The notes beneath the pieces were generated by a model that was not told the origin of the DNA, made no database searches, and saw only the letters and a program-made list of their open reading frames with translations. A program made the position numbers and the translations under genes. Of a stretch of DNA of 64,000 nt, positions 1 through 64,000 are shown piece after piece. Source of the DNA: an uncultured Rivularia sp. (GTDB taxonomy: Bacteria > Cyanobacteriota > Cyanobacteriia > Cyanobacteriales > Nostocaceae); NCBI GenBank assembly GCA_963665115.1, contig OY762007.1, forward strand, positions 3,232,001-3,296,000, in the 5' to 3' direction. Position 1 is the stretch's first letter, and each line of letters starts with the position of its first letter.

Positions 1-180
1 AACGGAAGCAACGGCACTAATGGCACTAATGGCAATGGAACCATGACTGCAGAATTTCCTAGTTCTGCGGCAGAAGTAGATGCACTCAATCAAAAAATGG
101 CGAAAATGCAGTCAGAGATTGATGGTTTGAAAAAACAGCTAACACAGGTTGTTGCCTACATCAAACAAAAGATAAAGTAG
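1..180 (+). CDS. 3' end of an unidentified protein (Asn/Gly/Thr linker, then a C-terminal coiled coil); 5' part outside the window
   Basis: Frame 1 is open from base 1: NGSNGTNGTNGNGTMTAEFPSSAAEVDALNQKMAKMQSEIDGLKKQLTQVVAYIKQKIK, TAG at 178-180; a terminator follows. Confidence 0.7.
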   Translation, partial: NGSNGTNGTNGNGTMTAEFPSSAAEVDALNQKMAKMQSEIDGLKKQLTQVVAYIKQKIK

Positions 181-220
181 CTTTCTTCGTCAATTTAAAA
201 TCTAAGCTCAAATTCTTACT

Positions 221-250
221 AAAGCCTGTATAAACGGGCTTTTTTTATTT
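221..250 (+). terminator. Rho-independent terminator
   Basis: AAAGCCTGT-ATAA-ACGGGCTTT stem followed by a T-run. Confidence 0.7.
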
Positions 251-320
251 GCTCGAAATTTATAGTTTCAGCTTAGCTATACGAAGAGCGTGATGCCAGA
301 GGGATATCTTACCTTGTCAC

Positions 321-686
321 TACTAGCCAACCACGATAATTCTGCGGAGTTCCGGGAGTGCGAGCCGGAAAGCTCGCTAGTTGTCACGTGGGAGCGTCTC
401 GCTCCCACTACATTTTGATTACCCCGCAAAACTAATGTGGTGGAATACTACTAGTCCTTTTCATTTGTTTTAATGGGTTGTAGAGACGTAGCAGTGCTAC
501 GTCTCCCGACGTTAGGTCGAAAACGTACCCCTCAGAATTTATGCAAAGGACTACTACTACCCAACCACATTAATTTTGCGGTGTTAATAATTGTTCGTAG
601 TTGCGCTTCAGCGCCTCTGGATACCGGAATATGAGGCGCTGAAGCGCAACTACGTACCCCTCAGAATTAATGTGGTGGAATACTAC
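321..686. repeat. Three tandem MITE-like cassettes, each with terminal inverted repeats around REP-like palindromes
   Basis: Ends CCAACCACGATAATTCTGCGG...CCGCAAAACTAATGTGGTGG; TAGTCCTTTTCAT...ATGCAAAGGACTA; CCAACCACATTAATTTTGCGG...CCTCAGAATTAATGTGGTGG. Internal palindromes GAGACGTAGCAGTGCTACGTCTC and GTAGTTGCGCTTCAGCGCCTC...GAGGCGCTGAAGCGCAACTAC recur near 44462 and 55388. Confidence 0.7.
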
Positions 687-837
687 GTACTAAGAATATC
701 AATTTGAGTAATACTTAGGCATTTTCACTTATGCAATATACAGAATTTTTAAATTCTTTAACAGCGAATATATTTACTTATTCGTAATACTGAATATCAT
801 TGGTAATTTTTATGAGCGTTTTGATACAGTTGGCTGC

Positions 838-3800
838 TTGATGGGAACAATAAAAACAACACGTGCTAGTGAATTGGGAATAGTCAAAATGGTTTTATCA
901 TCATCTAAGTTATGTATGATTTCTGGGTATCGGATCATTGAGCAAATTCACATAAACAACCAAACTGTTATTTATAGAGGAGTCAGAGAAAAAGATCGTA
1001 AACCAGTAGTCATTAAACTGATGCGAAACGAATATCCTAATCCTCAAGAAATCGCTCAGTTTCGCAACCAGTACTCGATCGGGAAAAATCTAAATACACC
1101 CAGTATTGTCAAATCTTATAGCTTTGAAAATTACAATAAAAGCTATGCCCTTATAATGGAAGACTTTGGGGGAATTGCGTTAAGCAACGAAATAGAACGC
1201 TGGACTTTTGATGGAATACGCCAAAGTCCTGATTTTATCTATTATTTTCTCGATATTTCTATCAAAATAGTATCTGCTATTGATGAGTTACATCGTCATC
1301 AGATAATTCATAAAGATATTAAACCGGATAATATTTTAATTAACTCCAACACTAAGGAAATAAAAATAACAGATTTTAGTATTTCCACAATGTTATCTAG
1401 AGAAGTTCAATTCCTCAGCAATCCTGACGTTTTAGAAGGGACGCTTGCTTATATTTCCCCCGAACAAACTGGAAGGATGAATAGGGGTATTGACTATCGT
1501 AGCGATTATTATTCTCTAGGCATAACTTTGTTTGAGTTGCTAACCGGAGAATTACCTTTCAAAAATGACAACCCATTAGAGTTGATTTACTGTCATATAT
1601 CTCAACAGCCACCAGTTAACAAAATTATTAACTCTAATATCCCTTCGATAATATCAGACATAATTCGTAAATTGATGGAAAAAAATACCGAAGATCGCTA
1701 TCAAAGTGCTTTCGGAATAAAATATGACTTAGAATTATGCTTGCACCATCTACAAAAAAATAAACAGATAGAGCCTTTTGAGTTAGCAACCAAAGATATC
1801 TCAGATCGTTTTTCAATACCTGAAAAACTTTATGGTAGAGAAGTAGAGATACAAGAATTAATTGCTGCTTTTGATAGAGTTATAAATCCTCCCAAACACC
1901 ACATTGAAAAAGAAAAAGAAGTACGGAAAGGTGTAGAAGTAGTTTTTGTAAAAGGTTATTCCGGAATGGGAAAAACCGCAGTTATAGATGAAATCCACAA
2001 ACCCGTTATTAAAGAAAAAGGTTATTTCATCAAAGGGAAATTCAGCCAATTTAAACGAGATATTCCCTTTTCAGCATGGGTAGAAGCCTTAAGCAATTTA
2101 ATAGAGCAACTGCTGAGTGAAAGCGATACACAAATTGAGCAATGGAAAAGCAATATTCTCTCTAGTTTAGGTGACCAAGCTCAAGTAATAGTTGATTTAA
2201 TTCCACAGTTAGAACTAATCATTGGAGTACAACCTGAAGCAGCAGAATTATCTGGTATTGCGGCTCAGAATAGGTTACAGTTCTTATTTCATAAATTCAT
2301 CAAAATTTTCGCAATTAGAAAGCATCCCTTAGTTATATTTTTAGATGATTTGCAATGGGCAGATGCGGCTTCTCTAAATTTTGTTAAATTATTGGTGAGT
2401 GAAAATACTACAGTAAATAATCTAGGTAAATTGTCTAAAAAGTCAGGTATTCAGATGCCTGACTTTAATCAAGCTCACACTAATGATGATGATAATGCTC
2501 TATTGTTCATTGGCTCTTATAGAGATAACGAAGTTGATGTTACACACTCGCTTAATTTAACTATAAAAGAAATTCAACAAGAAAATGTAACTATTAGTTA
2601 TATAAAACTCGAACCTTTACATCAAAGTGATTTAGGTTTCTTGATTGCTGATACTTTTAAGTGCGAAGTAGATAGTATTGTTTTATTAACTCAAGTAGTA
2701 TTTGCTAAAACTAAAGGCAATCCATTCTTCATTCATCAATTTATTAAGGCTTTATATAAAGAGAAAGCGATCAAATTTAATTATGAAAGTGGTCGTTGGC
2801 AATGCGATGTTGCAGATGTAAAAAAATTAGCCCTTACAGATGATGTCGTAGAATTCATGGCGCTTCAAATAAAAAGACTACCAAGCTATAATCAAAAATT
2901 ACTAAAAGTCGCCGCTTGTATTGGCAGTAAATTTGATTTAAAAACTCTTGCTAAAATGAATGGTAAATCGACTGAAGATACGACAACAGAATTATGGGAA
3001 TCCGTATTGCAAGGGTTAGTGTTACCTGTAGTTAAAGACTACGTTTCATCAAATTCCGATCGTGAAATAACAGCATTAATAGTTGATAGTGATGATAAGA
3101 AAGAATTAGCTTTAAATCGTTCTAGAACTAGTCATTTTACATTTATACACGACCGGGTTCAACAAGCCGCTTATTCCTTGATTGCTGAGTCCGACAAACA
3201 GAAGATTCATTTAGAACTAGGAAAACAACTGTTAGAAAAGACTTCTGCCGATTCTTGGAAAGATGATATTTTTGAGACTGTTAATCAGTTCAACAAGGCT
3301 TTAGAATTAGTTACCGTTCAGCAAGAACGTTACGAATTAGCGAAAATGAACGTGCTTGCAGGACAAAAAGCTATCTCATCAACAGCTTATCAAGCAGCAT
3401 TAAAATATTTGAATACAGGAAAAGAACTGCTTATTTCTGATAGCTGGAAGACAGAATATGAATTGAGTCTGGGTTTATATGAAGCATTAGCAGAAGTTAC
3501 ATATTTAACAGGCGATTTTCAGGCTTCTGAAAAATATGTAGAAATAGTATTAGCGCAAGCTAATACGCTATTGGAAAAAATTAAAGTTTATGAAATTAGA
3601 ATTCAAGCTTATGGAGCGCAAGGAAAAGCAATAGAAGCGGTTAATACAGCACTTAATGTTCTCGAACAGTTAGGCATAGAATTTCCTGAGAATCCTACTC
3701 AATCTGATGTTGAACAAGCTATGGCACAAACAGCATTAAATCTTGCTGGCAGAGAAATAGAGGAGTTAGCCGATTTACCAGAAATGACGGAAGCAGAACC

Positions 3801-6570
3801 CTTAGCAGCAATGCGTATTCTCTCGAGTGCAATAACGCTTGCTTATCAAAGCTTCCCAGAACTAATGCCGCTAATTTGCAATAAACAAATTAGCTTATCT
3901 CTCAGACATGGGAATGCTCCCTTATCAGCCCTAGCATATATTACCTATGGATTAATTATGTGCGGAATAGTTGGAGATGTCGAAACTGGGTATAAATTTG
4001 GCAACCTAGCTGAAAACTTAGTAAATAAATTTCAGAACAAGGAAATATCGATCAAGGTGGCAGCGACATACAATCAATTAATAAAACCTTGGAAAGAGCA
4101 TATTACGAATACATTCCAACCTTTAGAAAATGTTTATTGTACTGGTATAGAAGTAGGAGATTTGGAATTCACGGCTCATGCTCTGAATGCTTTCTCTTAT
4201 CATGCATATTTTCTAGGCAAAGAACTAGAAGTACTGCAAGCAAATATTTTTAGTTACAGTGTTACTATTGAGCGAATCAAGCACGATAGAATTATTTACT
4301 GGAATGAAATCTATCGGCAAACTATCTTAAATTTGTATGAATGCGTTGAAGATCCATGCACTTTAAATGGTGAGGCATATAAAGAAGAAAAAAATATACC
4401 GCTTCATGTGGCAGCTAAAGATGGAGTTGCACTTTTTTGCTTATACATATGCAAGCTACAACTATGTTATCTGTTTGAAGAATATCTTGAAGCTTTTGAA
4501 AATGGAATCAAAGCAGAATATTATTTATATGGTGGAATTGCAAAATTCATTACTCCTCAGTTCTATTTCTACGACTCATTAACGCACTTGGCATTATACC
4601 CTGAAGCTTCTGAATCCGAGCAAAAGGAATTTATCGAAAAAGTAACGGCTAATCAAGAAAAAATGCAACATTGGGCAAATCATGCTCCGATGAATTTTCT
4701 GCATAAATTTCATTTAGTAGAAGCCGAAAAGAATAGCGTTTTAGGAAAAAAAATGGAAGCAATGGAACTATTTGATTTAGCCATTGCTGGAGCAAAAGAA
4801 AACGAATATCTTCATGAAGAAGCACTTGCGAACGAACTTGCAGCAAAATTCTATCTAAAATGGGGTAGGCAAAAAATAGCAAAAGCTTATCTTGATGATG
4901 CTTACTATGGCTACATTCGTTGGGGTGCAAAAGCTAAAGTTAAGGATTTGCAAAAACGCTATCCTCAATTACTTAATCATATTGTTTCACAGGAAGAAAC
5001 TAATAATACCGATAAAAATACTTCTTTAAGCGATATTAAACAACTATCTGAGATTAATAATCATAAAACCATATCAGGTACCAATAGCACCATCTCAACA
5101 TATTTAGATTTGGAATCAGTAATTCAAGCTTCTCAAGCACTTTCCGAACAAATACAGTTAGACGATTTACTTTCTACTTTGATGAAAGTGATTATGGAAA
5201 ATGCGGGAGCCTCTAAATCTGCTTTAATTTTAAGTAAAAATGCTAATTTAGAGTTGGAGCTAACTGCAATTAGTTGCAACGATAATATATCTTCTATTTC
5301 TACAGAATTACTTTTTACTCCTTTAGAGTCCAATAACAACGTTCCACTAAGTTTAATTAATTATGTCAAACGTACAAAGGAAAGTATCGTAATAGACGAT
5401 GTTGACACCCAAGATAACTTAGCTGCTGATAGCTACATTATCGCTCGAAAACCTAAAAGCATATTATGTATCCCAATTATTAACCAAGGAAAATTCTTCG
5501 GAATTCTTTACCTTGAAAATAAGCTAACAATAGGAGTCTTTACTCACAATCGTATAAACCTGATAAATTTAATTACTAATCAAGCTGCAATTTCTCTTAA
5601 GAATGCAATCCTTTACGATAATTTGATTGAAGCAAAAGAAAATTTAGAAAATCACAATCAAAGTTTAGAGGAAAAAGTTGTACAAAGAACGCAAGAGATT
5701 AATGACAAAAATAAAAACCTGGAAAAGGCTTTAAAGCAGCTACAAAGTACACAAGCTCAATTAGTTCAAACTGAAAAAATGTCAAGCTTAGGACAAATGA
5801 TAGCAGGAATTGCCCATGAAATTAATAACCCTGTAAATTTTATTCATGGCAATATTAATCATGCAGCTCAATATGTCCAATATTTAGTAGACTTAATCGT
5901 TATTTATCAGCAAGAATATACCAATCCCAACTCGATTGTTGTAAAGAAAGCTTCTGAAATTGATATAGATTTTGTACTTGAAGACTTACCCAAACTTCTG
6001 AATTCCATACAGGTAGGAACTTCACGTATTCGTAACATTATTTTAGGGTTACGTAACTTCTCTCGTTTGGATGAAGCCGAAATGAAATCTGTAGATGTTC
6101 ATGAAGGAATAGAAAACACCTTGATGATTTTGCAACACCGATTTAAAGCAAAAGATAGCCATCCCGAAATTCAAGTCATCAAAGAATATGGACAGCTATC
6201 TGAAATTACTTGTTACCCAAGTCAGCTTAACCAGGTGTTTATGAATATTTTGAGTAATGCAATTGATGTATTTAAAGAATCACAAATAAAACCTCAAAAA
6301 TTTGAAAATCCTACAATTTGTATTTCGACACAACTAGTAAATTCAAATACAGTAAGAATTCAGATTGCAGACAATGGTTCCGGAATTGAACAAAAAGTGC
6401 AGCAGAAAATATTTGATCCGTTTTTTACTACTAAACCAGTCGGAAGTGGTACGGGATTGGGTTTATCAATTAGCTATCAGATTATTGTTGAAAAGCATAA
6501 AGGTCAATTGATTTGTAATTCTAAAGTAGGAGAGGGGACTGAGTTTGTGATTGAAATACCGATGTCATAA
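838..6570 (+). CDS. Hybrid Ser/Thr kinase - AAA ATPase - GAF - histidine kinase (HstK/Pkn-type); start may be ATG 889
   Basis: Catalytic loop [27 protein letters not shown]-loop [19 protein letters not shown] segment, H-box [10 protein letters not shown]-boxes DNGSG and GTGLGL. Confidence 0.92.
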
Positions 6571-6626
6571 GATTAAGAAGATTCTACACGAATCAATATT
6601 TATATCTTTGTTCAGCAACCTCAAAT

Positions 6627-7361
6627 TCATTTATGTTTCATCGCAGTATAAAATGTAGGAACTTTAGGATAATTTCCATCTGGAAGTAAGAAAGCAATAT
6701 TAAGACAATCTTCTCCTGATTTCAATATTTCAAAATCGGGAAATAAACTTACTATTTCCTCTAATGTAACTGTACCCGGTCTCAAACCATGTTCGAGTAC
6801 AATTGTCATTTCGTCAGGCAGTTTCCCATATTTTTCTCTTATAGAATTAAAGTAGTTTACTGCATTTATACCTAGCTCAATAAGATAAATGAGACCGCTA
6901 TTTCCTAGCAATATCTGTAGAGATTCAGCGAATCTAGAACGCTTTTCTACCGGAATATGATGAAAACCCGTTCTCATATAGATATTAGCATCGCCGATTT
7001 CAGAATGAAGAGATTCTGCTTGCTCTGGCTTTAAAGCATCGAGTATTCGATATTCTATGTTTGAAGCATGATGCTTAGCTTTAGCCATTTCTAAAGCGCT
7101 TTTAGAAACATCAATTCCAATTACCTTTGTAAAATAGTCTGCAAGAAAACGAGTTTGGGTACCATTGCCACAAGCAAAGTCAATTAAAGGCAATTGAGAA
7201 TCCATCGCATCTTTGAAACGAGGTAGATCCCTAGCTGCTGCAACTTCGGGGCTGCAATCCCACAAGATAGGGTTAGACAACTTAGAAGTTTTATTCCAAT
7301 AAGATTCCCACGCGGAAGAAATATCTATATTTGGTTTGTCTTCCAAAATTATTTTTTCCAT
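6627..7361 (-). CDS. Class I SAM-dependent methyltransferase
   Basis: Motif I LIDFACGNG, then VIGIDVS and FHHIP; third gene of a co-oriented trio. Confidence 0.85.
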   Translation of the reverse strand: MEKIILEDKPNIDISSAWESYWNKTSKLSNPILWDCSPEVAAARDLPRFKDAMDSQLPLIDFACGNGTQTRFLADYFTKVIGIDVSKSALEMAKAKHHASNIEYRILDALKPEQAESLHSEIGDANIYMRTGFHHIPVEKRSRFAESLQILLGNSGLIYLIELGINAVNYFNSIREKYGKLPDEMTIVLEHGLRPGTVTLEEIVSLFPDFEILKSGEDCLNIAFLLPDGNYPKVPTFYTAMKHK

Positions 7362-7582
7362 CAGTCAATTAAATCTCCACTAGAGGTAACAAAAGTTGGT
7401 GTACAATCAAACTAAAAGTCATTATTTAATGAACTCATCTATTAACTATTAGTTTGTTACAAGTAAGTTCGCTCAAATAAACCTAACTATGTAACTAAAC
7501 TTAAAATACTCGAAACCACTGCGATTGCTTAATTTCGCTCTAATTCGTTCGCAATGACGTAGAGATAAATTTCTCCACTCAC

Positions 7583-9181
7583 CTAGTTAATATTAGAGAG
7601 TGATGCTTCTAATCGAATTGTTTCACTCTCACTTGATAATTGATGACTTAAGAATTTTAGTAATGGATTAGTATGAACATCTTCTAGCCATTCACTATCT
7701 ATATCTTCAATAACATGATGTTCTGCGATCAACTTACTACCACAGAAGTGACGAATTATAGGATGTATACCCGAACTTAATGAAGCTCGCTCGACATCAT
7801 CTTTATGAATCCTCTCAACTGCAAATGGATCTGGACTTGCAAATATGATATCAAGTCCAAATTCTAAAGTTACAGTATAGTAATGTTTTTGCTGACCTAA
7901 ATTGCTATCATGTACATAATCTGTAGGAATATCTCTGTAGTATCGTGCTTTATTGTCATCTTTAGATACTACAATAAGGTCACACAAATATCCAGTTTGC
8001 TGCCATAAACCAGAGCTTTTATTTACTCGCTGAATAATAGTCTGCATTAAAATTTCAGCAGTACAGTCAATTCTCTGGCAAGGTAGCTGTTGATTATAAT
8101 ATTTATAATCTAATATTTGATGTAATGCCCGAATGTTATAGCGGAATCCGTGAATAAAGCCGGATTGTTTCTTTTTATAATCCCGCATATGAGTCAATAT
8201 TCCAACAAAATATAAGTCTTTAATGTTGGTTGATTCCCATTCACTTGTTTGATTTGGGTAGCGATTATTAATAGTTAACTGAGGCTGACATGATTCATCA
8301 AAGATAGAGTTATCGAAACGGAAGCCAGTACATACTATTACACGATCGTAAATTAAATCCTCAACTTCTCCATCTGCGTGTCCGTAGGTAAAGGTAACAA
8401 TGTATTTACCTTCTTTAAACTCAATTTTTTCTACATTAGCGTCCAAAACTACATTTTGCGATTTCAGCTGGTAAGTATCAAGAAAGTTGTTGTTGATGCC
8501 TCTCAAATGCCCAACATATTTAGTCTTCCATGCCATCTCTACAGGAGTGGGACTAACTATATGAATAAGTGAAGCTGTTGCAACTAAATTATCAGCAGTT
8601 TCAAAGCCAGAGTTTCCTTTACCAATAATCAATACCCGTTGATTCGCAAAGTCTTCTGGATCTACTGATACATCTGTATAATTTTCCGCGAACTCTATTC
8701 CAGGAATGTCTGGGACATATGGTTTACTAAAACCAGTAGCTACAATTAAACGAGCCGCTGAGAAAACATTACCATTGCTATCTATCACCATAAATTTATT
8801 ATTTTTGGCGATTCTAACAACTTGGCAATTATATTTGATATTGAGGTTAAAATGATTGGCGAAATCACCGAAATATCTAACCAAATCATCTGTATGGGGA
8901 AAATATTCTCTGCTGTAATTCTTAAAAAGCATTTCTTCACTATCGCTTAATAAAGAATTCCAATCCCAACGAAGATTTATCTCAGAATCTTCAAACCCTG
9001 TGTATACTTTATTAATTGAAATTAACTTTTTATGTCTAGGAAACTTATTAAAAAAGTTTCCCGCTTTATTTGAACCTTCAAGAATAAGATAATCACGATT
9101 AGCTTTTTCGAGATAATAACCAAGCTGTAATCCAGCAGGGCCTGCACCAATAATCAAGTATTCAAATTCTGGTAAAATCAT
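7583..9181 (-). CDS. FAD/NAD(P)H-dependent oxidoreductase, FOXRED2 (ERFAD)-like, class-B flavin monooxygenase architecture
   Basis: FAD motif IIGAGPAG, ATG motif LIVATG, second Rossmann motif IIGKGNSG, CTGF; the FPRHKKLISINKVYTG...NLRWDWNSLL segment matches FOXRED2 as I recall it. Confidence 0.8.
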   Translation of the reverse strand: MILPEFEYLIIGAGPAGLQLGYYLEKANRDYLILEGSNKAGNFFNKFPRHKKLISINKVYTGFEDSEINLRWDWNSLLSDSEEMLFKNYSREYFPHTDDLVRYFGDFANHFNLNIKYNCQVVRIAKNNKFMVIDSNGNVFSAARLIVATGFSKPYVPDIPGIEFAENYTDVSVDPEDFANQRVLIIGKGNSGFETADNLVATASLIHIVSPTPVEMAWKTKYVGHLRGINNNFLDTYQLKSQNVVLDANVEKIEFKEGKYIVTFTYGHADGEVEDLIYDRVIVCTGFRFDNSIFDESCQPQLTINNRYPNQTSEWESTNIKDLYFVGILTHMRDYKKKQSGFIHGFRYNIRALHQILDYKYYNQQLPCQRIDCTAEILMQTIIQRVNKSSGLWQQTGYLCDLIVVSKDDNKARYYRDIPTDYVHDSNLGQQKHYYTVTLEFGLDIIFASPDPFAVERIHKDDVERASLSSGIHPIIRHFCGSKLIAEHHVIEDIDSEWLEDVHTNPLLKFLSHQLSSESETIRLEASLSNIN

Positions 9182-9339
9182 AATATTCTAGTAACAGCCA
9201 AGAATTTATACAACAGAAAAGCGCTTTTTAGGACTATTTAAGCTTGTTTTTACAAATGTAAAATTAAAATACAGGAGAAAAACCTATATATTCAATTATT
9301 AAAATTATAAAAAAGAATGAAATAGTCCTGTGAAAGCAT

Positions 9340-10089
9340 TTAGACAATAGATAATGTTTTTTCAACAAGCTCAGATTCGATAAAAGGTTTATCCATATAG
9401 TGTTTATGAGCAAAAAGAAGCATCTCGTTTGTTGCGTTCATAAAGTCTGTAAATACTCTTTCTACCAAAATAAAAGCTTTTTCTTTTTGCAGTTCTGTAA
9501 GCTTTATTTCTTCAAGAAAATGCTCTATATCATCCATATCCGATTGAATATGACCTGTTTCGACAGCATAATGAGAGTGTGCAAAATAAGGATGATGTTG
9601 TTTTGTAATTTTCTTTAATTCCTCAGCCACTAATCCTGTCTCATACAAGGCGACATTTCCTGTCACTTCTATTGATTCAATAATAACCAGCTTCATTAAC
9701 AAATCATCTTCAAAACTACACATTCCGAATAGGTTATAAGCCATCAAACGGACATTTTGTGTTTCTTCTCCCCACACAAATCTTAAGGCATCTGTAAAAT
9801 TATATTGATTATCAAAGCCAAGTAACTTAAGGTCTTGTAAAAACCATTTCCAATGACGACCATCCTCATAAGTATGCTGGTTTATCATTTGTTGGATTTT
9901 GTTATTAGCTGGCTCTTTACGAAGAGTAAGACTATTAAAGTCTTTAAAACTCATGGCAAAAGGTGTAAAGCAAGGGGCCCAAGCTAGCCTTTGTCTTGGA
10001 TGTATGCTTTTATCTTGGAGGAACTTAATAAATGGTGATTGAGCAAACTCCTGTTTTTTTATTTGAATGTATTCCAAAACTTCTTTCAT
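9340..10089 (-). CDS. Heme-oxygenase-like diiron oxidase (HDO), AetD/BesC type
   Basis: HTYEDGRHWKWFLQDLKLLGFD, ALRFVW, VIIESIEVTG and HSHYAVETGH carry the His/Glu/Asp diiron ligand pattern and parallel AetD as recalled; AAGGAG RBS supports ATG at 10089 (track start 10095). Confidence 0.8.
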   Translation of the reverse strand: MKEVLEYIQIKKQEFAQSPFIKFLQDKSIHPRQRLAWAPCFTPFAMSFKDFNSLTLRKEPANNKIQQMINQHTYEDGRHWKWFLQDLKLLGFDNQYNFTDALRFVWGEETQNVRLMAYNLFGMCSFEDDLLMKLVIIESIEVTGNVALYETGLVAEELKKITKQHHPYFAHSHYAVETGHIQSDMDDIEHFLEEIKLTELQKEKAFILVERVFTDFMNATNEMLLFAHKHYMDKPFIESELVEKTLSIV

Positions 10090-11052
10090 TTTCAATACTC
10101 CTTACATTAATTACCTAGCTGCAAAAAATCGGAATAAAACACCGGCATTTAAACTTTTCGTAATTCCTATTCGATGTTTTCTTATTAGCTTCTAATTTCA
10201 GTAGCTAGCTTTCTAAAACTATTATTGAATAATTTTTAAGTGTAAATATCCGTAAATACGTTTAACTATGTGTTTATTTTCAAAAAAAAATAACGGAGTA
10301 TTAATGCATCCAGAATTAAAAATTAAATACATAGTATATAGATAAATATCTAATATTATATTTTTCAAATTAGCGTATATTTAACGACTTATACCATGTC
10401 AGTAATCTGATGTAACCCTATCAAAACCGTAAAATAGTAGGCTTTATTACTTACTTGTATTGGCTAAAGATTTCAAATACTTAATAACTATAAAAATTAT
10501 CTAGCTATTTTTATTTACAGAACACTTAAGTATTATCCACTAAATGTCAACAAACCGTAATTTTATTTATTGGCTAAATATTTGCTTATTAATTAATTTT
10601 CAAAACTTGAAAAGTGGTTAAAATCTTTGATATACCTTTTAAATTAGACATCATATATAATTGAGAAAATAATGTACGCTTTTATACGTCAAGCTAATAA
10701 GCGTCAAATAGACATTTAATAACATCCAAATAGGTAGATGATTTTTTTAGGGAAATATAGTATACGCCTTAAGATTCAAAAATAGTAGTTTTTTATATAT
10801 CTTTTGATAGATGACTATTTAATTTTTAATGTCTTTCTATCACAGTCCGAAACAGTTACACTACAGAATCCATTTTCTTATCAGTAATCTAGAAACAAGC
10901 GCGAAAGAATATATCAAATTGAATTGATGTAGCTGCCTTTCATCCCGATATTTTGTCCGGTAGAATGCTAATAAGAAAGGTTTTACTTAGGTTCAAACTA
11001 ATAAAAACCAATTAGATATATTTGAGATTATCTACCTTGTATAAAAAAATAA

Positions 11053-11086
11053 AAATGGCTGTTCGCTTTAATTGGAACAGCCATTT
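11053..11086 (-). terminator. Hairpin downstream of ndhB, probable terminator
   Basis: AAATGGCTGTTC...GAACAGCCATTT 12-bp stem with an A-run on the left (T-run on the minus strand). Confidence 0.55.
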
Positions 11087-11187
11087 ACTATTAATGAAAA
11101 ATTATTCTTTTGACAACACTTAAGTATTGCTAACGAAAGATCGTTTTCAAGCTCCTTGTAATAAAGGAGCGAAAAAAGTAATTCCTT

Positions 11188-12741
11188 CTACGGCTGCTGA
11201 TTCATAGCTACATTAGCCCCAGGGGTAGAAACTATTGATTTCTGCAACATAGGGGTGTTAGCAACCGAATTATTTGCCAAGGTAAATAATGGGTTGGAAA
11301 GAATTCCTGCAATAGAGGTGGCAATTAAAGTAGTTACCAAGCCTATTTGTAATGGTCTTAATCCAGGTAAATTCCAATTGATTGGGGGATAATTCTTCAC
11401 TACATCGGACATTTCTTGAGGTTCTTTCACTACCATCATCTTGACGACGCGGATGTAATAGTAAATAGATACCACGCTAGTAACCAAACCCAATAAAACT
11501 AAGCCATAAAGACCTGCTTGCCAACCTGCCCAGAAAAGGTAGATTTTACCAAAGAACCCGGCTAAAGGAGGAATGCCCCCCAAGGAAAGCAAAGAAAAGC
11601 TTAAACCCAAAGTCAAAAGTGGGTCTTTCTGATATAAACCAGAGTACTCGGTAATTTGGTCGGTTCCCGTCCGTAGAGAGAACAGAATTACGCAGGTAAA
11701 ACCACAAAGGTTCATAAACAGGTAAACTAGCAAGTAAAATATCATGCTGGAATATCCTGCTTCTGTGCCAGCAATCAAGCCAATCATCACAAACCCAGCT
11801 TGAGCAATAGATGAATAAGCCAGCATCCGTTTCATGCTAGTTTGGGCAAGGGCAACCACGTTACCCAATACCATACTTAATACAGCTAAAGCGGTAAATA
11901 CGAATCTCCACTCATCAGCCACCAGAGGAAATACTGTTGTTAGCAAACGGATAGCTAAAGCAAAACCCGCAGCTTTGGAACCTACAGATAAAAACGCAAT
12001 TACCGGAGTTGGTGCGCCTTCATATACATCTGGTGTCCATTGGTGAAAAGGTGCGGCAGATATTTTAAAACCTATACCAGCAATTACAAACACTAAGGCA
12101 ACAACTACACCCAAGGATTGACCGAGGTTTGCAGTTTCGATGCCAGTGGCGATCGCGCTCAGTTCAGTTTGTCCACCAGACAATCCGTAAAGCAGGGAAA
12201 CACCATACAAAAAGACGGCCGTGCTAGAAGCTCCAATCAACAAATATTTGAGTGAGGCTTCGTTAGAACGAGGGTCGCGCTTGGTATAACCTGTCAATAA
12301 ATAAGAGGAAATACTAAGAGTTTCTAAGGAGATGAAAACCATCACCAACTCATTAGCACCCGATAGAAACATTCCTCCAAGGGTGGCAGTAAGCAAAATA
12401 GCGATAAATTCTGCTAAGGCGGTACCACTTTGTTCAACGTAGCGAATTGACATCAAAATAGTGATAACCGCACTTAGAGCAATAATACCGCGAAATACGA
12501 TACTAAGGTCATCGCCATTGAAGGCACCAATAAATGATATGGGATTAGGATTATCCCATTGAAGATACAAAGCGACCAAAGAAGCAAGTAAACCTGCAAT
12601 TGCTAGATACCCAATCCAGCGTGCGGACGAACGTCCTAAAATCAAGTCTACGATCAAAACCCCTAAAAAGGTGATAATTACAATCCCCTCTGGTACTATC
12701 GTTCCAGCATTTAACTGGGATGCAAGGTTAACAAAATCCAT
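11188..12741 (-). CDS. ndhB: NAD(P)H-quinone oxidoreductase subunit 2 (NDH-1 NdhB)
   Basis: [21 protein letters not shown] start, [41 protein letters not shown]. Confidence 0.97.
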
Positions 12742-13185
12742 GAGATATACAGGTTTCGACTATTAGACTTTCACACTAACTCTGTTAATTCTATTGTTTT
12801 TTACTGTTATTTCACCAAAATCATTCAAGATGAAAGTTAAATTCTACCTTTCAATTTGTATAGCTAAACATTTGTACTATATTTACTGCTATTAAAAAGT
12901 ACCTCTTGCATTAATGTCACAAACCGGGTTTTTTTCTAAGAAAGCATGAGCAGGACACTTGGTTTCTTTGGAGTTGTTGAGAGTGGTGCAAGATTTCAAT
13001 TAAAAAGCACCTCGTAAAAGGTGCTTTCGTAATTATTAAATCTAACTTTTATGTTTTCTTCAGTACTTAGTATGCTTTAATTTATCTAAAAATCGCTGAA
13101 ATAGTTGCTATACAAGGATTGTTATTTTCTACAATCGAGATTCGGGAACTAATAAATTTTTTCCTCTATTCCCTATTCCCTCTTC

Positions 13186-13287
13186 TAAGCTGCTGCACAT
13201 CTAATTTGTATTATCGTAGCGGGCAAGATGCCCGCACTACAAAACTTTCAAAAATTCCAATATACAAATTAAAAGATTTTTAGCTTA
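13186..13287. mobile_element. MITE-like element enclosing a REP palindrome (same family as 27733-27835)
   Basis: TAAGCTGCTGCACATCTAATTTGTA ... TACAAATTAAAAGATTTTTAGCTTA ends around GCGGGCAAGATGCCCGCACTAC. Confidence 0.6.
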
Positions 13288-13341
13288 CTACTATTTTATT
13301 GGCTTTCTAAACTACGGAAGAACAACTTTAATCAAAAGTTT

Positions 13342-13966
13342 TTAAGCTTCGTGGCGAACGCGAGGAGTACGTGCCCCAGCTGCTGCTCCAACCATTGATG
13401 CGATTAAACCCAGTAAAGAACCGAATACAAACCACCATAAACCTTTGGAAGTCGCTTCTGCAATTTGAGTAGCTTGTTGTGGATTAATGTTGGGTACATT
13501 TTGCGGAATATCAGCACTTTGTATCTGATTAATTACTTCCCCAGCGTTATAAGCCGCAACACCGAAAGCTCCAGATACACCACTTGCTAGCAACCAAGAA
13601 CTAACAGCTAAAGTTGTAGCCCAAAGAATTGCACCATTTAGCAAAGCTGTACTGCGATTCATGGGGCCCGCAAGCACGAGTTGTAATCCAACCAGCAACA
13701 AACAAGGAGATTAACAAAGCTATTGTTGACCAAATGCCTACGTTACCTGCAATATTGGGTGCAATACTTCCAGGTGTACTAGAGTCGGAAACAAACGTTG
13801 CTCCAATAGCACCGAACAAAGCGCTTAAAATTAATTGAGTAGCTAAACCAACCAACAAGCCAGAGATAATCGGACCCCAACGAACGCGATCGTGATAATC
13901 TACTACTCTACTTGTTACAACAGGTTCATTAATTACTTCTTCACCGACTCTATTTACATAAGACAT
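13342..13966 (-). CDS. Conserved multi-pass membrane protein, split by one extra base (probable sequencing error)
   Basis: ORFs 13601-13966 and 13342-13701 join as ...RACGPMNRSTALLNG... if one G is removed from GGGG at 13663-13666; DRVRWGPIISG N-terminal motif. Confidence 0.75.
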
Positions 13967-14449
13967 TATTTAGATATCTCCTGATTTTTTAACTAAAAAC
14001 TTTTTGAGCAATACTACTGCTTATAGTTAATAATTAAACGATCAATCTTAGCAATGCAAATCTATCCAACGGTATAGTTATTAGCTCTATCTTTAGCTAT
14101 AAGATACTGTTTTTAATCTTCGACAAAAGTTAACTTTTATTAAGGATATAATTTGATAACTTGTTGATGTTTTTTTTATAAAGATAAACCTAAAAAGCAA
14201 AAAATAGTAGGAATAGGTTTCGCGTCAATGCTATACTGTAAATAGCTTTTAAATTAAAAAATATTTTTAATTGTATCTTGAAAAAAGTTATTAGCTGTAC
14301 CAGTAGATGAATTCAATATAGTCGAAAATGACATCCCGGAGACAGAATAATTAGAAAACATTTTTTTAAAATTACTGTCTCCAGAGTGCCTATAACTTAC
14401 AGAAAATATTGACAATAATTACTTGTAAGCTATGTTTATGTGCTTGATA

Positions 14450-14779
14450 TTATTCACGTACTCTGACGGCAGTACCTACAGCAGTAATTAGTAATAAAAC
14501 ACCCGATTGATCGACATTGATTGTACCAGTATCAATTTCAATCCCGACAACAGCATTTGCTCCCAAACGCTGCGCTCGTTTTTCTAATTCTGAAAGTGCT
14601 TTTTGTTGACCTTCTTCAAATAAACGCTCGTAGCTACCTGTCCGTCCACCGATAATATCTCTTAAACCGGCGAAAAAATCTCGCATGAAATTACTGCCAT
14701 AAACAACTTCCGCCGTTACAACCCCTAAATAGGATTCAACGATAGCTCCTTGAATGACATCAGTAGTCGTAATAATCAT
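14450..14779 (-). CDS. YbjQ / UPF0145 family protein
   Basis: MIITTTDVIQG, RDFFAGLRDIIGGRTGSYE, GANAVVGI, GTAV. Confidence 0.92.
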   Translation of the reverse strand: MIITTTDVIQGAIVESYLGVVTAEVVYGSNFMRDFFAGLRDIIGGRTGSYERLFEEGQQKALSELEKRAQRLGANAVVGIEIDTGTINVDQSGVLLLITAVGTAVRVRE

Positions 14780-15676
14780 AGGTTTGCCTTCATAACTGGG
14801 TTATAATTCCAATTGTGAATGATTCTGCAATCAAATAAATCTCCCTCCGCAAGAAGATGCTTAGAAAGCAATAATTATAATCGTGCAAAAGTAATTTAAG
14901 ATTTTGTTTAGATAGTGAATAGGCAACAGGAAACGGTAATATAAGATTTAAGATAGCTACCTAACTTAATCGGGTGCTTTTGTTTAGCTTGTTAAATATT
15001 TTTTTCAAAAGTACAGCTATTACAGTTCTCTTATATGTTTTATAGCCGTTTTACTAGGTAAAGGGGTTAACACAATAATTAAAGGTTTGTGTAATATCAG
15101 CGTATTACAAATCTATTGCAAACGCAGATATATCTCAATCGTAATCTATTATCTACTAAATCAGTCCTGCAACAAACCATTGCTAAGTAGTCAGGTAAAA
15201 TTATTTATATATTTTAATATATTTTATTTACTGCTCAGTGATGTAATCGTGCCCTATTCCCTACCTAAACGAAATGTTTAATTAATTTTGCACAAATGCT
15301 TATCTAGGAATAAATAAAAAATTAGCGTAAGCCTAAAATTATGTTCCGTGGCTTAGTTGTAGGCAACAATACATTTAAATAATACTGAATAAAAAACAAC
15401 GATATAATACATTAGATATACATACTCTTTAATGAACTAGCTTTTAAACAGCGAAATTACCTAATATAGAGGTTTACTGCTCGAAATAGTAAACAAACAT
15501 TTCATAACCGAGTAATTACTTAGAAAAAATGCTTTTGTATCGCAGTAACGATAAATTAATTGTAAAATTCAAAAAAAGTAAGCAAATAGAGTTTTCAAAA
15601 TTCAATATTTTTGTTTTAATGGACAAGCATAAATTTAAGTTGTGGTAAAGTTGCGAAAACTTTCAGGTATTCAACT

Positions 15677-16357
15677 GTGTACAATCGAACATATTCTCTC
15701 ATCAGTGTTCTCTTAATAGGAAGTGTTGCTTCTGCAATGCCTTCTGTAGCTCGGGCTGAAGTAAAAGTGGCGCAGAAAAGCACTCAGCAGGTAAAAATAC
15801 TGCTGGATGAAGGGCGCAGGCTGGTAAAATCTGGTGACTTTAATGGCGCAATCAGAGTTTATCAAGAAGCTTCGAGCTTAGAACCAAAAAACGGCAGTAT
15901 TTATTCTGGTATTGGTTACTTGTATGCTCAGCAAGGGAATTATCGTGCAGCATTAGCATCTTACCGTCGTGCTGTGTCCTTAAATCCCAATAATGCCGAT
16001 TATCAATATGCTTTGGCTTACGTTAGCGGTAGCATGGGCGATAATAAAACGGCTAAAACAGCTTACCGTAAGTCCATACAAATCAACCGTGAAAACGTTA
16101 ATTCCTACATTGGATTAGCTTTGATTTTGTTACGTTTAGGCGAATATGATAACGCCAAATGGGCATATGAGAAGGTTGTAGAGTTAGACCCAAAAAATCC
16201 TCAAGCTTACGAGTTACGAGGTAGAATCTTGATGAAGAAAGGTCAGTCAAAAGAAGCAGCAGGAGCTTTGAAGAAGGCACAAAATTTATACGAGAGCCAG
16301 AAAAAATGGGACGCTGTTGCTCGGATAGATATAATGTTGCGTGATATTGAGGGGTAA
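15677..16357 (+). CDS. Exported tetratricopeptide-repeat protein
   Basis: Signal peptide ending ARA; several TPR-like repeats (e.g. ALASYRRAVSLNPNNADYQYALA). Confidence 0.85.
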   Translation: MYNRTYSLISVLLIGSVASAMPSVARAEVKVAQKSTQQVKILLDEGRRLVKSGDFNGAIRVYQEASSLEPKNGSIYSGIGYLYAQQGNYRAALASYRRAVSLNPNNADYQYALAYVSGSMGDNKTAKTAYRKSIQINRENVNSYIGLALILLRLGEYDNAKWAYEKVVELDPKNPQAYELRGRILMKKGQSKEAAGALKKAQNLYESQKKWDAVARIDIMLRDIEG

Positions 16358-17234
16358 ATTACCTTCTATTTTTTATCTTAATAATAGATAAAAAGTGACT
16401 GATGCTGACTTTCGATACTAGTACAATCCACCTATTCAGTAGGAATTGACTTATATGAATAAATAGGACTGTATCAAGAAAGCGTATTAACTTTATTGTT
16501 TGCTCGTGTCGTTTATCAATATTGACTCGAAGCAAGGTGGGAGTTGGAGATTATACTGTACTTATCCCACTTGCTTCATTCTCAAGCAATAACTTTACTT
16601 TTAATAATATTAGATACTAAAATATACAAATATAGTAGTTATTTTTATTCGTAATTATTCGTAAAAAGTGTCTAAAAGTTTTTTAAATTACATCATATTT
16701 CAAATTTAAGCTTAGAACCTAAGTTTAAATTCGCGTCGTCTCTAGCAGATTTTTGAATCCAGTTTCGACTTTTCTATGTGTTTGTGAAATATCTGTCTAT
16801 GTAAGTGCGAGCGCTTTTTAAGCAGCTTTGAGCGCTCTTGAAGCTCTTGTGACTGCTCATCAAGGTAGCTTATAGAGACCTCTGAGGTTTTTACTATCAA
16901 ATATCTATCCATTAATTTTATTTTTGCGATCAAGTTTAATGCTCTTATTCTCCCTAATTAAAATTGCTAAGTAAACTAGCATAAGAGATAATTAAAGATT
17001 AAAGTATTTGCACCTAAAGATATGAATGTTTGTTTCTCAAGATTAAATTTTAATCATCTTTAGTCATAAGAACTCAAAAAAAGCCTGCCAAATTAACCAA
17101 AAGGTAGTCAGTTTGATTAAAAAAACTATCAAAAAATTGTGTTCGTAGAGGGTGTTATGGGCAAGAATGTTCTGACTTAAACAAGTGTATTTTATTTAAC
17201 TATAAACCGATTATATAAATTTAAATCCATCAAC

Positions 17235-18591
17235 TTATGCGTTTAGACTAAAAGGAATTGAAATGATAAATTCGCTTCCTGTTCCTAATTCTGAAATACA
17301 TTCAATTTCTCCGTTATGGTTATCAACGATGATTTGATAACTAACTGCTAATCCCATTCCAGTACCTTTACCTACTACTTTTGTAGTAAAAAATGGGTCA
17401 AATAAACGTTTGCTTGCTTCTTGAGTTATTCCAATACCATTATCAGTAATGTGAATTATAGCTTTGTTATCTACTGTCTCTGTAATAATCTTAATCTGAG
17501 GATTAGAAGTATTGTTTAGTTCTGATTTTTCTTCTAATGCATCAATTGCATTAGAGATTACGCTCATGAATACTTGATTTAACTGTTTCGGATAACATTC
17601 CACTTTTGGTAACTGAGCATACTCTTTTATGACTTGGATTTGTTTTCTATGAGGAGCTTGATTTATACGATGCTGCAATAGAATTATCGTATTTTCAATG
17701 CCTGCATGAATATCTACAGACTTGTAATTAGCTTCGTCAAGGTGAGAAAAATCTCTCAAGGATTGCACAATTTTACCGATTCTTTCGGCACCTTGATGCA
17801 TTGACTGAAGCAAGTTAGGAAAATCTTTGATAATAAAATCTAAATCAATATCATCTATATGTTGGTCAATTTCTGCTGCGGCTTCAGGATAATTCTTCCG
17901 ATATAAATTAATTAAACTAAGTAAATCTCCTAAATAACCTGTTGCTGCATCAATATTTCCATAAATAAAGCTAGTAGGATTATTTATTTCATGGGCTACA
18001 CCTGCAACTAAGCTGCCCAAAGATGCCATCTTTTCAGAAAGCAATAATTGGGCTTGAGTCAGTTTTAACTTGGCAAGGGTTTTTTCTAATTCTTGTGCTT
18101 TCTGCCGTTTCTCTTAATTCTGATTGTTGAAGTGCTTCTTCTGCTCGTTTGCGCTCGCTGATATCTCGCGCTACCCAAACCGCTTGAGTTTCACAAATAG
18201 GCGAAATACTTGCACTAAACCAATACTTAGTTTCTTCGACAACAAGACTGTAATCGTAATGAATTGTTTGTACTAATTTCAAAGCTTGACTAACTTTTTC
18301 TAACCAGGTTAGTTTAGCTTGTTCTTGAAAAAACTGTTCTACCGTTTCTCCAATCAAATCTATATCGCTATCTGAACTACTATATTTTGTAGGTATGATT
18401 TCTACATTACTTAGTACATTTCCATCAGCATGGATAATAAGCACTATGTCCGTCATTGCCTCAAAAATTGCTCTTACTTTGTTTTCGGAGCTACTCAGCT
18501 TTTCTTCAAGTAAATCGCGCTCTAGCATATCTTTTTTCAGTTTCTGATTTATTTTTTTTAATTCAGATAATTGCTGATAAAGTTCATCCAT
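17235..18591 (-). CDS. PAS-domain sensor histidine kinase, split by one extra base near 18108-18110
   Basis: PAS end WVARDISERKRAEEAL; removing one base gives ELRERQKAQELEKTLAKLKLTQAQLLLSEKMASLG, in frame with GVAHEINNP and the HATPase domain. Confidence 0.85.
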
Positions 18592-18728
18592 GAAATTATC
18601 TTATTATTTTTGGCTAAAGCCGTATTTTTTATACTGAATTAATATACTAGAAAAGAAAGTAAGCAAAGGTGAAAAAAAGCTACATTAATTAATGATGCAA
18701 TTAACAAGCATAATAAGAACATATATAA

Positions 18729-20423
18729 TTATTTTTCCGAGTTTTTATAAGCATTTTTTCTCGCCAGCCAATTGCTAGCAATTGGCATTCGCCAACCAGT
18801 ACCGAAAGCGCGATCTGTAATTTTGATTCCTGGGGGTGCCTGTCGCCGCTTAAATTCTGCACGAGTCACCATTTGAATAATTCGGTTGACAATTGATACA
18901 TCATGCCCTGCTGCAATTATTTGCTCTGCTGATTGATAATCATTAATTAAACGTTGCAAAATATCATCTAAAACTTCGTAATCTGGTAATGAATCTCGAT
19001 CGAGTTGATCGGGTTTAAGCTCTGCACTCGGTGCTTTAGTTAAAACATTTTGCGGAATTACTTCGCCGTTTCTGTTTAACCAATGACAGATCGAGTAAAC
19101 GCGGGTTTTAGGAACATCGGCAATCACGGCTAAACCACCATTCATATCGCCGTATAAAGTGCAGTAACCAACTGCCATCTCCGACTTGTTACCAGTTGAT
19201 AGCAGAAGATAACCAAATTTATTTGAAATTGCCATTAATAAGTTACCGCGAATTCGAGATTGGATGTTCTCTTCTGCCAATCCAAATTCAGTATCTGCAA
19301 ATAATTCTGCAAAGGTACCGTCATAAGACTTCATTAAATCTCCTATCGGCAGCTTTTGCGTGGTTATGCCAAGATTTTTCGCCAAGTCATCGGCATCCTG
19401 GATCGAAGATTCTGAACTGTAAGGAGAAGGCATCAACACGCCGAGTACATTTTCTTTTCCTAACGCTGCTGTGGCGATCGCCGCAACAATCGATGAATCA
19501 ATACCGCCACTTAAACCTAAAACTATTTTGGAAAAACGACATTTTTGAACGTAATCTTTTACTCCCAATACCAAAGCCTGCCAAATTTCTTCGTCTTCGC
19601 ATTTATAATCGGGTGCAATAGAGCCTACATTCAAATCAAGATTTTGTTTATCAAATTCTAGTTTAAGTAAATCAGTATCAAAACCACAAGCACGAGAAAT
19701 TACTTCACCGCGTTTATTCAAAGCAAAACTTCTACCATCAAAAATTAAATCGTCATTACCACCTACCTGATTTACATAGATAATTGGTGTTTTAAAACGT
19801 ATTGCAGTATGTTTCAACATAGCTTCGCGGAAGTGCTGTTTACCAAATGTATAAGGTGAAGCTGATAAATTAACAACTATATCTACGTTTAATTGAGATA
19901 ATTCGGCAATCGGATTTATGGAATAACTGCGCTTGCCAAAAAATTCTTCATCATTCCATAAATCTTCGCAAATCGTTACGCCGATTTTAACGTTATTTAA
20001 AGTAAAATAATTTACTTTATTACCAGCTTCAAAATATCGATGTTCGTCAAACACATCATAAGTTGGTAGCAATCGCTTGTGAAATATCTGTTTTACTTTT
20101 CCTTCAGCAAGTAAAGCAATGCTGTTATAAAGAGATTTACCTCCAGCAATATCTGCCTTCGTATTTTCTTCAGCGGTTCCGACTAATACCGCTAAATTAG
20201 CTGGTAAATCCTTGGCTAATTGTTGCAAAGCTATATTCATAGCCTGCATAAAATCAGGTTTTAATAATAAATCTCGTGGAGGATAGCCGCATAAAGAAAG
20301 TTCAGGAGTTAATAATAAATCGGCTTTATCTGCTACTGCTTTGTTGGCAGCCTCGATAATTTTTTGAATATTTCCGGGTATATCGCCAATAATTGGGTTG
20401 ATTTGAGCTATTGTAATTTTCAT
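18729..20423 (-). CDS. nadE: Glutamine-dependent NAD+ synthetase
   Basis: Nitrilase-type N-domain (TPELSLCGYPP, KRLLPTYDVFDE, ICEDLW) plus GLSGGIDSS, ENIQSRIRG, PSAELKPDQ. Confidence 0.96.
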   Translation of the reverse strand: MKITIAQINPIIGDIPGNIQKIIEAANKAVADKADLLLTPELSLCGYPPRDLLLKPDFMQAMNIALQQLAKDLPANLAVLVGTAEENTKADIAGGKSLYNSIALLAEGKVKQIFHKRLLPTYDVFDEHRYFEAGNKVNYFTLNNVKIGVTICEDLWNDEEFFGKRSYSINPIAELSQLNVDIVVNLSASPYTFGKQHFREAMLKHTAIRFKTPIIYVNQVGGNDDLIFDGRSFALNKRGEVISRACGFDTDLLKLEFDKQNLDLNVGSIAPDYKCEDEEIWQALVLGVKDYVQKCRFSKIVLGLSGGIDSSIVAAIATAALGKENVLGVLMPSPYSSESSIQDADDLAKNLGITTQKLPIGDLMKSYDGTFAELFADTEFGLAEENIQSRIRGNLLMAISNKFGYLLLSTGNKSEMAVGYCTLYGDMNGGLAVIADVPKTRVYSICHWLNRNGEVIPQNVLTKAPSAELKPDQLDRDSLPDYEVLDDILQRLINDYQSAEQIIAAGHDVSIVNRIIQMVTRAEFKRRQAPPGIKITDRAFGTGWRMPIASNWLARKNAYKNSEK

Positions 20424-20535
20424 TTATTAATTATTAATTGGGGAATTGGGAATAGGGAATTGGGAGTTAATATTATTTACTGATATTTCCTTTCTTTATT
20501 CTCTGTTTTGCTTTTATTAAATCATCTATATCAAA

Positions 20536-21282
20536 TTAAATAAAAACTAAAGGCTTATCTTTAAAAGGTGCGAAAGCTTCTGCATCAAACTGATACAAAC
20601 TAGCAGGACGACCGGCACCTCGCGACACTTTTATTCCGGTATCGGATAAAAAACCTAGTTTTAATAAGCGAGCGCGAAAATTAGAATAGTCAGAAAAATT
20701 TTCTCCTAAAACAGTAGTATAAAACTGATATAAATCGTTCAAAGTAAACTGTTCTGGTAATACATCAAAAGCGACAGGAGAATACTCTAATTTATTTCGC
20801 AAACGCTTGTGTCCGTATGAAATTATTTCATTATGGTCAAATGCTAATGATGGTATTTCTTTTACCGGGTACCAAGCTACATCGGCGACGCTATCGGTAA
20901 TTAATTGTGCTTCTTCAAATCGTACTAAAGCAAAATAACTTACCGATAAATAACGCACTCCATAACTATCGCTTGCTTCCCTTGGGTCGCGTTGGGGGCC
21001 GCCAAAAGTATATAATTGCTCTAAATAAAGGTTTTCAACACAAATTTTCTCAGCCATAATTCTATAGGCTGCATCTTCTAAAGACTCTCCTTCACGAACT
21101 AAAGTCCCTGGAAGACCCCAAGTTTTTGCAAATGGCTCTGAAGGGCGCATTATTAATAGAACTAACAGCCTATTTTGAGCAATATCAACTGAAAAAATCG
21201 CATTATCAACACCTACTTTGAAATCAGCTAAGGGCTGTTGATTTAAGGTTGGTAAAGTTTTGTTTTGGTTGAGTCTTGGCAT
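20536..21282 (-). CDS. nrtR: NrtR Nudix-related transcriptional regulator
   Basis: Nudix-like N-domain (WGLPG..RDPR..LAFDH) plus winged helix (FTLNDLYQFY, NFRARLL, GRPASLY) inside a NAD operon. Confidence 0.9.
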   Translation of the reverse strand: MPRLNQNKTLPTLNQQPLADFKVGVDNAIFSVDIAQNRLLVLLIMRPSEPFAKTWGLPGTLVREGESLEDAAYRIMAEKICVENLYLEQLYTFGGPQRDPREASDSYGVRYLSVSYFALVRFEEAQLITDSVADVAWYPVKEIPSLAFDHNEIISYGHKRLRNKLEYSPVAFDVLPEQFTLNDLYQFYTTVLGENFSDYSNFRARLLKLGFLSDTGIKVSRGAGRPASLYQFDAEAFAPFKDKPLVFI

Positions 21283-21842
21283 TCGTATAAATGCTTTTGA
21301 TTAATATAAGCAGCTACAGAGGGTGTCAAAGCTTGAGTATCGCCATGTTCGCGATACGCTGTTGAAGAAACATCTAATCCTGTAAGGTTCGCTACAGTAA
21401 TTTCTCCTCCTAATTCACGTACATGAAGCAAACTACTTTCATCTATGGTATATCCCGGTCTTGGTATCACCAATACTTCTGCCTCTTGCAACAAAGATTC
21501 AATTCTATACCAACGCTGGAATTGTTCGAGTAAATCAGAACCAATTATCACGACAAATTCACTATCTTTACCCCAACGTTGTTTGGCATTTTCTACTGTT
21601 GTCACGGTTCTCAAATGGCTTAACTCCTGCTCCAAAGCAATATTTTGCCTTAGTGGGTTAATATCAGCAATCAATAACCGTAACATTTCAACGCGATTTT
21701 CTAAAGATGTTTGATGAGATTTAAAAGGATTATTTGCTGCCCAAACTGTTACTAAATCGTAATGATGAGATAACCAAACTAAAACAGCTTGATGTCCTGC
21801 TGTTGGCGGATCTGCACTTGTACCAAATAATGCAATTTTCAT
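21243..21842 (-). CDS. nadD: Nicotinate-nucleotide adenylyltransferase
   Basis: IALFGTSADPPTAGH, NPFK, IIGSD, VSSTAYR; operon context. Confidence 0.88.
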   Translation of the reverse strand: MKIALFGTSADPPTAGHQAVLVWLSHHYDLVTVWAANNPFKSHQTSLENRVEMLRLLIADINPLRQNIALEQELSHLRTVTTVENAKQRWGKDSEFVVIIGSDLLEQFQRWYRIESLLQEAEVLVIPRPGYTIDESSLLHVRELGGEITVANLTGLDVSSTAYREHGDTQALTPSVAAYINQKHLYECQDSTKTKLYQP

Positions 21843-21948
21843 TATTAGTTATTAGTTGTTAGTTGTTAGTTGTTAGTTATTAGATGTTAGATTTTAAGAG
21901 CAATAATTAAAACTAAATTCAATAAACGCATTTTCTACTGTTAACTGC

Positions 21949-23343
21949 TCACTGCTCACTGTTAACTGCTTTTGTCTGCTCGGTTAACTGTTGTAGAGAA
22001 GTTGAAATTTCTACTGGCATTGATGTTTCGGAATCTAAGTTTCTAATCTGAGGAGATAAACTGGCAACTGAAGCGACTGTTCGTTTTCTTATTATTCCAA
22101 TCGTATCTTGAGGTTCTAATCGTTTACCATTTTTCATAAATAATTTTAGTAAAGGTTGCTTGTCTGGATAATTTTCCGAAACTAATCCCAAAGTATCTTT
22201 CTTCAATTCACCTTTGACAAACTCGCGAAAAATCTGCTTTCTTCCTGGGTAACTAACTTTGCCGCTAGACTGCTTCATCACCGGGATACCGTCTATTTCC
22301 ACAAGTTTGTAAACTCCATTTATTGGCTTACCTGTCACCAATCGGGTTCCTATGCCATAACCATCGATTTGGGCATTATTTTTAAGTTTGGCAATTTCCC
22401 ATTCGTCTATATCTCCACTCGCAAAAATTGATACGTTTGGCAAAATTTCTCTGACTTGTTTTGATAATGCTACCAAATCTCCAGAATCTAATCTCACTCC
22501 CGTTAACTTTATTTCTCCCGCTTTTACTTTAACTGCTAATTCACGAGCGGCAGCAATTGTATCATAAGTATCAATTAATAAAGGTGCGCCTGGAAAATAT
22601 TGATGAAATGCACTAAAAGCCTGTTCTTCACTACCTTCTAATGCACAAAGCGCCATAACTAAAGCATGAGCCATTGTACCGCTAGGTTTTTCACCAAGTT
22701 TTAGTGCTGCCAACACGTTGGATGTCGCATCAAAGCCTGCTGCTAATGCCGCTCTCGCCGCCCACAACGACGCTTGGGGGCTGAATGCTCGTCTCGTACC
22801 GAATTCCAACAATGTTGTTTTTTCTCCTGCAACATCGCGCGATCGCGCTGCTCTGGTTGCAATCAATGTCTGATAATTTAAGGTATTGAGCAAGTAAGTT
22901 TCTACCAACTGCGCTTGCCATAACGGTGCTTCAATTCGCAATAAAGGTTCCAGAGCGAATACCGCAGTGCCTTCTGGAACAGCCCATACATCCCCCGTAA
23001 ATTTCCCGGTTTGCAATAACGACCAAAATTCTACAGGTGCCGATGCAAAAATTTCCGTTTGTTGCAAAGCCTTAATTTGATCGTCATTAAAGCTAAAATT
23101 TTCCAGATATTCCAGCACCTGCTCCAAACCCATCGCGATCGCATAACCAAATCCTTCTGGAAGTCTTCTAGCAAATACTTCAAAACTGGCTCTTTTTTGA
23201 TCTACATTTTCACCCTTATAACAAGCCGCCATCGTCAATTGATAAAGGTCTGTCAATAAACTATAATCCTCGCTGGAAATAGTCAATTGCTCGGATATTG
23301 ACGTACACTCGCGCTTAAACAAACTTGTCATACAGAAAAGCAC
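21949..23343 (-). CDS. pncB: Nicotinate phosphoribosyltransferase (start probably ATG 23331)
   Basis: LLTDLYQLTM, EFGTRRA, GTMAHA, LIDTYD, VRLDSGD, GIGT. Confidence 0.9.
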   Translation of the reverse strand: MLFCMTSLFKRECTSISEQLTISSEDYSLLTDLYQLTMAACYKGENVDQKRASFEVFARRLPEGFGYAIAMGLEQVLEYLENFSFNDDQIKALQQTEIFASAPVEFWSLLQTGKFTGDVWAVPEGTAVFALEPLLRIEAPLWQAQLVETYLLNTLNYQTLIATRAARSRDVAGEKTTLLEFGTRRAFSPQASLWAARAALAAGFDATSNVLAALKLGEKPSGTMAHALVMALCALEGSEEQAFSAFHQYFPGAPLLIDTYDTIAAARELAVKVKAGEIKLTGVRLDSGDLVALSKQVREILPNVSIFASGDIDEWEIAKLKNNAQIDGYGIGTRLVTGKPINGVYKLVEIDGIPVMKQSSGKVSYPGRKQIFREFVKGELKKDTLGLVSENYPDKQPLLKLFMKNGKRLEPQDTIGIIRKRTVASVASLSPQIRNLDSETSMPVEISTSLQQLTEQTKAVNSEQ

Positions 23344-23362
23344 CTTGGCAACACCTATTTGT

Positions 23363-23387
23363 ATTTATGGTAGTTTTCACCATAAAT
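23363..23387. promoter_or_regulatory. NrtR operator upstream of the NAD operon
   Basis: Perfect inverted repeat ATTTATGGT-AGTTTTC-ACCATAAAT (GT-N7-AC core) about 30 bp upstream of pncB, with nrtR in the operon. Confidence 0.8.
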
Positions 23388-23652
23388 CATGTCAATAGCT
23401 AATTTAGGGAATTGGGCATGGGGAAGAATTAATAATTCCTAATTCCTAACTTCTAATTGATTACTAATTTAAGTTAAGATAAATAATGGTTATTCTTTTA
23501 CAGAAAAAACCTAAAGTATTGCAAAGCAAGTTGAAGAAGAGTTGCGAATACTTTCGATATATTGAGAAGTCGAATTAATTTCTCATATAGGAAATAAAGT
23601 AGAGATATCAAGTTTTAAAAGATAAAAATAAAAACTGAAGGAGATTACCTTT

Positions 23653-23805
23653 ATGTTTATTCCCAAAATGCTTTCAAATGTAGCTCAGTACATTTCTGAA
23701 GCGGTAATGCGGATTTTTGGCCCTAGCGATGATGCTTATCCAAATAGTGGGGTTCAACCATTTACAGGTGAAATTTATAAAAAAAGCACAGTTAGTACAT
23801 GGTAA
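23653..23805 (+). CDS. atpT: 50-aa conserved cyanobacterial small protein, probably AtpTheta (Norf1), an ATP synthase inhibitor; not in the ORF track
   Basis: MFIPKMLSNVAQYISEAVMRIFGPSDDAYPNSGVQPFTGEIYKKSTVSTW; AAGGAG RBS; amphipathic N-helix plus FxPxDDxYPxxGVQPFxG motif; own terminator. Name is from recall. Confidence 0.6.
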   Translation: MFIPKMLSNVAQYISEAVMRIFGPSDDAYPNSGVQPFTGEIYKKSTVSTW

Positions 23806-23838
23806 ACGATTCAGACAAAGATGAATCAACATAAAATT

Positions 23839-23878
23839 AAGCCGGTGGTTAAAGACAACTTTCAACCTCCGGCTTTTC
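23839..23878 (+). terminator. Terminator-like hairpin after the small ORF
   Basis: AAGCCGGTGGTTAAAG...CTTTCAACCTCCGGCTTTT. Confidence 0.55.
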
Positions 23879-23965
23879 CGATCGAGACTTTGCAATGCAA
23901 CGTCTTTAGATTTTCATATTTAATTTTCTTGCAAACTTAATTGACGAAGCAAATATTGCTGTCGA

Positions 23966-24622
23966 TTAAATTCTTTCTGTTCTGATGTTAGTACGTCGTA
24001 ATTGATTGGAGGGACGCATTTCCCACTGAAGTTCGGCTAAAAGTAGTAAACTCATTCCCATAATTAAACCAGTAGCCAGAAACTGTTTACCACCACAGTA
24101 GGATAAAAGTAGAATCCCAAATAGATGAATTGCTGCCGTAATTACAAAAGTGCGCGATTTGACAGCCCACGCTGTGATGACATAACCAGTTGCACTTAAT
24201 CCCAACCATAAGGGACACAAACGCATCAAAACTTGTCCCCAACCGAGAAAAATTCCTAAATCAGTTAAAAGAACACCGCTTAGCATCAAAGCCACCCAAG
24301 CATATATCAACCAGCGCAAACGTTCTACGCTTACCCAAAACCAGGTAAATGCAATCATTGTTGCCGTACCAATTGCAGTCAACGCTGTCCATAAAATTGC
24401 TTGTGTAGCCCAGCTAATGGGTAAATATTGCGCTGTAATGAAGATGCCCGCGCATATTAAGCCCCAAACGATAAATACTTGGTCTATTCGAGTATAAAAT
24501 CCGGAAATAACTTTTACATTACCAATTTTGCCACTTATCCGCCAAATACCTTGTAAATCCTGGTAATCTAAATCTTCCTGCTTATCGCGGAGGAATGGTT
24601 GAGATAACGTCAAAAAAGCCAT
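23966..24622 (-). CDS. Conserved cyanobacterial integral membrane protein
   Basis: About seven hydrophobic segments; FYTRIDQVFIVWG motif. Confidence 0.75.
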   Translation of the reverse strand: MAFLTLSQPFLRDKQEDLDYQDLQGIWRISGKIGNVKVISGFYTRIDQVFIVWGLICAGIFITAQYLPISWATQAILWTALTAIGTATMIAFTWFWVSVERLRWLIYAWVALMLSGVLLTDLGIFLGWGQVLMRLCPLWLGLSATGYVITAWAVKSRTFVITAAIHLFGILLLSYCGGKQFLATGLIMGMSLLLLAELQWEMRPSNQLRRTNIRTERI

Positions 24623-25039
24623 TAGCAGTCATCCGCCGTAAGTAATAAATTTATATATCTATAGAAGTATCTTAATAAATCTTCATGATTTTTTGCAACC
24701 TATTTTTAAAGAAAATACCGGAAATTAGTTTGTTTTGAACTTTTGTAAGAAGGATGTTTATGGTAAACCATTTATATGGACTTTATATTGCAGTGACTGT
24801 AGGCTGCGTAAATCTGAAGCTTAGGGGAATTAAATTAATCGATTTCGGATTGTTCGCATGGATAAATCCAAAGGTTTAAAAATTTTAGATCGATCTTTAA
24901 CAAGACAGTTTCAGAGTTGAGGCTGCCTTGCTCAAAACGAAAATCTAAAATCTAAAATCTAAAATCCAAAATCCAAAATTGATTGAGTCATTGTCAAGCT
25001 GAAGCCAGCTTTGATAATAACGAGGATAATCAAAATAAA

Positions 25040-25453
25040 ATGCTTTGGAAATTTATAGTTGGTACTTTAGTATTACCTTGCTGTTTAGGACTTGAGACAG
25101 CTTCAGCAGCAATTAAAAGAGATGTTCAAATTACAGCACAGTCGGAACAATTAGAATTACTTTCCACTGACGAAGAGATTAATGCAGAAGAAGCGATACC
25201 TGCGATAAACCAAAACGATTATAAAATTAGTCATCACAAAAGACGTTATCGCAAACGTAATCATTACAAGCGCCGTCATTACCAACGACGTAATTACCAC
25301 CCAAATTATCGAAGAGTTAATTATCGCAATAATTATCAAGATTGCCCTGAGTCTCGTCGTAGAAGAAGCAACTACCGTCCTACATATTACCGACAAGAGG
25401 CTTATCCTATCAACGGTATGATTTATCGTCGGCATTATTATCGCCGTCATTAA
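25040..25453 (+). CDS. Exported low-complexity protein with an Arg/Tyr/His/Asn-rich C-terminus
   Basis: Signal-like MLWKFIVGTLVLPCCLGLETASA from ATG 25040 (track start 24983), acidic middle, basic tail; hairpin terminator at about 25478-25510. Confidence 0.65.
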   Translation: MLWKFIVGTLVLPCCLGLETASAAIKRDVQITAQSEQLELLSTDEEINAEEAIPAINQNDYKISHHKRRYRKRNHYKRRHYQRRNYHPNYRRVNYRNNYQDCPESRRRRSNYRPTYYRQEAYPINGMIYRRHYYRRH

Positions 25454-25593
25454 GATATTGCGATTTAAATGAATCATAGCCCGGTTTCTTGGAGGAGCCG
25501 GGATTTTTTGTATATTTAGGGAATGGAGAATGGGGAATAGGGAAAAGCTATCAGTTAATAATTAAATTCCTACTTCTTACTCCCTGTAAAAAT

Positions 25594-26295
25594 CTAATTA
25601 ATCATTAATTTATTTAACACAAAAGCTAAAGCCGCGCTTCCCAAAGGAACGGTTAAATTATCGATACCAAGAATTGAAATCGCTTCCAAACCAGTAGCAA
25701 CTAAAGCTACAACTATGGATATTAGCCAAGTTTGCCAAGTATTACCTTGTACGCTTTGTAAAATTAAGATACTAATAATAAAGCTAACTAATGTCATAGT
25801 TAGAGAACCTTCTAAACTTTTCTGACCTCCTAATACATTGTATTTATGCTTACCAAAACGCTGACCGATGAGTGCTGCTAATCCATCTCCCCATGCCATA
25901 ATTAATATTCCTAGTACGGCATAGAATGGTTCTTCTAAATACCAAAACCAGCCAACTAAAATGCCAATACTAACAGAATAGAAAAAAGTCCCCAAACTTT
26001 TACGCCCGACGCTATTTATACCGGGAAAAATGGGAAATCGATAGGACAACAAAGTAAATGCGCTTGCTAAAATCGAAGCAGTAATACCTATACTTGCAGG
26101 AATATCTAGCCACCAAGCAAGTAGAATTACATTACCAGTACCAATATGAACTATCTTTCGGATAATTTCCGAATCGCTTTTAGCAAAACGTTTGACTCCT
26201 CCGGCACTAAGAAGAATTAGCGACACCCAAATACCAACGGCTATAATTTGCAGCCACAGAGGCGGAATCGAATCTATAACAGTAAATGAACTCAA
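25594..26295 (-). CDS. Phytol/dolichol kinase family (CTP-dependent polyprenol kinase)
   Basis: RKIVHIGTG, MAWGDGLAALIG, KSLEGS, GIDNLTVP. Confidence 0.88.
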   Translation of the reverse strand: MSSFTVIDSIPPLWLQIIAVGIWVSLILLSAGGVKRFAKSDSEIIRKIVHIGTGNVILLAWWLDIPASIGITASILASAFTLLSYRFPIFPGINSVGRKSLGTFFYSVSIGILVGWFWYLEEPFYAVLGILIMAWGDGLAALIGQRFGKHKYNVLGGQKSLEGSLTMTLVSFIISILILQSVQGNTWQTWLISIVVALVATGLEAISILGIDNLTVPLGSAALAFVLNKLMIN

Positions 26296-26368
26296 TTTAA
26301 ATATAATTAGTTAGAAATTTTTTCCCTTATTACCAATTTATCGGATTTTCGTTACCGTATTCCAAACT

Positions 26369-26593
26369 ATGAAACTATTATTTATTTGGTTTATTCGGTT
26401 TTACCGGATGTTCATCTCACCACTATTTCCCCCGACTTGTCGCTTTCAACCCACTTGTTCGATGTACGCCATGCAAGCAATTGAACGTTTCGGTGTGTTG
26501 CGAGGTTCTTGGTTAGGTGTTCGCCGTATTTGCCGCTGTCATCCATTCCATCCTGGTGGTTACGATCCAGTTCCGGAAGAGGATGGGAGGTGA
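26369..26593 (+). CDS. yidD: Membrane protein insertion efficiency factor YidD
   Basis: [36 protein letters not shown]. Confidence 0.95.
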
Positions 26594-26697
26594 GGGGATG
26601 GGAGAGAAGGGGACAAGGGGACAAGGAGACAAGGGGAGAGGGGGTAGAGGGGGTAGAGGGGGGAGAGGGGGTAGATAATTATTAATTCCTAATTCTG

Positions 26698-26905
26698 AAC
26701 TGCTAACTTCGTCAAAATCGTGAATACTTTAATTTGTAGTGCGTTAGCGGAGCGTGTCCGCAAGGACATACATCTTGCTCGCTGGTAACTGGTAATTAGT
26801 AACTGCTAACTGCTAACTTTGTCAAAATTGTGAATACTTTAATTTGTAGTGCGTTAGCGGAGCGTGTCCCGCAAGGACATACATCTTGCTCGCTGGTAAC
26901 TAACT
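26698..26905. repeat. Tandem duplication of a 110-bp unit containing an interrupted REP palindrome, flanked by G-rich and GGTAACT heptamer tracts
   Basis: GTGAATACTTTAATTTGTAGTGCGTTAGCGGAGCGTGTCC(C)GCAAGGACATACATCTTGCTCGCTGGTAACT occurs twice, 110 bp apart. Confidence 0.85.
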
Positions 26906-27010
26906 GGTAACTGGTAACTGGTAACTGGTAACTCCTAACTCTTAACTCTTAACTTTTAACTTACAAACCAAAAGCATCCGTTGTTAAAATCTAAAATCAA
27001 AAATACATAA

Positions 27011-27721
27011 ATGCGACCTTATCACAATATTGAAATTGTTGAATGTGACGAACCTTTGAGAAAGATTCCGCTGTCAGATTTTGGGGTGGAATCTCCTCAT
27101 CCTTATGAAAAATTAGGCGCACCTTATGGAGAACATTCTCCTTATTTTCTGCGTGAAACTCTTGTGGATTATTTGATAGAGGCTCAAAATTATCTGCAAA
27201 AACTTCGTCCCGATTGGCGTATTCAAATTTTTGATGCTTATCGCCCTGTGGCAGTACAGAAGTTTATGGTTAATTACACTTTTACTCAAGCTGTGGAGGA
27301 AAAAGGATTAACTGAATCAAGTTTGTCAGAAACACAAAGACAAAGTATTTGGGAAGAGGTTTATAAAATTTGGGCTGAACCTAGTTTGGATGAAAAAACC
27401 CCTCCTCCTCATTCTACTGGTGGTGCGGTAGATATAACTTTGGTTGATGAAATGGGACAAACAATAAATATGGGTTCGCCAATTGATGAGCTTTCCGATA
27501 GATCGCTTCCCGATTATTATGCTGATATTCAACATGAAGAAGCGTTGAGCTATCACGCGAATCGTTTGTTGCTAAAAGATGTGATGGAAAAAGCTGGATT
27601 TACACGCAATCCTAGAGAATGGTGGCATTTTTCATTTGGCGATCAAATGTGGGCTTGGTTGAATAATGAAGCGAATGGTGATAAAAAGTGTGTTGCTTGT
27701 TATGGGAGAGTAGGTGGTTAG
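27011..27721 (+). CDS. D-Ala-D-Ala dipeptidase (peptidase M15D, VanX/DdpX family)
   Basis: IFDAYRP, PHSTGGAVDITL, EWWHFS. Confidence 0.9.
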   Translation: MRPYHNIEIVECDEPLRKIPLSDFGVESPHPYEKLGAPYGEHSPYFLRETLVDYLIEAQNYLQKLRPDWRIQIFDAYRPVAVQKFMVNYTFTQAVEEKGLTESSLSETQRQSIWEEVYKIWAEPSLDEKTPPPHSTGGAVDITLVDEMGQTINMGSPIDELSDRSLPDYYADIQHEEALSYHANRLLLKDVMEKAGFTRNPREWWHFSFGDQMWAWLNNEANGDKKCVACYGRVGG

Positions 27722-27732
27722 TTGTTAGTTGA

Positions 27733-27835
27733 TAAGCTGACGTGCAGCTAAATTGTATAAGGTAAAGAATTTGAACGATTGTAGTGCGGGCATCTTGCCC
27801 GCTTCTCATATACAAATTGAATACGCAACAGCTTA
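27733..27835. mobile_element. MITE-like element enclosing a REP palindrome
   Basis: TAAGCTGACGTGCAGCTAAATTGTATA ... TATACAAATTGAATACGCAACAGCTTA around GTAGTGCGGGCATCTTGCCCGC; homologous to 13186-13287. Confidence 0.65.
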
Positions 27836-27850
27836 GTTGTTAAATCAGCT

Positions 27851-27944
27851 GGCGATTAAATATGCCCTCCGGGCACGCAATACCTACGGTACGCTCCGCT
27901 AGGCGCTAACACGGCTACACAAACAAAGTCCGCCTGCGCGGACT
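27851..27944. repeat. Dispersed repeat (GGCG..CGCGGCTACACAAACAAAGTCCGCCTGCGCGGACT family) carrying nested mini-insertions
   Basis: Uninterrupted relative at 29266-29312; extra sequence at 27861-27910. Confidence 0.65.
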
Positions 27945-27973
27945 GGATAATCATTAATATCAACTAACAACTA

Positions 27974-29155
27974 TCAACTTTTTGATAAACGTTTCACTTC
28001 TTCACCCCCAAGCATCTCATCTACTTCTGCAAGTATTTGAGGGATTTTATCGGCATGGGGACTGTTTTTCAAAGCTTGTTTGAAATCTAATTTATCAATT
28101 TGATTAGCTTTATTGCCGGGAAACCAATCTCCCCCGCTGCCTAAAAGGTTGTAACGCATTTTTGCGTATTCTGTCATATCGTAAGCAACGGCTAAATTTC
28201 TCAACCACAAAACTATCGGGATATTTACGCTTCCTGGTGTTTCTTCCTGTTTGGGTAAGCCGATATGCCAAGTTTTCGCCCAATCTTCTCCCAATGTGGC
28301 GATCGCCTCTTGTTGTAATTTTTCTAAAATTGGCGGTAATACTTCGGAAGCTTTATCTAATAAATTAATGGTTTTTAGATGTTCGTCAAAATCGCTTGGT
28401 TTTGCTGCACCTAATGATAAGGTATGTACTTGAGGATAGGAGAGACAAAATAAGTCGTTAAATACCATCGGTGACAAAGGAGCGCAAAGTTTAACTAACT
28501 TTTCTGGTGGATCGTAAAGTCTACCGCCTTTGTCGGAAGGACTAATTATAAATACTCCCATATCGTGACGGGTAGCAGCTTCTATTGCGGCCCAATTACT
28601 TTGATTGATGTAATACCAATGCAGGTTGACATAATCGAATTGATTGGTATTAATTGCTTCAACAATAATATCAGTTGGCCCATGAGTAGAAAAGCCGATA
28701 AATTTAATTTTTCCTTGAGCTTGGAATTTTCTAACAATATCTAAACAACCACCGGGACGAATTGTGTTTTCTAAAGTTTCGGCGTTATTAATACCGTGAA
28801 TTCCTAATAAATCGATATAGTCTAATTGCAGATTTTTTAAAGATTGTTCTAAAGTCTTTTCAAATTGTTTGGCATCTGCCTTTGGACCGATTTTAGTTTG
28901 TACTATTAATTTATCGCGAGAAAATTTGGGTAAGACTTTTCCTAGCTGTACTTCCGAAGTTCCATAACCGCGAGCAGTTTCAATATGGTTTATACCGATT
29001 TCTAGAGATTTTTTAATTGTTGCTTCCAAATTTTCTTGGTTTTTGCGGGGAATCTCCTCTTGCGGGACATCTTGCCATTTATATTGATATCTCATCCCAC
29101 CGCAGGAAAACACGGGCATTTGTAATTCGGTGCGTCCAAATCTTCTGTATAGCAT
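27974..29155 (-). CDS. Aldo/keto reductase family protein
   Basis: MLYRRFGRTELQMPVFSCGGMR, INHIETARGYG, IGFSTHG. Confidence 0.9.
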   Translation of the reverse strand: MLYRRFGRTELQMPVFSCGGMRYQYKWQDVPQEEIPRKNQENLEATIKKSLEIGINHIETARGYGTSEVQLGKVLPKFSRDKLIVQTKIGPKADAKQFEKTLEQSLKNLQLDYIDLLGIHGINNAETLENTIRPGGCLDIVRKFQAQGKIKFIGFSTHGPTDIIVEAINTNQFDYVNLHWYYINQSNWAAIEAATRHDMGVFIISPSDKGGRLYDPPEKLVKLCAPLSPMVFNDLFCLSYPQVHTLSLGAAKPSDFDEHLKTINLLDKASEVLPPILEKLQQEAIATLGEDWAKTWHIGLPKQEETPGSVNIPIVLWLRNLAVAYDMTEYAKMRYNLLGSGGDWFPGNKANQIDKLDFKQALKNSPHADKIPQILAEVDEMLGGEEVKRLSKS

Positions 29156-29796
29156 TGGGGAAATTAGGATTTGAGAATAAATAGTTACTAAAATTAATAT
29201 TAACTAGTATATATGGGAATTTACGTATATAAACCGGATTTATCATTAGAACTTAAGCCATACCTGGCGGTTGAAACCGCTGCTAGACAAGCAAAACCTG
29301 CCTGCGCGGGTTTATTCTTATTACTAAGATCGAGATGAAAACTATGATTTGGTGGCTCTGCCTCCGGTTATTGCAAATGTTTTTCTAAACAGGCGATTAC
29401 TAAATTATTAATAAAATTAACTCTAAATTCCCAACACTGCCTTAGAATAAATTCCCAAGTTTAAAACAAAGTCTAATCGATCGGACTGGGCTAAGATTTT
29501 GGTGCATTTTAATGTACTTTGCATATCAACCTTGAAATTGGTTTTAAGGTGGTTGTGAAGACTTAACAAGAATAGTGAAAAATCTAAAATAAATAGGACT
29601 GGATAAAAATTTTAGTCTACTTTAGTAGGCTTGGGCTATTAGCCTGGGAATTGATTCCAAGGCGGTTGCTGAAATGATGCAAGATGTTGATTTCAACTGA
29701 CTAAAAATATAGAATGGTGCGTTACGGCATTTTTTATCTACTAATAAAAAAGATATATTTGCGAGCCGTAACACACCCTACAGGACTATATAGACT

Positions 29797-30508
29797 CTAC
29801 ATTTCTCTAACAACTGGCTTATTATCTTTAACTTCGCCAATTAACACTTTATCTACACAGTTAACGAAGATACCGTTTTCTAAAACACCAGGAATGTTGT
29901 TAAGTGTTTTTTCTAAGTTATCTGGGTCGGTGATGTTATCAAATGTGACATCAACTACCATATTGCCTTGGTCGGTAATAACAGGACCTGCTTTTTTTAC
30001 ACCCATGCGGATTTCTGGTTTACCACCGAGTTTGGTAATGGCTTGCATTGCAGGAGTAATTGCCATTGGGATGATTTCTACAGGAACCGCAAAAGTTTCA
30101 CCCAAACGGCTAACTAATTTACCGCTGTCTACAACTACGATAAATTGATTGGCGAGATAGTCTACAACTTTTTCGCGGGTATGGGCAGCACCACCACCTT
30201 TGATCAGGTTTTTGGAAGGATCTACTTCATCTGCACCGTCAATGGCTATATCAATATGGTCTATAGCGTCCAAAGTGGTTAAAGGTACGCCATATTGCTT
30301 GGCTAAAACTTCCGACTGAAAAGATGTGGGGATACCAACGATATCTTTTAACTCGCCAGATTTGAGGCGATCGCCAAGAAACTGAATTGTGAAAGCGGTG
30401 GTTGAACCCGTTCCCAATCCGACGATGGAACCGGATTTCACTAAATTTGCAGCGGCTTTACCGACTTCTTGCTTCATCAACTTTACGGGGGTCTGCTGTT
30501 GCGGTCAT
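29797..30508 (-). CDS. rpiA: Ribose-5-phosphate isomerase A; true start probably ATG 30508 with one extra base in the G-run at 30487-30491
   Basis: [27 protein letters not shown]; removing one base gives [16 protein letters not shown]. Confidence 0.95.
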
Positions 30509-30692
30509 TCCCGAAACTCCTTCTTATAAAACGCCAACAATTACTCCATATTAGAGGTCGAGCGGCTTAGTTTGATAACTTCCATCAGCAATTCTGATAT
30601 TTATTTTAAGGAAAATTACTGAAATCAAGAAACTACTGAGTCACGCTTGTTGTCAGTTAGAATTGGTAAAATTTTGATTACAACTATAAATC

Positions 30693-31469
30693 ATGGGTAA
30701 GTTTATCAGCTCGCTTTCATTAATCTTTTTGATACCGGGGTTTTCCCTGGCAGCTTTTGCTCAATCACAAAACACGCCTAAACAGCCATATTTGGTAAAT
30801 ATGGAACAAGAGCAGAAGCAAAATTTGCCACTACCCGATTTTAATAACGTAAAAGTTGAAGAGCAACAGCCGCAAAATTCAGCACAATCATCTAAGGCTA
30901 TCCAAAGAGTGGTAACGGCAAAATTGATGAGTAACTACTCGAATGGTAATTTTCACGCTGAGAAATTGATGAGTCGGGCTGAGTTAGCCGCGATTATGGT
31001 AAAAACTTTCGGACTCGATAAGCGAAACCTTGCTCCCGAAGATATAAAAGTTGCTGATGTTCCATCTTCTCACTGGGCATACAACGATATTCAAACAGTT
31101 TTGAAAACACAGATCATGCAAGGTTATCGAGGAAATTTATTCTTCCCCAATCAAAGAGTTACTAGAGCCGAAGGTTTGGCGATATTTGCTCAAGCTTATG
31201 GTGTATTTCAGTTTTCCGATGACACCGTAGTTGAAATACTTTCCTCATATTCGGATAAAGAATCAATTCCTAATTGGGCAAAGAAAGCAGTTGCCACAGT
31301 TATAACTGAAGGATTTATCGACAGTTGGCAGCCTCAACTTTCTCCTTTAAAACCAATGACTCGCGGAGATATGGCTTATGTACTGAGTCAATATCTGGAA
31401 AGACAGCAGCCACAAGCAGATACACCTGTTGTTCCCGGTGGTTCGGTGAATCCGCAGCCAGCTTTTTAG
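30693..31469 (+). CDS. S-layer homology (SLH) domain protein
   Basis: Signal peptide; SLH repeats MSRAELA, DVPSSHWAY, FPNQRVTRAE, MTRGDMA. Confidence 0.88.
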   Translation: MGKFISSLSLIFLIPGFSLAAFAQSQNTPKQPYLVNMEQEQKQNLPLPDFNNVKVEEQQPQNSAQSSKAIQRVVTAKLMSNYSNGNFHAEKLMSRAELAAIMVKTFGLDKRNLAPEDIKVADVPSSHWAYNDIQTVLKTQIMQGYRGNLFFPNQRVTRAEGLAIFAQAYGVFQFSDDTVVEILSSYSDKESIPNWAKKAVATVITEGFIDSWQPQLSPLKPMTRGDMAYVLSQYLERQQPQADTPVVPGGSVNPQPAF

Positions 31470-31839
31470 TAGGTTTGTAGTAAGGACTTTAATCCTTAAA
31501 TTGAGGGTTAGAGCCACTTACTACGAACCTTTAATAACTATTGAGATTTTAATCCGAAACTTTTTTAACAGGCTCTAAACCTCCTCCGAAACGCCAAATT
31601 AAAGAGTTTATTGCTTAAAAACGCTACCACACCTTCATTTACCGACAATATAATTCATAATTCGTAATTATTGAAACCAAATATCCCTCCATCTCTCCCT
31701 CTCCCCATCTCCCCATCACTCCATCTCCCCCTCTCCTCCTCTCCCTATCTCCTTATCTTCCCTTCATACTCACCCCAATTACCCGTTCCCGTGGGACAAT
31801 CAGTATACAAATAATTGTAGAGAGGAAAACCCAGTAAAT

Positions 31840-33751
31840 ATGCACCTGAGTGAAATTACTCATCCAAATCAGTTGCACGGGTTATCGATTCGGCAACTTG
31901 AGCAGATTGCCCGTCAAATTCGAGACAAGCATTTACAAACGGTAGCTGCTACCGGCGGACACCTTGGCCCTGGGTTAGGTGTTGTTGAATTAACATTGGG
32001 GCTTTATCAAACCCTGGATTTAGATAGAGATAAAGTTATTTGGGATGTAGGACACCAAGCATATCCCCATAAATTGATTACTGGACGTTACAGTCATTTC
32101 CACACCTTACGACAAAAAGATGGAGTCGCAGGCTATCTCAAACGCTGCGAAAATAAATTTGACCATTTTGGTGCGGGACACGCTTCCACCAGTATTTCGG
32201 CGGGGCTTGGAATGGCGATCGCCCGAGATCGAAAGGGAGAAAATTTTAAAGTTGCTGCTATTATCGGCGATGGAGCGTTGACTGGTGGTATGGCTTTAGA
32301 AGCTATCAACCATGCCGGACATTTGCCTAATACTAATTTATTAGTTGTCCTCAACGACAACGAAATGTCAATATCTCCTAATGTCGGCGCAATCCCCCGC
32401 TATTTGAATAAAATGCGGTTGTCTCCACCGATGCAGTTTATCAAAGATAATTTTGAGGAACAAGTTAAGCAGCTTCCTTTTGTTGGCGGGGATTCGATAC
32501 CACCTGAACTCGAACGCATCAAAGAAGGAATGAAGCGATTAGCGGTTCCCAAGGTAGGTGCGGTGTTTGAAGAACTCGGCTTTACCTATATGGGACCAGT
32601 TGATGGTCACAATTTAGAAGATTTGATTGCTACTTTTAAGCAAGCACATAAAATACCTGGCCCCGTTTTAGTTCATGTAGCGACAATCAAAGGCAAGGGT
32701 TACGATCTTGCCGAAAAAGATAAAGTAGGCTATCACGCCCAAAGTCCGTTTAATTTAACAACTGGTAAAGCAGTTCCTTCTAGCAAGCCCAAACCGCCGA
32801 AGTACTCGAAAGTTTTTGCTGATACTTTAGTAAATCTTGCCGAGCAAAATCCGAAAATTATCGGTATTACGGCTGCAATGGCTACGGGAACTTGTTTGGA
32901 TAAGCTACAAGCTAAATTACCCGATCAATATATAGACGTAGGAATTGCCGAACAACACGCAGTTACCCTCGCGGCTGGATTGGCTACTCAAGGAATGCGT
33001 CCTGTTGCCGATATTTATTCTACATTTTTGCAACGCGGTTACGACCAAATAGTTCACGACGTTTGCATCCAGAACTTACCCGTATTCTTCTGTCTAGATA
33101 GAGCGGGAATTGTCGGTGATGACGGCCCCGACTCACCAGGGAATGTACGATATTGCTTATATGCGCTGCATTCCGAATATGGTAATGATGGCACCCAAAG
33201 ATGAAGCCGAACTTCAGCGAATGACAGTAACGGGTGTTAACCATACCAAAGGACCGATTTCCATGCGTTTTCCTCGCGGTAACGGTTATGGTGTCCCCTT
33301 GATGGAAGAAGGTTGGGAACCTTTAGAAATTGGTAAAGGCGAAATTCTTCGTAGTGGCGATGACGTATTAATGATCGGCTACGGTTCGATGGTGAATTCG
33401 ACGCTACAAGCAGCGGAAATTCTCAGCGAACACGGCGTTGAAGCTACCGTAATTAATGCTCGTTTCTGTAAACCTTTGGATACGGAACTAATGTTCCCCT
33501 TAGCCAAACAAATAGGGAAAGTAGTCACCTTAGAAGAAGGTTGTCTAATGGGCGGTTTTGGTTCCGCAGTTGCAGAAGCGCTACTAGATGCCGATATTTT
33601 GGTACCCATTAAGCGTTTTGGAGTACCAGATATTTTGGTAGATCATGCAAAACCCGATCAAAGCAAAGCAGAATTAGGTTTAACCAGTCCCCAAATTGCT
33701 CAGAGAATTTTAAAGATTTTCTTCAGCAATCAGCCATCTGCTGTAGTTTAA
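31840..33751 (+). CDS. dxs: 1-deoxy-D-xylulose-5-phosphate synthase, split by one extra C at 33126-33129
   Basis: [33 protein letters not shown]; removing one C restores [15 protein letters not shown]. Confidence 0.95.
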
Positions 33752-33868
33752 TTACAATTGATTGCTAAGAGATAAATTAGGGAGTAGGGAGTAGAGAGTT
33801 AAGAATTTTTACCTATTCTCCCCCCTCTTCCCCCTCTCTTAGAAATTAACTTCCAAAATCAAGGTAAG

Positions 33869-34930
33869 ATGTTGCAAAAAAATCCCGTATATCCTGTAAT
33901 TTGGCATAATAATTCAGTTTCTTTAATTGACCAAACTCGTTTACCTGCGGAATATTCCTATGTAGAAATTCACCGTAGTGAAGATATGGCAGAGGCTATC
34001 AAAACTATGATTGTGCGTGGTGCCCCTGCAATTGGCGTTGCTGCTGCATACGGTATGTATATGGGAGCGCGGGAAATTGAAACTCATGGCGATCGCCATG
34101 AGTTTTTAAAACGTTTGGAGCAAGTTGCACAAATGTTGCGCGAAACTCGTCCTACAGCGGTTAACTTGTTTTGGGCAATTTCGCGTATGCTCAAAACCGC
34201 TTATGAAACAATAGGCACTATAGATGAAATCAAAAATACTCTTTTAGAAACCGCTCAAGATATAAATAGGGAAGATTTACAAACTTGCCACAAAATTGGT
34301 GACAATGGTTTGAAAGCATTACCAGAAACACCAGAAAAATTGACTTTGTTAACTCACTGTAATGCTGGTGCGCTAGCGACTGCGGGTTATGGCACTGCTT
34401 TGGGTATAGTACGTTCGGCTTGGCGAGAAGGACGTTTAGAAAAACTTTATGCTAATGAAACTCGTCCTAGATTTCAGGGCGCTAAATTAACAACTTGGGA
34501 ATGCGTACAAGAAGGTATTCCGGTAACTTTGATTACCGATAGTATGGCAGCGCACTGCATGAAACAAAATCTAATTCATGCTGTTGTTGTTGGTGCTGAC
34601 AGAATTGCCGCGAATGGTGATGCTGCAAATAAAATTGGTACCTATAGTTTGGCGCTGATTGCAAAAGCTCATAATGTACCTTTCTTTGTCGCTGCACCTC
34701 TTTCAACAGTTGATTTCTCTGTTGCCGATGGCAATCAAATTCCTATTGAAGAACGCAATTCAGCAGAAATTTATCAAATAGAAGAAACCATTCTGACTCC
34801 AGAAGGCGTTGATTATTATAATCCGGCTTTTGATGTAACTCCAGCAGAATTAATCGCAGCAATTATTACGGAAGAAGGTGTATTTGCACCTGCCGATTTA
34901 AAGAAATATCAAAATAAGCAAATAGCTTAG
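33869..34930 (+). CDS. mtnA: S-methyl-5-thioribose-1-phosphate isomerase
   Basis: [41 protein letters not shown]. Confidence 0.95.
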
Positions 34931-35134
34931 TTATTGATTTGGGTTTGAAAGGCATCTACCTTATGTTTTTAATTACGTTATTTTCTAAAATTACCTATTT
35001 CTCTTTATTTCTTCCGTTTACATTAAGCATCGGTTTTTTTATCAGTAATCTTTGATCGTTATAGTTAAAGCTCCCTGCAAGTGAAGAAAGAAAATATTAG
35101 ACTGTAAAATAAAAGTGTAATATTAGGTAGAAAA

Positions 35135-35323
35135 ATGACAGTTAAAGAACAAATTATTCAAGAATTAGAACAGATACCAGAAACAACGCAGAAAAAAGTG
35201 CTTGAGTATCTACGTCATTTGAAAACTGAAGAAAAACAGCACTCGGAGAACAAAGTTTGGCAAGCTTATTTAGAATCTGAACGTGAAAGAGAGGAGGTTT
35301 ACCGTCGTCTTGCTGACTCCTAA
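35135..35323 (+). CDS. Putative antitoxin (DUF2281-like) paired with Doc
   Basis: 62 aa; IIQELEQIPETTQKKVLEYLRHL; overlaps the downstream Doc gene. Confidence 0.65.
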   Translation: MTVKEQIIQELEQIPETTQKKVLEYLRHLKTEEKQHSENKVWQAYLESEREREEVYRRLADS

Positions 35324-35705
35324 TTTTTTAAGCAAAAGTTTAGTATTAAAAATTCATCATAGACAAGTAGAAAAATTTGGCGGCACTTCTGGGGTTAGAG
35401 ACGAAGGTTTATTAGAGTCTGCTCTAGCACAACCACAAGCAACATTTTTCGGAGAGTATTTACACCCAACAATTTATGAACAAGCCGCTGCTTATCTATA
35501 CCATATTGCCAAAAATCATCCTTTTATTGACGGAAATAAGCGAACTGCTTTTGCGGTGATGGATACTTTTTTAAGGGTGAATGGCTATATTTTAAATACG
35601 GATAACGAAGAAACTTATATTTTAGTGTTAAAAGTCGCTGAAGGAAGTATAGATAAAAAAGGAATTGCCCAATCTCTTGAGCAAAATCTAGTTAAAGAAA
35701 TATGA
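35310..35705 (+). CDS. Doc/Fic family toxin (death-on-curing)
   Basis: GVRDEGLLESAL, Fic/Doc motif HPFIDGNKRTA; GAGGAGG RBS precedes TTG 35310 (track start 35283). Confidence 0.9.
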   Translation: MLTPNFLSKSLVLKIHHRQVEKFGGTSGVRDEGLLESALAQPQATFFGEYLHPTIYEQAAAYLYHIAKNHPFIDGNKRTAFAVMDTFLRVNGYILNTDNEETYILVLKVAEGSIDKKGIAQSLEQNLVKEI

Positions 35706-35776
35706 TATGTAAAAATATCAAAATCTTATCTTTAAATTCCTAATTAAAACTCTGTTTTTGTAAATTTAAGCTTGAT

Positions 35777-36286
35777 TTAAAGCAATTTGTAAACTATAGC
35801 TCCTGAGTCAGGAAGATTAGTTATTTCTATCAATTCGTCTTGACACATTTTCTGTAGCGTCTGCTTAACCTGTGCAGTTTCTTTACCAGTTGCAAGAATA
35901 CAATCTGAAAGAGATATCATACCTCCATTCTTCTTTACTGCTTGCAAAATCTTTATAGTATCTGAGGCTTTACTGTTATTAGCAGTTTTATATACATGAC
36001 TATTGCGGCCATCAACATTTATGGTAACTTGGGGATTACCGTTAATATTGATATTTTGATAACCGTATAGCGCCTGATATTTTAAATTTTCTTCATCCAC
36101 CATATTTGGAATGGTAAATAAATCGATGAATTGTCCTATGCCAAAAAATCCCAAAGTGAAAAGATAGATAAAGCCGCTAATATACCTTTTGCAATAAAAC
36201 CGTTGAGCGCCGCATATACTAAAAGCACATAAAAACCATAAAATATATGCCAACTCTTTACTTTTCATATTACTTTTCATATTCAA
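35777..36286 (-). CDS. TM2/NINE-domain membrane protein with a C-terminal winged-helix-like segment
   Basis: AYILWFLCAFSICGAQRFY...LFTLGFFGIGQFIDLFTIPNMV. Confidence 0.8.
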   Translation of the reverse strand: MNMKSNMKSKELAYILWFLCAFSICGAQRFYCKRYISGFIYLFTLGFFGIGQFIDLFTIPNMVDEENLKYQALYGYQNININGNPQVTINVDGRNSHVYKTANNSKASDTIKILQAVKKNGGMISLSDCILATGKETAQVKQTLQKMCQDELIEITNLPDSGAIVYKLL

Positions 36287-36549
36287 AATACCGATAGATG
36301 TTATATGCTATTTTTACTTAAGTTCGATCGGTATATGCTTGAGTGTTTCCCCTTAAATTTAGCTGTATCAGTAGGTTCTACAGCATTTAAATGATTATTA
36401 AAGAGTTCTTCAATAATGCTTTATTAAAATAAAATCAATTATTAACCATTTAACCGAACAAAATTTTTATTAATCTCTTCTATTCCCTGTTTCCTTTCTC
36501 AAGAAGTTAATTAATCAATTAAACCGGATTTTTATAGGATTGACTAGCA

Positions 36550-37803
36550 ATGTTATCAGTAAGCGAAGCAGAAAATGTCATCTTTAATTTAGTTAAACCT
36601 TTAAATAATCAAACAGATATAGAAAGTGTCGATCTATTAACAGCCAACGGACGCATTTTAGCTTCACCAGTTACCAGTAAACTCGATTTTCCTCACTGGG
36701 ATAACTCGGCAATGGATGGTTATGCTGTAATTTATCAAGATGTTCGAGAAGCTAGTGAGAAAAAGCCTGCGGCTTTAAAACTTGTTGAGGATATCCCCGC
36801 AGGCTATCAACCTCAATCTAACATTCAATCGGGACAAGCAGCGCGGATTTTTACAGGTGCGGTAATGCCAAAAGGTGCCGATACGGTAGTTATGCAGGAA
36901 AATACCCGTCGCGAAGATAATCAAGTATTTATCCTCAAAGCACCAGAATTCCAAGAGTTTGTCAGACATCGTGCTGCTTATTACAAAGCCGGAGCAGAAC
37001 TATTATTATCAGGAATTCAGCTTAACGCAACCGAAATAGCTGTTTTAGCTGCCGCACAATGTACTAAATTAAATGTTTATCGTCGCGTTAAAGTAGCGAT
37101 TTTATCTACAGGCAACGAACTGGTAACACCCAACGATAATCTACAACCAGGACAAATTGTAGATTCAAATCAGTACGCTTTAGCCGCTTTAGTAAAACAA
37201 TCTGGTGGTGAAGCTTTGATGTTGGGAATCATTAAAGATGAACCCGAAGCACTCAAACAAGCGATTTCCAAGGCGATCGCCAATGCTGATATAGTGCTTT
37301 CATCTGGCGGTGTCTCGGTGGGAGATTACGATTATGTTGAAAAGATTCTAGAATCTCTGGGAGGAGAAATCAAAGTACGTGCTGTAGCAATGAAACCTGG
37401 CAAACCTCTTACCGTTGCTACTTTCAATATTCCCAATGCCCAATCCCCAATCCCCCATTCCCCAATATATTTTGGTTTACCGGGGAATCCAGTTTCAGCT
37501 TTAGTCAGTTATTGGCGTTTTGTGCAACCAGTGATCAAAAAATGTTCCAGCATTGCGGAAGGTTGGCAACCCAAATTTATCAAAGCCCAAACTCGCGATA
37601 ATTTAGGCTCCAACGGTAAACGCGAAACTTACATTTGGGGAAAGTTGGATTTAGTTGATGGGGTTTATCAATTTAGTGCTGCTGCTGGTAGTAAAAGTTC
37701 TGGTAATTTGATTAATTTAGCTCAAACCAATGCTTTAGCTGTTTTAGAAGTTGGGAAATCATCGGTTAGCGCTGGGGAAGAGGTTTGGGTTTTGCAAGTG
37801 TGA
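36550..37803 (+). CDS. moeA: Molybdopterin molybdotransferase MoeA (gephyrin-like)
   Basis: SAMDGYA, IFTGA, LSTGNEL, SSGGVSVGDYD, MKPGKP, GLPGNPVS. Confidence 0.95.
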   Translation: MLSVSEAENVIFNLVKPLNNQTDIESVDLLTANGRILASPVTSKLDFPHWDNSAMDGYAVIYQDVREASEKKPAALKLVEDIPAGYQPQSNIQSGQAARIFTGAVMPKGADTVVMQENTRREDNQVFILKAPEFQEFVRHRAAYYKAGAELLLSGIQLNATEIAVLAAAQCTKLNVYRRVKVAILSTGNELVTPNDNLQPGQIVDSNQYALAALVKQSGGEALMLGIIKDEPEALKQAISKAIANADIVLSSGGVSVGDYDYVEKILESLGGEIKVRAVAMKPGKPLTVATFNIPNAQSPIPHSPIYFGLPGNPVSALVSYWRFVQPVIKKCSSIAEGWQPKFIKAQTRDNLGSNGKRETYIWGKLDLVDGVYQFSAAAGSKSSGNLINLAQTNALAVLEVGKSSVSAGEEVWVLQV

Positions 37804-37917
37804 TTGTTTTTTAAGAGGTAGTATTCTACATTTAGAAACGGCAATTATTGACCTTAAGAAGCTATTAATAAGGAGTCAAATGCTTCCACTACGAGAATTT
37901 TTTCTCATACACAATTG

Positions 37918-38553
37918 TTAAGATACACAGATCAGATTTTTTCCACCAAATAATTCGTTTAACCAACCACAAAATCTCAAATTTTCTGGCAATTTTCGTA
38001 TATCTATTTGCTGAAAGCCAACATTTACATAAAATTTGTCTTCTTCTTTAGTGCAAGCTATATATACAGGTTGAACTGCTTTACTAATAACGTGTTGAAT
38101 CAAAAAATAAGTTAATTCTTTTTTTAAGCGTTCGGGGACGTATACGTGGTTCAGTATAGAATATTCAGCTTTTTTCAAAAATCGTACATACCCGATTACT
38201 TGATTGCCATATTCGAGCAATATAAACTGTGAATAATTTTGTAATCCAAAATATCTATAACGCTCAAATATACGCAATGGAATTTTTATAAATCCATAGG
38301 AAATTAAACCGAAAAAAGCAATATTAATAAGTAAATCTAGATATGAATTAAAAACAATTAATCTATTTGATTCGTAATTTAATATTAAATGAAATACAAG
38401 AATAATAAACATAAATTTTATTAAAATATATGACCACTTAAAATTTAAACCAAATGGTAGAAAGTAATCTCTTGTTTTATTTAATGAATGCAAGTTAGCA
38501 ATATCATTAATATCTTTTTTCTCTGCATAACGAACAGAATAATCCGAAAACAT
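37918..38553 (-). CDS. Divergent GNAT-like protein with two internal transmembrane segments
   Basis: VRYAEKKDINDI start, hydrophobic insert, VIGYVRF, HVYVP, FYVNVGF. Confidence 0.5.
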   Translation of the reverse strand: MFSDYSVRYAEKKDINDIANLHSLNKTRDYFLPFGLNFKWSYILIKFMFIILVFHLILNYESNRLIVFNSYLDLLINIAFFGLISYGFIKIPLRIFERYRYFGLQNYSQFILLEYGNQVIGYVRFLKKAEYSILNHVYVPERLKKELTYFLIQHVISKAVQPVYIACTKEEDKFYVNVGFQQIDIRKLPENLRFCGWLNELFGGKNLICVS

Positions 38554-38753
38554 AAATACTACTTACTCAAAGAATCAACACTTTCTTTTATCTTTCCCTT
38601 CTTTTGTCAATTCTTTATCAATTAAGCAGCACCTGCTTCGTCAAAAACATAGAATAATTGATTAGACAAACATTTAAGATATTCCGCACCCTTATGACAA
38701 AATCTAAAAAAAATATAAAATATTGTTATTATCCCCTGACTTTAGAATAAAAG

Positions 38754-38769
38754 TGTTACAGTAAATACA
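38754..38769. promoter_or_regulatory. NtcA-like box just upstream of the glutamine riboswitch
   Basis: TGTTACAGTAAATACA = TGT-N10-ACA, one mismatch to GTA-N8-TAC; fits a nitrogen-controlled gene. Confidence 0.4.
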
Positions 38770-38782
38770 GAAATAAAATAAT

Positions 38783-38868
38783 TCGTTCACCTTTGTTTGC
38801 AGTTAACAGTAAATCGTTAGTTAACTGCGATTAGAAGACGGAAGTAGGAATAGCCGAAGGAACGCGCC
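38783..38868 (+). ncRNA. Glutamine riboswitch (glnA RNA motif)
   Basis: P1 CGTTC/GAACG, long P2 GCAGTTAAC/GTTAACTGC, conserved GACGGAAGTAGG...CCGAAGGAACGCGCC; upstream of a DUF4278 gene. Confidence 0.85.
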
Positions 38869-38912
38869 TCACTTTGTTTAACGTTTGAGATATAAAGAGG
38901 CAAGGAAAAATT

Positions 38913-39320
38913 ATGAAACTTACTTATCGCGGAATTAAATACGAACACGCTCCTGAAGCGGTTGAAGTAACTACTCAAGGAGTCTGTGGAAAATATCGGG
39001 GTGCTGAATGGAAATGTCATTACCCAAAATATACTCCTGTAACTCACCATGCGGCTGAGTTAAAGTATCGGGGTGCTAGTTATTATTCTGGCAATCCTCA
39101 AGAAGTAGAAGAATTGAAGCAGCGTAAAAAGTTAGATTTTATATTTGCTAAAAACAACCAAATATTTACTAGCAATCGACGAAACAATAATGAATTAGCT
39201 AAAATTCATCTCGCAAATTTACAGCATAACCTCCAACGTCGTTTAGAGGTTGCAAAGCAAAGAGGAGATGAAAAATTAATTCGTCAATTAGAAGAGGAAG
39301 CGAATAAGTTATCCAGTTAG
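38913..39320 (+). CDS. DUF4278 protein with a C-terminal PirA-like segment
   Basis: Repeated (L/K)xYRG motifs (MKLTYRGIKY, GKYRGAEW, LKYRGASY); C-terminus HLANLQHNLQRRLEVAKQRGDEKLIRQLEEE. Confidence 0.8.
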   Translation: MKLTYRGIKYEHAPEAVEVTTQGVCGKYRGAEWKCHYPKYTPVTHHAAELKYRGASYYSGNPQEVEELKQRKKLDFIFAKNNQIFTSNRRNNNELAKIHLANLQHNLQRRLEVAKQRGDEKLIRQLEEEANKLSS

Positions 39321-39503
39321 TAGTTATCAGCGAACAATTATCAATTAATTATTGTTGATTGATACAAAGCAATCTTAAGTTATTGCGTGAGAATTAAGAA
39401 ACCCGGTTTTTTAGAAAAACCGGGTTTCTATGAATTTAATACACAAATCTCAACTCAAAATCGTTACATAGCCTACAAATTGAAATTGATAATTGATAAT
39501 TGT

Positions 39504-40149
39504 TCATTGTCTATTAAGCCAAATACCCCTAAGCCCAGCGGAAGAAGCACCTTCATAATCTTCCTTAACGCTATCGCCGATATGCCATGCAGCCTCTGGT
39601 AGACAATTGTGTTTTTCGAGCGCGATCGCAAATATCTTTTGGTTGGGTTTGGCTGCACCCGACTGGGTAGAAATGGTGATGGAACGAAAATAATCTCTTA
39701 ATTCTAAAGCTTGTAAAACCGAGTAAATTCGGGAATCGAAGTTAGATAATATCCCTAATTCGATTCCTTTATTTTGCCAATTTTTTAGCGATTTTAGGAC
39801 ATCGGGATAAACGAAACCAAGGATCTCCTGTGCCAAAGTGGATGTAAACTTCGCTGAAGAAAGCCGAAAAATCATCAAATTTGTGTAAAACACCAGCTTG
39901 CTCAAAGGTGGTTTGAGTTATGCGATGCCACCATGCAAACTCGCGTTGTGGAATATCTTGTTCTTGTACGTTAGGAAAAACTGGCGGTGGTGAAGCTTTA
40001 AAACTTTGAAAAAAGGTTTGATTCAAAGTAGCTGGTGAAGTTTCCACGCCAAATTCTCGGGCAATTTGACTATAAACATCGCCAACACTACCTTTAATAC
40101 CAAAGAGCGTTCCTACTGCATCTAAAAAAATGACTTTCGGCTGTTTCAT
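39504..40149 (-). CDS. HAD-IA family hydrolase (REG-2-like), split by one extra base near 39814-39816
   Basis: IFLDAVGTL, SNFDSR, KP, HIGDS..DYEGA; removing one base restores PWFVYPDV. Confidence 0.88.
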
Positions 40150-40271
40150 CCACCTGTAACTCAGATTTTGGATTTTGGATTTTGTATAGTTAGGAGTGAT
40201 TGAGGTTAAAGGTTAATTTATCCTTGTCTCCCCATCTCCTTGTCCCCTTGTCCCCTAACCCATCTCCCCAT

Positions 40272-41462
40272 CTACGACGAGAGTGTTTCTATAATAGGAC
40301 GAGTTAACCAGTTAAAACCAACTTTTAATTTATGTTCTAAGGTTGGGAGACGGTAAAGATAAGCAGCACGACGAGCGACATATCCAAATGTTCCTTCCAT
40401 TTTCATGCCTAAACCTGTAAGCGTCGCATTGTCAACTCCTAGTGACATAAATTCACCTAAGTGCTGATAGCGGAAGGGAAGTAAAGGACGGTTGGTAAGG
40501 CTTGCCCAAATATTCCAACCAACGTAATCGGCTTGCTGAAAAGCTGCCTGTGCAGTTATCGGTACTTGTTTTCCTTCTGCATCAAAGATTTCTGCTGAAT
40601 CTCCCAAAGCGAAAATATCGGGATTATCTACTACCTGCAAAGTTGATGTGGTGGTAATTTTTCCTTGCTTGTTGTGTTTCAGAGGAAGATTTTCGACTAA
40701 AGGAGTTACCTTTGTTCCCACAGTCCAAATTACCAAATCAACGGGAATTTCATCTACAACACCTTTGTATTCCAAAGAAATATTATCGGCAGCGATTGAT
40801 TCTACTTTGGTTTCCAAGTCAACAAAAACACCTCGTTCATCTAAAGCTTTTTTCGCAGCTTCACGATTAAATTCCGGAGAATTGCGGAGAATTCCATCAG
40901 CCATTTCCACTAAACGGAAACGTCCTCTTTCCCCAAGTCTGTCAGATAATTTGCAGGCTAATTCAACACCACTGTAGCCGCCACCAACAATTGCAACTCG
41001 AATTTTTTCTTTATCGGATTCTTCAAGTATCCGCAATTTTTCTTCTAGAGCGTAAGCATCATCAAGGGTGCGGAAAGCACGAGCATGAGATATAGCTCCA
41101 GGCACCATAGTTAAAGGTGTTTCTCCACCCATAGCTAATACTAAACGGTCGTAAGGAATTTCCGGGCCATTTAGTAACTCTACTCGTTTTTCGTCGGTGA
41201 ATACACCAGACACCGTGCCTTGATAAAAGCGTATGCCAGTATTTTGCAGCAAGTCTTGATAAAGAGGAGCAACTTCCCAACTTTCCATTTCTCCCGTAAG
41301 CAGTTCATATAGAAGGGGAGAAAATAAAAAGCGGTCATTTTTGTCAATCAGAACAATTTCCGGTTTTTGGGACTCTTTCCAATTCAGTTTAACTAAACGC
41401 AAAGCGGTGTAAAGTCCACCAAAGCCACCACCAAGGATGCAAATTCGATTTTGTTCGGTCAT
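40272..41462 (-). CDS. ndbB: Type-2 NADH dehydrogenase family flavoprotein, NdbB/demethylphylloquinone-reductase-like
   Basis: ICILGGGFGGLYTAL, FSPLLYEL, IVGGGYSGVELA, ALGD, AQAAFQQA. Confidence 0.72.
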   Translation of the reverse strand: MTEQNRICILGGGFGGLYTALRLVKLNWKESQKPEIVLIDKNDRFLFSPLLYELLTGEMESWEVAPLYQDLLQNTGIRFYQGTVSGVFTDEKRVELLNGPEIPYDRLVLAMGGETPLTMVPGAISHARAFRTLDDAYALEEKLRILEESDKEKIRVAIVGGGYSGVELACKLSDRLGERGRFRLVEMADGILRNSPEFNREAAKKALDERGVFVDLETKVESIAADNISLEYKGVVDEIPVDLVIWTVGTKVTPLVENLPLKHNKQGKITTTSTLQVVDNPDIFALGDSAEIFDAEGKQVPITAQAAFQQADYVGWNIWASLTNRPLLPFRYQHLGEFMSLGVDNATLTGLGMKMEGTFGYVARRAAYLYRLPTLEHKLKVGFNWLTRPIIETLSS

Positions 41463-41682
41463 TGGTTTAATAAATCGGCAAGGTAAGGGAGTACCTTAAG
41501 TGTAATTATTTGTGCGTGGGTTGTGCCTAAATAAAATCTTACAAGTTAAATCTAGTAGGTTGAGATGAGGAACCAAACCCAACGTTATTACGATTTAGTT
41601 TAGTTTTGCCTTACGGCACGCTACGCTAACACTTTCTCTCAACCCAACCTACAAGAGGAATTTCATCATCAACATAAATTTT

Positions 41683-41721
41683 TCAAAAACTAAGCCTCTT
41701 CTCCAACTTCACCCGCATTTT
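41683..41721 (-). repeat. Duplicated 3' end (12 codons plus stop) of the PLD/comA gene
   Basis: Encodes KMRVKLEKRLSF* versus KMRVKLEGRVSF* at 42476-42514; 34/39 nt identical. Confidence 0.85.
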
Positions 41722-41737
41722 ATAACGGCTTTCTTCA

Positions 41738-41767
41738 TTGTCAGAAAATGGCATAAACTGCCATAAT
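41738..41767 (+). promoter_or_regulatory. Putative TA promoter with operator palindrome
   Basis: TTGTCA-N18-CATAAT overlapping the inverted repeat ATGGCA-TAAAC-TGCCAT (41748-41764). Confidence 0.55.
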
Positions 41768-41791
41768 AAAGTCAAAGAGTCTGAAAAAGCG

Positions 41792-42064
41792 ATGAAAAGT
41801 ATTAATATTTCCCTACCAGATATGATGCGTGCTTACGTAGAAGAACAGGTTGCGGATGGTTGCTATAGCACCATTAGCGAATATTTCCGCGAGTTAGTGC
41901 GTCAAGATCAAAAACGTAAAGCCAAGGAACATTTAGAGACTTTATTGTTAGAAGGGTTGAATTCTGGAAGTGCAACACCATTAACCGAGCAAGATTGGGA
42001 TGATATTCGTCAAGCGGTGCGTTCAAAAGTTCAAGGGGACAAAGGTTTAAATACCAATGGGTAA
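41792..42064 (+). CDS. ParD-like ribbon-helix-helix antitoxin
   Basis: MKSINISLP..YVEEQV..YSTISEYFRELVR..LLEGLNSG; overlaps the toxin gene; ATG 41792 preferred to track start 41738. Confidence 0.85.
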   Translation: MKSINISLPDMMRAYVEEQVADGCYSTISEYFRELVRQDQKRKAKEHLETLLLEGLNSGSATPLTEQDWDDIRQAVRSKVQGDKGLNTNG

Positions 42065-42386
42065 TGTTTATAAGCATCCCCAGGTTATCCGTGACTTAAT
42101 TGATTTGGCGACTTATATTGCTCAGGATAATATGAATTTTTCGGACAAGTTTTTGACTGCTGCTGAAGAAACCTTTAAACAATTAGCTCAAACTCCAAAA
42201 ATGGGGAAAGTGCGTGAATTTGATAATCCGAATTTAGCTGATGTTCGTCAACAACCAATTAAGGGATTTAAAAATTATTTAGTTTTTTATCTGACAAAAG
42301 ATAGTGATGTAGAAATTTTGAGAGTTTTGCACGGTCGGAGAGATATTGATACTATTTTTGATGAAGATTTGGGAGAAGAAAATTAG
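42057..42386 (+). CDS. RelE/ParE family toxin
   Basis: DLIDLATYIAQDN, LAQTPKMG, YLVFY, VEILRVLHGRRD. Confidence 0.88.
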   Translation: MGNVYKHPQVIRDLIDLATYIAQDNMNFSDKFLTAAEETFKQLAQTPKMGKVREFDNPNLADVRQQPIKGFKNYLVFYLTKDSDVEILRVLHGRRDIDTIFDEDLGEEN

Positions 42387-42475
42387 TAGTATTGTGTTGG
42401 GTTTCGTTATCGCTCTACCCAACCTACAAGGTTAATTCCAACATCAACTCCGCGCACCTCCGCGTTACTCTGCGT

Positions 42476-44350
42476 TTAAAAACTAACCCTCCCTTCCAAC
42501 TTCACCCGCATTTTCCCCCCAACACCTTTCACCCTCTCCAAATCTTCCAAAGAATCAAAACGCTTTTCCCGACGTGCTTTAATAATCCGCTCAGCTAACT
42601 TCTTCCCCACCCCAGGAAGCGTTACCAATTCTTCCACCGTAGCTGTATTTACATTAATAATTACCTTTTCTGCAAATGTAGAAGGCGCTTTAATTTCCCC
42701 ACATTCACTTTCTTCCTGCTTAACCTTCTTCTCAATCCTTCGAGGAATCCCAAATTCCGCATTAACATAAAGTCTTTCAAATTCCCTCGCATAATGAGCG
42801 GCAATTTTGGGGTTTTCAATCACCAAAACAGTTTCATCATTTCCCGTATTTGCTGCTTCCGTCCAATTATGGGAACCTGTAATTACAGTTTTTGTATCGA
42901 TGACAGCATATTTATGATGCAATAGATCGCCACTCGTTAATAAAGGTACCCCAACAGAATTAATTGGATTCCGCCAAGGTTGGTTATTCAGTTCGTATTT
43001 ACATTTATTGCTCAAAGCTACACCCGTCAGATCCAAACCTTCACTATAGAAACGGTAAGCAAAATCTGGCTCCAATAAAGTCCGAATTTTCACCTTTACT
43101 TCGTGACGTGTTTCTAAAATATTGCTCAAACGTTGGGCTGAAAATACAAATAATGCAGAATCAATAGAATTTTCTGCTGAATTTAATGTTTTACCAATTA
43201 ACCCATTACTGCTGTCAATCCAAAGTTTTGTAGGAGAAGTGGGGGAGAAATTAACCGTTACCTTGTTATTTCCAAAAGAAACTTCCTGAAAATCACGAGT
43301 AGGTTTTTGTAAACCAAACTTACTATCAAATTTACCTCCGACTCCATCACCCCACATGAGATTAAATTCTTTTGTAAAAATATCGGCTAATTCAACACTA
43401 TCGATTTTAATTAAATTATTAACATTACCTAAACTGTCATAATTGCTGTAATCGCCATGAATACCGGATAATGTGAAATTTGCCGAAGTTACAATTACAA
43501 AGCGATTATCTATAATAATAAATTTATGATGCATCAAACCGCTACCTTTTGAACCATCGGCGGTATCATCAATTAAAGGTATTTTAGAATTCTGTAATAT
43601 TTTTAAAGCATCTCTTTCGTTGATTTCTTCTTCGGAAAGTGTACCGTCTTCATTAGTATCGGCAAAATTTGTAAATTCCTGATATCGCTTGATTTCTCTG
43701 GCTTTTAACTTGCTTAATTCTTGCGGCGTATAATCGCTCCAAGCACGACTATAGTTATTTTCCAAAATTACTCTTACTTTGACTCCCGCTTGATGTTTCT
43801 TCGCTAATGCTTGTGCGACTAAAGGTAAACGTAATTCTTGTACAGCAACATCTATCGTAAATTCAGCTTGAGAAACTGCATCAATAATTATTTTTTCTAA
43901 ATTATCTCCCTTACGGATTTTCTCACGGTAAGGTTCTTGATATTCAGAACTTTGAGAATGATTAAAATAAACCTGTATTGATGAATCTTGTGGAAGTGGT
44001 TTTAATAATTTTTTATTAGATGTGGCTTGCTGACAAGCAGTTAGGGGTAATATCAGTAGAAATAAATAATATAGATATCCGTAGATAAATAAATTAGTAG
44101 TGCGAGCATCTTGCTCGCTAGTAGTATTAAATTCTTGCTCGCTAGTAGTATTAAATTCTTGCTCGCTAATGGTATTAAATTCTTGCTCGCTAGTAGTATT
44201 AAATTCTTGCTCGCTAGTAGTATTAAATTTTTGCTCGCTAATGGTATTACAATCTTTATTGCTAAGTGTATTAAGTTCTTTATTACTAGACAAGGTATTA
44301 AAAATATTTTTCACAGGTTGAGATAGTTTCGAGAAAAATTTCACGGTCAT
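42476..44350 (-). CDS. comA: Phospholipase D-family nuclease with C-terminal helix-hairpin-helix (cyanobacterial ComA/ComEA-like competence lipoprotein)
   Basis: Two HKD motifs (MHHKFIIID..TSANFT, LHHKYAVID..GSHNW), lipobox LTAC, HhH INVNTAT..LPGVGKKLAERII. Confidence 0.78.
   Translation of the reverse strand: MTVKFFSKLSQPVKNIFNTLSSNKELNTLSNKDCNTISEQKFNTTSEQEFNTTSEQEFNTISEQEFNTTSEQEFNTTSEQDARTTNLFIYGYLYYLFLLILPLTACQQATSNKKLLKPLPQDSSIQVYFNHSQSSEYQEPYREKIRKGDNLEKIIIDAVSQAEFTIDVAVQELRLPLVAQALAKKHQAGVKVRVILENNYSRAWSDYTPQELSKLKAREIKRYQEFTNFADTNEDGTLSEEEINERDALKILQNSKIPLIDDTADGSKGSGLMHHKFIIIDNRFVIVTSANFTLSGIHGDYSNYDSLGNVNNLIKIDSVELADIFTKEFNLMWGDGVGGKFDSKFGLQKPTRDFQEVSFGNNKVTVNFSPTSPTKLWIDSSNGLIGKTLNSAENSIDSALFVFSAQRLSNILETRHEVKVKIRTLLEPDFAYRFYSEGLDLTGVALSNKCKYELNNQPWRNPINSVGVPLLTSGDLLHHKYAVIDTKTVITGSHNWTEAANTGNDETVLVIENPKIAAHYAREFERLYVNAEFGIPRRIEKKVKQEESECGEIKAPSTFAEKVIINVNTATVEELVTLPGVGKKLAERIIKARREKRFDSLEDLERVKGVGGKMRVKLEGRVSF
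44095..44288. repeat. REP palindrome followed by a 24-bp tandem repeat (5 near-perfect plus 2 degenerate units) inside the comA reading frame
   Basis: GTAGTGCGAGCATCTTGCTCGCTA then (GTAGTATTAAATTCTTGCTCGCTA)n; translates on the minus strand as (SEQEFNTT)n-SEQDARTT. Confidence 0.9.
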
Positions 44351-44566
44351 CTGCTCGGAGATACTAAACGAACAAATTTATTTTTCCCATTTTTCCCAAA
44401 AATTTATAAAAATAATTGGTGTTGCGTTCATAGAAATATGAAAATGTGATTTCACATTGAAAGAGACGTAGCATTGCTACGTCTCTACATAAGTTTCATG
44501 TCTACTACAAAGGGTAGGTAAATATATATAACAGTTTTTTTATCTACTCCCTACTCCCTTACAAAA

Positions 44567-47221
44567 TTAATCTATTTTCACCCGAAACCGAATAAAACCA
44601 AAATTATTACCAAGAGTATGGTTGATAGTACCGAGATTACCAATCACTGCTCCCGTGGGATTATCTTGATTGGGACAGAAATTATTAGCGGGAAGCTGAG
44701 TTCCTGGAGCAAAAAAGCTACCGTTATCTGCATCATCGTTATTAGTATTAGCAGTCACTGTATTTGATAAATTCACAGAAATACCGCTACCAGAACCGAA
44801 ACTATCAGCTACAAAACTGGTTCCATTCGGAATTGGATCGCAAAATCTAACGTCTTCTACTGAACGATTCCCATCCGCAAGGAAATACATCGTATATTCA
44901 ACTTCGTCACCTCTTTCTAAGGGTAATTGTGGACTTATATCGAATACTCCTACTGGTGAGATTTGAAACCAACCGGATAAATTATCGATCGGGTCGTTGG
45001 GGTCATCAATGAAAGAATCGAAATTAATCCCACTAATAGGAACGCCATTTCTAAATACGTTAGTAATTCTTTTGAGTCCACGTAAACGTTCGGGGTCAGC
45101 AGGTGTATCGCTTCCCACCTGTACATCTTCATCAGGGTTCGCGGGGTCGTAACTTACACTTTTGGTGGTATTAGTAGCATCAGTATAAGTCGCAGTTGCG
45201 GGGTTATTGTAAACACCATTAGGTGCGTTTTCGTCAATATCAGTAGTAAATGTAATTGCAACGCTACCACCACCAGGAATACTGAAAGCACCAAAATCTG
45301 CAACTTCTGCACCATCGGTTGGATTGCTCGTACTAATACGAGTAGAGCCTCCGTTTAGAGTAATGGTGGGATTAGTGGAAGCATCGAAAGTAAAACCGCT
45401 GGGCAAGGGGTCGGATATATTTACATTAGTAGCTACGGACAAATTTGCAGCATTGGCAACTGTAATCGTATATGTAGCTTTCCCAGGTTTGATAATTGGG
45501 CCTGGGGTAGAAGTAGTTTTGTTAATAGTTAATTCTGGTAGCAGACATTCTGCACCCGAACTAACGCCGTTAGGATTAACAATATTAGAACTAGTACCGT
45601 TACTACCAGCAGTTGCACCAAAGTTTTGACTGGGATCTATAGGTTCGCCAGTAGCACCTGATAAGCCGCCATTTGCATTGACAACTGCACCAGGACTAGT
45701 AACAATAACCCCACCACCACCACCACCACCAGGACCGTGAGGTTCTCTGGCTAATGCGTCACCACCTTTACCACCGTTAGCAGTTACTGTAAGACCCGTA
45801 AGGTTATTATTGAGAGCGGATACTACTACACTACCACCGGCTCCTCCTCCTCCTCCTCCATCAGTTCGGGCTTCTGAAGCACTGGCACCGTTAGCATTTA
45901 TAACACCACTACCACTGACGCTAGCAGTGCGAATAAATGTTATACCACCACCCGCAGCACCACTACTTGATAGACCATCAGGAAGAACGCTGTTTGAATC
46001 GTTAGTCGTTCCCGCTCCTCCTCCTCCTCCTAATACTATACGATTACTTGTAGAGGGAAAAACGGCACCACCAAAACCACCTGTATAATACTCAGACCTG
46101 TAAGTTCTACCCCCCAAACCACCAGCACCGCCATTTCCACCACCTCCACCACCAGCGTTTTCACCGTTGAAAAATACGTCTCGGGGTCTAGGTTCAAATC
46201 TAGAGGGTGTGCCGTCAGTAGCTCCACCACCAGCGTTTCCAGGCGCTCCACGACCGTATGAACCGTTAGGATAACCTTCAATCCCTGTATCTGGTTCTAG
46301 ACTAGTAGTTGTAGAATTAAACAGGTATCTTGGCGTACCAGCAGTTCCTTCACCTTTAGAACCGTTTGCAGCCCTATCTGATGAAGTTCTGTAATCAGTT
46401 GGTTCTTCTGGTGCTACAAAGGGGGGCACAGGAGACAAAGGTATTCCATTAAGTCTTCGTCCACCACCACCACGAAAACCTTTACCACTAACATCTACAG
46501 TCGCGTTATTCAAGTTTAAGTTATCGGCAACATCATAAGCTAAAATACCCCCGGTCGTACCATTCCAACGACTTGCTGTTAATCCGGAAGTAATAGTAGC
46601 GCTGGTATGTTGTGGTACGCGAATCACCTGATAAGTTCTTTGTCCTTGGGTACCAAAAGGAGCATTGCTGTAGGAATTAATCAGTCCTCCTCCATTTGTT
46701 CCTTCAATTGTTACCGAACCGCTACTAGCATCTCCCCTGGCGACAACGTATTCGTAATTACCAGCAGTAAAGTTAGTGTTGAGATTACCGCTAGCAGCGT
46801 TGGCAGATGGGGCAATAGTTTGGATCTCAGTTAGACTGCTGTCAGCAACATCATTGCCATTACCATCCCCATAAGCATCAGTATTACTTGAATCAATCTC
46901 GGCTCCCTGCATTTGAATAACCAGCAACAAGTCGCCATCTTGAATTTGTGTTGATGCACCCGTGGAAGTTCCCACCGGAATAGAAGTTGCACCAGCATTT
47001 ACATCAGCCGTACCGGGGTAATAAGTATTAATAATCCCAGTAAGATTGTTCCCCGCTCCATCTTTGCCAGGTACTGCACATAATCTTGGTGATGTGGTTT
47101 GTGCTGCAACTTGGGAAAAGTTCGCTTCACTTAATAACAGCACTTGATAGCTACAGGTTGTGAATAATAAAGCAAAGCTACGAATTAATTTAGATTTAAA
47201 TGATTTAATCGATGATTTCAT
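44567..47221 (-). CDS. Secreted glycine-rich surface protein with DUF11-type Ig-like repeats
   Basis: Signal peptide, many poly-Gly runs (GGGGGGNGGAGG), DUF11 LTINKT..TYTITVAN..ISDPLPSGFTF, C-terminus GFIRFRVKID. Confidence 0.75.
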   Translation of the reverse strand: MKSSIKSFKSKLIRSFALLFTTCSYQVLLLSEANFSQVAAQTTSPRLCAVPGKDGAGNNLTGIINTYYPGTADVNAGATSIPVGTSTGASTQIQDGDLLLVIQMQGAEIDSSNTDAYGDGNGNDVADSSLTEIQTIAPSANAASGNLNTNFTAGNYEYVVARGDASSGSVTIEGTNGGGLINSYSNAPFGTQGQRTYQVIRVPQHTSATITSGLTASRWNGTTGGILAYDVADNLNLNNATVDVSGKGFRGGGGRRLNGIPLSPVPPFVAPEEPTDYRTSSDRAANGSKGEGTAGTPRYLFNSTTTSLEPDTGIEGYPNGSYGRGAPGNAGGGATDGTPSRFEPRPRDVFFNGENAGGGGGGNGGAGGLGGRTYRSEYYTGGFGGAVFPSTSNRIVLGGGGGAGTTNDSNSVLPDGLSSSGAAGGGITFIRTASVSGSGVINANGASASEARTDGGGGGGAGGSVVVSALNNNLTGLTVTANGGKGGDALAREPHGPGGGGGGGVIVTSPGAVVNANGGLSGATGEPIDPSQNFGATAGSNGTSSNIVNPNGVSSGAECLLPELTINKTTSTPGPIIKPGKATYTITVANAANLSVATNVNISDPLPSGFTFDASTNPTITLNGGSTRISTSNPTDGAEVADFGAFSIPGGGSVAITFTTDIDENAPNGVYNNPATATYTDATNTTKSVSYDPANPDEDVQVGSDTPADPERLRGLKRITNVFRNGVPISGINFDSFIDDPNDPIDNLSGWFQISPVGVFDISPQLPLERGDEVEYTMYFLADGNRSVEDVRFCDPIPNGTSFVADSFGSGSGISVNLSNTVTANTNNDDADNGSFFAPGTQLPANNFCPNQDNPTGAVIGNLGTINHTLGNNFGFIRFRVKID

Positions 47222-47349
47222 AATTGCTAAGAGGGGGAGAGGGGGGAGAGGGGGAAGAGAGGGGAGAGGGGGAGATGGGGAGACAACGGGAAATAATAAC
47301 TATTAATTCTTAACTCCTAACTCCTAACTCCTCACCTTTGACCTTTAAC

Positions 47350-50300
47350 CTATAACCTTTGACCTTTGACTGATTCTTGCTGCTGCGGTGGTGCTACTTT
47401 TTGTCTGCCGAATCCACCAAATAGTTCGTTGATTTTGAAGCTGATATTAAGATAGGGGCCACCTGCGGAACGATAACCTGTAAAATCGCGGTCATCTGCA
47501 CTACCAAAGGCATAACCGACACCAACCCGGAAATCTGGTGTGAGGTAATATCCAGCTTCTACGGCTACACCAAATTCGTTGTAATCTTCCGTAAGTTGAC
47601 CAATCCAACGTCCTTCTACTGCTAAATCTGTGCGATAGCCTAATTGATAATTAGCTCTTAGTTGCGCTAAGTTGATGCTGCTTTTACTAGTAAAATTATT
47701 AGCTAAATAACTATTGCTGTTACGGAAAGCGTATTTACCGTAAAATTCCCATCGCCAACTTGGTGCGTAAATCGCTTCTGCTGAAAGAAGATGATCGATC
47801 GCACCATTTCCGCTTCCGAATAATAAGGTATCGGGTGTTGTTGAAGGATTTTGGCGATATTCGTATTTAAGCAAGGCGTTTAATTTATCGCTTTTAATAT
47901 CGCGATACGCTAAACCGACTCTAAGATTGGCTGTATCTGCTAATCCCTCTAATAGCTGATTTGCTCCACCGGCTTGTTTGTACCTTACTGCTGCGGTTAA
48001 TGCTGGCGAAATTTTACCCGCAACACCTGCGGTAATTACTGTGTTGTTTCCTTGGTTTCCATCACGATATTCAAAACGAGCGTTGGCGTTGAAGTTGGGA
48101 TTATCTGTATATGCCATGCCGATACTATAAGTACTTCCCTCGAATAAACCTAGAGAAGAAGCACTTTGTCCGGTGGCATAGGGTTGAGCAAATTTAATAC
48201 CTGTTGCAGTGCTGCTAAAAATATCCTTAAATACTCGTTCGTAACCCAAATCTAGTTTTAATCCGGGTGCTAAACGAATGCCCTGATTTAACCCTATGGA
48301 ACCTCGATCGTTCATACCGTCGATACCCGAAAGTACCGAGTAGCGTCCGCTGATACTGGTGTCTTCTGAAAACTTATGTTCAACCAGAGTATCCAAACTG
48401 GTGATGTTATTACCTCTTAATAAACCACCATCAAAGAATTGATGGGCTAACCGCATTGTTACGCCAGGATACAGCGCCCAATCTAAGCCAAGGGTTGTCC
48501 GGTTGGGATAAAGAGCATCGCTATCTTCAAGATTTAATTCGTTTTGAGCGCGGAAATTTAAAGACTCAGTTAATGGAACATTAAGACTGGATACTAATTG
48601 ACTGGCAGTTCCCTCAAATTGATTGCTAACTCTATCTTCACGAGAACGATTGACGTATTCAAGGCTTAAATCCGATTCTCCGATTTTTTGCTGAATACCC
48701 GCTCTTACCGTACTCAAAGAGTTATCAACTTGACTTCCGGGTGTAGGTAGAGGTTGGGGATTAAATAAATCGAATAATTCGGTTCTTTGGGCTGGAGCTA
48801 TACCGAAATTTTCTTCATGGTCGTAACCAGCTTTTAAGCTAGTTGTACTGCCAATCTTAGCGGCAACATCTGCACCATATCGAGTTTGTCCTGGCGCAAA
48901 ACTCCAGGTGGCATTATTCGCAAAGTTTTCAGTTACCGAACGGTAATAAGCTTTTGATTTAAAGCCACTACCAATGTTTCCATTCGCTTCTATACGGTAA
49001 GCAGAACCACTGACATCGCCAAAATTGAGAGTATTATGTTGCGATCGCGCATATTCACCCAGGATAAATCCCGATCCAAGAGGGGCATAGAAATCAACTC
49101 CGTAAAGTTCAAAGTCTTGCGCTCCCTGCTCTTCTTTTAAATAGCTACCTCCCAAAAATGCGGTTTTATCTGGGTTTGAATTACCATTTCTTAAATTTAA
49201 TTGCAGTCTACCTCCATAAAGCTGACTATCTTCACCAGCTTCGTTTTGATAAGTAACTACAATGCGATTTACTAAAGTTGCTTCAAAAGCATTTAATTCG
49301 GTAGCGAGAATCGGATTACGGAATAAAATTGTTCCTCTGTCATAATCAATTTCATAATCAGCACCCCGATACAAAGCTTTGCGTTTAACCACCGTACCCG
49401 GACGATTTATTTCTTCTGATTCGATAAAAATGCTTTCGCTACCGGGAATTACAAGCCTACGAGAAACGAAATAATAACCGCTTGTTCCATCGGGAGTAAT
49501 AGTATCTCGTTGAAAACCTTGGATATTGTTGGCAAATAATCCCGTTACCTGCAAATTACCTAAATTAAAATTCCCTTTAAAACCGTGCAGTTGTCTGGTG
49601 GTAGCACTGTAAAGCTGGGATTGTCTGGAAAATTCTTGGGTATTGTAATCACCCCACATGAAATAATCGGCTTCCGCTCCTTTAATATTAGGAGTACGTT
49701 CGATGCGAGCATAAACGCTATCTGTAGAAGGAGCAGTACTAGTTACCGTTGAATCATCACCGTAAACGGGATATTGTTTTTCACAAGATTGAATGCCACC
49801 GAAAAGACGATTGTCACCATTACAATCTTGATTCAAAGGGCGATCGCTGTTGTAAGCTCCGGTAAATAACCATTCTCCAACTTTACCTGTAGCAAATACC
49901 GCCGCATCCAAATCTACAACTGTATCTTTATCAATTTCTTCAGGGTTAACAAAATCGCGGAAACTACCCCAATAGTCAGTACCACCAGCCCCAATTCTTA
50001 AATTTACAACCCCCGTTGCCAAAGAAGGGCGCAAATTAGTCACAAATTCAACGTAGCTAACTGCTCCTAAATCCAGATGGGGAGAAGTCTTTTTACCATA
50101 GATAGTGGCGCTAACTTTAACACTTTGAGCTTGATTCCCTGCTTGTAAAGTAGCCGTAAATTGCCCACCGCGAGCCAAAACTTGAAACCCTGGTGCATCT
50201 GGCTTGTAGTCTGCACCGATGAATTTACCGGCATTAGTAGCTAAAGTAACGATGACATCTTGCTTAATTAACTCGCCATTTTCGTCGGTAATATTACCTT

Positions 50301-51003
50301 TAAAATCAATATTAGAACGTCCATCAGCCGGAATTCTTGGTTCTCCAACGGGATTAATAGAAATCCTGGTTTTTTGTTCTTGAGAAATTACTTTAAGGCT
50401 AACAGGATTACCACCTTGAGCCTGAGCAGTAATTGTATTTTCGCCCTTGGATAAAGGAACGTTATACCAAATTGTAGTATGCAGCTTTTGTTCTTCGTCT
50501 TTATGAACGTAACGACTTAAATCATTGTCTATTTGTTTACCATTTATAGTTAGCTCAATTTTGGCGCTGGGATGATGCTGAATCGCTATATTAGTAGTAT
50601 CAGCAGTAGTTACACTAGCTTGAGGAGTAATAATACTAAGTTCGTTTACGAGTGATGAAGGAGCAGAAGGATTTTGTATCAGTTGTTGTTTTTGCTTATT
50701 TTCTTCAAAGTTAATATCTTTTGATTTACTGCCATTCTCGGAAATCGTATTAATTAAAACTTCCTGTTTATCTTCTCTTTCTACAGTAGGAGTTGCTAAT
50801 TCTTCCGTTTGACTAGTTGATGGCGAGAATAAAACTTCGTTATCGTTTTCTACATCTAAATTTGTTTTTGGTAAATCCGAATTATCTGCTGTATTTTTTT
50901 TAATAACTATACTTTGTGCCGATACGCTGACTGTAGGTAATACTATCACTGCGCTACAAGCAGTTAATATTAAATCTCGCTTGTTTAAACTTAAATTTTT
51001 CAT
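47350..51003 (-). CDS. Large exported protein with Ig-like/invasin-type domain and predicted outer-membrane beta-barrel
   Basis: Signal peptide from ATG 51003 (track start 51042), IPADGRS Ig-like segment, DYEIDYDRGTILF, long amphipathic beta-strand C-half ending GPYLNISFK. Confidence 0.7.
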   Translation of the reverse strand: MKNLSLNKRDLILTACSAVIVLPTVSVSAQSIVIKKNTADNSDLPKTNLDVENDNEVLFSPSTSQTEELATPTVEREDKQEVLINTISENGSKSKDINFEENKQKQQLIQNPSAPSSLVNELSIITPQASVTTADTTNIAIQHHPSAKIELTINGKQIDNDLSRYVHKDEEQKLHTTIWYNVPLSKGENTITAQAQGGNPVSLKVISQEQKTRISINPVGEPRIPADGRSNIDFKGNITDENGELIKQDVIVTLATNAGKFIGADYKPDAPGFQVLARGGQFTATLQAGNQAQSVKVSATIYGKKTSPHLDLGAVSYVEFVTNLRPSLATGVVNLRIGAGGTDYWGSFRDFVNPEEIDKDTVVDLDAAVFATGKVGEWLFTGAYNSDRPLNQDCNGDNRLFGGIQSCEKQYPVYGDDSTVTSTAPSTDSVYARIERTPNIKGAEADYFMWGDYNTQEFSRQSQLYSATTRQLHGFKGNFNLGNLQVTGLFANNIQGFQRDTITPDGTSGYYFVSRRLVIPGSESIFIESEEINRPGTVVKRKALYRGADYEIDYDRGTILFRNPILATELNAFEATLVNRIVVTYQNEAGEDSQLYGGRLQLNLRNGNSNPDKTAFLGGSYLKEEQGAQDFELYGVDFYAPLGSGFILGEYARSQHNTLNFGDVSGSAYRIEANGNIGSGFKSKAYYRSVTENFANNATWSFAPGQTRYGADVAAKIGSTTSLKAGYDHEENFGIAPAQRTELFDLFNPQPLPTPGSQVDNSLSTVRAGIQQKIGESDLSLEYVNRSREDRVSNQFEGTASQLVSSLNVPLTESLNFRAQNELNLEDSDALYPNRTTLGLDWALYPGVTMRLAHQFFDGGLLRGNNITSLDTLVEHKFSEDTSISGRYSVLSGIDGMNDRGSIGLNQGIRLAPGLKLDLGYERVFKDIFSSTATGIKFAQPYATGQSASSLGLFEGSTYSIGMAYTDNPNFNANARFEYRDGNQGNNTVITAGVAGKISPALTAAVRYKQAGGANQLLEGLADTANLRVGLAYRDIKSDKLNALLKYEYRQNPSTTPDTLLFGSGNGAIDHLLSAEAIYAPSWRWEFYGKYAFRNSNSYLANNFTSKSSINLAQLRANYQLGYRTDLAVEGRWIGQLTEDYNEFGVAVEAGYYLTPDFRVGVGYAFGSADDRDFTGYRSAGGPYLNISFKINELFGGFGRQKVAPPQQQESVKGQRL

Positions 51004-51007
51004 ATTA

Positions 51008-51932
51008 TTAACGCCTCTCTCCAAAAGCTGGAGTGACAGCAAAATTGATTCTCGCCATACTTCCAGGAGCTAAACGCACCAAGCGAGATTGACTATTATT
51101 CTTGATTTTGTAAAGATTCGGAGCTTGAATATAGCCCGGTAAACTTGTATAGTCCAAAGTTGCAGTACGATTCCCCGAAATCACATTAGCTACCGAATAC
51201 ATTCCATTGGCATCAGTGAGAATGCGGTTGCCATCATCCATAAAAATTACCGCGTTAGGAACACCAGGCTCTCCCGCTTGCTGTTCCCCATCAAAGTTTT
51301 TATCAACAAAAACACGTCCAATTAAAGTCGCACAATCGGAAACAATTCCGGGACGAATTCTTAATAAATGGCTTGCAGTATTGCTTATAAGAGTTTCATT
51401 AGTAGCTACAGCCAAGTTTCTGCCACTTCCGCGCATCCCATCTGGCGTTACCGTCACGGCATAAACCACACTTAAAGTTTCTGCTGGTGGAATGCTACCA
51501 GCATAATTAATTGCAACCGTCCGATTTTGGGGCTTTGTAGTTGATACCGCAACTTCAGTTGTCGTACTTCCATTAGTTAAAGAAACCCTGCACCGATTTT
51601 TCTGCTAATTTCAAACCCAAAGGAAGGGTATCGTTAAGAGTTAAATTACTAGCCGATACCGAACCAGTATTACGAATTGCAACCCGATAAATTACAGTAT
51701 CTCCAGGCTCTGCGGCGCTTTTATTGGCAGTTTTAGTTATCTGTAAAGCCGCATCTCCGGCTCTGAAAGTCGTACTGTTAGTGTTGAAAGAGCCAATATT
51801 GCTACCTCCAAACACAGCTGTATTGGTAATTTCATCAGCAGTGACAGGTATAGCTCCCAAAACGATCGCCCCAGGAAGCCATAACGATAGTAGAAGGTTA
51901 ATATACCTCCACCGATTTATTCTTAATCTCAT
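51008..51932 (-). CDS. DUF11 plus SdrD-B-like secreted protein, split by one extra base near 51583-51585
   Basis: LQITKTANKSAAEPGDTVIYRVAIRNTG..LNDTLPLG; GRVFVDKNFDGEQQAGEPGVPNA; removing one base joins the two ORFs in frame. Confidence 0.8.
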
Positions 51933-52395
51933 ATTTAATTAGAAATTATTAAGTTGGGAAGGTTTTTTTGTTTACAAATTACTGACTTAAAAACTGTCCC
52001 CTGAAATCAAATTTCTATAATCCCAGCCCAAATCACTCAGACTTTCAGAGCATGAGAGTAGCACTGTATATTTTTAGTTTTTTTACGGTAAATGCTTTAT
52101 CAACTTTTTTAGGTAGATGCAAAGAATACCTAAATATAAATAGTCTCTTTTCGTTTGAAACTAAATATAGCAAGTTATAAATGTAGCGAAAACAGGTTTT
52201 ATACGGAGATATAGATTAAAAATCAATTATTTGACTGGCATAAATTCAGTAAAAAGCCGAAAAATTACTGAAGGGAAATAGGGAACAGGGAGCAGGGAAA
52301 AAAGAGTATGCATTAGCAAAATATGTTAGTTATACAGCGCAATAATCCTTACATAGAGTGTCTTTCAGCTATTTTTACCGATAGGCTATAACCAA

Positions 52396-52952
52396 TTATT
52401 TTCGGGCAACTACAACCCGATTGCCTCCTTTTCTCTTGGCTTGATAAAGCGCTTGCTCTGCAATTTCCATCAAAATTGTGGGTTTGACTTCAATATTAGG
52501 TACGGTGCTAGCAACCCCACGCTAACTGTAATCACTTCTGCGGGTAAACCACCAATACCTGGATATTGACAACTTATCGTTAAAGCTTGAATTTTTTCTC
52601 GGATATTTTGCGCGATCGCAAATGCTATTGTCTCATTCACCGATACAAGTACAGCAAATTCTTCTCCTCCATAACGAGTAATTAAAGTTTCGGTGATTTG
52701 AGAATTAGCAATATTTAATGAAGAAAGGTAGGATGAAACGCACTCACGAATAGTACTAGCTATTTGCTGCAAACAATTATCTCCTGCTGCATCACCATAA
52801 GTCTTGTTATAAAACTTGAAATAATCAACATCGCACAAAATTAATGATAATTCGCCTTTTACATTTGCAAAATTACGACACAATTCTTGCAACAAATCTA
52901 AACTGCTTTGAAAATAAGGTTCTAGCAGTTGCACTAATTCCTCCACACTCAT
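52396..52952 (-). CDS. Stand-alone GGDEF domain protein; one base missing in the run at 52515-52518
   Basis: ILCDVDYFKFYNKTYG..GD, RYGGEEF; adding one base gives VSVGVAST...ALYQAKRKGGNRVVVARK* ending at 52396. Confidence 0.8.
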
Positions 52953-53349
52953 AGCATTGTTATATACAGATTACAATGTATTTTAATATACTGCTGCACT
53001 ATATCTGTTTCTAGCACAAATCAATATTTATATAGCGATATAATACTTCCTAAAAATAAAAAATTATATTTGCATAATGTATTATGACTTAGTACATACT
53101 CTTATACATTTGAATGAGGTTTCGCAAGATTTATTAGCAGCTAAGAGTTAAGTAAAGAACTAAATTTTGCAGTTCCATATCTTAAGAGAACGATCGGATA
53201 AAGCTGAAATTACTATTTTTATTCCGTAAAGTTACAGTCTAATCTTCTAAACAATAGGATAATTATTACTTCGATAACTATTAAAAAAGACACCTATTTT
53301 TAGGTAGCAATTATTTCAGAATAATCCAACTTAAAATAAAAAAGCACAA

Positions 53350-53362
53350 GGGGTTCAGCCCC
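53350..53362. promoter_or_regulatory. HetR-type binding site upstream of the hetP-like gene
   Basis: GGGG-TTCAG-CCCC (GGG-N5-CCC core), an isolated GC-rich palindrome in about 1 kb of very AT-rich DNA, about 570 bp upstream of the HetP-family ORF. Confidence 0.6.
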
Positions 53363-53932
53363 CCAGATTGCTTGCAGTGTTATGATATTGATTTATAAAT
53401 AAATAAGAGGATATGTAAATAATATTGATTGCATAACCTACAAACTCTTTTACTCTCATTGACGAAAAGTAACATTTGCAGCATCCATATTTAAGGAAAA
53501 CTAGCTTTAATCCGATTATGTGACCAAAATCACCATAAGCTGTTTACAAGTCAAAAGGCAAATAAAATTATACATTGCCTCAATGATATTACATAAGAAA
53601 TAATTTATATATACTAAATAGTACATATTTGTTTCCTTTAATTAAATTATTTTTTAAGTATTCAAAACTAAATTCGTGCATACAATTAATCTAATTCTTT
53701 AGCTAGATGACAGCGTTCAATAATTATTTCAATTGATTTATCATATTGTTTTAGTTAAGTGATTATAATTTTTATTAATCCAAAACAACATAATTATTAT
53801 GAATTTTGTATAAAGATTATAAAAAATAGCGAATTAATATTGCGAGAAAAATATAAAATTTGTAATAGAAAGATTTATTTTAAAAGTGTTCCCTTTGACT
53901 CAAAAAGTTACTTTTATAAGCCGTTAACATAA

Positions 53933-54193
53933 TTGAAGGCAATGAATAAGAAAGAAGTTGAAGAAGTTGTTAAAACGATTCTAGCCAGAAAATATTCGTG
54001 GGCTTGCGTTTTAATACTGCGTTTTCATGGATACGATCCTGTGGATTACATACCCTATCGTACCTACATACGATTACTCAAAGAAAATTATCGGATTCAA
54101 AGTAATGATGCAGAGAATACTGTAAATAAATCAGTAAATATTCGTAGATTTGAATCTACCGAGAGGCATTTAGTCAAGCAAGAAAAAGGATAA
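53933..54193 (+). CDS. HetP family heterocyst commitment protein (short paralog)
   Basis: [37 protein letters not shown] is the HetP core motif. Confidence 0.88.
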
Positions 54194-54513
54194 TGACTGC
54201 TTGTTTAAAAATGAGTGTAATTTAAGTTTTTGTTAACACAAGCATATTATCTGTTGCTCAAGTATTTACTTTAAGTCTTCAAAAAGAGTACATTTGCTTG
54301 TTTAGCCAAGCTAACCTAATTGAAAAATAACCATTTTGCTGGGAAACTTTTATCAATAGCGTAGTTTGTCATAAAACCTCAATCTACTAAACGCCGAACT
54401 GTACGCAGTAAGAAACTAACATAGAAGAAAGTAAATGAAACTTATAGGATAGAAAATGACCTAAAAATGAGCATCTAAGTCAGACAATGTAAGTAGTAAA
54501 TAATTTACTTTCT

Positions 54514-54538
54514 AGCGGGTATGCAACCCGCTTTTTTT
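54514..54538 (+). terminator. Rho-independent terminator
   Basis: AGCGGGT-ATGCA-ACCCGCT followed by a T-run. Confidence 0.65.
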
Positions 54539-54662
54539 GTAAACTTACAAATAGTCGTGTAATCTGATATTCTAAGCATAAATAGGTAGATACGATAAAA
54601 GCTAAGTATGTAGCGAAATGTAAAATCATAATTATTTTCCCTACCCTCTACTCTCTTCTGCC

Positions 54663-55292
54663 TTGTTTAAAATAAATCGCGATTTCCTAAATATGACTTC
54701 CAGAGATAATGGTTTAAAAAGGAAGTTTCCAACTCCAGCAATACCAGCTAAGGTTTTTCACTGGATTAACATTGTCAGTTTGTTCGTGATGCTTACCAGT
54801 GGATTACAAATTTATAATGCTAACCCAGTATTCGGTGGGCGTGGGGGTTTACATATTCCCCCAATATTCACTTTAGGAGGTTGGCTTGCAGGAGGTAGAC
54901 ATTGGCATTTTGCTGCAATGTGGCTATTTTCGCTGAATCTTTTATGGTATGGAATTTATGTGCTGATTACTCGTAGATGGCGACATCGGTTTGTCAGCGG
55001 CAAAGATTTAAAAGCCTTACAGAAAACTAAAAACCCCAAACGTTTGGTTTATGCTTGGCATCGCATCGCATATACAAGCATTATTCCTATTTTATTATTG
55101 GCTTTATTTACTGGGGTAGGAATGTATAAACCCGCTCAATTTCCGTGGATAGTCAGCGTGTTTGGGAATTGGGAAGCGCTGCGGATTGTTCACTTTTCCT
55201 CAGTACCATTAGTAGTTTTATTTGCAGCAATTCACTCCTGGTTGGGAATGAAAGCAGGTGGAGAAGAGCTTACTGAATCGATGTTTTGGTAA
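54663..55292 (+). CDS. Cytochrome b/b6 domain membrane protein (HupC/YdhU-like)
   Basis: FHWIN, SGLQIYNA, RHWHFAAMW, LRIVHF, IH heme-ligand histidines. Confidence 0.85.
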   Translation: MFKINRDFLNMTSRDNGLKRKFPTPAIPAKVFHWINIVSLFVMLTSGLQIYNANPVFGGRGGLHIPPIFTLGGWLAGGRHWHFAAMWLFSLNLLWYGIYVLITRRWRHRFVSGKDLKALQKTKNPKRLVYAWHRIAYTSIIPILLLALFTGVGMYKPAQFPWIVSVFGNWEALRIVHFSSVPLVVLFAAIHSWLGMKAGGEELTESMFW

Positions 55293-55384
55293 TTCTCGGA
55301 GAATCGCGATCGCAATTACTAATCCTATCCTCCACATTCTATCCGTTTAGTACTCTGCCACATTCATACTAATGGGTAATCAAG

Positions 55385-55512
55385 GTTCGTAGTAGCGCTT
55401 TAGCGCCTCCGAATTCCGAATTATGAGGCGCTGAAGCGCTACTACAAACCCGTCTTCTGATGGGTAAAACATTGGTAGTGCGAGCATCTTGCTTGCTGGC
55501 TCCCACTACATT
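55385..55512. repeat. Composite REP/MITE repeat related to 321-686
   Basis: GTAGTAGCGCTTTAGCGCCTC...GAGGCGCTGAAGCGCTACTAC palindrome, GTAGTGCGAGCATCTTGCTTGCT, and GCTCCCACTACATTT shared with 401-415. Confidence 0.7.
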
Positions 55513-55513
55513 T

Positions 55514-56236
55514 CTAACTCTTAACTCCTAACTGTTTCCTATACCTACGTTTATCTAAACGTTCATATTCAGAATAATTGCCGGGTAAACTTTCAAAAGT
55601 CACAAAATAATTTTGCTTCCACTCTTCAAGTAAATTATTAAACCAAATATCCAATGGAATCAAATCGTGAGTATCGGCTTTACCTTTATTGTGGCTGAGA
55701 TGAATTTCTCCTACTTGATTTGAATTTAATAGATTTAAACAAGTCTGCTGAGTTAAATCAATATCTCCTTGGTACCAGATCAGAATATGTGAAACGTCAA
55801 TTAATAAAGTATGATTAACTAAACTTTCCATACTCGAACACCAATAATCTTCTGTTGGCATTACTTCAATATAAACGGGAACTTTTACTGTTTTTTCAAG
55901 CTGCAATAGACTAGTTTCTAATTCCTTTTGCGTGCATTCATGCTGACGTGGAGGATGAAGAGATAAAGCACGTACATCATTTTTTGCCGTAAATTTAGCG
56001 TATATATCCCAACTTTTAGGATGTAATAAATTGAGTCTTTTTCTTATACCATCTACGTAAAGACAAGAATCATGTAATATCAAAGGTATTCCCGAATAAT
56101 CGAAATCTGTAGAGCAACTGCTTCCGATTGCTAATTCAAGAAAATCAAGCTGCATCGGTTTTTGTAATTGTTTAAATATATTCAAACATTCAGCAAAAGG
56201 ACGTAATCCAATTGCAGTGATACTTAATCCAAGCAT
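55514..56236 (-). CDS. Metal-dependent TIM-barrel protein (AP endonuclease 2 / xylose isomerase / DUF692-like fold)
   Basis: LILHD, LSLHP, YIEVM, LLIDVSH, EIHLSH, DTH, TFE: the typical order of metal ligands. Confidence 0.6.
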   Translation of the reverse strand: MLGLSITAIGLRPFAECLNIFKQLQKPMQLDFLELAIGSSCSTDFDYSGIPLILHDSCLYVDGIRKRLNLLHPKSWDIYAKFTAKNDVRALSLHPPRQHECTQKELETSLLQLEKTVKVPVYIEVMPTEDYWCSSMESLVNHTLLIDVSHILIWYQGDIDLTQQTCLNLLNSNQVGEIHLSHNKGKADTHDLIPLDIWFNNLLEEWKQNYFVTFESLPGNYSEYERLDKRRYRKQLGVKS

Positions 56237-56249
56237 TAATTTTTTACCG

Positions 56250-57104
56250 TTATTTTAAATATGCTTCTTCGTTAACTATTTCTTCTTCTACAAATGCAAA
56301 TTTACCTATTTGCAGAAAGTCGAAGAATAAAGATAGTGTGTCGTAATTTTTTGTATCTTTGAGATATTTTAAGATTCTGTCTTTAAAATCCCAACTCTCT
56401 TCTTTTCCAATTCGAGATTCCAAAGGGATATTATTGGTAATACAAAAATCATGTAGGTTTGATATGGTAGCTAATCCTGGATCAAATCTAAATTCGTTTA
56501 TACATCCTTCTGCTTCATCAAAGAGCCATTTCAATTGGTCAATTTCTCTTTCATCTAATTTTAGATTATATTTCCGACAAAACTCGCTAAGCTTGGTACC
56601 TATTAAAATTGTTTTATGCAAATCTTCTGCTACTGCTACTGCTTCATGTTTATGAACGTAACGCGCTATCAGATGTATCGCCTGAAAACCTATTTCTTCG
56701 TAACAAGTAAATACTTTTTTAGTAGAATCAACTAAAATATAGCATTCATCATCGTAATCAATGTATGAAGCATAAACCGAATATAGTTTATCGCCTTTCT
56801 TTAACGGAATTCCTTTGTTAACTATCTGCCTTACCTTTTCAGAATCAACATCCTGCAAAAGTTGAAAAGCCTTAGCCCTTACTTCAATCTCCCCATCATC
56901 CAAAGCTTCAATCAATAAATCTATCCCTGCATCACCGTATTTAATCGCATCAGCTAAACTATCAACTCGCTGCTGTGTATTTCCAGTTTCCAAACGCCGC
57001 TTCAATCCTTCAATTCCACCTAAAACAGCACCATAAATTGGAGGTGGAGAATTACCACCAAGCACCGCATCATATTCGCGGGGGCTTTGGGAATTATTTG
57101 TCAT
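56250..57104 (-). CDS. Protein with a cyanobacterial PREYDAVLGG/HEAT-like N-terminal module and an unknown C-terminal domain
   Basis: PREYDAVLGGNSPPP..GAVLGGIEGLKRRL..ALDD..VRAKA; ATG 57104 preferred to track start 57164. Confidence 0.6.
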   Translation of the reverse strand: MTNNSQSPREYDAVLGGNSPPPIYGAVLGGIEGLKRRLETGNTQQRVDSLADAIKYGDAGIDLLIEALDDGEIEVRAKAFQLLQDVDSEKVRQIVNKGIPLKKGDKLYSVYASYIDYDDECYILVDSTKKVFTCYEEIGFQAIHLIARYVHKHEAVAVAEDLHKTILIGTKLSEFCRKYNLKLDEREIDQLKWLFDEAEGCINEFRFDPGLATISNLHDFCITNNIPLESRIGKEESWDFKDRILKYLKDTKNYDTLSLFFDFLQIGKFAFVEEEIVNEEAYLK

Positions 57105-57295
57105 AAAAAACACCTTAGAATATTTTGTTATTCCAAGATGCCATCTAATATTTGATTGCGCCAATAGTAATATTAACTAACGTTTTTTATAATGCTACGC
57201 AAAATTGATTAATTTGTTTATTGGCGAAATACTGTAGAGATGCGATATATTGCGTCTCTACAATTCACCATGCCCAACGCCCAATTCCCAATCCC

Positions 57296-59843
57296 CTATT
57301 TCCTAACTTGTAACTTAGGATAAGCAATTCGCTTGTGATGGAATTGTTGCCAGACTGTGACGAAGATTTCGGCGATTTTTGACATTTCTTGACGTGTTAA
57401 GCCGGAATCTAGGAGTTGATTATCTTTCCATCTTGCCCGTAGAATATTGTTAACCATATTCAAGGCTTTTTCTGGCGTGGCATCTCGAAGAGAACGCAAT
57501 GCTGCTTCACAGGAATCAGCTAACATCACAATTGCTGTTTCCCGTGATTGAGGAGACGGCCCCGTCATAACGAAAGTCTTCGTCTTTAATTTGTAAGTTT
57601 GGATCGTCTTTAGCAATCTGTTGAGCTTGATGGTAGAAGTAAGCAATTTGCATCGTTCCTTGATGCTCTGGAATAAATGCCTGTATTGCAGTTGGTAAAC
57701 TATGTTTCCTTGCCATAGCTAACCCGGCGCTTACGTGCTTTTTAATAATATCGGCACTTATCCAAGGGTCATTTATTTCTGTATCATGTTTGTTAGGACC
57801 ACCCATCTGATTTTCGATAAATCCCATTGGGTCGTGCATTTTGCCAACATCATGGTATAATGTCCCTGCTCTAACTAGTTCTACGTTGCATTTAAGTTCT
57901 TTGGCAGCAGCTTCAGCAAGGGTGGCGACAAACAAGGTATGCTGGAATGTTCCGGGGGCTTCTGTTGCAAGGCGTTTGAGAAGGGGACGATTAGGAGAAG
58001 CGAGTTCTGCCAATCGTATGGGAGTCACTAAGTCAAACAGTTTTTCTAAATAAGGACTCAATCCCAAGGCGACGATACTCCAACCCAAACCCGATAAAGC
58101 TAATAATCCTGCTTCTTGAAAGACGAGGTAGGAAGTCGAAGTGAATGCTGTGCCTAACAATACCTTCAATAATAAATAAACACCACCTTCAGTCAAAGAA
58201 ATTCCAAATCCTAATACTGCCAATTCTTCACGAGAACGGAGTCGTTGTGCCATGCAGGAACCGAGAATTCCTCCTGCTGCACCAGCCAGAATTGCTGTTT
58301 TGCCTACATCTAGGCTCATGGGTAACAATAATGTGGTCAGCAAACCAATAACAGTTATCCCTAAAGTAGGTCCGTAGAAACTGCCTAAAAGTAAGCCGAT
58401 TGCGCTCCAAGTTGTAAAAGGAATGCCAAGCACTAACAATGATGGACACGATAAAGTCAGTAATAATACTAACAACCTGTCGCTTTGACGCAACCCTATT
58501 TTTAACCGCTTTTCTACTAAGGCATAAATGCCAATTGCTGCTGCAACAATGCTTCCCAGGATACTTAAACCCAGCCAATTAATCTCCCGACGGATTAAAC
58601 GATAATTTTCTAATACAGCTAAATTCCAAGGTGTAATATCTTGCCCTTTTCTGACAATTAATTCACCTTTTTTAACCGTCATCATTACTGGCTGTATTTT
58701 GGCTGCCGCTTCTGAAGCTTGTAGTTCCGTTTGTTGTTCGTCTTTCTTTAAGTTTGGCTGTAAAACGCTTACTAATAATTTGGTTGCCCAAAATTTACTG
58801 TCTTTAGGTACTAAGGATTCCGATTTCTGTAGATGCAGATTGATTACGTATTCTAAATTCTCAGAAGGTAATCCTGGATGAATGCCTTGAGCTAGGATTA
58901 ATTGGGCACTTTGTACTATACCCATTTGAATTTTCGACCATGTTTCATCGCTGAAATCAATTACGCTAGTGTCTTCGTATACTATTCCCACTGGCTTCTG
59001 ATTGCTAAACTCTGCTAGCTTCGCTTTGGCTTGAACATAAAGTTCTCGTTTCGATTCTATTGTCTTAATTAGCGATTGCAAATTTGTTAGGGAAGTTTCA
59101 GCACGATATAGCTGTAATTGATTTAACGCCTGTTTGAAGTTAGGGTTTTGAGTGGTTGTATCAATACTTTGAGAATCTCGAAGAGTAGTATCAGTTGTAT
59201 TCGCTACAACTATAGGTTTTGGTTTTTGGTTCCTAGCAACATTTTGGTTGCCATCTTGTAAGGAAATTTTTAATTGATTCCATTCTTCTTCGGAAGTGGA
59301 GCGTAGATAATTTTGTATGGAAGGATCTAATACCTCGATATCAAAAAACGGGAAATTACCAGCAGTCTTACGAATTTCGTTTCCTTGTTGTAGCAGTTGT
59401 TCTAAATTCTGCTCGACTGCTTCGTTAACTCGCTTATCCACCATTAACCATTGCCGAGAATTGTCTCTAGCAGCTTCGCGAAGCAGTTCTGTTTTCTCTT
59501 TATCTTCTACTTGAGCAGTATATGGCGCAACAATCGTCTCGCGGGCTGTTGTTCCCTCTTGCAATTGCGGTTGGTTGTATAACTTATGTCCCATAACTCC
59601 TGTCATGGTAATCAAAGCAATCGCAAACACAACCAAGGAATGTTGAGGAATAAAGCCCCAAAAAGTTGTGTAAATACCACATTTACCTTTAGCCGAATTT
59701 ACCATTGAACTGGAGCTGAAGGGTTTTTTATACCGATTTTTCTCACCTGTTTTAGACATATACCAGCGACGTAGTGCTTTGTATCGTCTTCCCCAGTGAG
59801 CTAAACCTTGAATTAAGGACTTAAAAAATGGCTGCGTTTTCAT
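57296..59843 (-). CDS. 7TM-HDIG membrane phosphohydrolase (PgpH-like cyclic-dinucleotide phosphodiesterase), split by one extra base at about 57560-57563
   Basis: EAPGTFQH, LYHDVGK, FIENQ, EHQGT; removing one base restores FRYDGPSPQSRETAIVMLADS..RIAYP. Confidence 0.88.
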
Positions 59844-60057
59844 TACCTACGACCGCAGTTGCCTATAAGAATAGTTGAATACCAGACAATTCTGAACAGA
59901 AGTTTCAAGCTTCAAAGCTGCCATCATAGTTACCATTTAATCTAAATCCTGAATTTACTCCGTACTAAGTATAGTTTTTCGGTCAAAAAAGTATAACTAT
60001 CTTAATGAGGGTAAACGTGCAGGGGGTGGACACAGAGTTGAACGATTATAAATATAG

Positions 60058-60959
60058 TTAACGTAAACGAATGATATATGGGGCTGCAATTGCCTCTAAT
60101 GGGGAAATCAAATCTCGCTCGTCCTCCTTTACTTCTATAGATTGTGGTAATACGTGATACAATCCCGACCAAACAGCCACAAGTGCATCAGCTAATTTTA
60201 CCATTTGGGAAAAGCTAGCTAATCCCCATTGTGCTAATTTTGCCTCATCTAACCCTAAGTGCCAAGTTATAGGTATACCAGCCATGCTGTTATAAGCCCC
60301 AGAAATCGCACCGGCGATCGCCCCACAAACCCTTGAATTGTGTGGGTTTTTGATAGCTTGTAAATAAGTGAGGCGAAAATCTTCCTTAGTATTTATAAAA
60401 GAATAAAAAGCTACAGCAATAATATTACTTATACTATTTTCTTTACCCAAGCAATTTTGTAATTCAGAAGATCCCAAATTTTCAGCTTTATAGTTATTGA
60501 CTTGTTGCAGTATTATTGGTATATCCGTTGTAGTTTCGCCGATAAAGAAAGTAATTTCTGAAGCCAGTGTATTTGGATTAATTTTTCATTTAACGATTGA
60601 GCGACGAGATAACATACGGTTAATACTGCGTCTCGAATAAAGGGATTATGACTTCTTATCGTTAAAAGTAAGTTATCGCGTAGTTTTAAATGGTTTTCGT
60701 GAAAAAAGAAGGCTATAGGCAGAGCCGCTGAAATTGAGTTCAATAACATCAAGTCGGTTGGAAGTTCGGAATTCCAAGCTGAGGATTGAAATTTGTTCCA
60801 TTCATTTAAATCAAAGCCACCCCGCGCAATCAGCATTTCGATACCTTGAACTCCTGCCATGCAATAGAATGGTTCTTCGCTTTCTGTAGTGGCTAAAATT
60901 TGTCCGAGTAAACCTCCTGTTAAAGTGCCCCGAATTCTATTTGTCAGTGAATAGCGCAT
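60058..60959 (-). CDS. Degenerate ADP-ribosylglycohydrolase-family protein; one base missing near 60580-60586
   Basis: NRIRGTLTGGLLG, GAIAGAISGAYNSMAGIPITW; adding one base joins the two ORFs. Confidence 0.7.
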
Positions 60960-61413
60960 ACAGTCAATAAAAAAAGCTTAAATAAATATCTTGTTATGTT
61001 ATAACTACCACTTGCATAAGCACTAATTCTGGATAAGACTAAATTTTTTTTAATTATGTTTCATCGCTTGAAGGATAATATCGTTAAATAAACCTTAGTG
61101 GGGTAACAAAAAGCAGATAATCTACTAAGTTTCAAAACAATAAAAATCCGCCTTAGTAGCGGGTTGAAAGATATTATTCCAGATTACTAAATTTTATTGC
61201 GTAGTAGAGTTATCCTAGCGTCTCCCAGAGGAAGATATGATATTCGCAGGATGCCCACTTTTATGATAAACAACGGCTTGTAAACAATTTTATGACCAAT
61301 CTGATTTGTTAATAGTCTTTCTTATAACTATTCCCTAATTCCTAATTATTTTGTCAAAAGGAGTTATTTTAACAAAATGACAAAATAAATAAAAATATCT
61401 CCGATCGGATAAT

Positions 61414-61908
61414 TTAAAGTTTTCTAAGGTGATACACTAAAGCTTGCAATCCTAAAAGGTAGCTTTTCGCGCCAAAGCCGCTAATTTGACCGATTGCTAC
61501 TGGTGCAATATATGAATGATGTCTAAATTCTTCTCTACGATATATATTGCTCAAATGTACTTCTATCGTAGGTAGATTTACACCAGCAATCGCATCTCGC
61601 AGTGCTACACTCGTGTGGGTGTAAGCTCCGGCATTAATGATGATGCCTTGATGATTAAATAATGCATCATGAATAGCATCGACTAAAACACCTTCATGGT
61701 TAGACTGCACGGCAGATATTTGAGATGATAAAGAACGTCCTTCTTCTACTAATAGAAGGTTAATATCATCCAAACTAAGCGAACCATAAATTTCTGGCTC
61801 TCTTTGTCCCAATAAATTAAGATTGGGCCCGTGCAGCACTAAAATGCTTAAAGAAGGTTCAGTGCCTTCCCCAGCATTTGAGCTATCTACCACGACGAGA
61901 ACGCCCAT
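61414..61908 (-). CDS. aroQ: Type II 3-dehydroquinate dehydratase (start uncertain, probably downstream of 61908)
   Basis: [49 protein letters not shown]. Confidence 0.95.
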
Positions 61909-62023
61909 CCACAGGAATTGGAATTAATTCTGCTTCTGGCTCAGCTTCTGGCCCTAAAAGAGCATCAATCAGCTCGCGTGCTAAATCCTTAAGCTTTTCG
62001 AGCACCTTTTCGATATAATCCAT
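61883..62023 (-). CDS. 46-aa small protein (amphipathic helix plus [14 protein letters not shown] tail); not in the ORF track
   Basis: [54 protein letters not shown] upstream; resembles a conserved cyanobacterial hypothetical as recalled. Confidence 0.7.
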
Positions 62024-62340
62024 TTAACTGAACGCTCCTGAGATACTAACTTAAAGTCAACTATCGACTACGGAGAAAATAAACCTTCAAACAGTATCGC
62101 TGGTTGATAAATGGGTTAATTCTGACTCCCCTTTGCCGGGGAGCAAGTCATTACCGATAACCGCGATTTCTCCCTTTATTATTTTAGGTTATCACATTCG
62201 CCACGGGTAGGTTGACACTGAATTTCTTAAGAAGTATTTTGCATTAGCGATAATCTGCCAATGGTTCAAAGTTCATCAAAAATTAATAGTCCAGAAGTAT
62301 TAAAGCATCTGGACTATTGCATGGTAATCTCAGCAGTTCG

Positions 62341-64000
62341 TCAACTTGTTTCGGTTTCCTTTTTAGAGTTAGTACCTGAAGTCTTACTAGAAGTTTTAGC
62401 TTTAGTGGTAGTAGATTTTTTAGTACCCGAAGTCTTGGACTTAGTTGTTTTGCGAGTTGATTTACCCTTTGGTTCTTTACTGGCTAATAACTCCAATGCT
62501 TTCTCTAAAGTGATGCTTTCAACAGTTTCACCTTCGGGAATGCCGACATTGGTTTTACCATGCTTGATATAAACTCCATAAGGTCCTTCATAGACATTAA
62601 CTGGTTCTTCAGTATCTGGGTGAGAACCCAATTCCCGTAATGGCTTTTTCGATTTACTTCTGCTACCCCGTCCTTTTTTAGGCTCGGACAATAATTCTAA
62701 TGCTCTTGCAAAAGTGATGCTGAGTACATCATCACCTGCTTTTAAGGAACGGTAGTCTTTAGCATCTTTAGCATTGTGAACTACGTAAGGTCCAAAACGA
62801 CCCAGATTTGCTTGGATGCTAGCACCAGTTTCGGGGTGTTCTCCTAACTTTCTAGGAAGTGCCAATAAACCAACAGCCATTTCTACCGTTACGTTTTCTG
62901 GATCTACTTTTTTAGGTAGCGATGCTTGTTTTGGTTTGGGATTTTCTTCAGATTTTTCGCCTAATTGTACGTAGGGGCCGTAAGGGCCAATCAACATGAA
63001 AATGGGCTGTGCAGTTTCTGGATGAATACCGACTTGATCGGGGCCTTCAGTTTTTTGTTTGAGTAACTTTTCTACTTTTGCCGGATCGAGATCGGCTGGA
63101 GTCAAGTCTCTGGGAATAGAAGCTGTAACTATCTCATCGCCATTTTCGGCTTCCAAATAAGCGCCAAATTTCCCGATGCGGATTTTAACATTTGGAATGT
63201 CTAAATCTACGGTTCTGGATGTATTGATATCAATTTGGCTTTCTCTTTCCTTAACCAAGGTATCTAAACCTTGTTCCCCTAAATAGAATTTTTGCAGGTA
63301 AGGTAGCCATTCTGCTTCCCCTCTGGAAATATCATCAAGGGTTTGCTCCATTTTGGAGGTAAAGCTAGGATCGATGATTTCACAGAAGTGAGTTTCCAGT
63401 AACTTGGTAACGGCGAAAGCTGTAAATGTCGGAATCAAGGCATTACCAGTTAACTGCGCGTAGCCTTTATCAATAATGGTACCGATAATGCTGGCATAGG
63501 TACTGGGACGACCAATTCCTTCACTTTCTAACGTTTTGACCAAAGTAGCTTCAGTGTACCTGGCAGGAGGTTGGGTTTCATGACCTACAGTTTCAAGTTC
63601 TTTGCAATTTGGATTATCGCCAACTTTGAGGTTGGGTAAAATTACTTCCTTATCTTCAAGGGCTGCTTCAGGATCGTCGGAACCTTCGACATAAGCGCGT
63701 AAAAATCCAGGAAAATCAATTCGCTTACCAGAAGAACGAAAACCTGCATCTTCAACCTGCAAATGCATAGTGATTTGAGTTTGTCTCGCATCTGCCATTT
63801 GACAAGCAACGGTACGTTTCCAAATCAAATCGTACAATTGCATTTCCCTACCGCTCAAGCCAGTTTCTTGGGGAGTGCGGAAACTGCTTCCAGCAGGACG
63901 AATCGCTTCGTGTGCTTCTTGAGCGCTCTTAGATTTTGTCGTGTATTTTCTCGGTTGTGGCGACAAAAATTCTTTGCCGTAGAGTTTTTGCACGCATTCT
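62341..64000 (-). CDS. topA: DNA topoisomerase I, C-terminal part (5' end outside the window)
   Basis: AQEAHEAIRP, LYDLIWKRTVACQM, GIGRPSTYASI, Topo C-terminal repeats GRFGPY/GPYGPY, Lys-rich tail. Confidence 0.96.
   Translation of the reverse strand, partial: ECVQKLYGKEFLSPQPRKYTTKSKSAQEAHEAIRPAGSSFRTPQETGLSGREMQLYDLIWKRTVACQMADARQTQITMHLQVEDAGFRSSGKRIDFPGFLRAYVEGSDDPEAALEDKEVILPNLKVGDNPNCKELETVGHETQPPARYTEATLVKTLESEGIGRPSTYASIIGTIIDKGYAQLTGNALIPTFTAFAVTKLLETHFCEIIDPSFTSKMEQTLDDISRGEAEWLPYLQKFYLGEQGLDTLVKERESQIDINTSRTVDLDIPNVKIRIGKFGAYLEAENGDEIVTASIPRDLTPADLDPAKVEKLLKQKTEGPDQVGIHPETAQPIFMLIGPYGPYVQLGEKSEENPKPKQASLPKKVDPENVTVEMAVGLLALPRKLGEHPETGASIQANLGRFGPYVVHNAKDAKDYRSLKAGDDVLSITFARALELLSEPKKGRGSRSKSKKPLRELGSHPDTEEPVNVYEGPYGVYIKHGKTNVGIPEGETVESITLEKALELLASKEPKGKSTRKTTKSKTSGTKKSTTTKAKTSSKTSGTNSKKETETS

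Follow-up and report, generated by a model that had tools for sequence, protein, structure and literature searches.

Three co-oriented genes lie on the minus strand between ndhB on one side and a gene for a giant Ser/Thr-His dual kinase on the other (Table 1), in the window, that is, the whole 64-kb stretch of DNA analyzed. They encode a heme-oxygenase-like diiron oxidase (HDO), a flavoprotein and a SAM-dependent methyltransferase (MT). The open reading frames (ORFs) bear out this arrangement, which an earlier sequence-only reading had described. The kinase gene runs toward the trio from the opposite strand, and 56 nt separate its stop codon from that of the MT gene. Inside the trio, the intergenic gaps are 158 and 221 nt, so the layout does not imply co-transcription. 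The HDO frame spans 9340-10095; an in-frame TTG is found at 10095, and the ATG at 10089 was taken as the start (homologues begin MKEVL in the alignment). Pfam scans of ORFs within 838-23343 (nine of at least 80 aa at 838-16357 and four of at least 200 aa at 17235-23343, leaving out a 93-aa antisense ORF within the kinase gene) revealed no P450, tryptophanase, halogenase, NRPS or PKS, in agreement with the initial view that this is no aet cluster and carries no NRPS/PKS.

Table 1. Features of the locus (positions in the window)
Feature	Position	Strand	Size and remarks
Dual Ser/Thr-His kinase, cbSTKIII/HstK type	838..6570	+	1910 aa
Class I SAM-dependent methyltransferase (MT)	6627..7361	-	244 aa; family of PDB 3ggd
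Pyr_redox_3 partner flavoprotein	7583..9181	-	532 aa
AetD/SktA-family heme-oxygenase-like diiron oxidase (HDO)	9340..10089	-	249 aa
AT-rich spacer, ndhB to HDO gene	10090..11187	-	1098 nt, GC 0.26
Conserved block within spacer (candidate promoter or regulator site)	10668..10793	-	blastn and six-locus alignment
Perfect 12-bp hairpin	11053..11086	-	inverted repeat I2, 100% complementary
ndhB (NDH-1 subunit 2)	11188..12741	-	Proton_antipo_M and Ndh2_N domains

The AT-rich leader of about 1.1 kb noticed earlier corresponds to the spacer, whose GC content contrasts with about 0.34-0.35 in the genes. A spacer of 965 to 1345 nt is kept in five syntenic loci (L024, L089, L090, L091 and L092), in which ndhB is 93 to 98% identical; ndhB is a syntenic upstream anchor, outside the pathway. 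No small ORF is conserved in the spacer across the compared loci, no Rfam match rises above threshold, and promoter-like sites are no commoner than in shuffles. A conserved block, situated some 590 nt ahead of the start of the HDO gene, holds TCTTAAGG..TACTATATTT together with the direct repeat TTGACG-N9-TTGACG. It matches L024, L092, L101 and L089 by blastn at 72 to 81% identity and, over a short length (83%), L090; 36 columns are invariant in the six-locus alignment. This block is a candidate promoter or regulator site. The hairpin, located roughly 100 nt past the ndhB stop codon within a 200-nt block conserved after ndhB, is likely the 3' end of ndhB and would act as a terminator, in which case the HDO genes would form a separate transcription unit.

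The HDO has no Pfam or NCBIfam match. It aligns end to end with AetD, as had been proposed by eye (E = 8.8e-49; residues 3-236 of the 251-residue query on residues 11-242 of the 249-residue chain), and the PDB AetD chains 8ji2, 8zvg and 8twn all match at about 1e-48. The ligand motifs recognized in the initial reading, H72-xx-E75-D76-xx-H79, E138-xx-E141 and H173-xxx-E177-x-G-H180, are all found in the HDO and do not vary across 28 aligned homologues. In AetD, Fe1 is bound by H79, H172 and E176, and Fe2 by D76, E140, E176 and H179 (PMC10654658). All six ligands have their counterpart in the HDO (D76, H79, E141, H173, E177 and H180), and by its sequence the first gene genuinely belongs to the AetD family of HDOs, its set of diiron ligands being complete. 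The AetD substrate contacts F44 and Y167 are retained in the alignment as F44 and Y168. S214, which contacts the 7-Br, is replaced by F216, and A142 by T143; the same differences (F214, T142) distinguish SktA from AetD, as described in a review (PMC13108848). These two residues fit a substrate lacking a 7-halogen, and the absence of a halogenase gene within 838-23343 also counts toward non-halogenated tryptophan. As AetD and SktA make different products with common ligands and pocket (PMC13108848), the exact product of the HDO is not predictable. The window HDO belongs to a strongly supported clade (17 rows, SH-aLRT 100) distinct from that of SktA.

The flavoprotein consists of a two-Rossmann FAD/NAD(P)H core (Pyr_redox_3, E = 3.7e-56) followed by some 175 aa that form a C-terminal domain. 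Its translation contains the two expected GxGxxG motifs, GAGPAG at 12-17 and GKGNSG at 187-192, and lacks a CxxC or iron-sulfur motif; nor is there a rubredoxin partner. For the C-terminal domain model (pLDDT 80), Foldseek gave no match at E <= 0.001 (best VIA Z 4.6). The top Foldseek matches of the flavoprotein were YpdA/Bdr (9e-19), small FMOs, 3d1c and DesB, with TrxR-like ferredoxin-NADP reductases at 3e-18. In sequence comparison with solved structures, the top named relatives are phenylacetone monooxygenase (5e-11) and FMOs (1e-9 to 1e-7), and reductases score behind these class B monooxygenases (YpdA 2e-6, FNR/TrxR about 5e-6 and weaker). An NCBIfam match to NorW, which serves as reductase in a flavodiiron system, is weak (7.6e-9, far below cut-off). 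FMOs carry the signature FxGxxxHxxxY/F; the version seen by eye in the flavoprotein is off by one residue, which counts against an oxygenase. The protein is not a canonical tryptophan halogenase, and to that extent the earlier description stands.

Among 251 related genomes, 46 of the 55 copies of the flavoprotein adjoin an intact HDO, two an HDO remnant and seven neither. Eight natural HDO-flavoprotein fusions were found among the 120 flavoprotein clusters listed (849 to 913 aa, HDO N-terminal), with short linkers: the HDO match stops at 228-240 and the flavoprotein match begins at 238-263. Because of this adjacency and these fusions, the flavoprotein is strongly supported as a dedicated HDO partner, linked to it in one pathway. 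In a set of 80 HDO loci from different species, 24 have the flavoprotein gene alongside.

The MT (Methyltransf_25, 8e-11), correctly named as the third gene from the start, matches PDB 3ggd, a 'SAM-dependent methyltransferase' (4.9e-95), and CyaF, 9k2f (1.3e-22). It is present in 14 of the 251 genomes and adjoins the flavoprotein in two. Of its 14 informative copies, 10 lie beside an HDO or HDO-like gene and a dual kinase, and four have no HDO nearby. In L098, L099, L105, L106 and L103, the same family is found between a distant HDO-like gene and a dual kinase, and altogether it adjoins HDO-like genes in three cassette types. The MT is thus an occasional member whose linkage to HDO-kinase cassettes recurs. 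Of the trio seen as one pathway, it is the HDO-flavoprotein link that held, the full trio being rare.

The kinase (Pkinase, AAA_16, GAF, HisKA and HATPase_c domains) had been treated as a mere boundary. It proved to be the most consistent neighbor of the AetD-like HDO family: a kinase match of at least 500 aa is found in the flanks of 53 of 80 HDO loci, or 53 of the 64 outside clade A, counts that overstate the case because kin are not independent. The kinases are convergent, tandem or divergent, in several gene orders, and conserved synteny by descent accounts for part of the adjacency. The genome of the window has about 8 full-length kinase-like loci in 8.7 Mb, and, of its three intact HDO paralogues, two are no more than 3 kb away from such a locus, the other adjoining a PAS-GAF histidine kinase. 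Clade A HDOs stand back to back with a small ORF (143 to 161 aa, PAS-like in most). A GntR regulator beside this ORF was confirmed in 10 of 16 clade A loci, an eleventh contig ending at the small ORF, and some loci continue with a receiver-AraC gene. In one HDO, which carries a fused AraC DNA-binding domain, three of the nine conserved motif residues are lost (E75K, H79Y and H180Q), including two AetD iron ligands; a DUF4388 tail is found on some fusions (P0185, at 25.0 bits, the cut-off being 25). The occurrence of AetD-like HDOs beside dual kinases or PAS/GntR/AraC regulators is a previously unreported pattern. No kinase region co-varies with HDO lineage, and conservation of the GAF domain (residues 1441-1587) is similar to that of the remainder. 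We know of no ligand for kinases of the cbSTKIII/HstK type.

Accessory origin had been suspected, as no HIP1 site was seen in the first 12 kb. The observation is exact: the first GCGATCGC is at 12149, and the window has 15. At this density, however, the Poisson chance of a 12-kb stretch without a site is about 0.06, which is weak, and the suspicion was not upheld. From ndhB through the gap, HDO, flavoprotein and (MT) to the kinase, the arrangement is the same in Calothrix L024, in five loci of the same genus (L089 to L093) and, with the ndhB end missing, in one metagenome contig. The locus is ancient and syntenic, not an accessory island. The HDO gene alone has been swapped between lineages (AU test, P = 4e-81); mixed ancestry is limited to this gene, HDOs in the slot being polyphyletic. 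When the conservation of the trio was checked, it recurred in G346 (L089), metagenome L101, Lusitaniella (L021) and L032, with a remnant in L093/L070. In the closest relative, metagenome contig L101, the whole trio and the kinase are kept (identity 84% for the HDO, 85% for the flavoprotein, 81% for the MT and 78% for the kinase). The trio is retained there at a dS of about 0.6-0.7, with low dN/dS (0.12, 0.11 and 0.18 in the same order, and 0.21 for the kinase). Purifying selection acts on the three genes and on the kinase.

We give an even chance to the prediction that the trio starts from free L-tryptophan without a halogen and ends with a small indole bearing oxygen and a methyl group, which might serve as a signal. 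The HDO would bind tryptophan at Fe1 through its amine and carboxylate, as AetD does, and with O2 cleave or rearrange the side chain to leave a 3-substituted indole, which may be skatole-like, with HCN and CO2 (as for SktA), or a nitrile or aldehyde (as for AetD). The NAD(P)H/FAD flavoprotein would most likely then oxygenate this indole, as proposed for SktC in the skt cluster (PMC11869266), and the MT would place a methyl group on the resulting hydroxyl or on the indole nitrogen. The convergent dual kinase may sense or control the chemistry or its product.

In another scheme, the flavoprotein could supply the HDO with electrons from NAD(P)H in vivo and so reduce its diferric cluster back to diferrous, in a two-component system, self-sufficient in the fusions, whose end product is the HDO product, optionally methylated. 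To our knowledge, no physiological reductant has so far been assigned to HDOs. By stoichiometry, conversion of tryptophan to skatole, HCN and CO2 would be a two-electron oxidation, so that each O2 turnover requires two outside electrons, supplied in vitro by ascorbate. Short-linker fusions, the reductases among the top structural matches and the weak NorW match all point the same way. In the syntenic slot the flavoprotein is 78 to 89% identical, against 42 to 75% for the adjoining HDOs; its conservation while unrelated HDO lineages were exchanged is expected if its job is independent of the product, and electron supply fits at least as well as tailoring. On the other hand, 92 of 142 HDO-bearing genomes sampled in the family have no such flavoprotein and SktA is active alone in vitro and, with no partner, also produced skatole in E. 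coli, so the flavoprotein is unnecessary for HDO chemistry as such; its sequence is nearer class B monooxygenases than reductases, and the usual electron-transfer motifs named above are lacking. Overall, we regard electron donation as possible but doubtful.

The frequency of signaling neighbors raises a different question, that of an HDO acting mainly as a sensory or signal-generating device, with optional partners, rather than in a secondary-metabolite pathway. With its labile diiron site and tryptophan pocket, it would inform the dual kinase about iron, O2 or tryptophan, through an HDO-made ligand or by direct contact. The varied orientations and orders of the HDO-kinase loci, the paralogues of the same genome, the clade A regulators, the AraC fusion with lost iron ligands and the DUF4388 tails are all in favor, as is the induction of two Anabaena PCC 7120 dual kinases by iron deprivation (PMC2176072). 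But both SktA and AetD catalyze efficiently and act in natural-product pathways, and the window HDO retains every ligand and has tailoring-type neighbors; given also the lack of kinase co-variation, the share of adjacency due to synteny and the inflation of counts by kinship, we judge a mainly sensory role unlikely, and a little more so than electron donation. That the genes are neighbors by history only, with the MT and perhaps the flavoprotein serving unrelated metabolism and no three-step pathway, would account for the intergenic gaps, the rarity of the MT beside the flavoprotein and the MT copies without any HDO. It is very improbable given the fusions and adjacency binding flavoprotein to HDO, the three MT cassette types and the retention of the trio under selection. 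The tryptophan-to-indole pathway is the reading that we retain.

Several known systems can be compared with the locus. The cbSTKIII/HstK kinases of filamentous cyanobacteria are, like the window kinase, very large proteins with an N-terminal Ser/Thr kinase, a GAF domain and C-terminal HisKA and HATPase domains; a link to HDO genes is absent from the text seen of the paper describing them (PMC2176072). FOXRED2 and bacterial Pyr_redox_3 'NAD(P)-binding domain-containing' proteins (about 500-600 aa) are similar in length to the flavoprotein and have the same Pfam core (Pyr_redox_3, Pyr_redox_2, Lys_Orn_oxgnase-like). The FOXRED2 likeness proposed initially is a lead from a language-model score rather than from an alignment or E-value: a chordate FOXRED2 cluster ranks 11 (score 0.98, 229/256 features), and the closest atlas clusters are actinobacterial. 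We know of no function for the FOXRED2 flavin domain. HDO linkage of the Pyr_redox_3 flavoprotein was observed in cyanobacteria only.

AetD, the nitrile synthase of aetokthonotoxin biosynthesis (PDB 8ji2, 8twn; PMC10654658, PMC11611611), is a full-length homologue of the window HDO with an identical 3-His/3-carboxylate ligand set. Besides the two changes noted above, I146 becomes A147 and M139 becomes I140, and the other aet genes (halogenases, tryptophanase, P450) are absent from the locus. AetD is also isolated in the similarity network of PMC11869266. The closest characterized system is not aet but the skt cluster of Nostoc punctiforme NIES-2108, encoding the skatole synthase SktA, the tryptophan 5-halogenase SktB and the flavin monooxygenase SktC (Adak et al., JACS 2025, PMC11869266). 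SktA converts Trp and 5-Br-Trp to skatoles, cyanide and bicarbonate, in vitro with ascorbate (PMC11869266). Skt resembles the window locus in being small and cyanobacterial, in having an AetD homologue first and flavoenzyme genes after it, and in lacking P450 and tryptophanase; at the SktA locus (L046), too, a convergent dual kinase marks the end. SktA and the window HDO are 48% identical and have the T142- and F214-type pocket residues in common; the HDOs of L089 and L090, which are of the same genus as the window and have the same flavoprotein (L089 with the MT), fall in the 25-row clade containing SktA. The window differs in lacking a halogenase, in its flavoprotein, a Pyr_redox_3 protein with an extra C-terminal domain where SktC is a PF00743 FMO (no tblastn match in L046 at E <= 1e-5), and in its added MT. 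A methyltransferase goes unmentioned in the parts seen of the main text and supplement of PMC11869266, and the words 'kinase' and 'neighborhood' are absent from the supplement. With skt as the nearest system, the locus can be called undescribed, as it first was, only for its own tailoring set.

The layout proposed by the sequence-only reading, with three co-oriented genes at 6627-10089, was borne out by the ORF coordinates, which leave intergenic gaps of 158 and 221 nt between the genes for an AetD/SktA-family diiron oxidase (HDO), a Pyr_redox_3 flavoprotein and a SAM methyltransferase (MT). The reported absence of HIP1 from the first 12 kb also held, as the first site is at 12149; 15 sites were counted across the window. 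The spacer upstream of the HDO gene contains a conserved block carrying a TTGACG-N9-TTGACG repeat, and a perfect hairpin lies 3' of ndhB. The more general motif TTGACG-N9-TTGAYG occurs 29 times in the genome, compared to about 5 expected, and none of the 28 other occurrences falls at another HDO locus. Searched against Rfam, the spacer gave no family at or near threshold (best E-values 0.063 and 0.15); its promoter-like and terminator-like sites were not in excess over shuffled sequences, and no small ORF conserved among seven syntenic spacers was found.

Positions of the features discussed, in window coordinates
Feature	Position	Strand	Remarks
Dual kinase ORF	838-6570	+	1910 aa; convergent with the trio, 56 nt separating the stop codons
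MT gene	6627-7361	-	244 aa; ORF call
Flavoprotein gene	7583-9181	-	532 aa; ORF call
HDO gene	9340-10095 (ORF), ATG at 10089	-	249 aa; homologues all begin at the equivalent of this ATG
Spacer		-	1098 nt, GC 0.26; between ndhB and the HDO gene
Conserved block	10668-10793		about 100 nt, within the spacer
ndhB	11188-12741	-	upstream of the trio, on the same strand
Lone HisKA-HATPase ORF	17235-18044	-	269 aa
NAD salvage genes	18729-23343	-	glutamine-dependent NAD synthetase; Nudix-winged-helix (NrtR/AraR_C-type) regulator; nicotinate phosphoribosyltransferase

The window HDO had no match in Pfam or NCBIfam. In a phmmer search of the PDB it matched the chains of AetD, the nitrile synthase of the aetokthonotoxin (aet) pathway, at E 8.8e-49 (query 3-236 of 251), and it is 48% identical across 245 aa to the HDO of L046, the locus of the skatole synthase SktA. 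The available text of PMC10654658 gives H79, H172 and E176 as the Fe1 ligands of AetD, and D76, E140, E176 and H179 as its Fe2 ligands. In the phmmer alignment, H79 and D76 correspond to residues of the same number in the window HDO, and H172, E176, E140 and H179 to H173, E177, E141 and H180, respectively. These six residues, three histidines and three carboxylates, are invariant across 28 aligned homologues. The end-to-end AetD match and the presence of all six ligands uphold the earlier identification of an AetD-type HDO with a full ligand set. A heme-oxygenase-like seven-helix fold is inferred from the full-length homology to the solved AetD.

The substrate of AetD is surrounded by F44, I146, Y167 and S214, the last of these at the 7-Br position (PMC10654658, same part of the text); the aligned residues in the window HDO are F44, A147, Y168 and F216. 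A 2026 review, in the part available, sets M139/A142/S214 of AetD against T139/T142/F214 of SktA (PMC13108848). The window HDO has I140/T143/F216 at these positions, and is therefore SktA-like at two of the three. Its predicted pocket, in which F44 and Y168 are kept, A147 is present and F216 stands as F214 does in SktA, would be compatible with a Trp substrate.

For the flavoprotein, the best Pfam match was Pyr_redox_3 (E 3.7e-56, spanning 1-305 of 305). With its two Rossmann GxGxxG motifs, GAGPAG at 12-17 and GKGNSG at 187-192, it belongs by sequence to the class with two dinucleotide-binding domains (class B monooxygenase or TrxR-like). The core of the AlphaFold model (pLDDT 72.7) resembles YpdA/Bdr, small bacterial FMOs, 3d1c and N-hydroxylases in Foldseek, with a probability of 1.00 for YpdA, small FMOs and DesB. 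When residues 355-532, the C-terminal domain, were modelled separately (pLDDT 80), there was no Foldseek match at E<=0.001, the best being 0.086, and no VIA-align match with a Z of at least 5 (best 4.6). A FOXRED2-like protein, as claimed earlier, is a possibility for which the one supporting result is an atlas feature match of 0.98, at rank 11. The claim that the protein is not an AetA-type halogenase agrees with the lack of any PF04820 match at E<=1, which sets it apart from the canonical Trp_halogenase type. None of the 55 sequences that the PDB search gave at E<=0.01 is named AetF, and the name is likewise absent from the Foldseek matches listed; the flavoprotein may still be related to AetF or to an unlisted halogenase family.

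The distribution of the flavoprotein is patchy: of 151 genomes sampled across the order, 6 have it, as do 50 of 251 from the family, representing 24 of 68 genera. The HDO was found in 142 of these 251 family genomes. Comparison of HDO and flavoprotein coordinates, with inspection of the sequence at 12 unresolved places, indicated that 46 of the 55 flavoprotein copies in the family adjoin an intact HDO and two an HDO remnant, leaving seven without HDO. Conversely, 24 of 80 HDO loci from named species have an adjacent flavoprotein. Identity of the window flavoprotein to the other 119 of the 120 flavoprotein clusters listed was 65 to 89%, and eight of the 120 are natural fusions, in which one polypeptide of 849-913 aa begins with an HDO (39-48% identity to the window HDO). 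Adjacency and these fusions mark the flavoprotein as a partner dedicated to the HDO.

The fusions and some long flavoproteins (P0185, P0162, P0198 and P0229) have tails of about 120 aa beyond the flavoprotein, with weak DUF4388 and/or DUF2949 matches, of which only that of P0185 reached the cut-off (25.0 bits). In two metagenome-assembled genomes (L062 and L071, at about 6100-7690), a tandem pair of HDO genes precedes the flavoprotein gene.

The MT matched Methyltransf_25 (8e-11) and Methyltransf_11 (4e-8) in Pfam, and the structural-genomics protein 3ggd over its full length (E 4.9e-95, about 60% identity by hand count on the alignment). Its sequence places it in the 3ggd family of class I SAM-dependent methyltransferases; CyaF (PDB 9k2f) is a relative. 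Fourteen of the 251 family genomes have the MT, which adjoins the flavoprotein in only two of them, the window's own (G000) and G346. The full trio with the kinase occurs in the window, in L089 (G346), in the metagenome contig L101, in L021 (Lusitaniella) and in L032; L093/L070 retain a 47-aa MT remnant, L103 has HDO, MT and kinase, and at L100, L102, L104 and L107 the MT has no HDO nearby. Overall, 10 of 14 informative copies lie next to an HDO or HDO-like gene and a dual kinase, and the MT is an occasional member of the cassette.

A third cassette type was seen at L098 (5685-8502), L099, L105 and L106. There, a distant HDO-like gene is followed by an MT of the same family, a FAD_binding_4/cytokinin-dehydrogenase-like oxidase and a dual kinase. 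The HDO-like protein has 224 aa, 21-26% identity to the window HDO (tblastn), all six ligands and no Pfam match. At L098, the one locus of the four whose upstream genes were read, its neighbours are a GATase_4 (GATase-like) gene and an ORF of 506 aa, judged by eye to be anthranilate synthase component I.

The position of these genes is conserved. The order ndhB, spacer (965-1345 nt), HDO, flavoprotein, MT in some cases, and convergent kinase is kept in L024, the named locus of Calothrix sp. CCY 0018, and in the same-genus loci L089, L090, L091 and L092; L093 retains HDO, flavoprotein, MT remnant and kinase on a contig that stops short of ndhB. Identity to the window in the syntenic loci is 93-98% for ndhB, 81-89% for the flavoprotein and 69-79% for the kinase, but just 42-52% for the HDO, and the HDOs of this slot are 45-75% identical among themselves. 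In a tree of 85 HDOs, that of the window falls inside a clade of 17 rows (clade A, SH-aLRT 100), and around the 16 others of this clade both the flavoprotein and the dual kinase are absent; the HDOs of L089 and L090 are placed in a 25-row clade containing SktA. AetD itself was outside the HDO trees, and its relation to the clades is drawn from E-values and the similarity network of the SktA authors. Constraining eight slot HDOs, a group chosen after inspection of a first tree, to a single clade cost 331 log-likelihood units (p-AU 4e-81). The synteny of the named Calothrix and same-genus loci contradicts the accessory origin weakly suggested by the sequence-only reading, and an accessory island was rejected on this ground. 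Taken with this synteny, the HDO clades and the AU test show that the locus is old, yet that the HDO gene within it has been replaced repeatedly.

The window's combination of clade A HDO, flavoprotein, MT and kinase is stable, as indicated by L101, the contig with the closest trio and kinase: dN/dS relative to it is 0.12 for the HDO, 0.11 for the flavoprotein, 0.18 for the MT and 0.21 for the kinase. Two proteins from one source (longest contig 4534 bases each), P0003, an HDO 79% identical to that of the window, and P0128, a flavoprotein 82% identical, may be a third case of a clade A HDO paired with the flavoprotein.

Dual kinases are abundant in heterocystous cyanobacteria. From its domains (Pkinase, 43-289; AAA_16, 330-525; GAF, 1441-1587; HisKA, around 1651; HATPase_c, 1794-1909; Pfam), the convergent ORF is a cbSTKIII/HstK-type dual kinase: the N-terminal Ser/Thr kinase, GAF and C-terminal HisKA-HATPase described for that type in the available text of PMC2176072 are all matched. 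Of the 80 HDO loci, 53 have a kinase match of at least 500 aa in their flanks; all 53 belong to the 64 loci outside clade A, and the 16 clade A loci have none. HDO-adjacent kinases occur in all orientations, non-Nostocales included. The window's genome has eight full-length kinase-like loci, one of them wide enough for two genes, and of the three intact HDO paralogues there, two are within 3 kb of such a locus.

The two further intact paralogues, at L086 (C1:5709719-5716135) and L087 (C1:609560-612180), are 44% and 41% identical to the window HDO. A distance of 167 nt separates one of them from another dual kinase, made of two overlapping ORFs (290 aa with Pkinase, and 1559 aa) that may reflect a frameshift; the other directly follows a PAS-GAF histidine kinase. 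An HDO fragment of 36 aa, interrupted by an in-frame TGA, lies at G000:C1:580392-580496. Elsewhere in the window, the lone HisKA-HATPase ORF has a phospho-acceptor sequence of the same type as the C-terminus of the giant kinase, with no sensor or kinase homology upstream of it; the NAD salvage genes form an ordinary run. The syntenic dual kinase of L090 (11526-17255, minus strand) has two in-frame stops inside the matched range, and may be broken.

Clade A HDOs have regulators of other kinds as neighbours. Those nearest to the window HDO among named species lie back to back with a divergent small ORF of 143-161 aa, mostly PAS-like (L001, L002, L003, L005, L006, L009, L011, L012, L013, L015 and L035). 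A GntR regulator was confirmed next to this ORF in 10 of these 11 loci, and so in 10 of the 16 of clade A; in L002, the contig ends at the small ORF. Directly after the HDO, L001 and L003 have a receiver-AraC gene, and an AraC gene lies 600 nt downstream in L035, which is plasmid-borne. In P0037, a metagenomic protein of 418 aa that is 64% identical to the window HDO, the HDO carries a C-terminal AraC-type DNA-binding domain, and three of nine conserved motif residues are lost (E75K, H79Y and H180Q), two of them AetD iron ligands. P0037 looks like an enzyme converted into a ligand-sensing domain. No support was found for a kinase region co-varying with HDO lineage, as in pherotype systems, since the sole low-identity stretch of the kinase (residues 1101-1200) is low relative to L101 as well, which has the same HDO type.

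We favour, with belief and doubt about evenly balanced, the reading that the trio encodes a tryptophan-to-indole pathway. The HDO would cleave or rearrange the Trp side chain, the flavoprotein would most likely oxygenate the product, and the MT would cap the oxygenated product. In the main rival, the flavoprotein would serve the HDO as its NAD(P)H-dependent source of electrons, which would explain both its constancy under changing HDO lineages and the HDO-flavoprotein fusions; its sequence, however, leans to class B monooxygenases, and the majority of HDO-bearing genomes lack it. We consider a donor role possible but rather unlikely. To our knowledge, the cellular partners of HDOs, a fast-growing enzyme class, are unassigned. 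With an HDO of the tryptophan-cleaving branch, the dedicated flavoprotein would be a candidate for the missing reductase or the next oxygenase, and it may provide a lead on the substrate of FOXRED2-like proteins, which may share its family.

A signalling role for the cassette, compatible with the pathway as with the other readings, is suggested by the evidence of gene neighbourhood; we regard it as unlikely. We know of no signal for HstK-type dual kinases, and their recurrent pairing with HDOs would offer a first candidate ligand source for them. More speculatively still in its scope, and with no greater confidence, one may propose that cyanobacterial AetD-like HDOs are the signal-making half of a Trp-derived (indole-type) system hard-wired to HstK-type kinases or to PAS/GntR/AraC regulators. 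On this view, the long-missing physiological partner would be the FOXRED2-like flavoprotein, and HDO swaps in a fixed flavoprotein-kinase slot would diversify the signal between strains.

A search of the available literature yielded no paper tying these HDOs to kinases, to the Pyr_redox_3 flavoprotein or to the MT; a term search of the SktA paper's supplement (PMC11869266) likewise found neither 'kinase' nor 'methyltransferase'. According to that paper, AetD homologues are common throughout Nostocales, and the SktA enzyme from Nostoc punctiforme NIES-2108 acts by itself on Trp or 5-Br-Trp, giving skatole, cyanide and bicarbonate; its neighbours are the Trp halogenase SktB and SktC, an insoluble flavin monooxygenase to which no role was assigned.

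Of the characterised systems, the one nearest to the window trio is skt rather than aet. In aet, the halogenases AetA and AetF, the tryptophanase AetE and the P450 AetB accompany AetD. A Pfam scan of window ORFs at 838-23343 (at least 80 aa up to 16357, at least 200 aa beyond) found no halogenase, tryptophanase or P450, in agreement with the earlier statement that this is not an aet cluster. Differences from skt also exist. A canonical-type Trp halogenase, SktB (PF04820, E 1.9e-149 in L046), adjoins the HDO there, whereas none is present in the window region; SktC matches FMO-like (PF00743) at 1.6e-54 and the window flavoprotein at merely 2.4e-7, and the latter had no tblastn match in L046 at E<=1e-5. 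The order in L046 is HDO, PF04820 halogenase, PF00743 FMO and then a convergent GAF-HisKA-HATPase protein truncated by the end of the locus. What was published as the skt 'biosynthetic gene cluster' may represent one version of a broader regulatory cassette.
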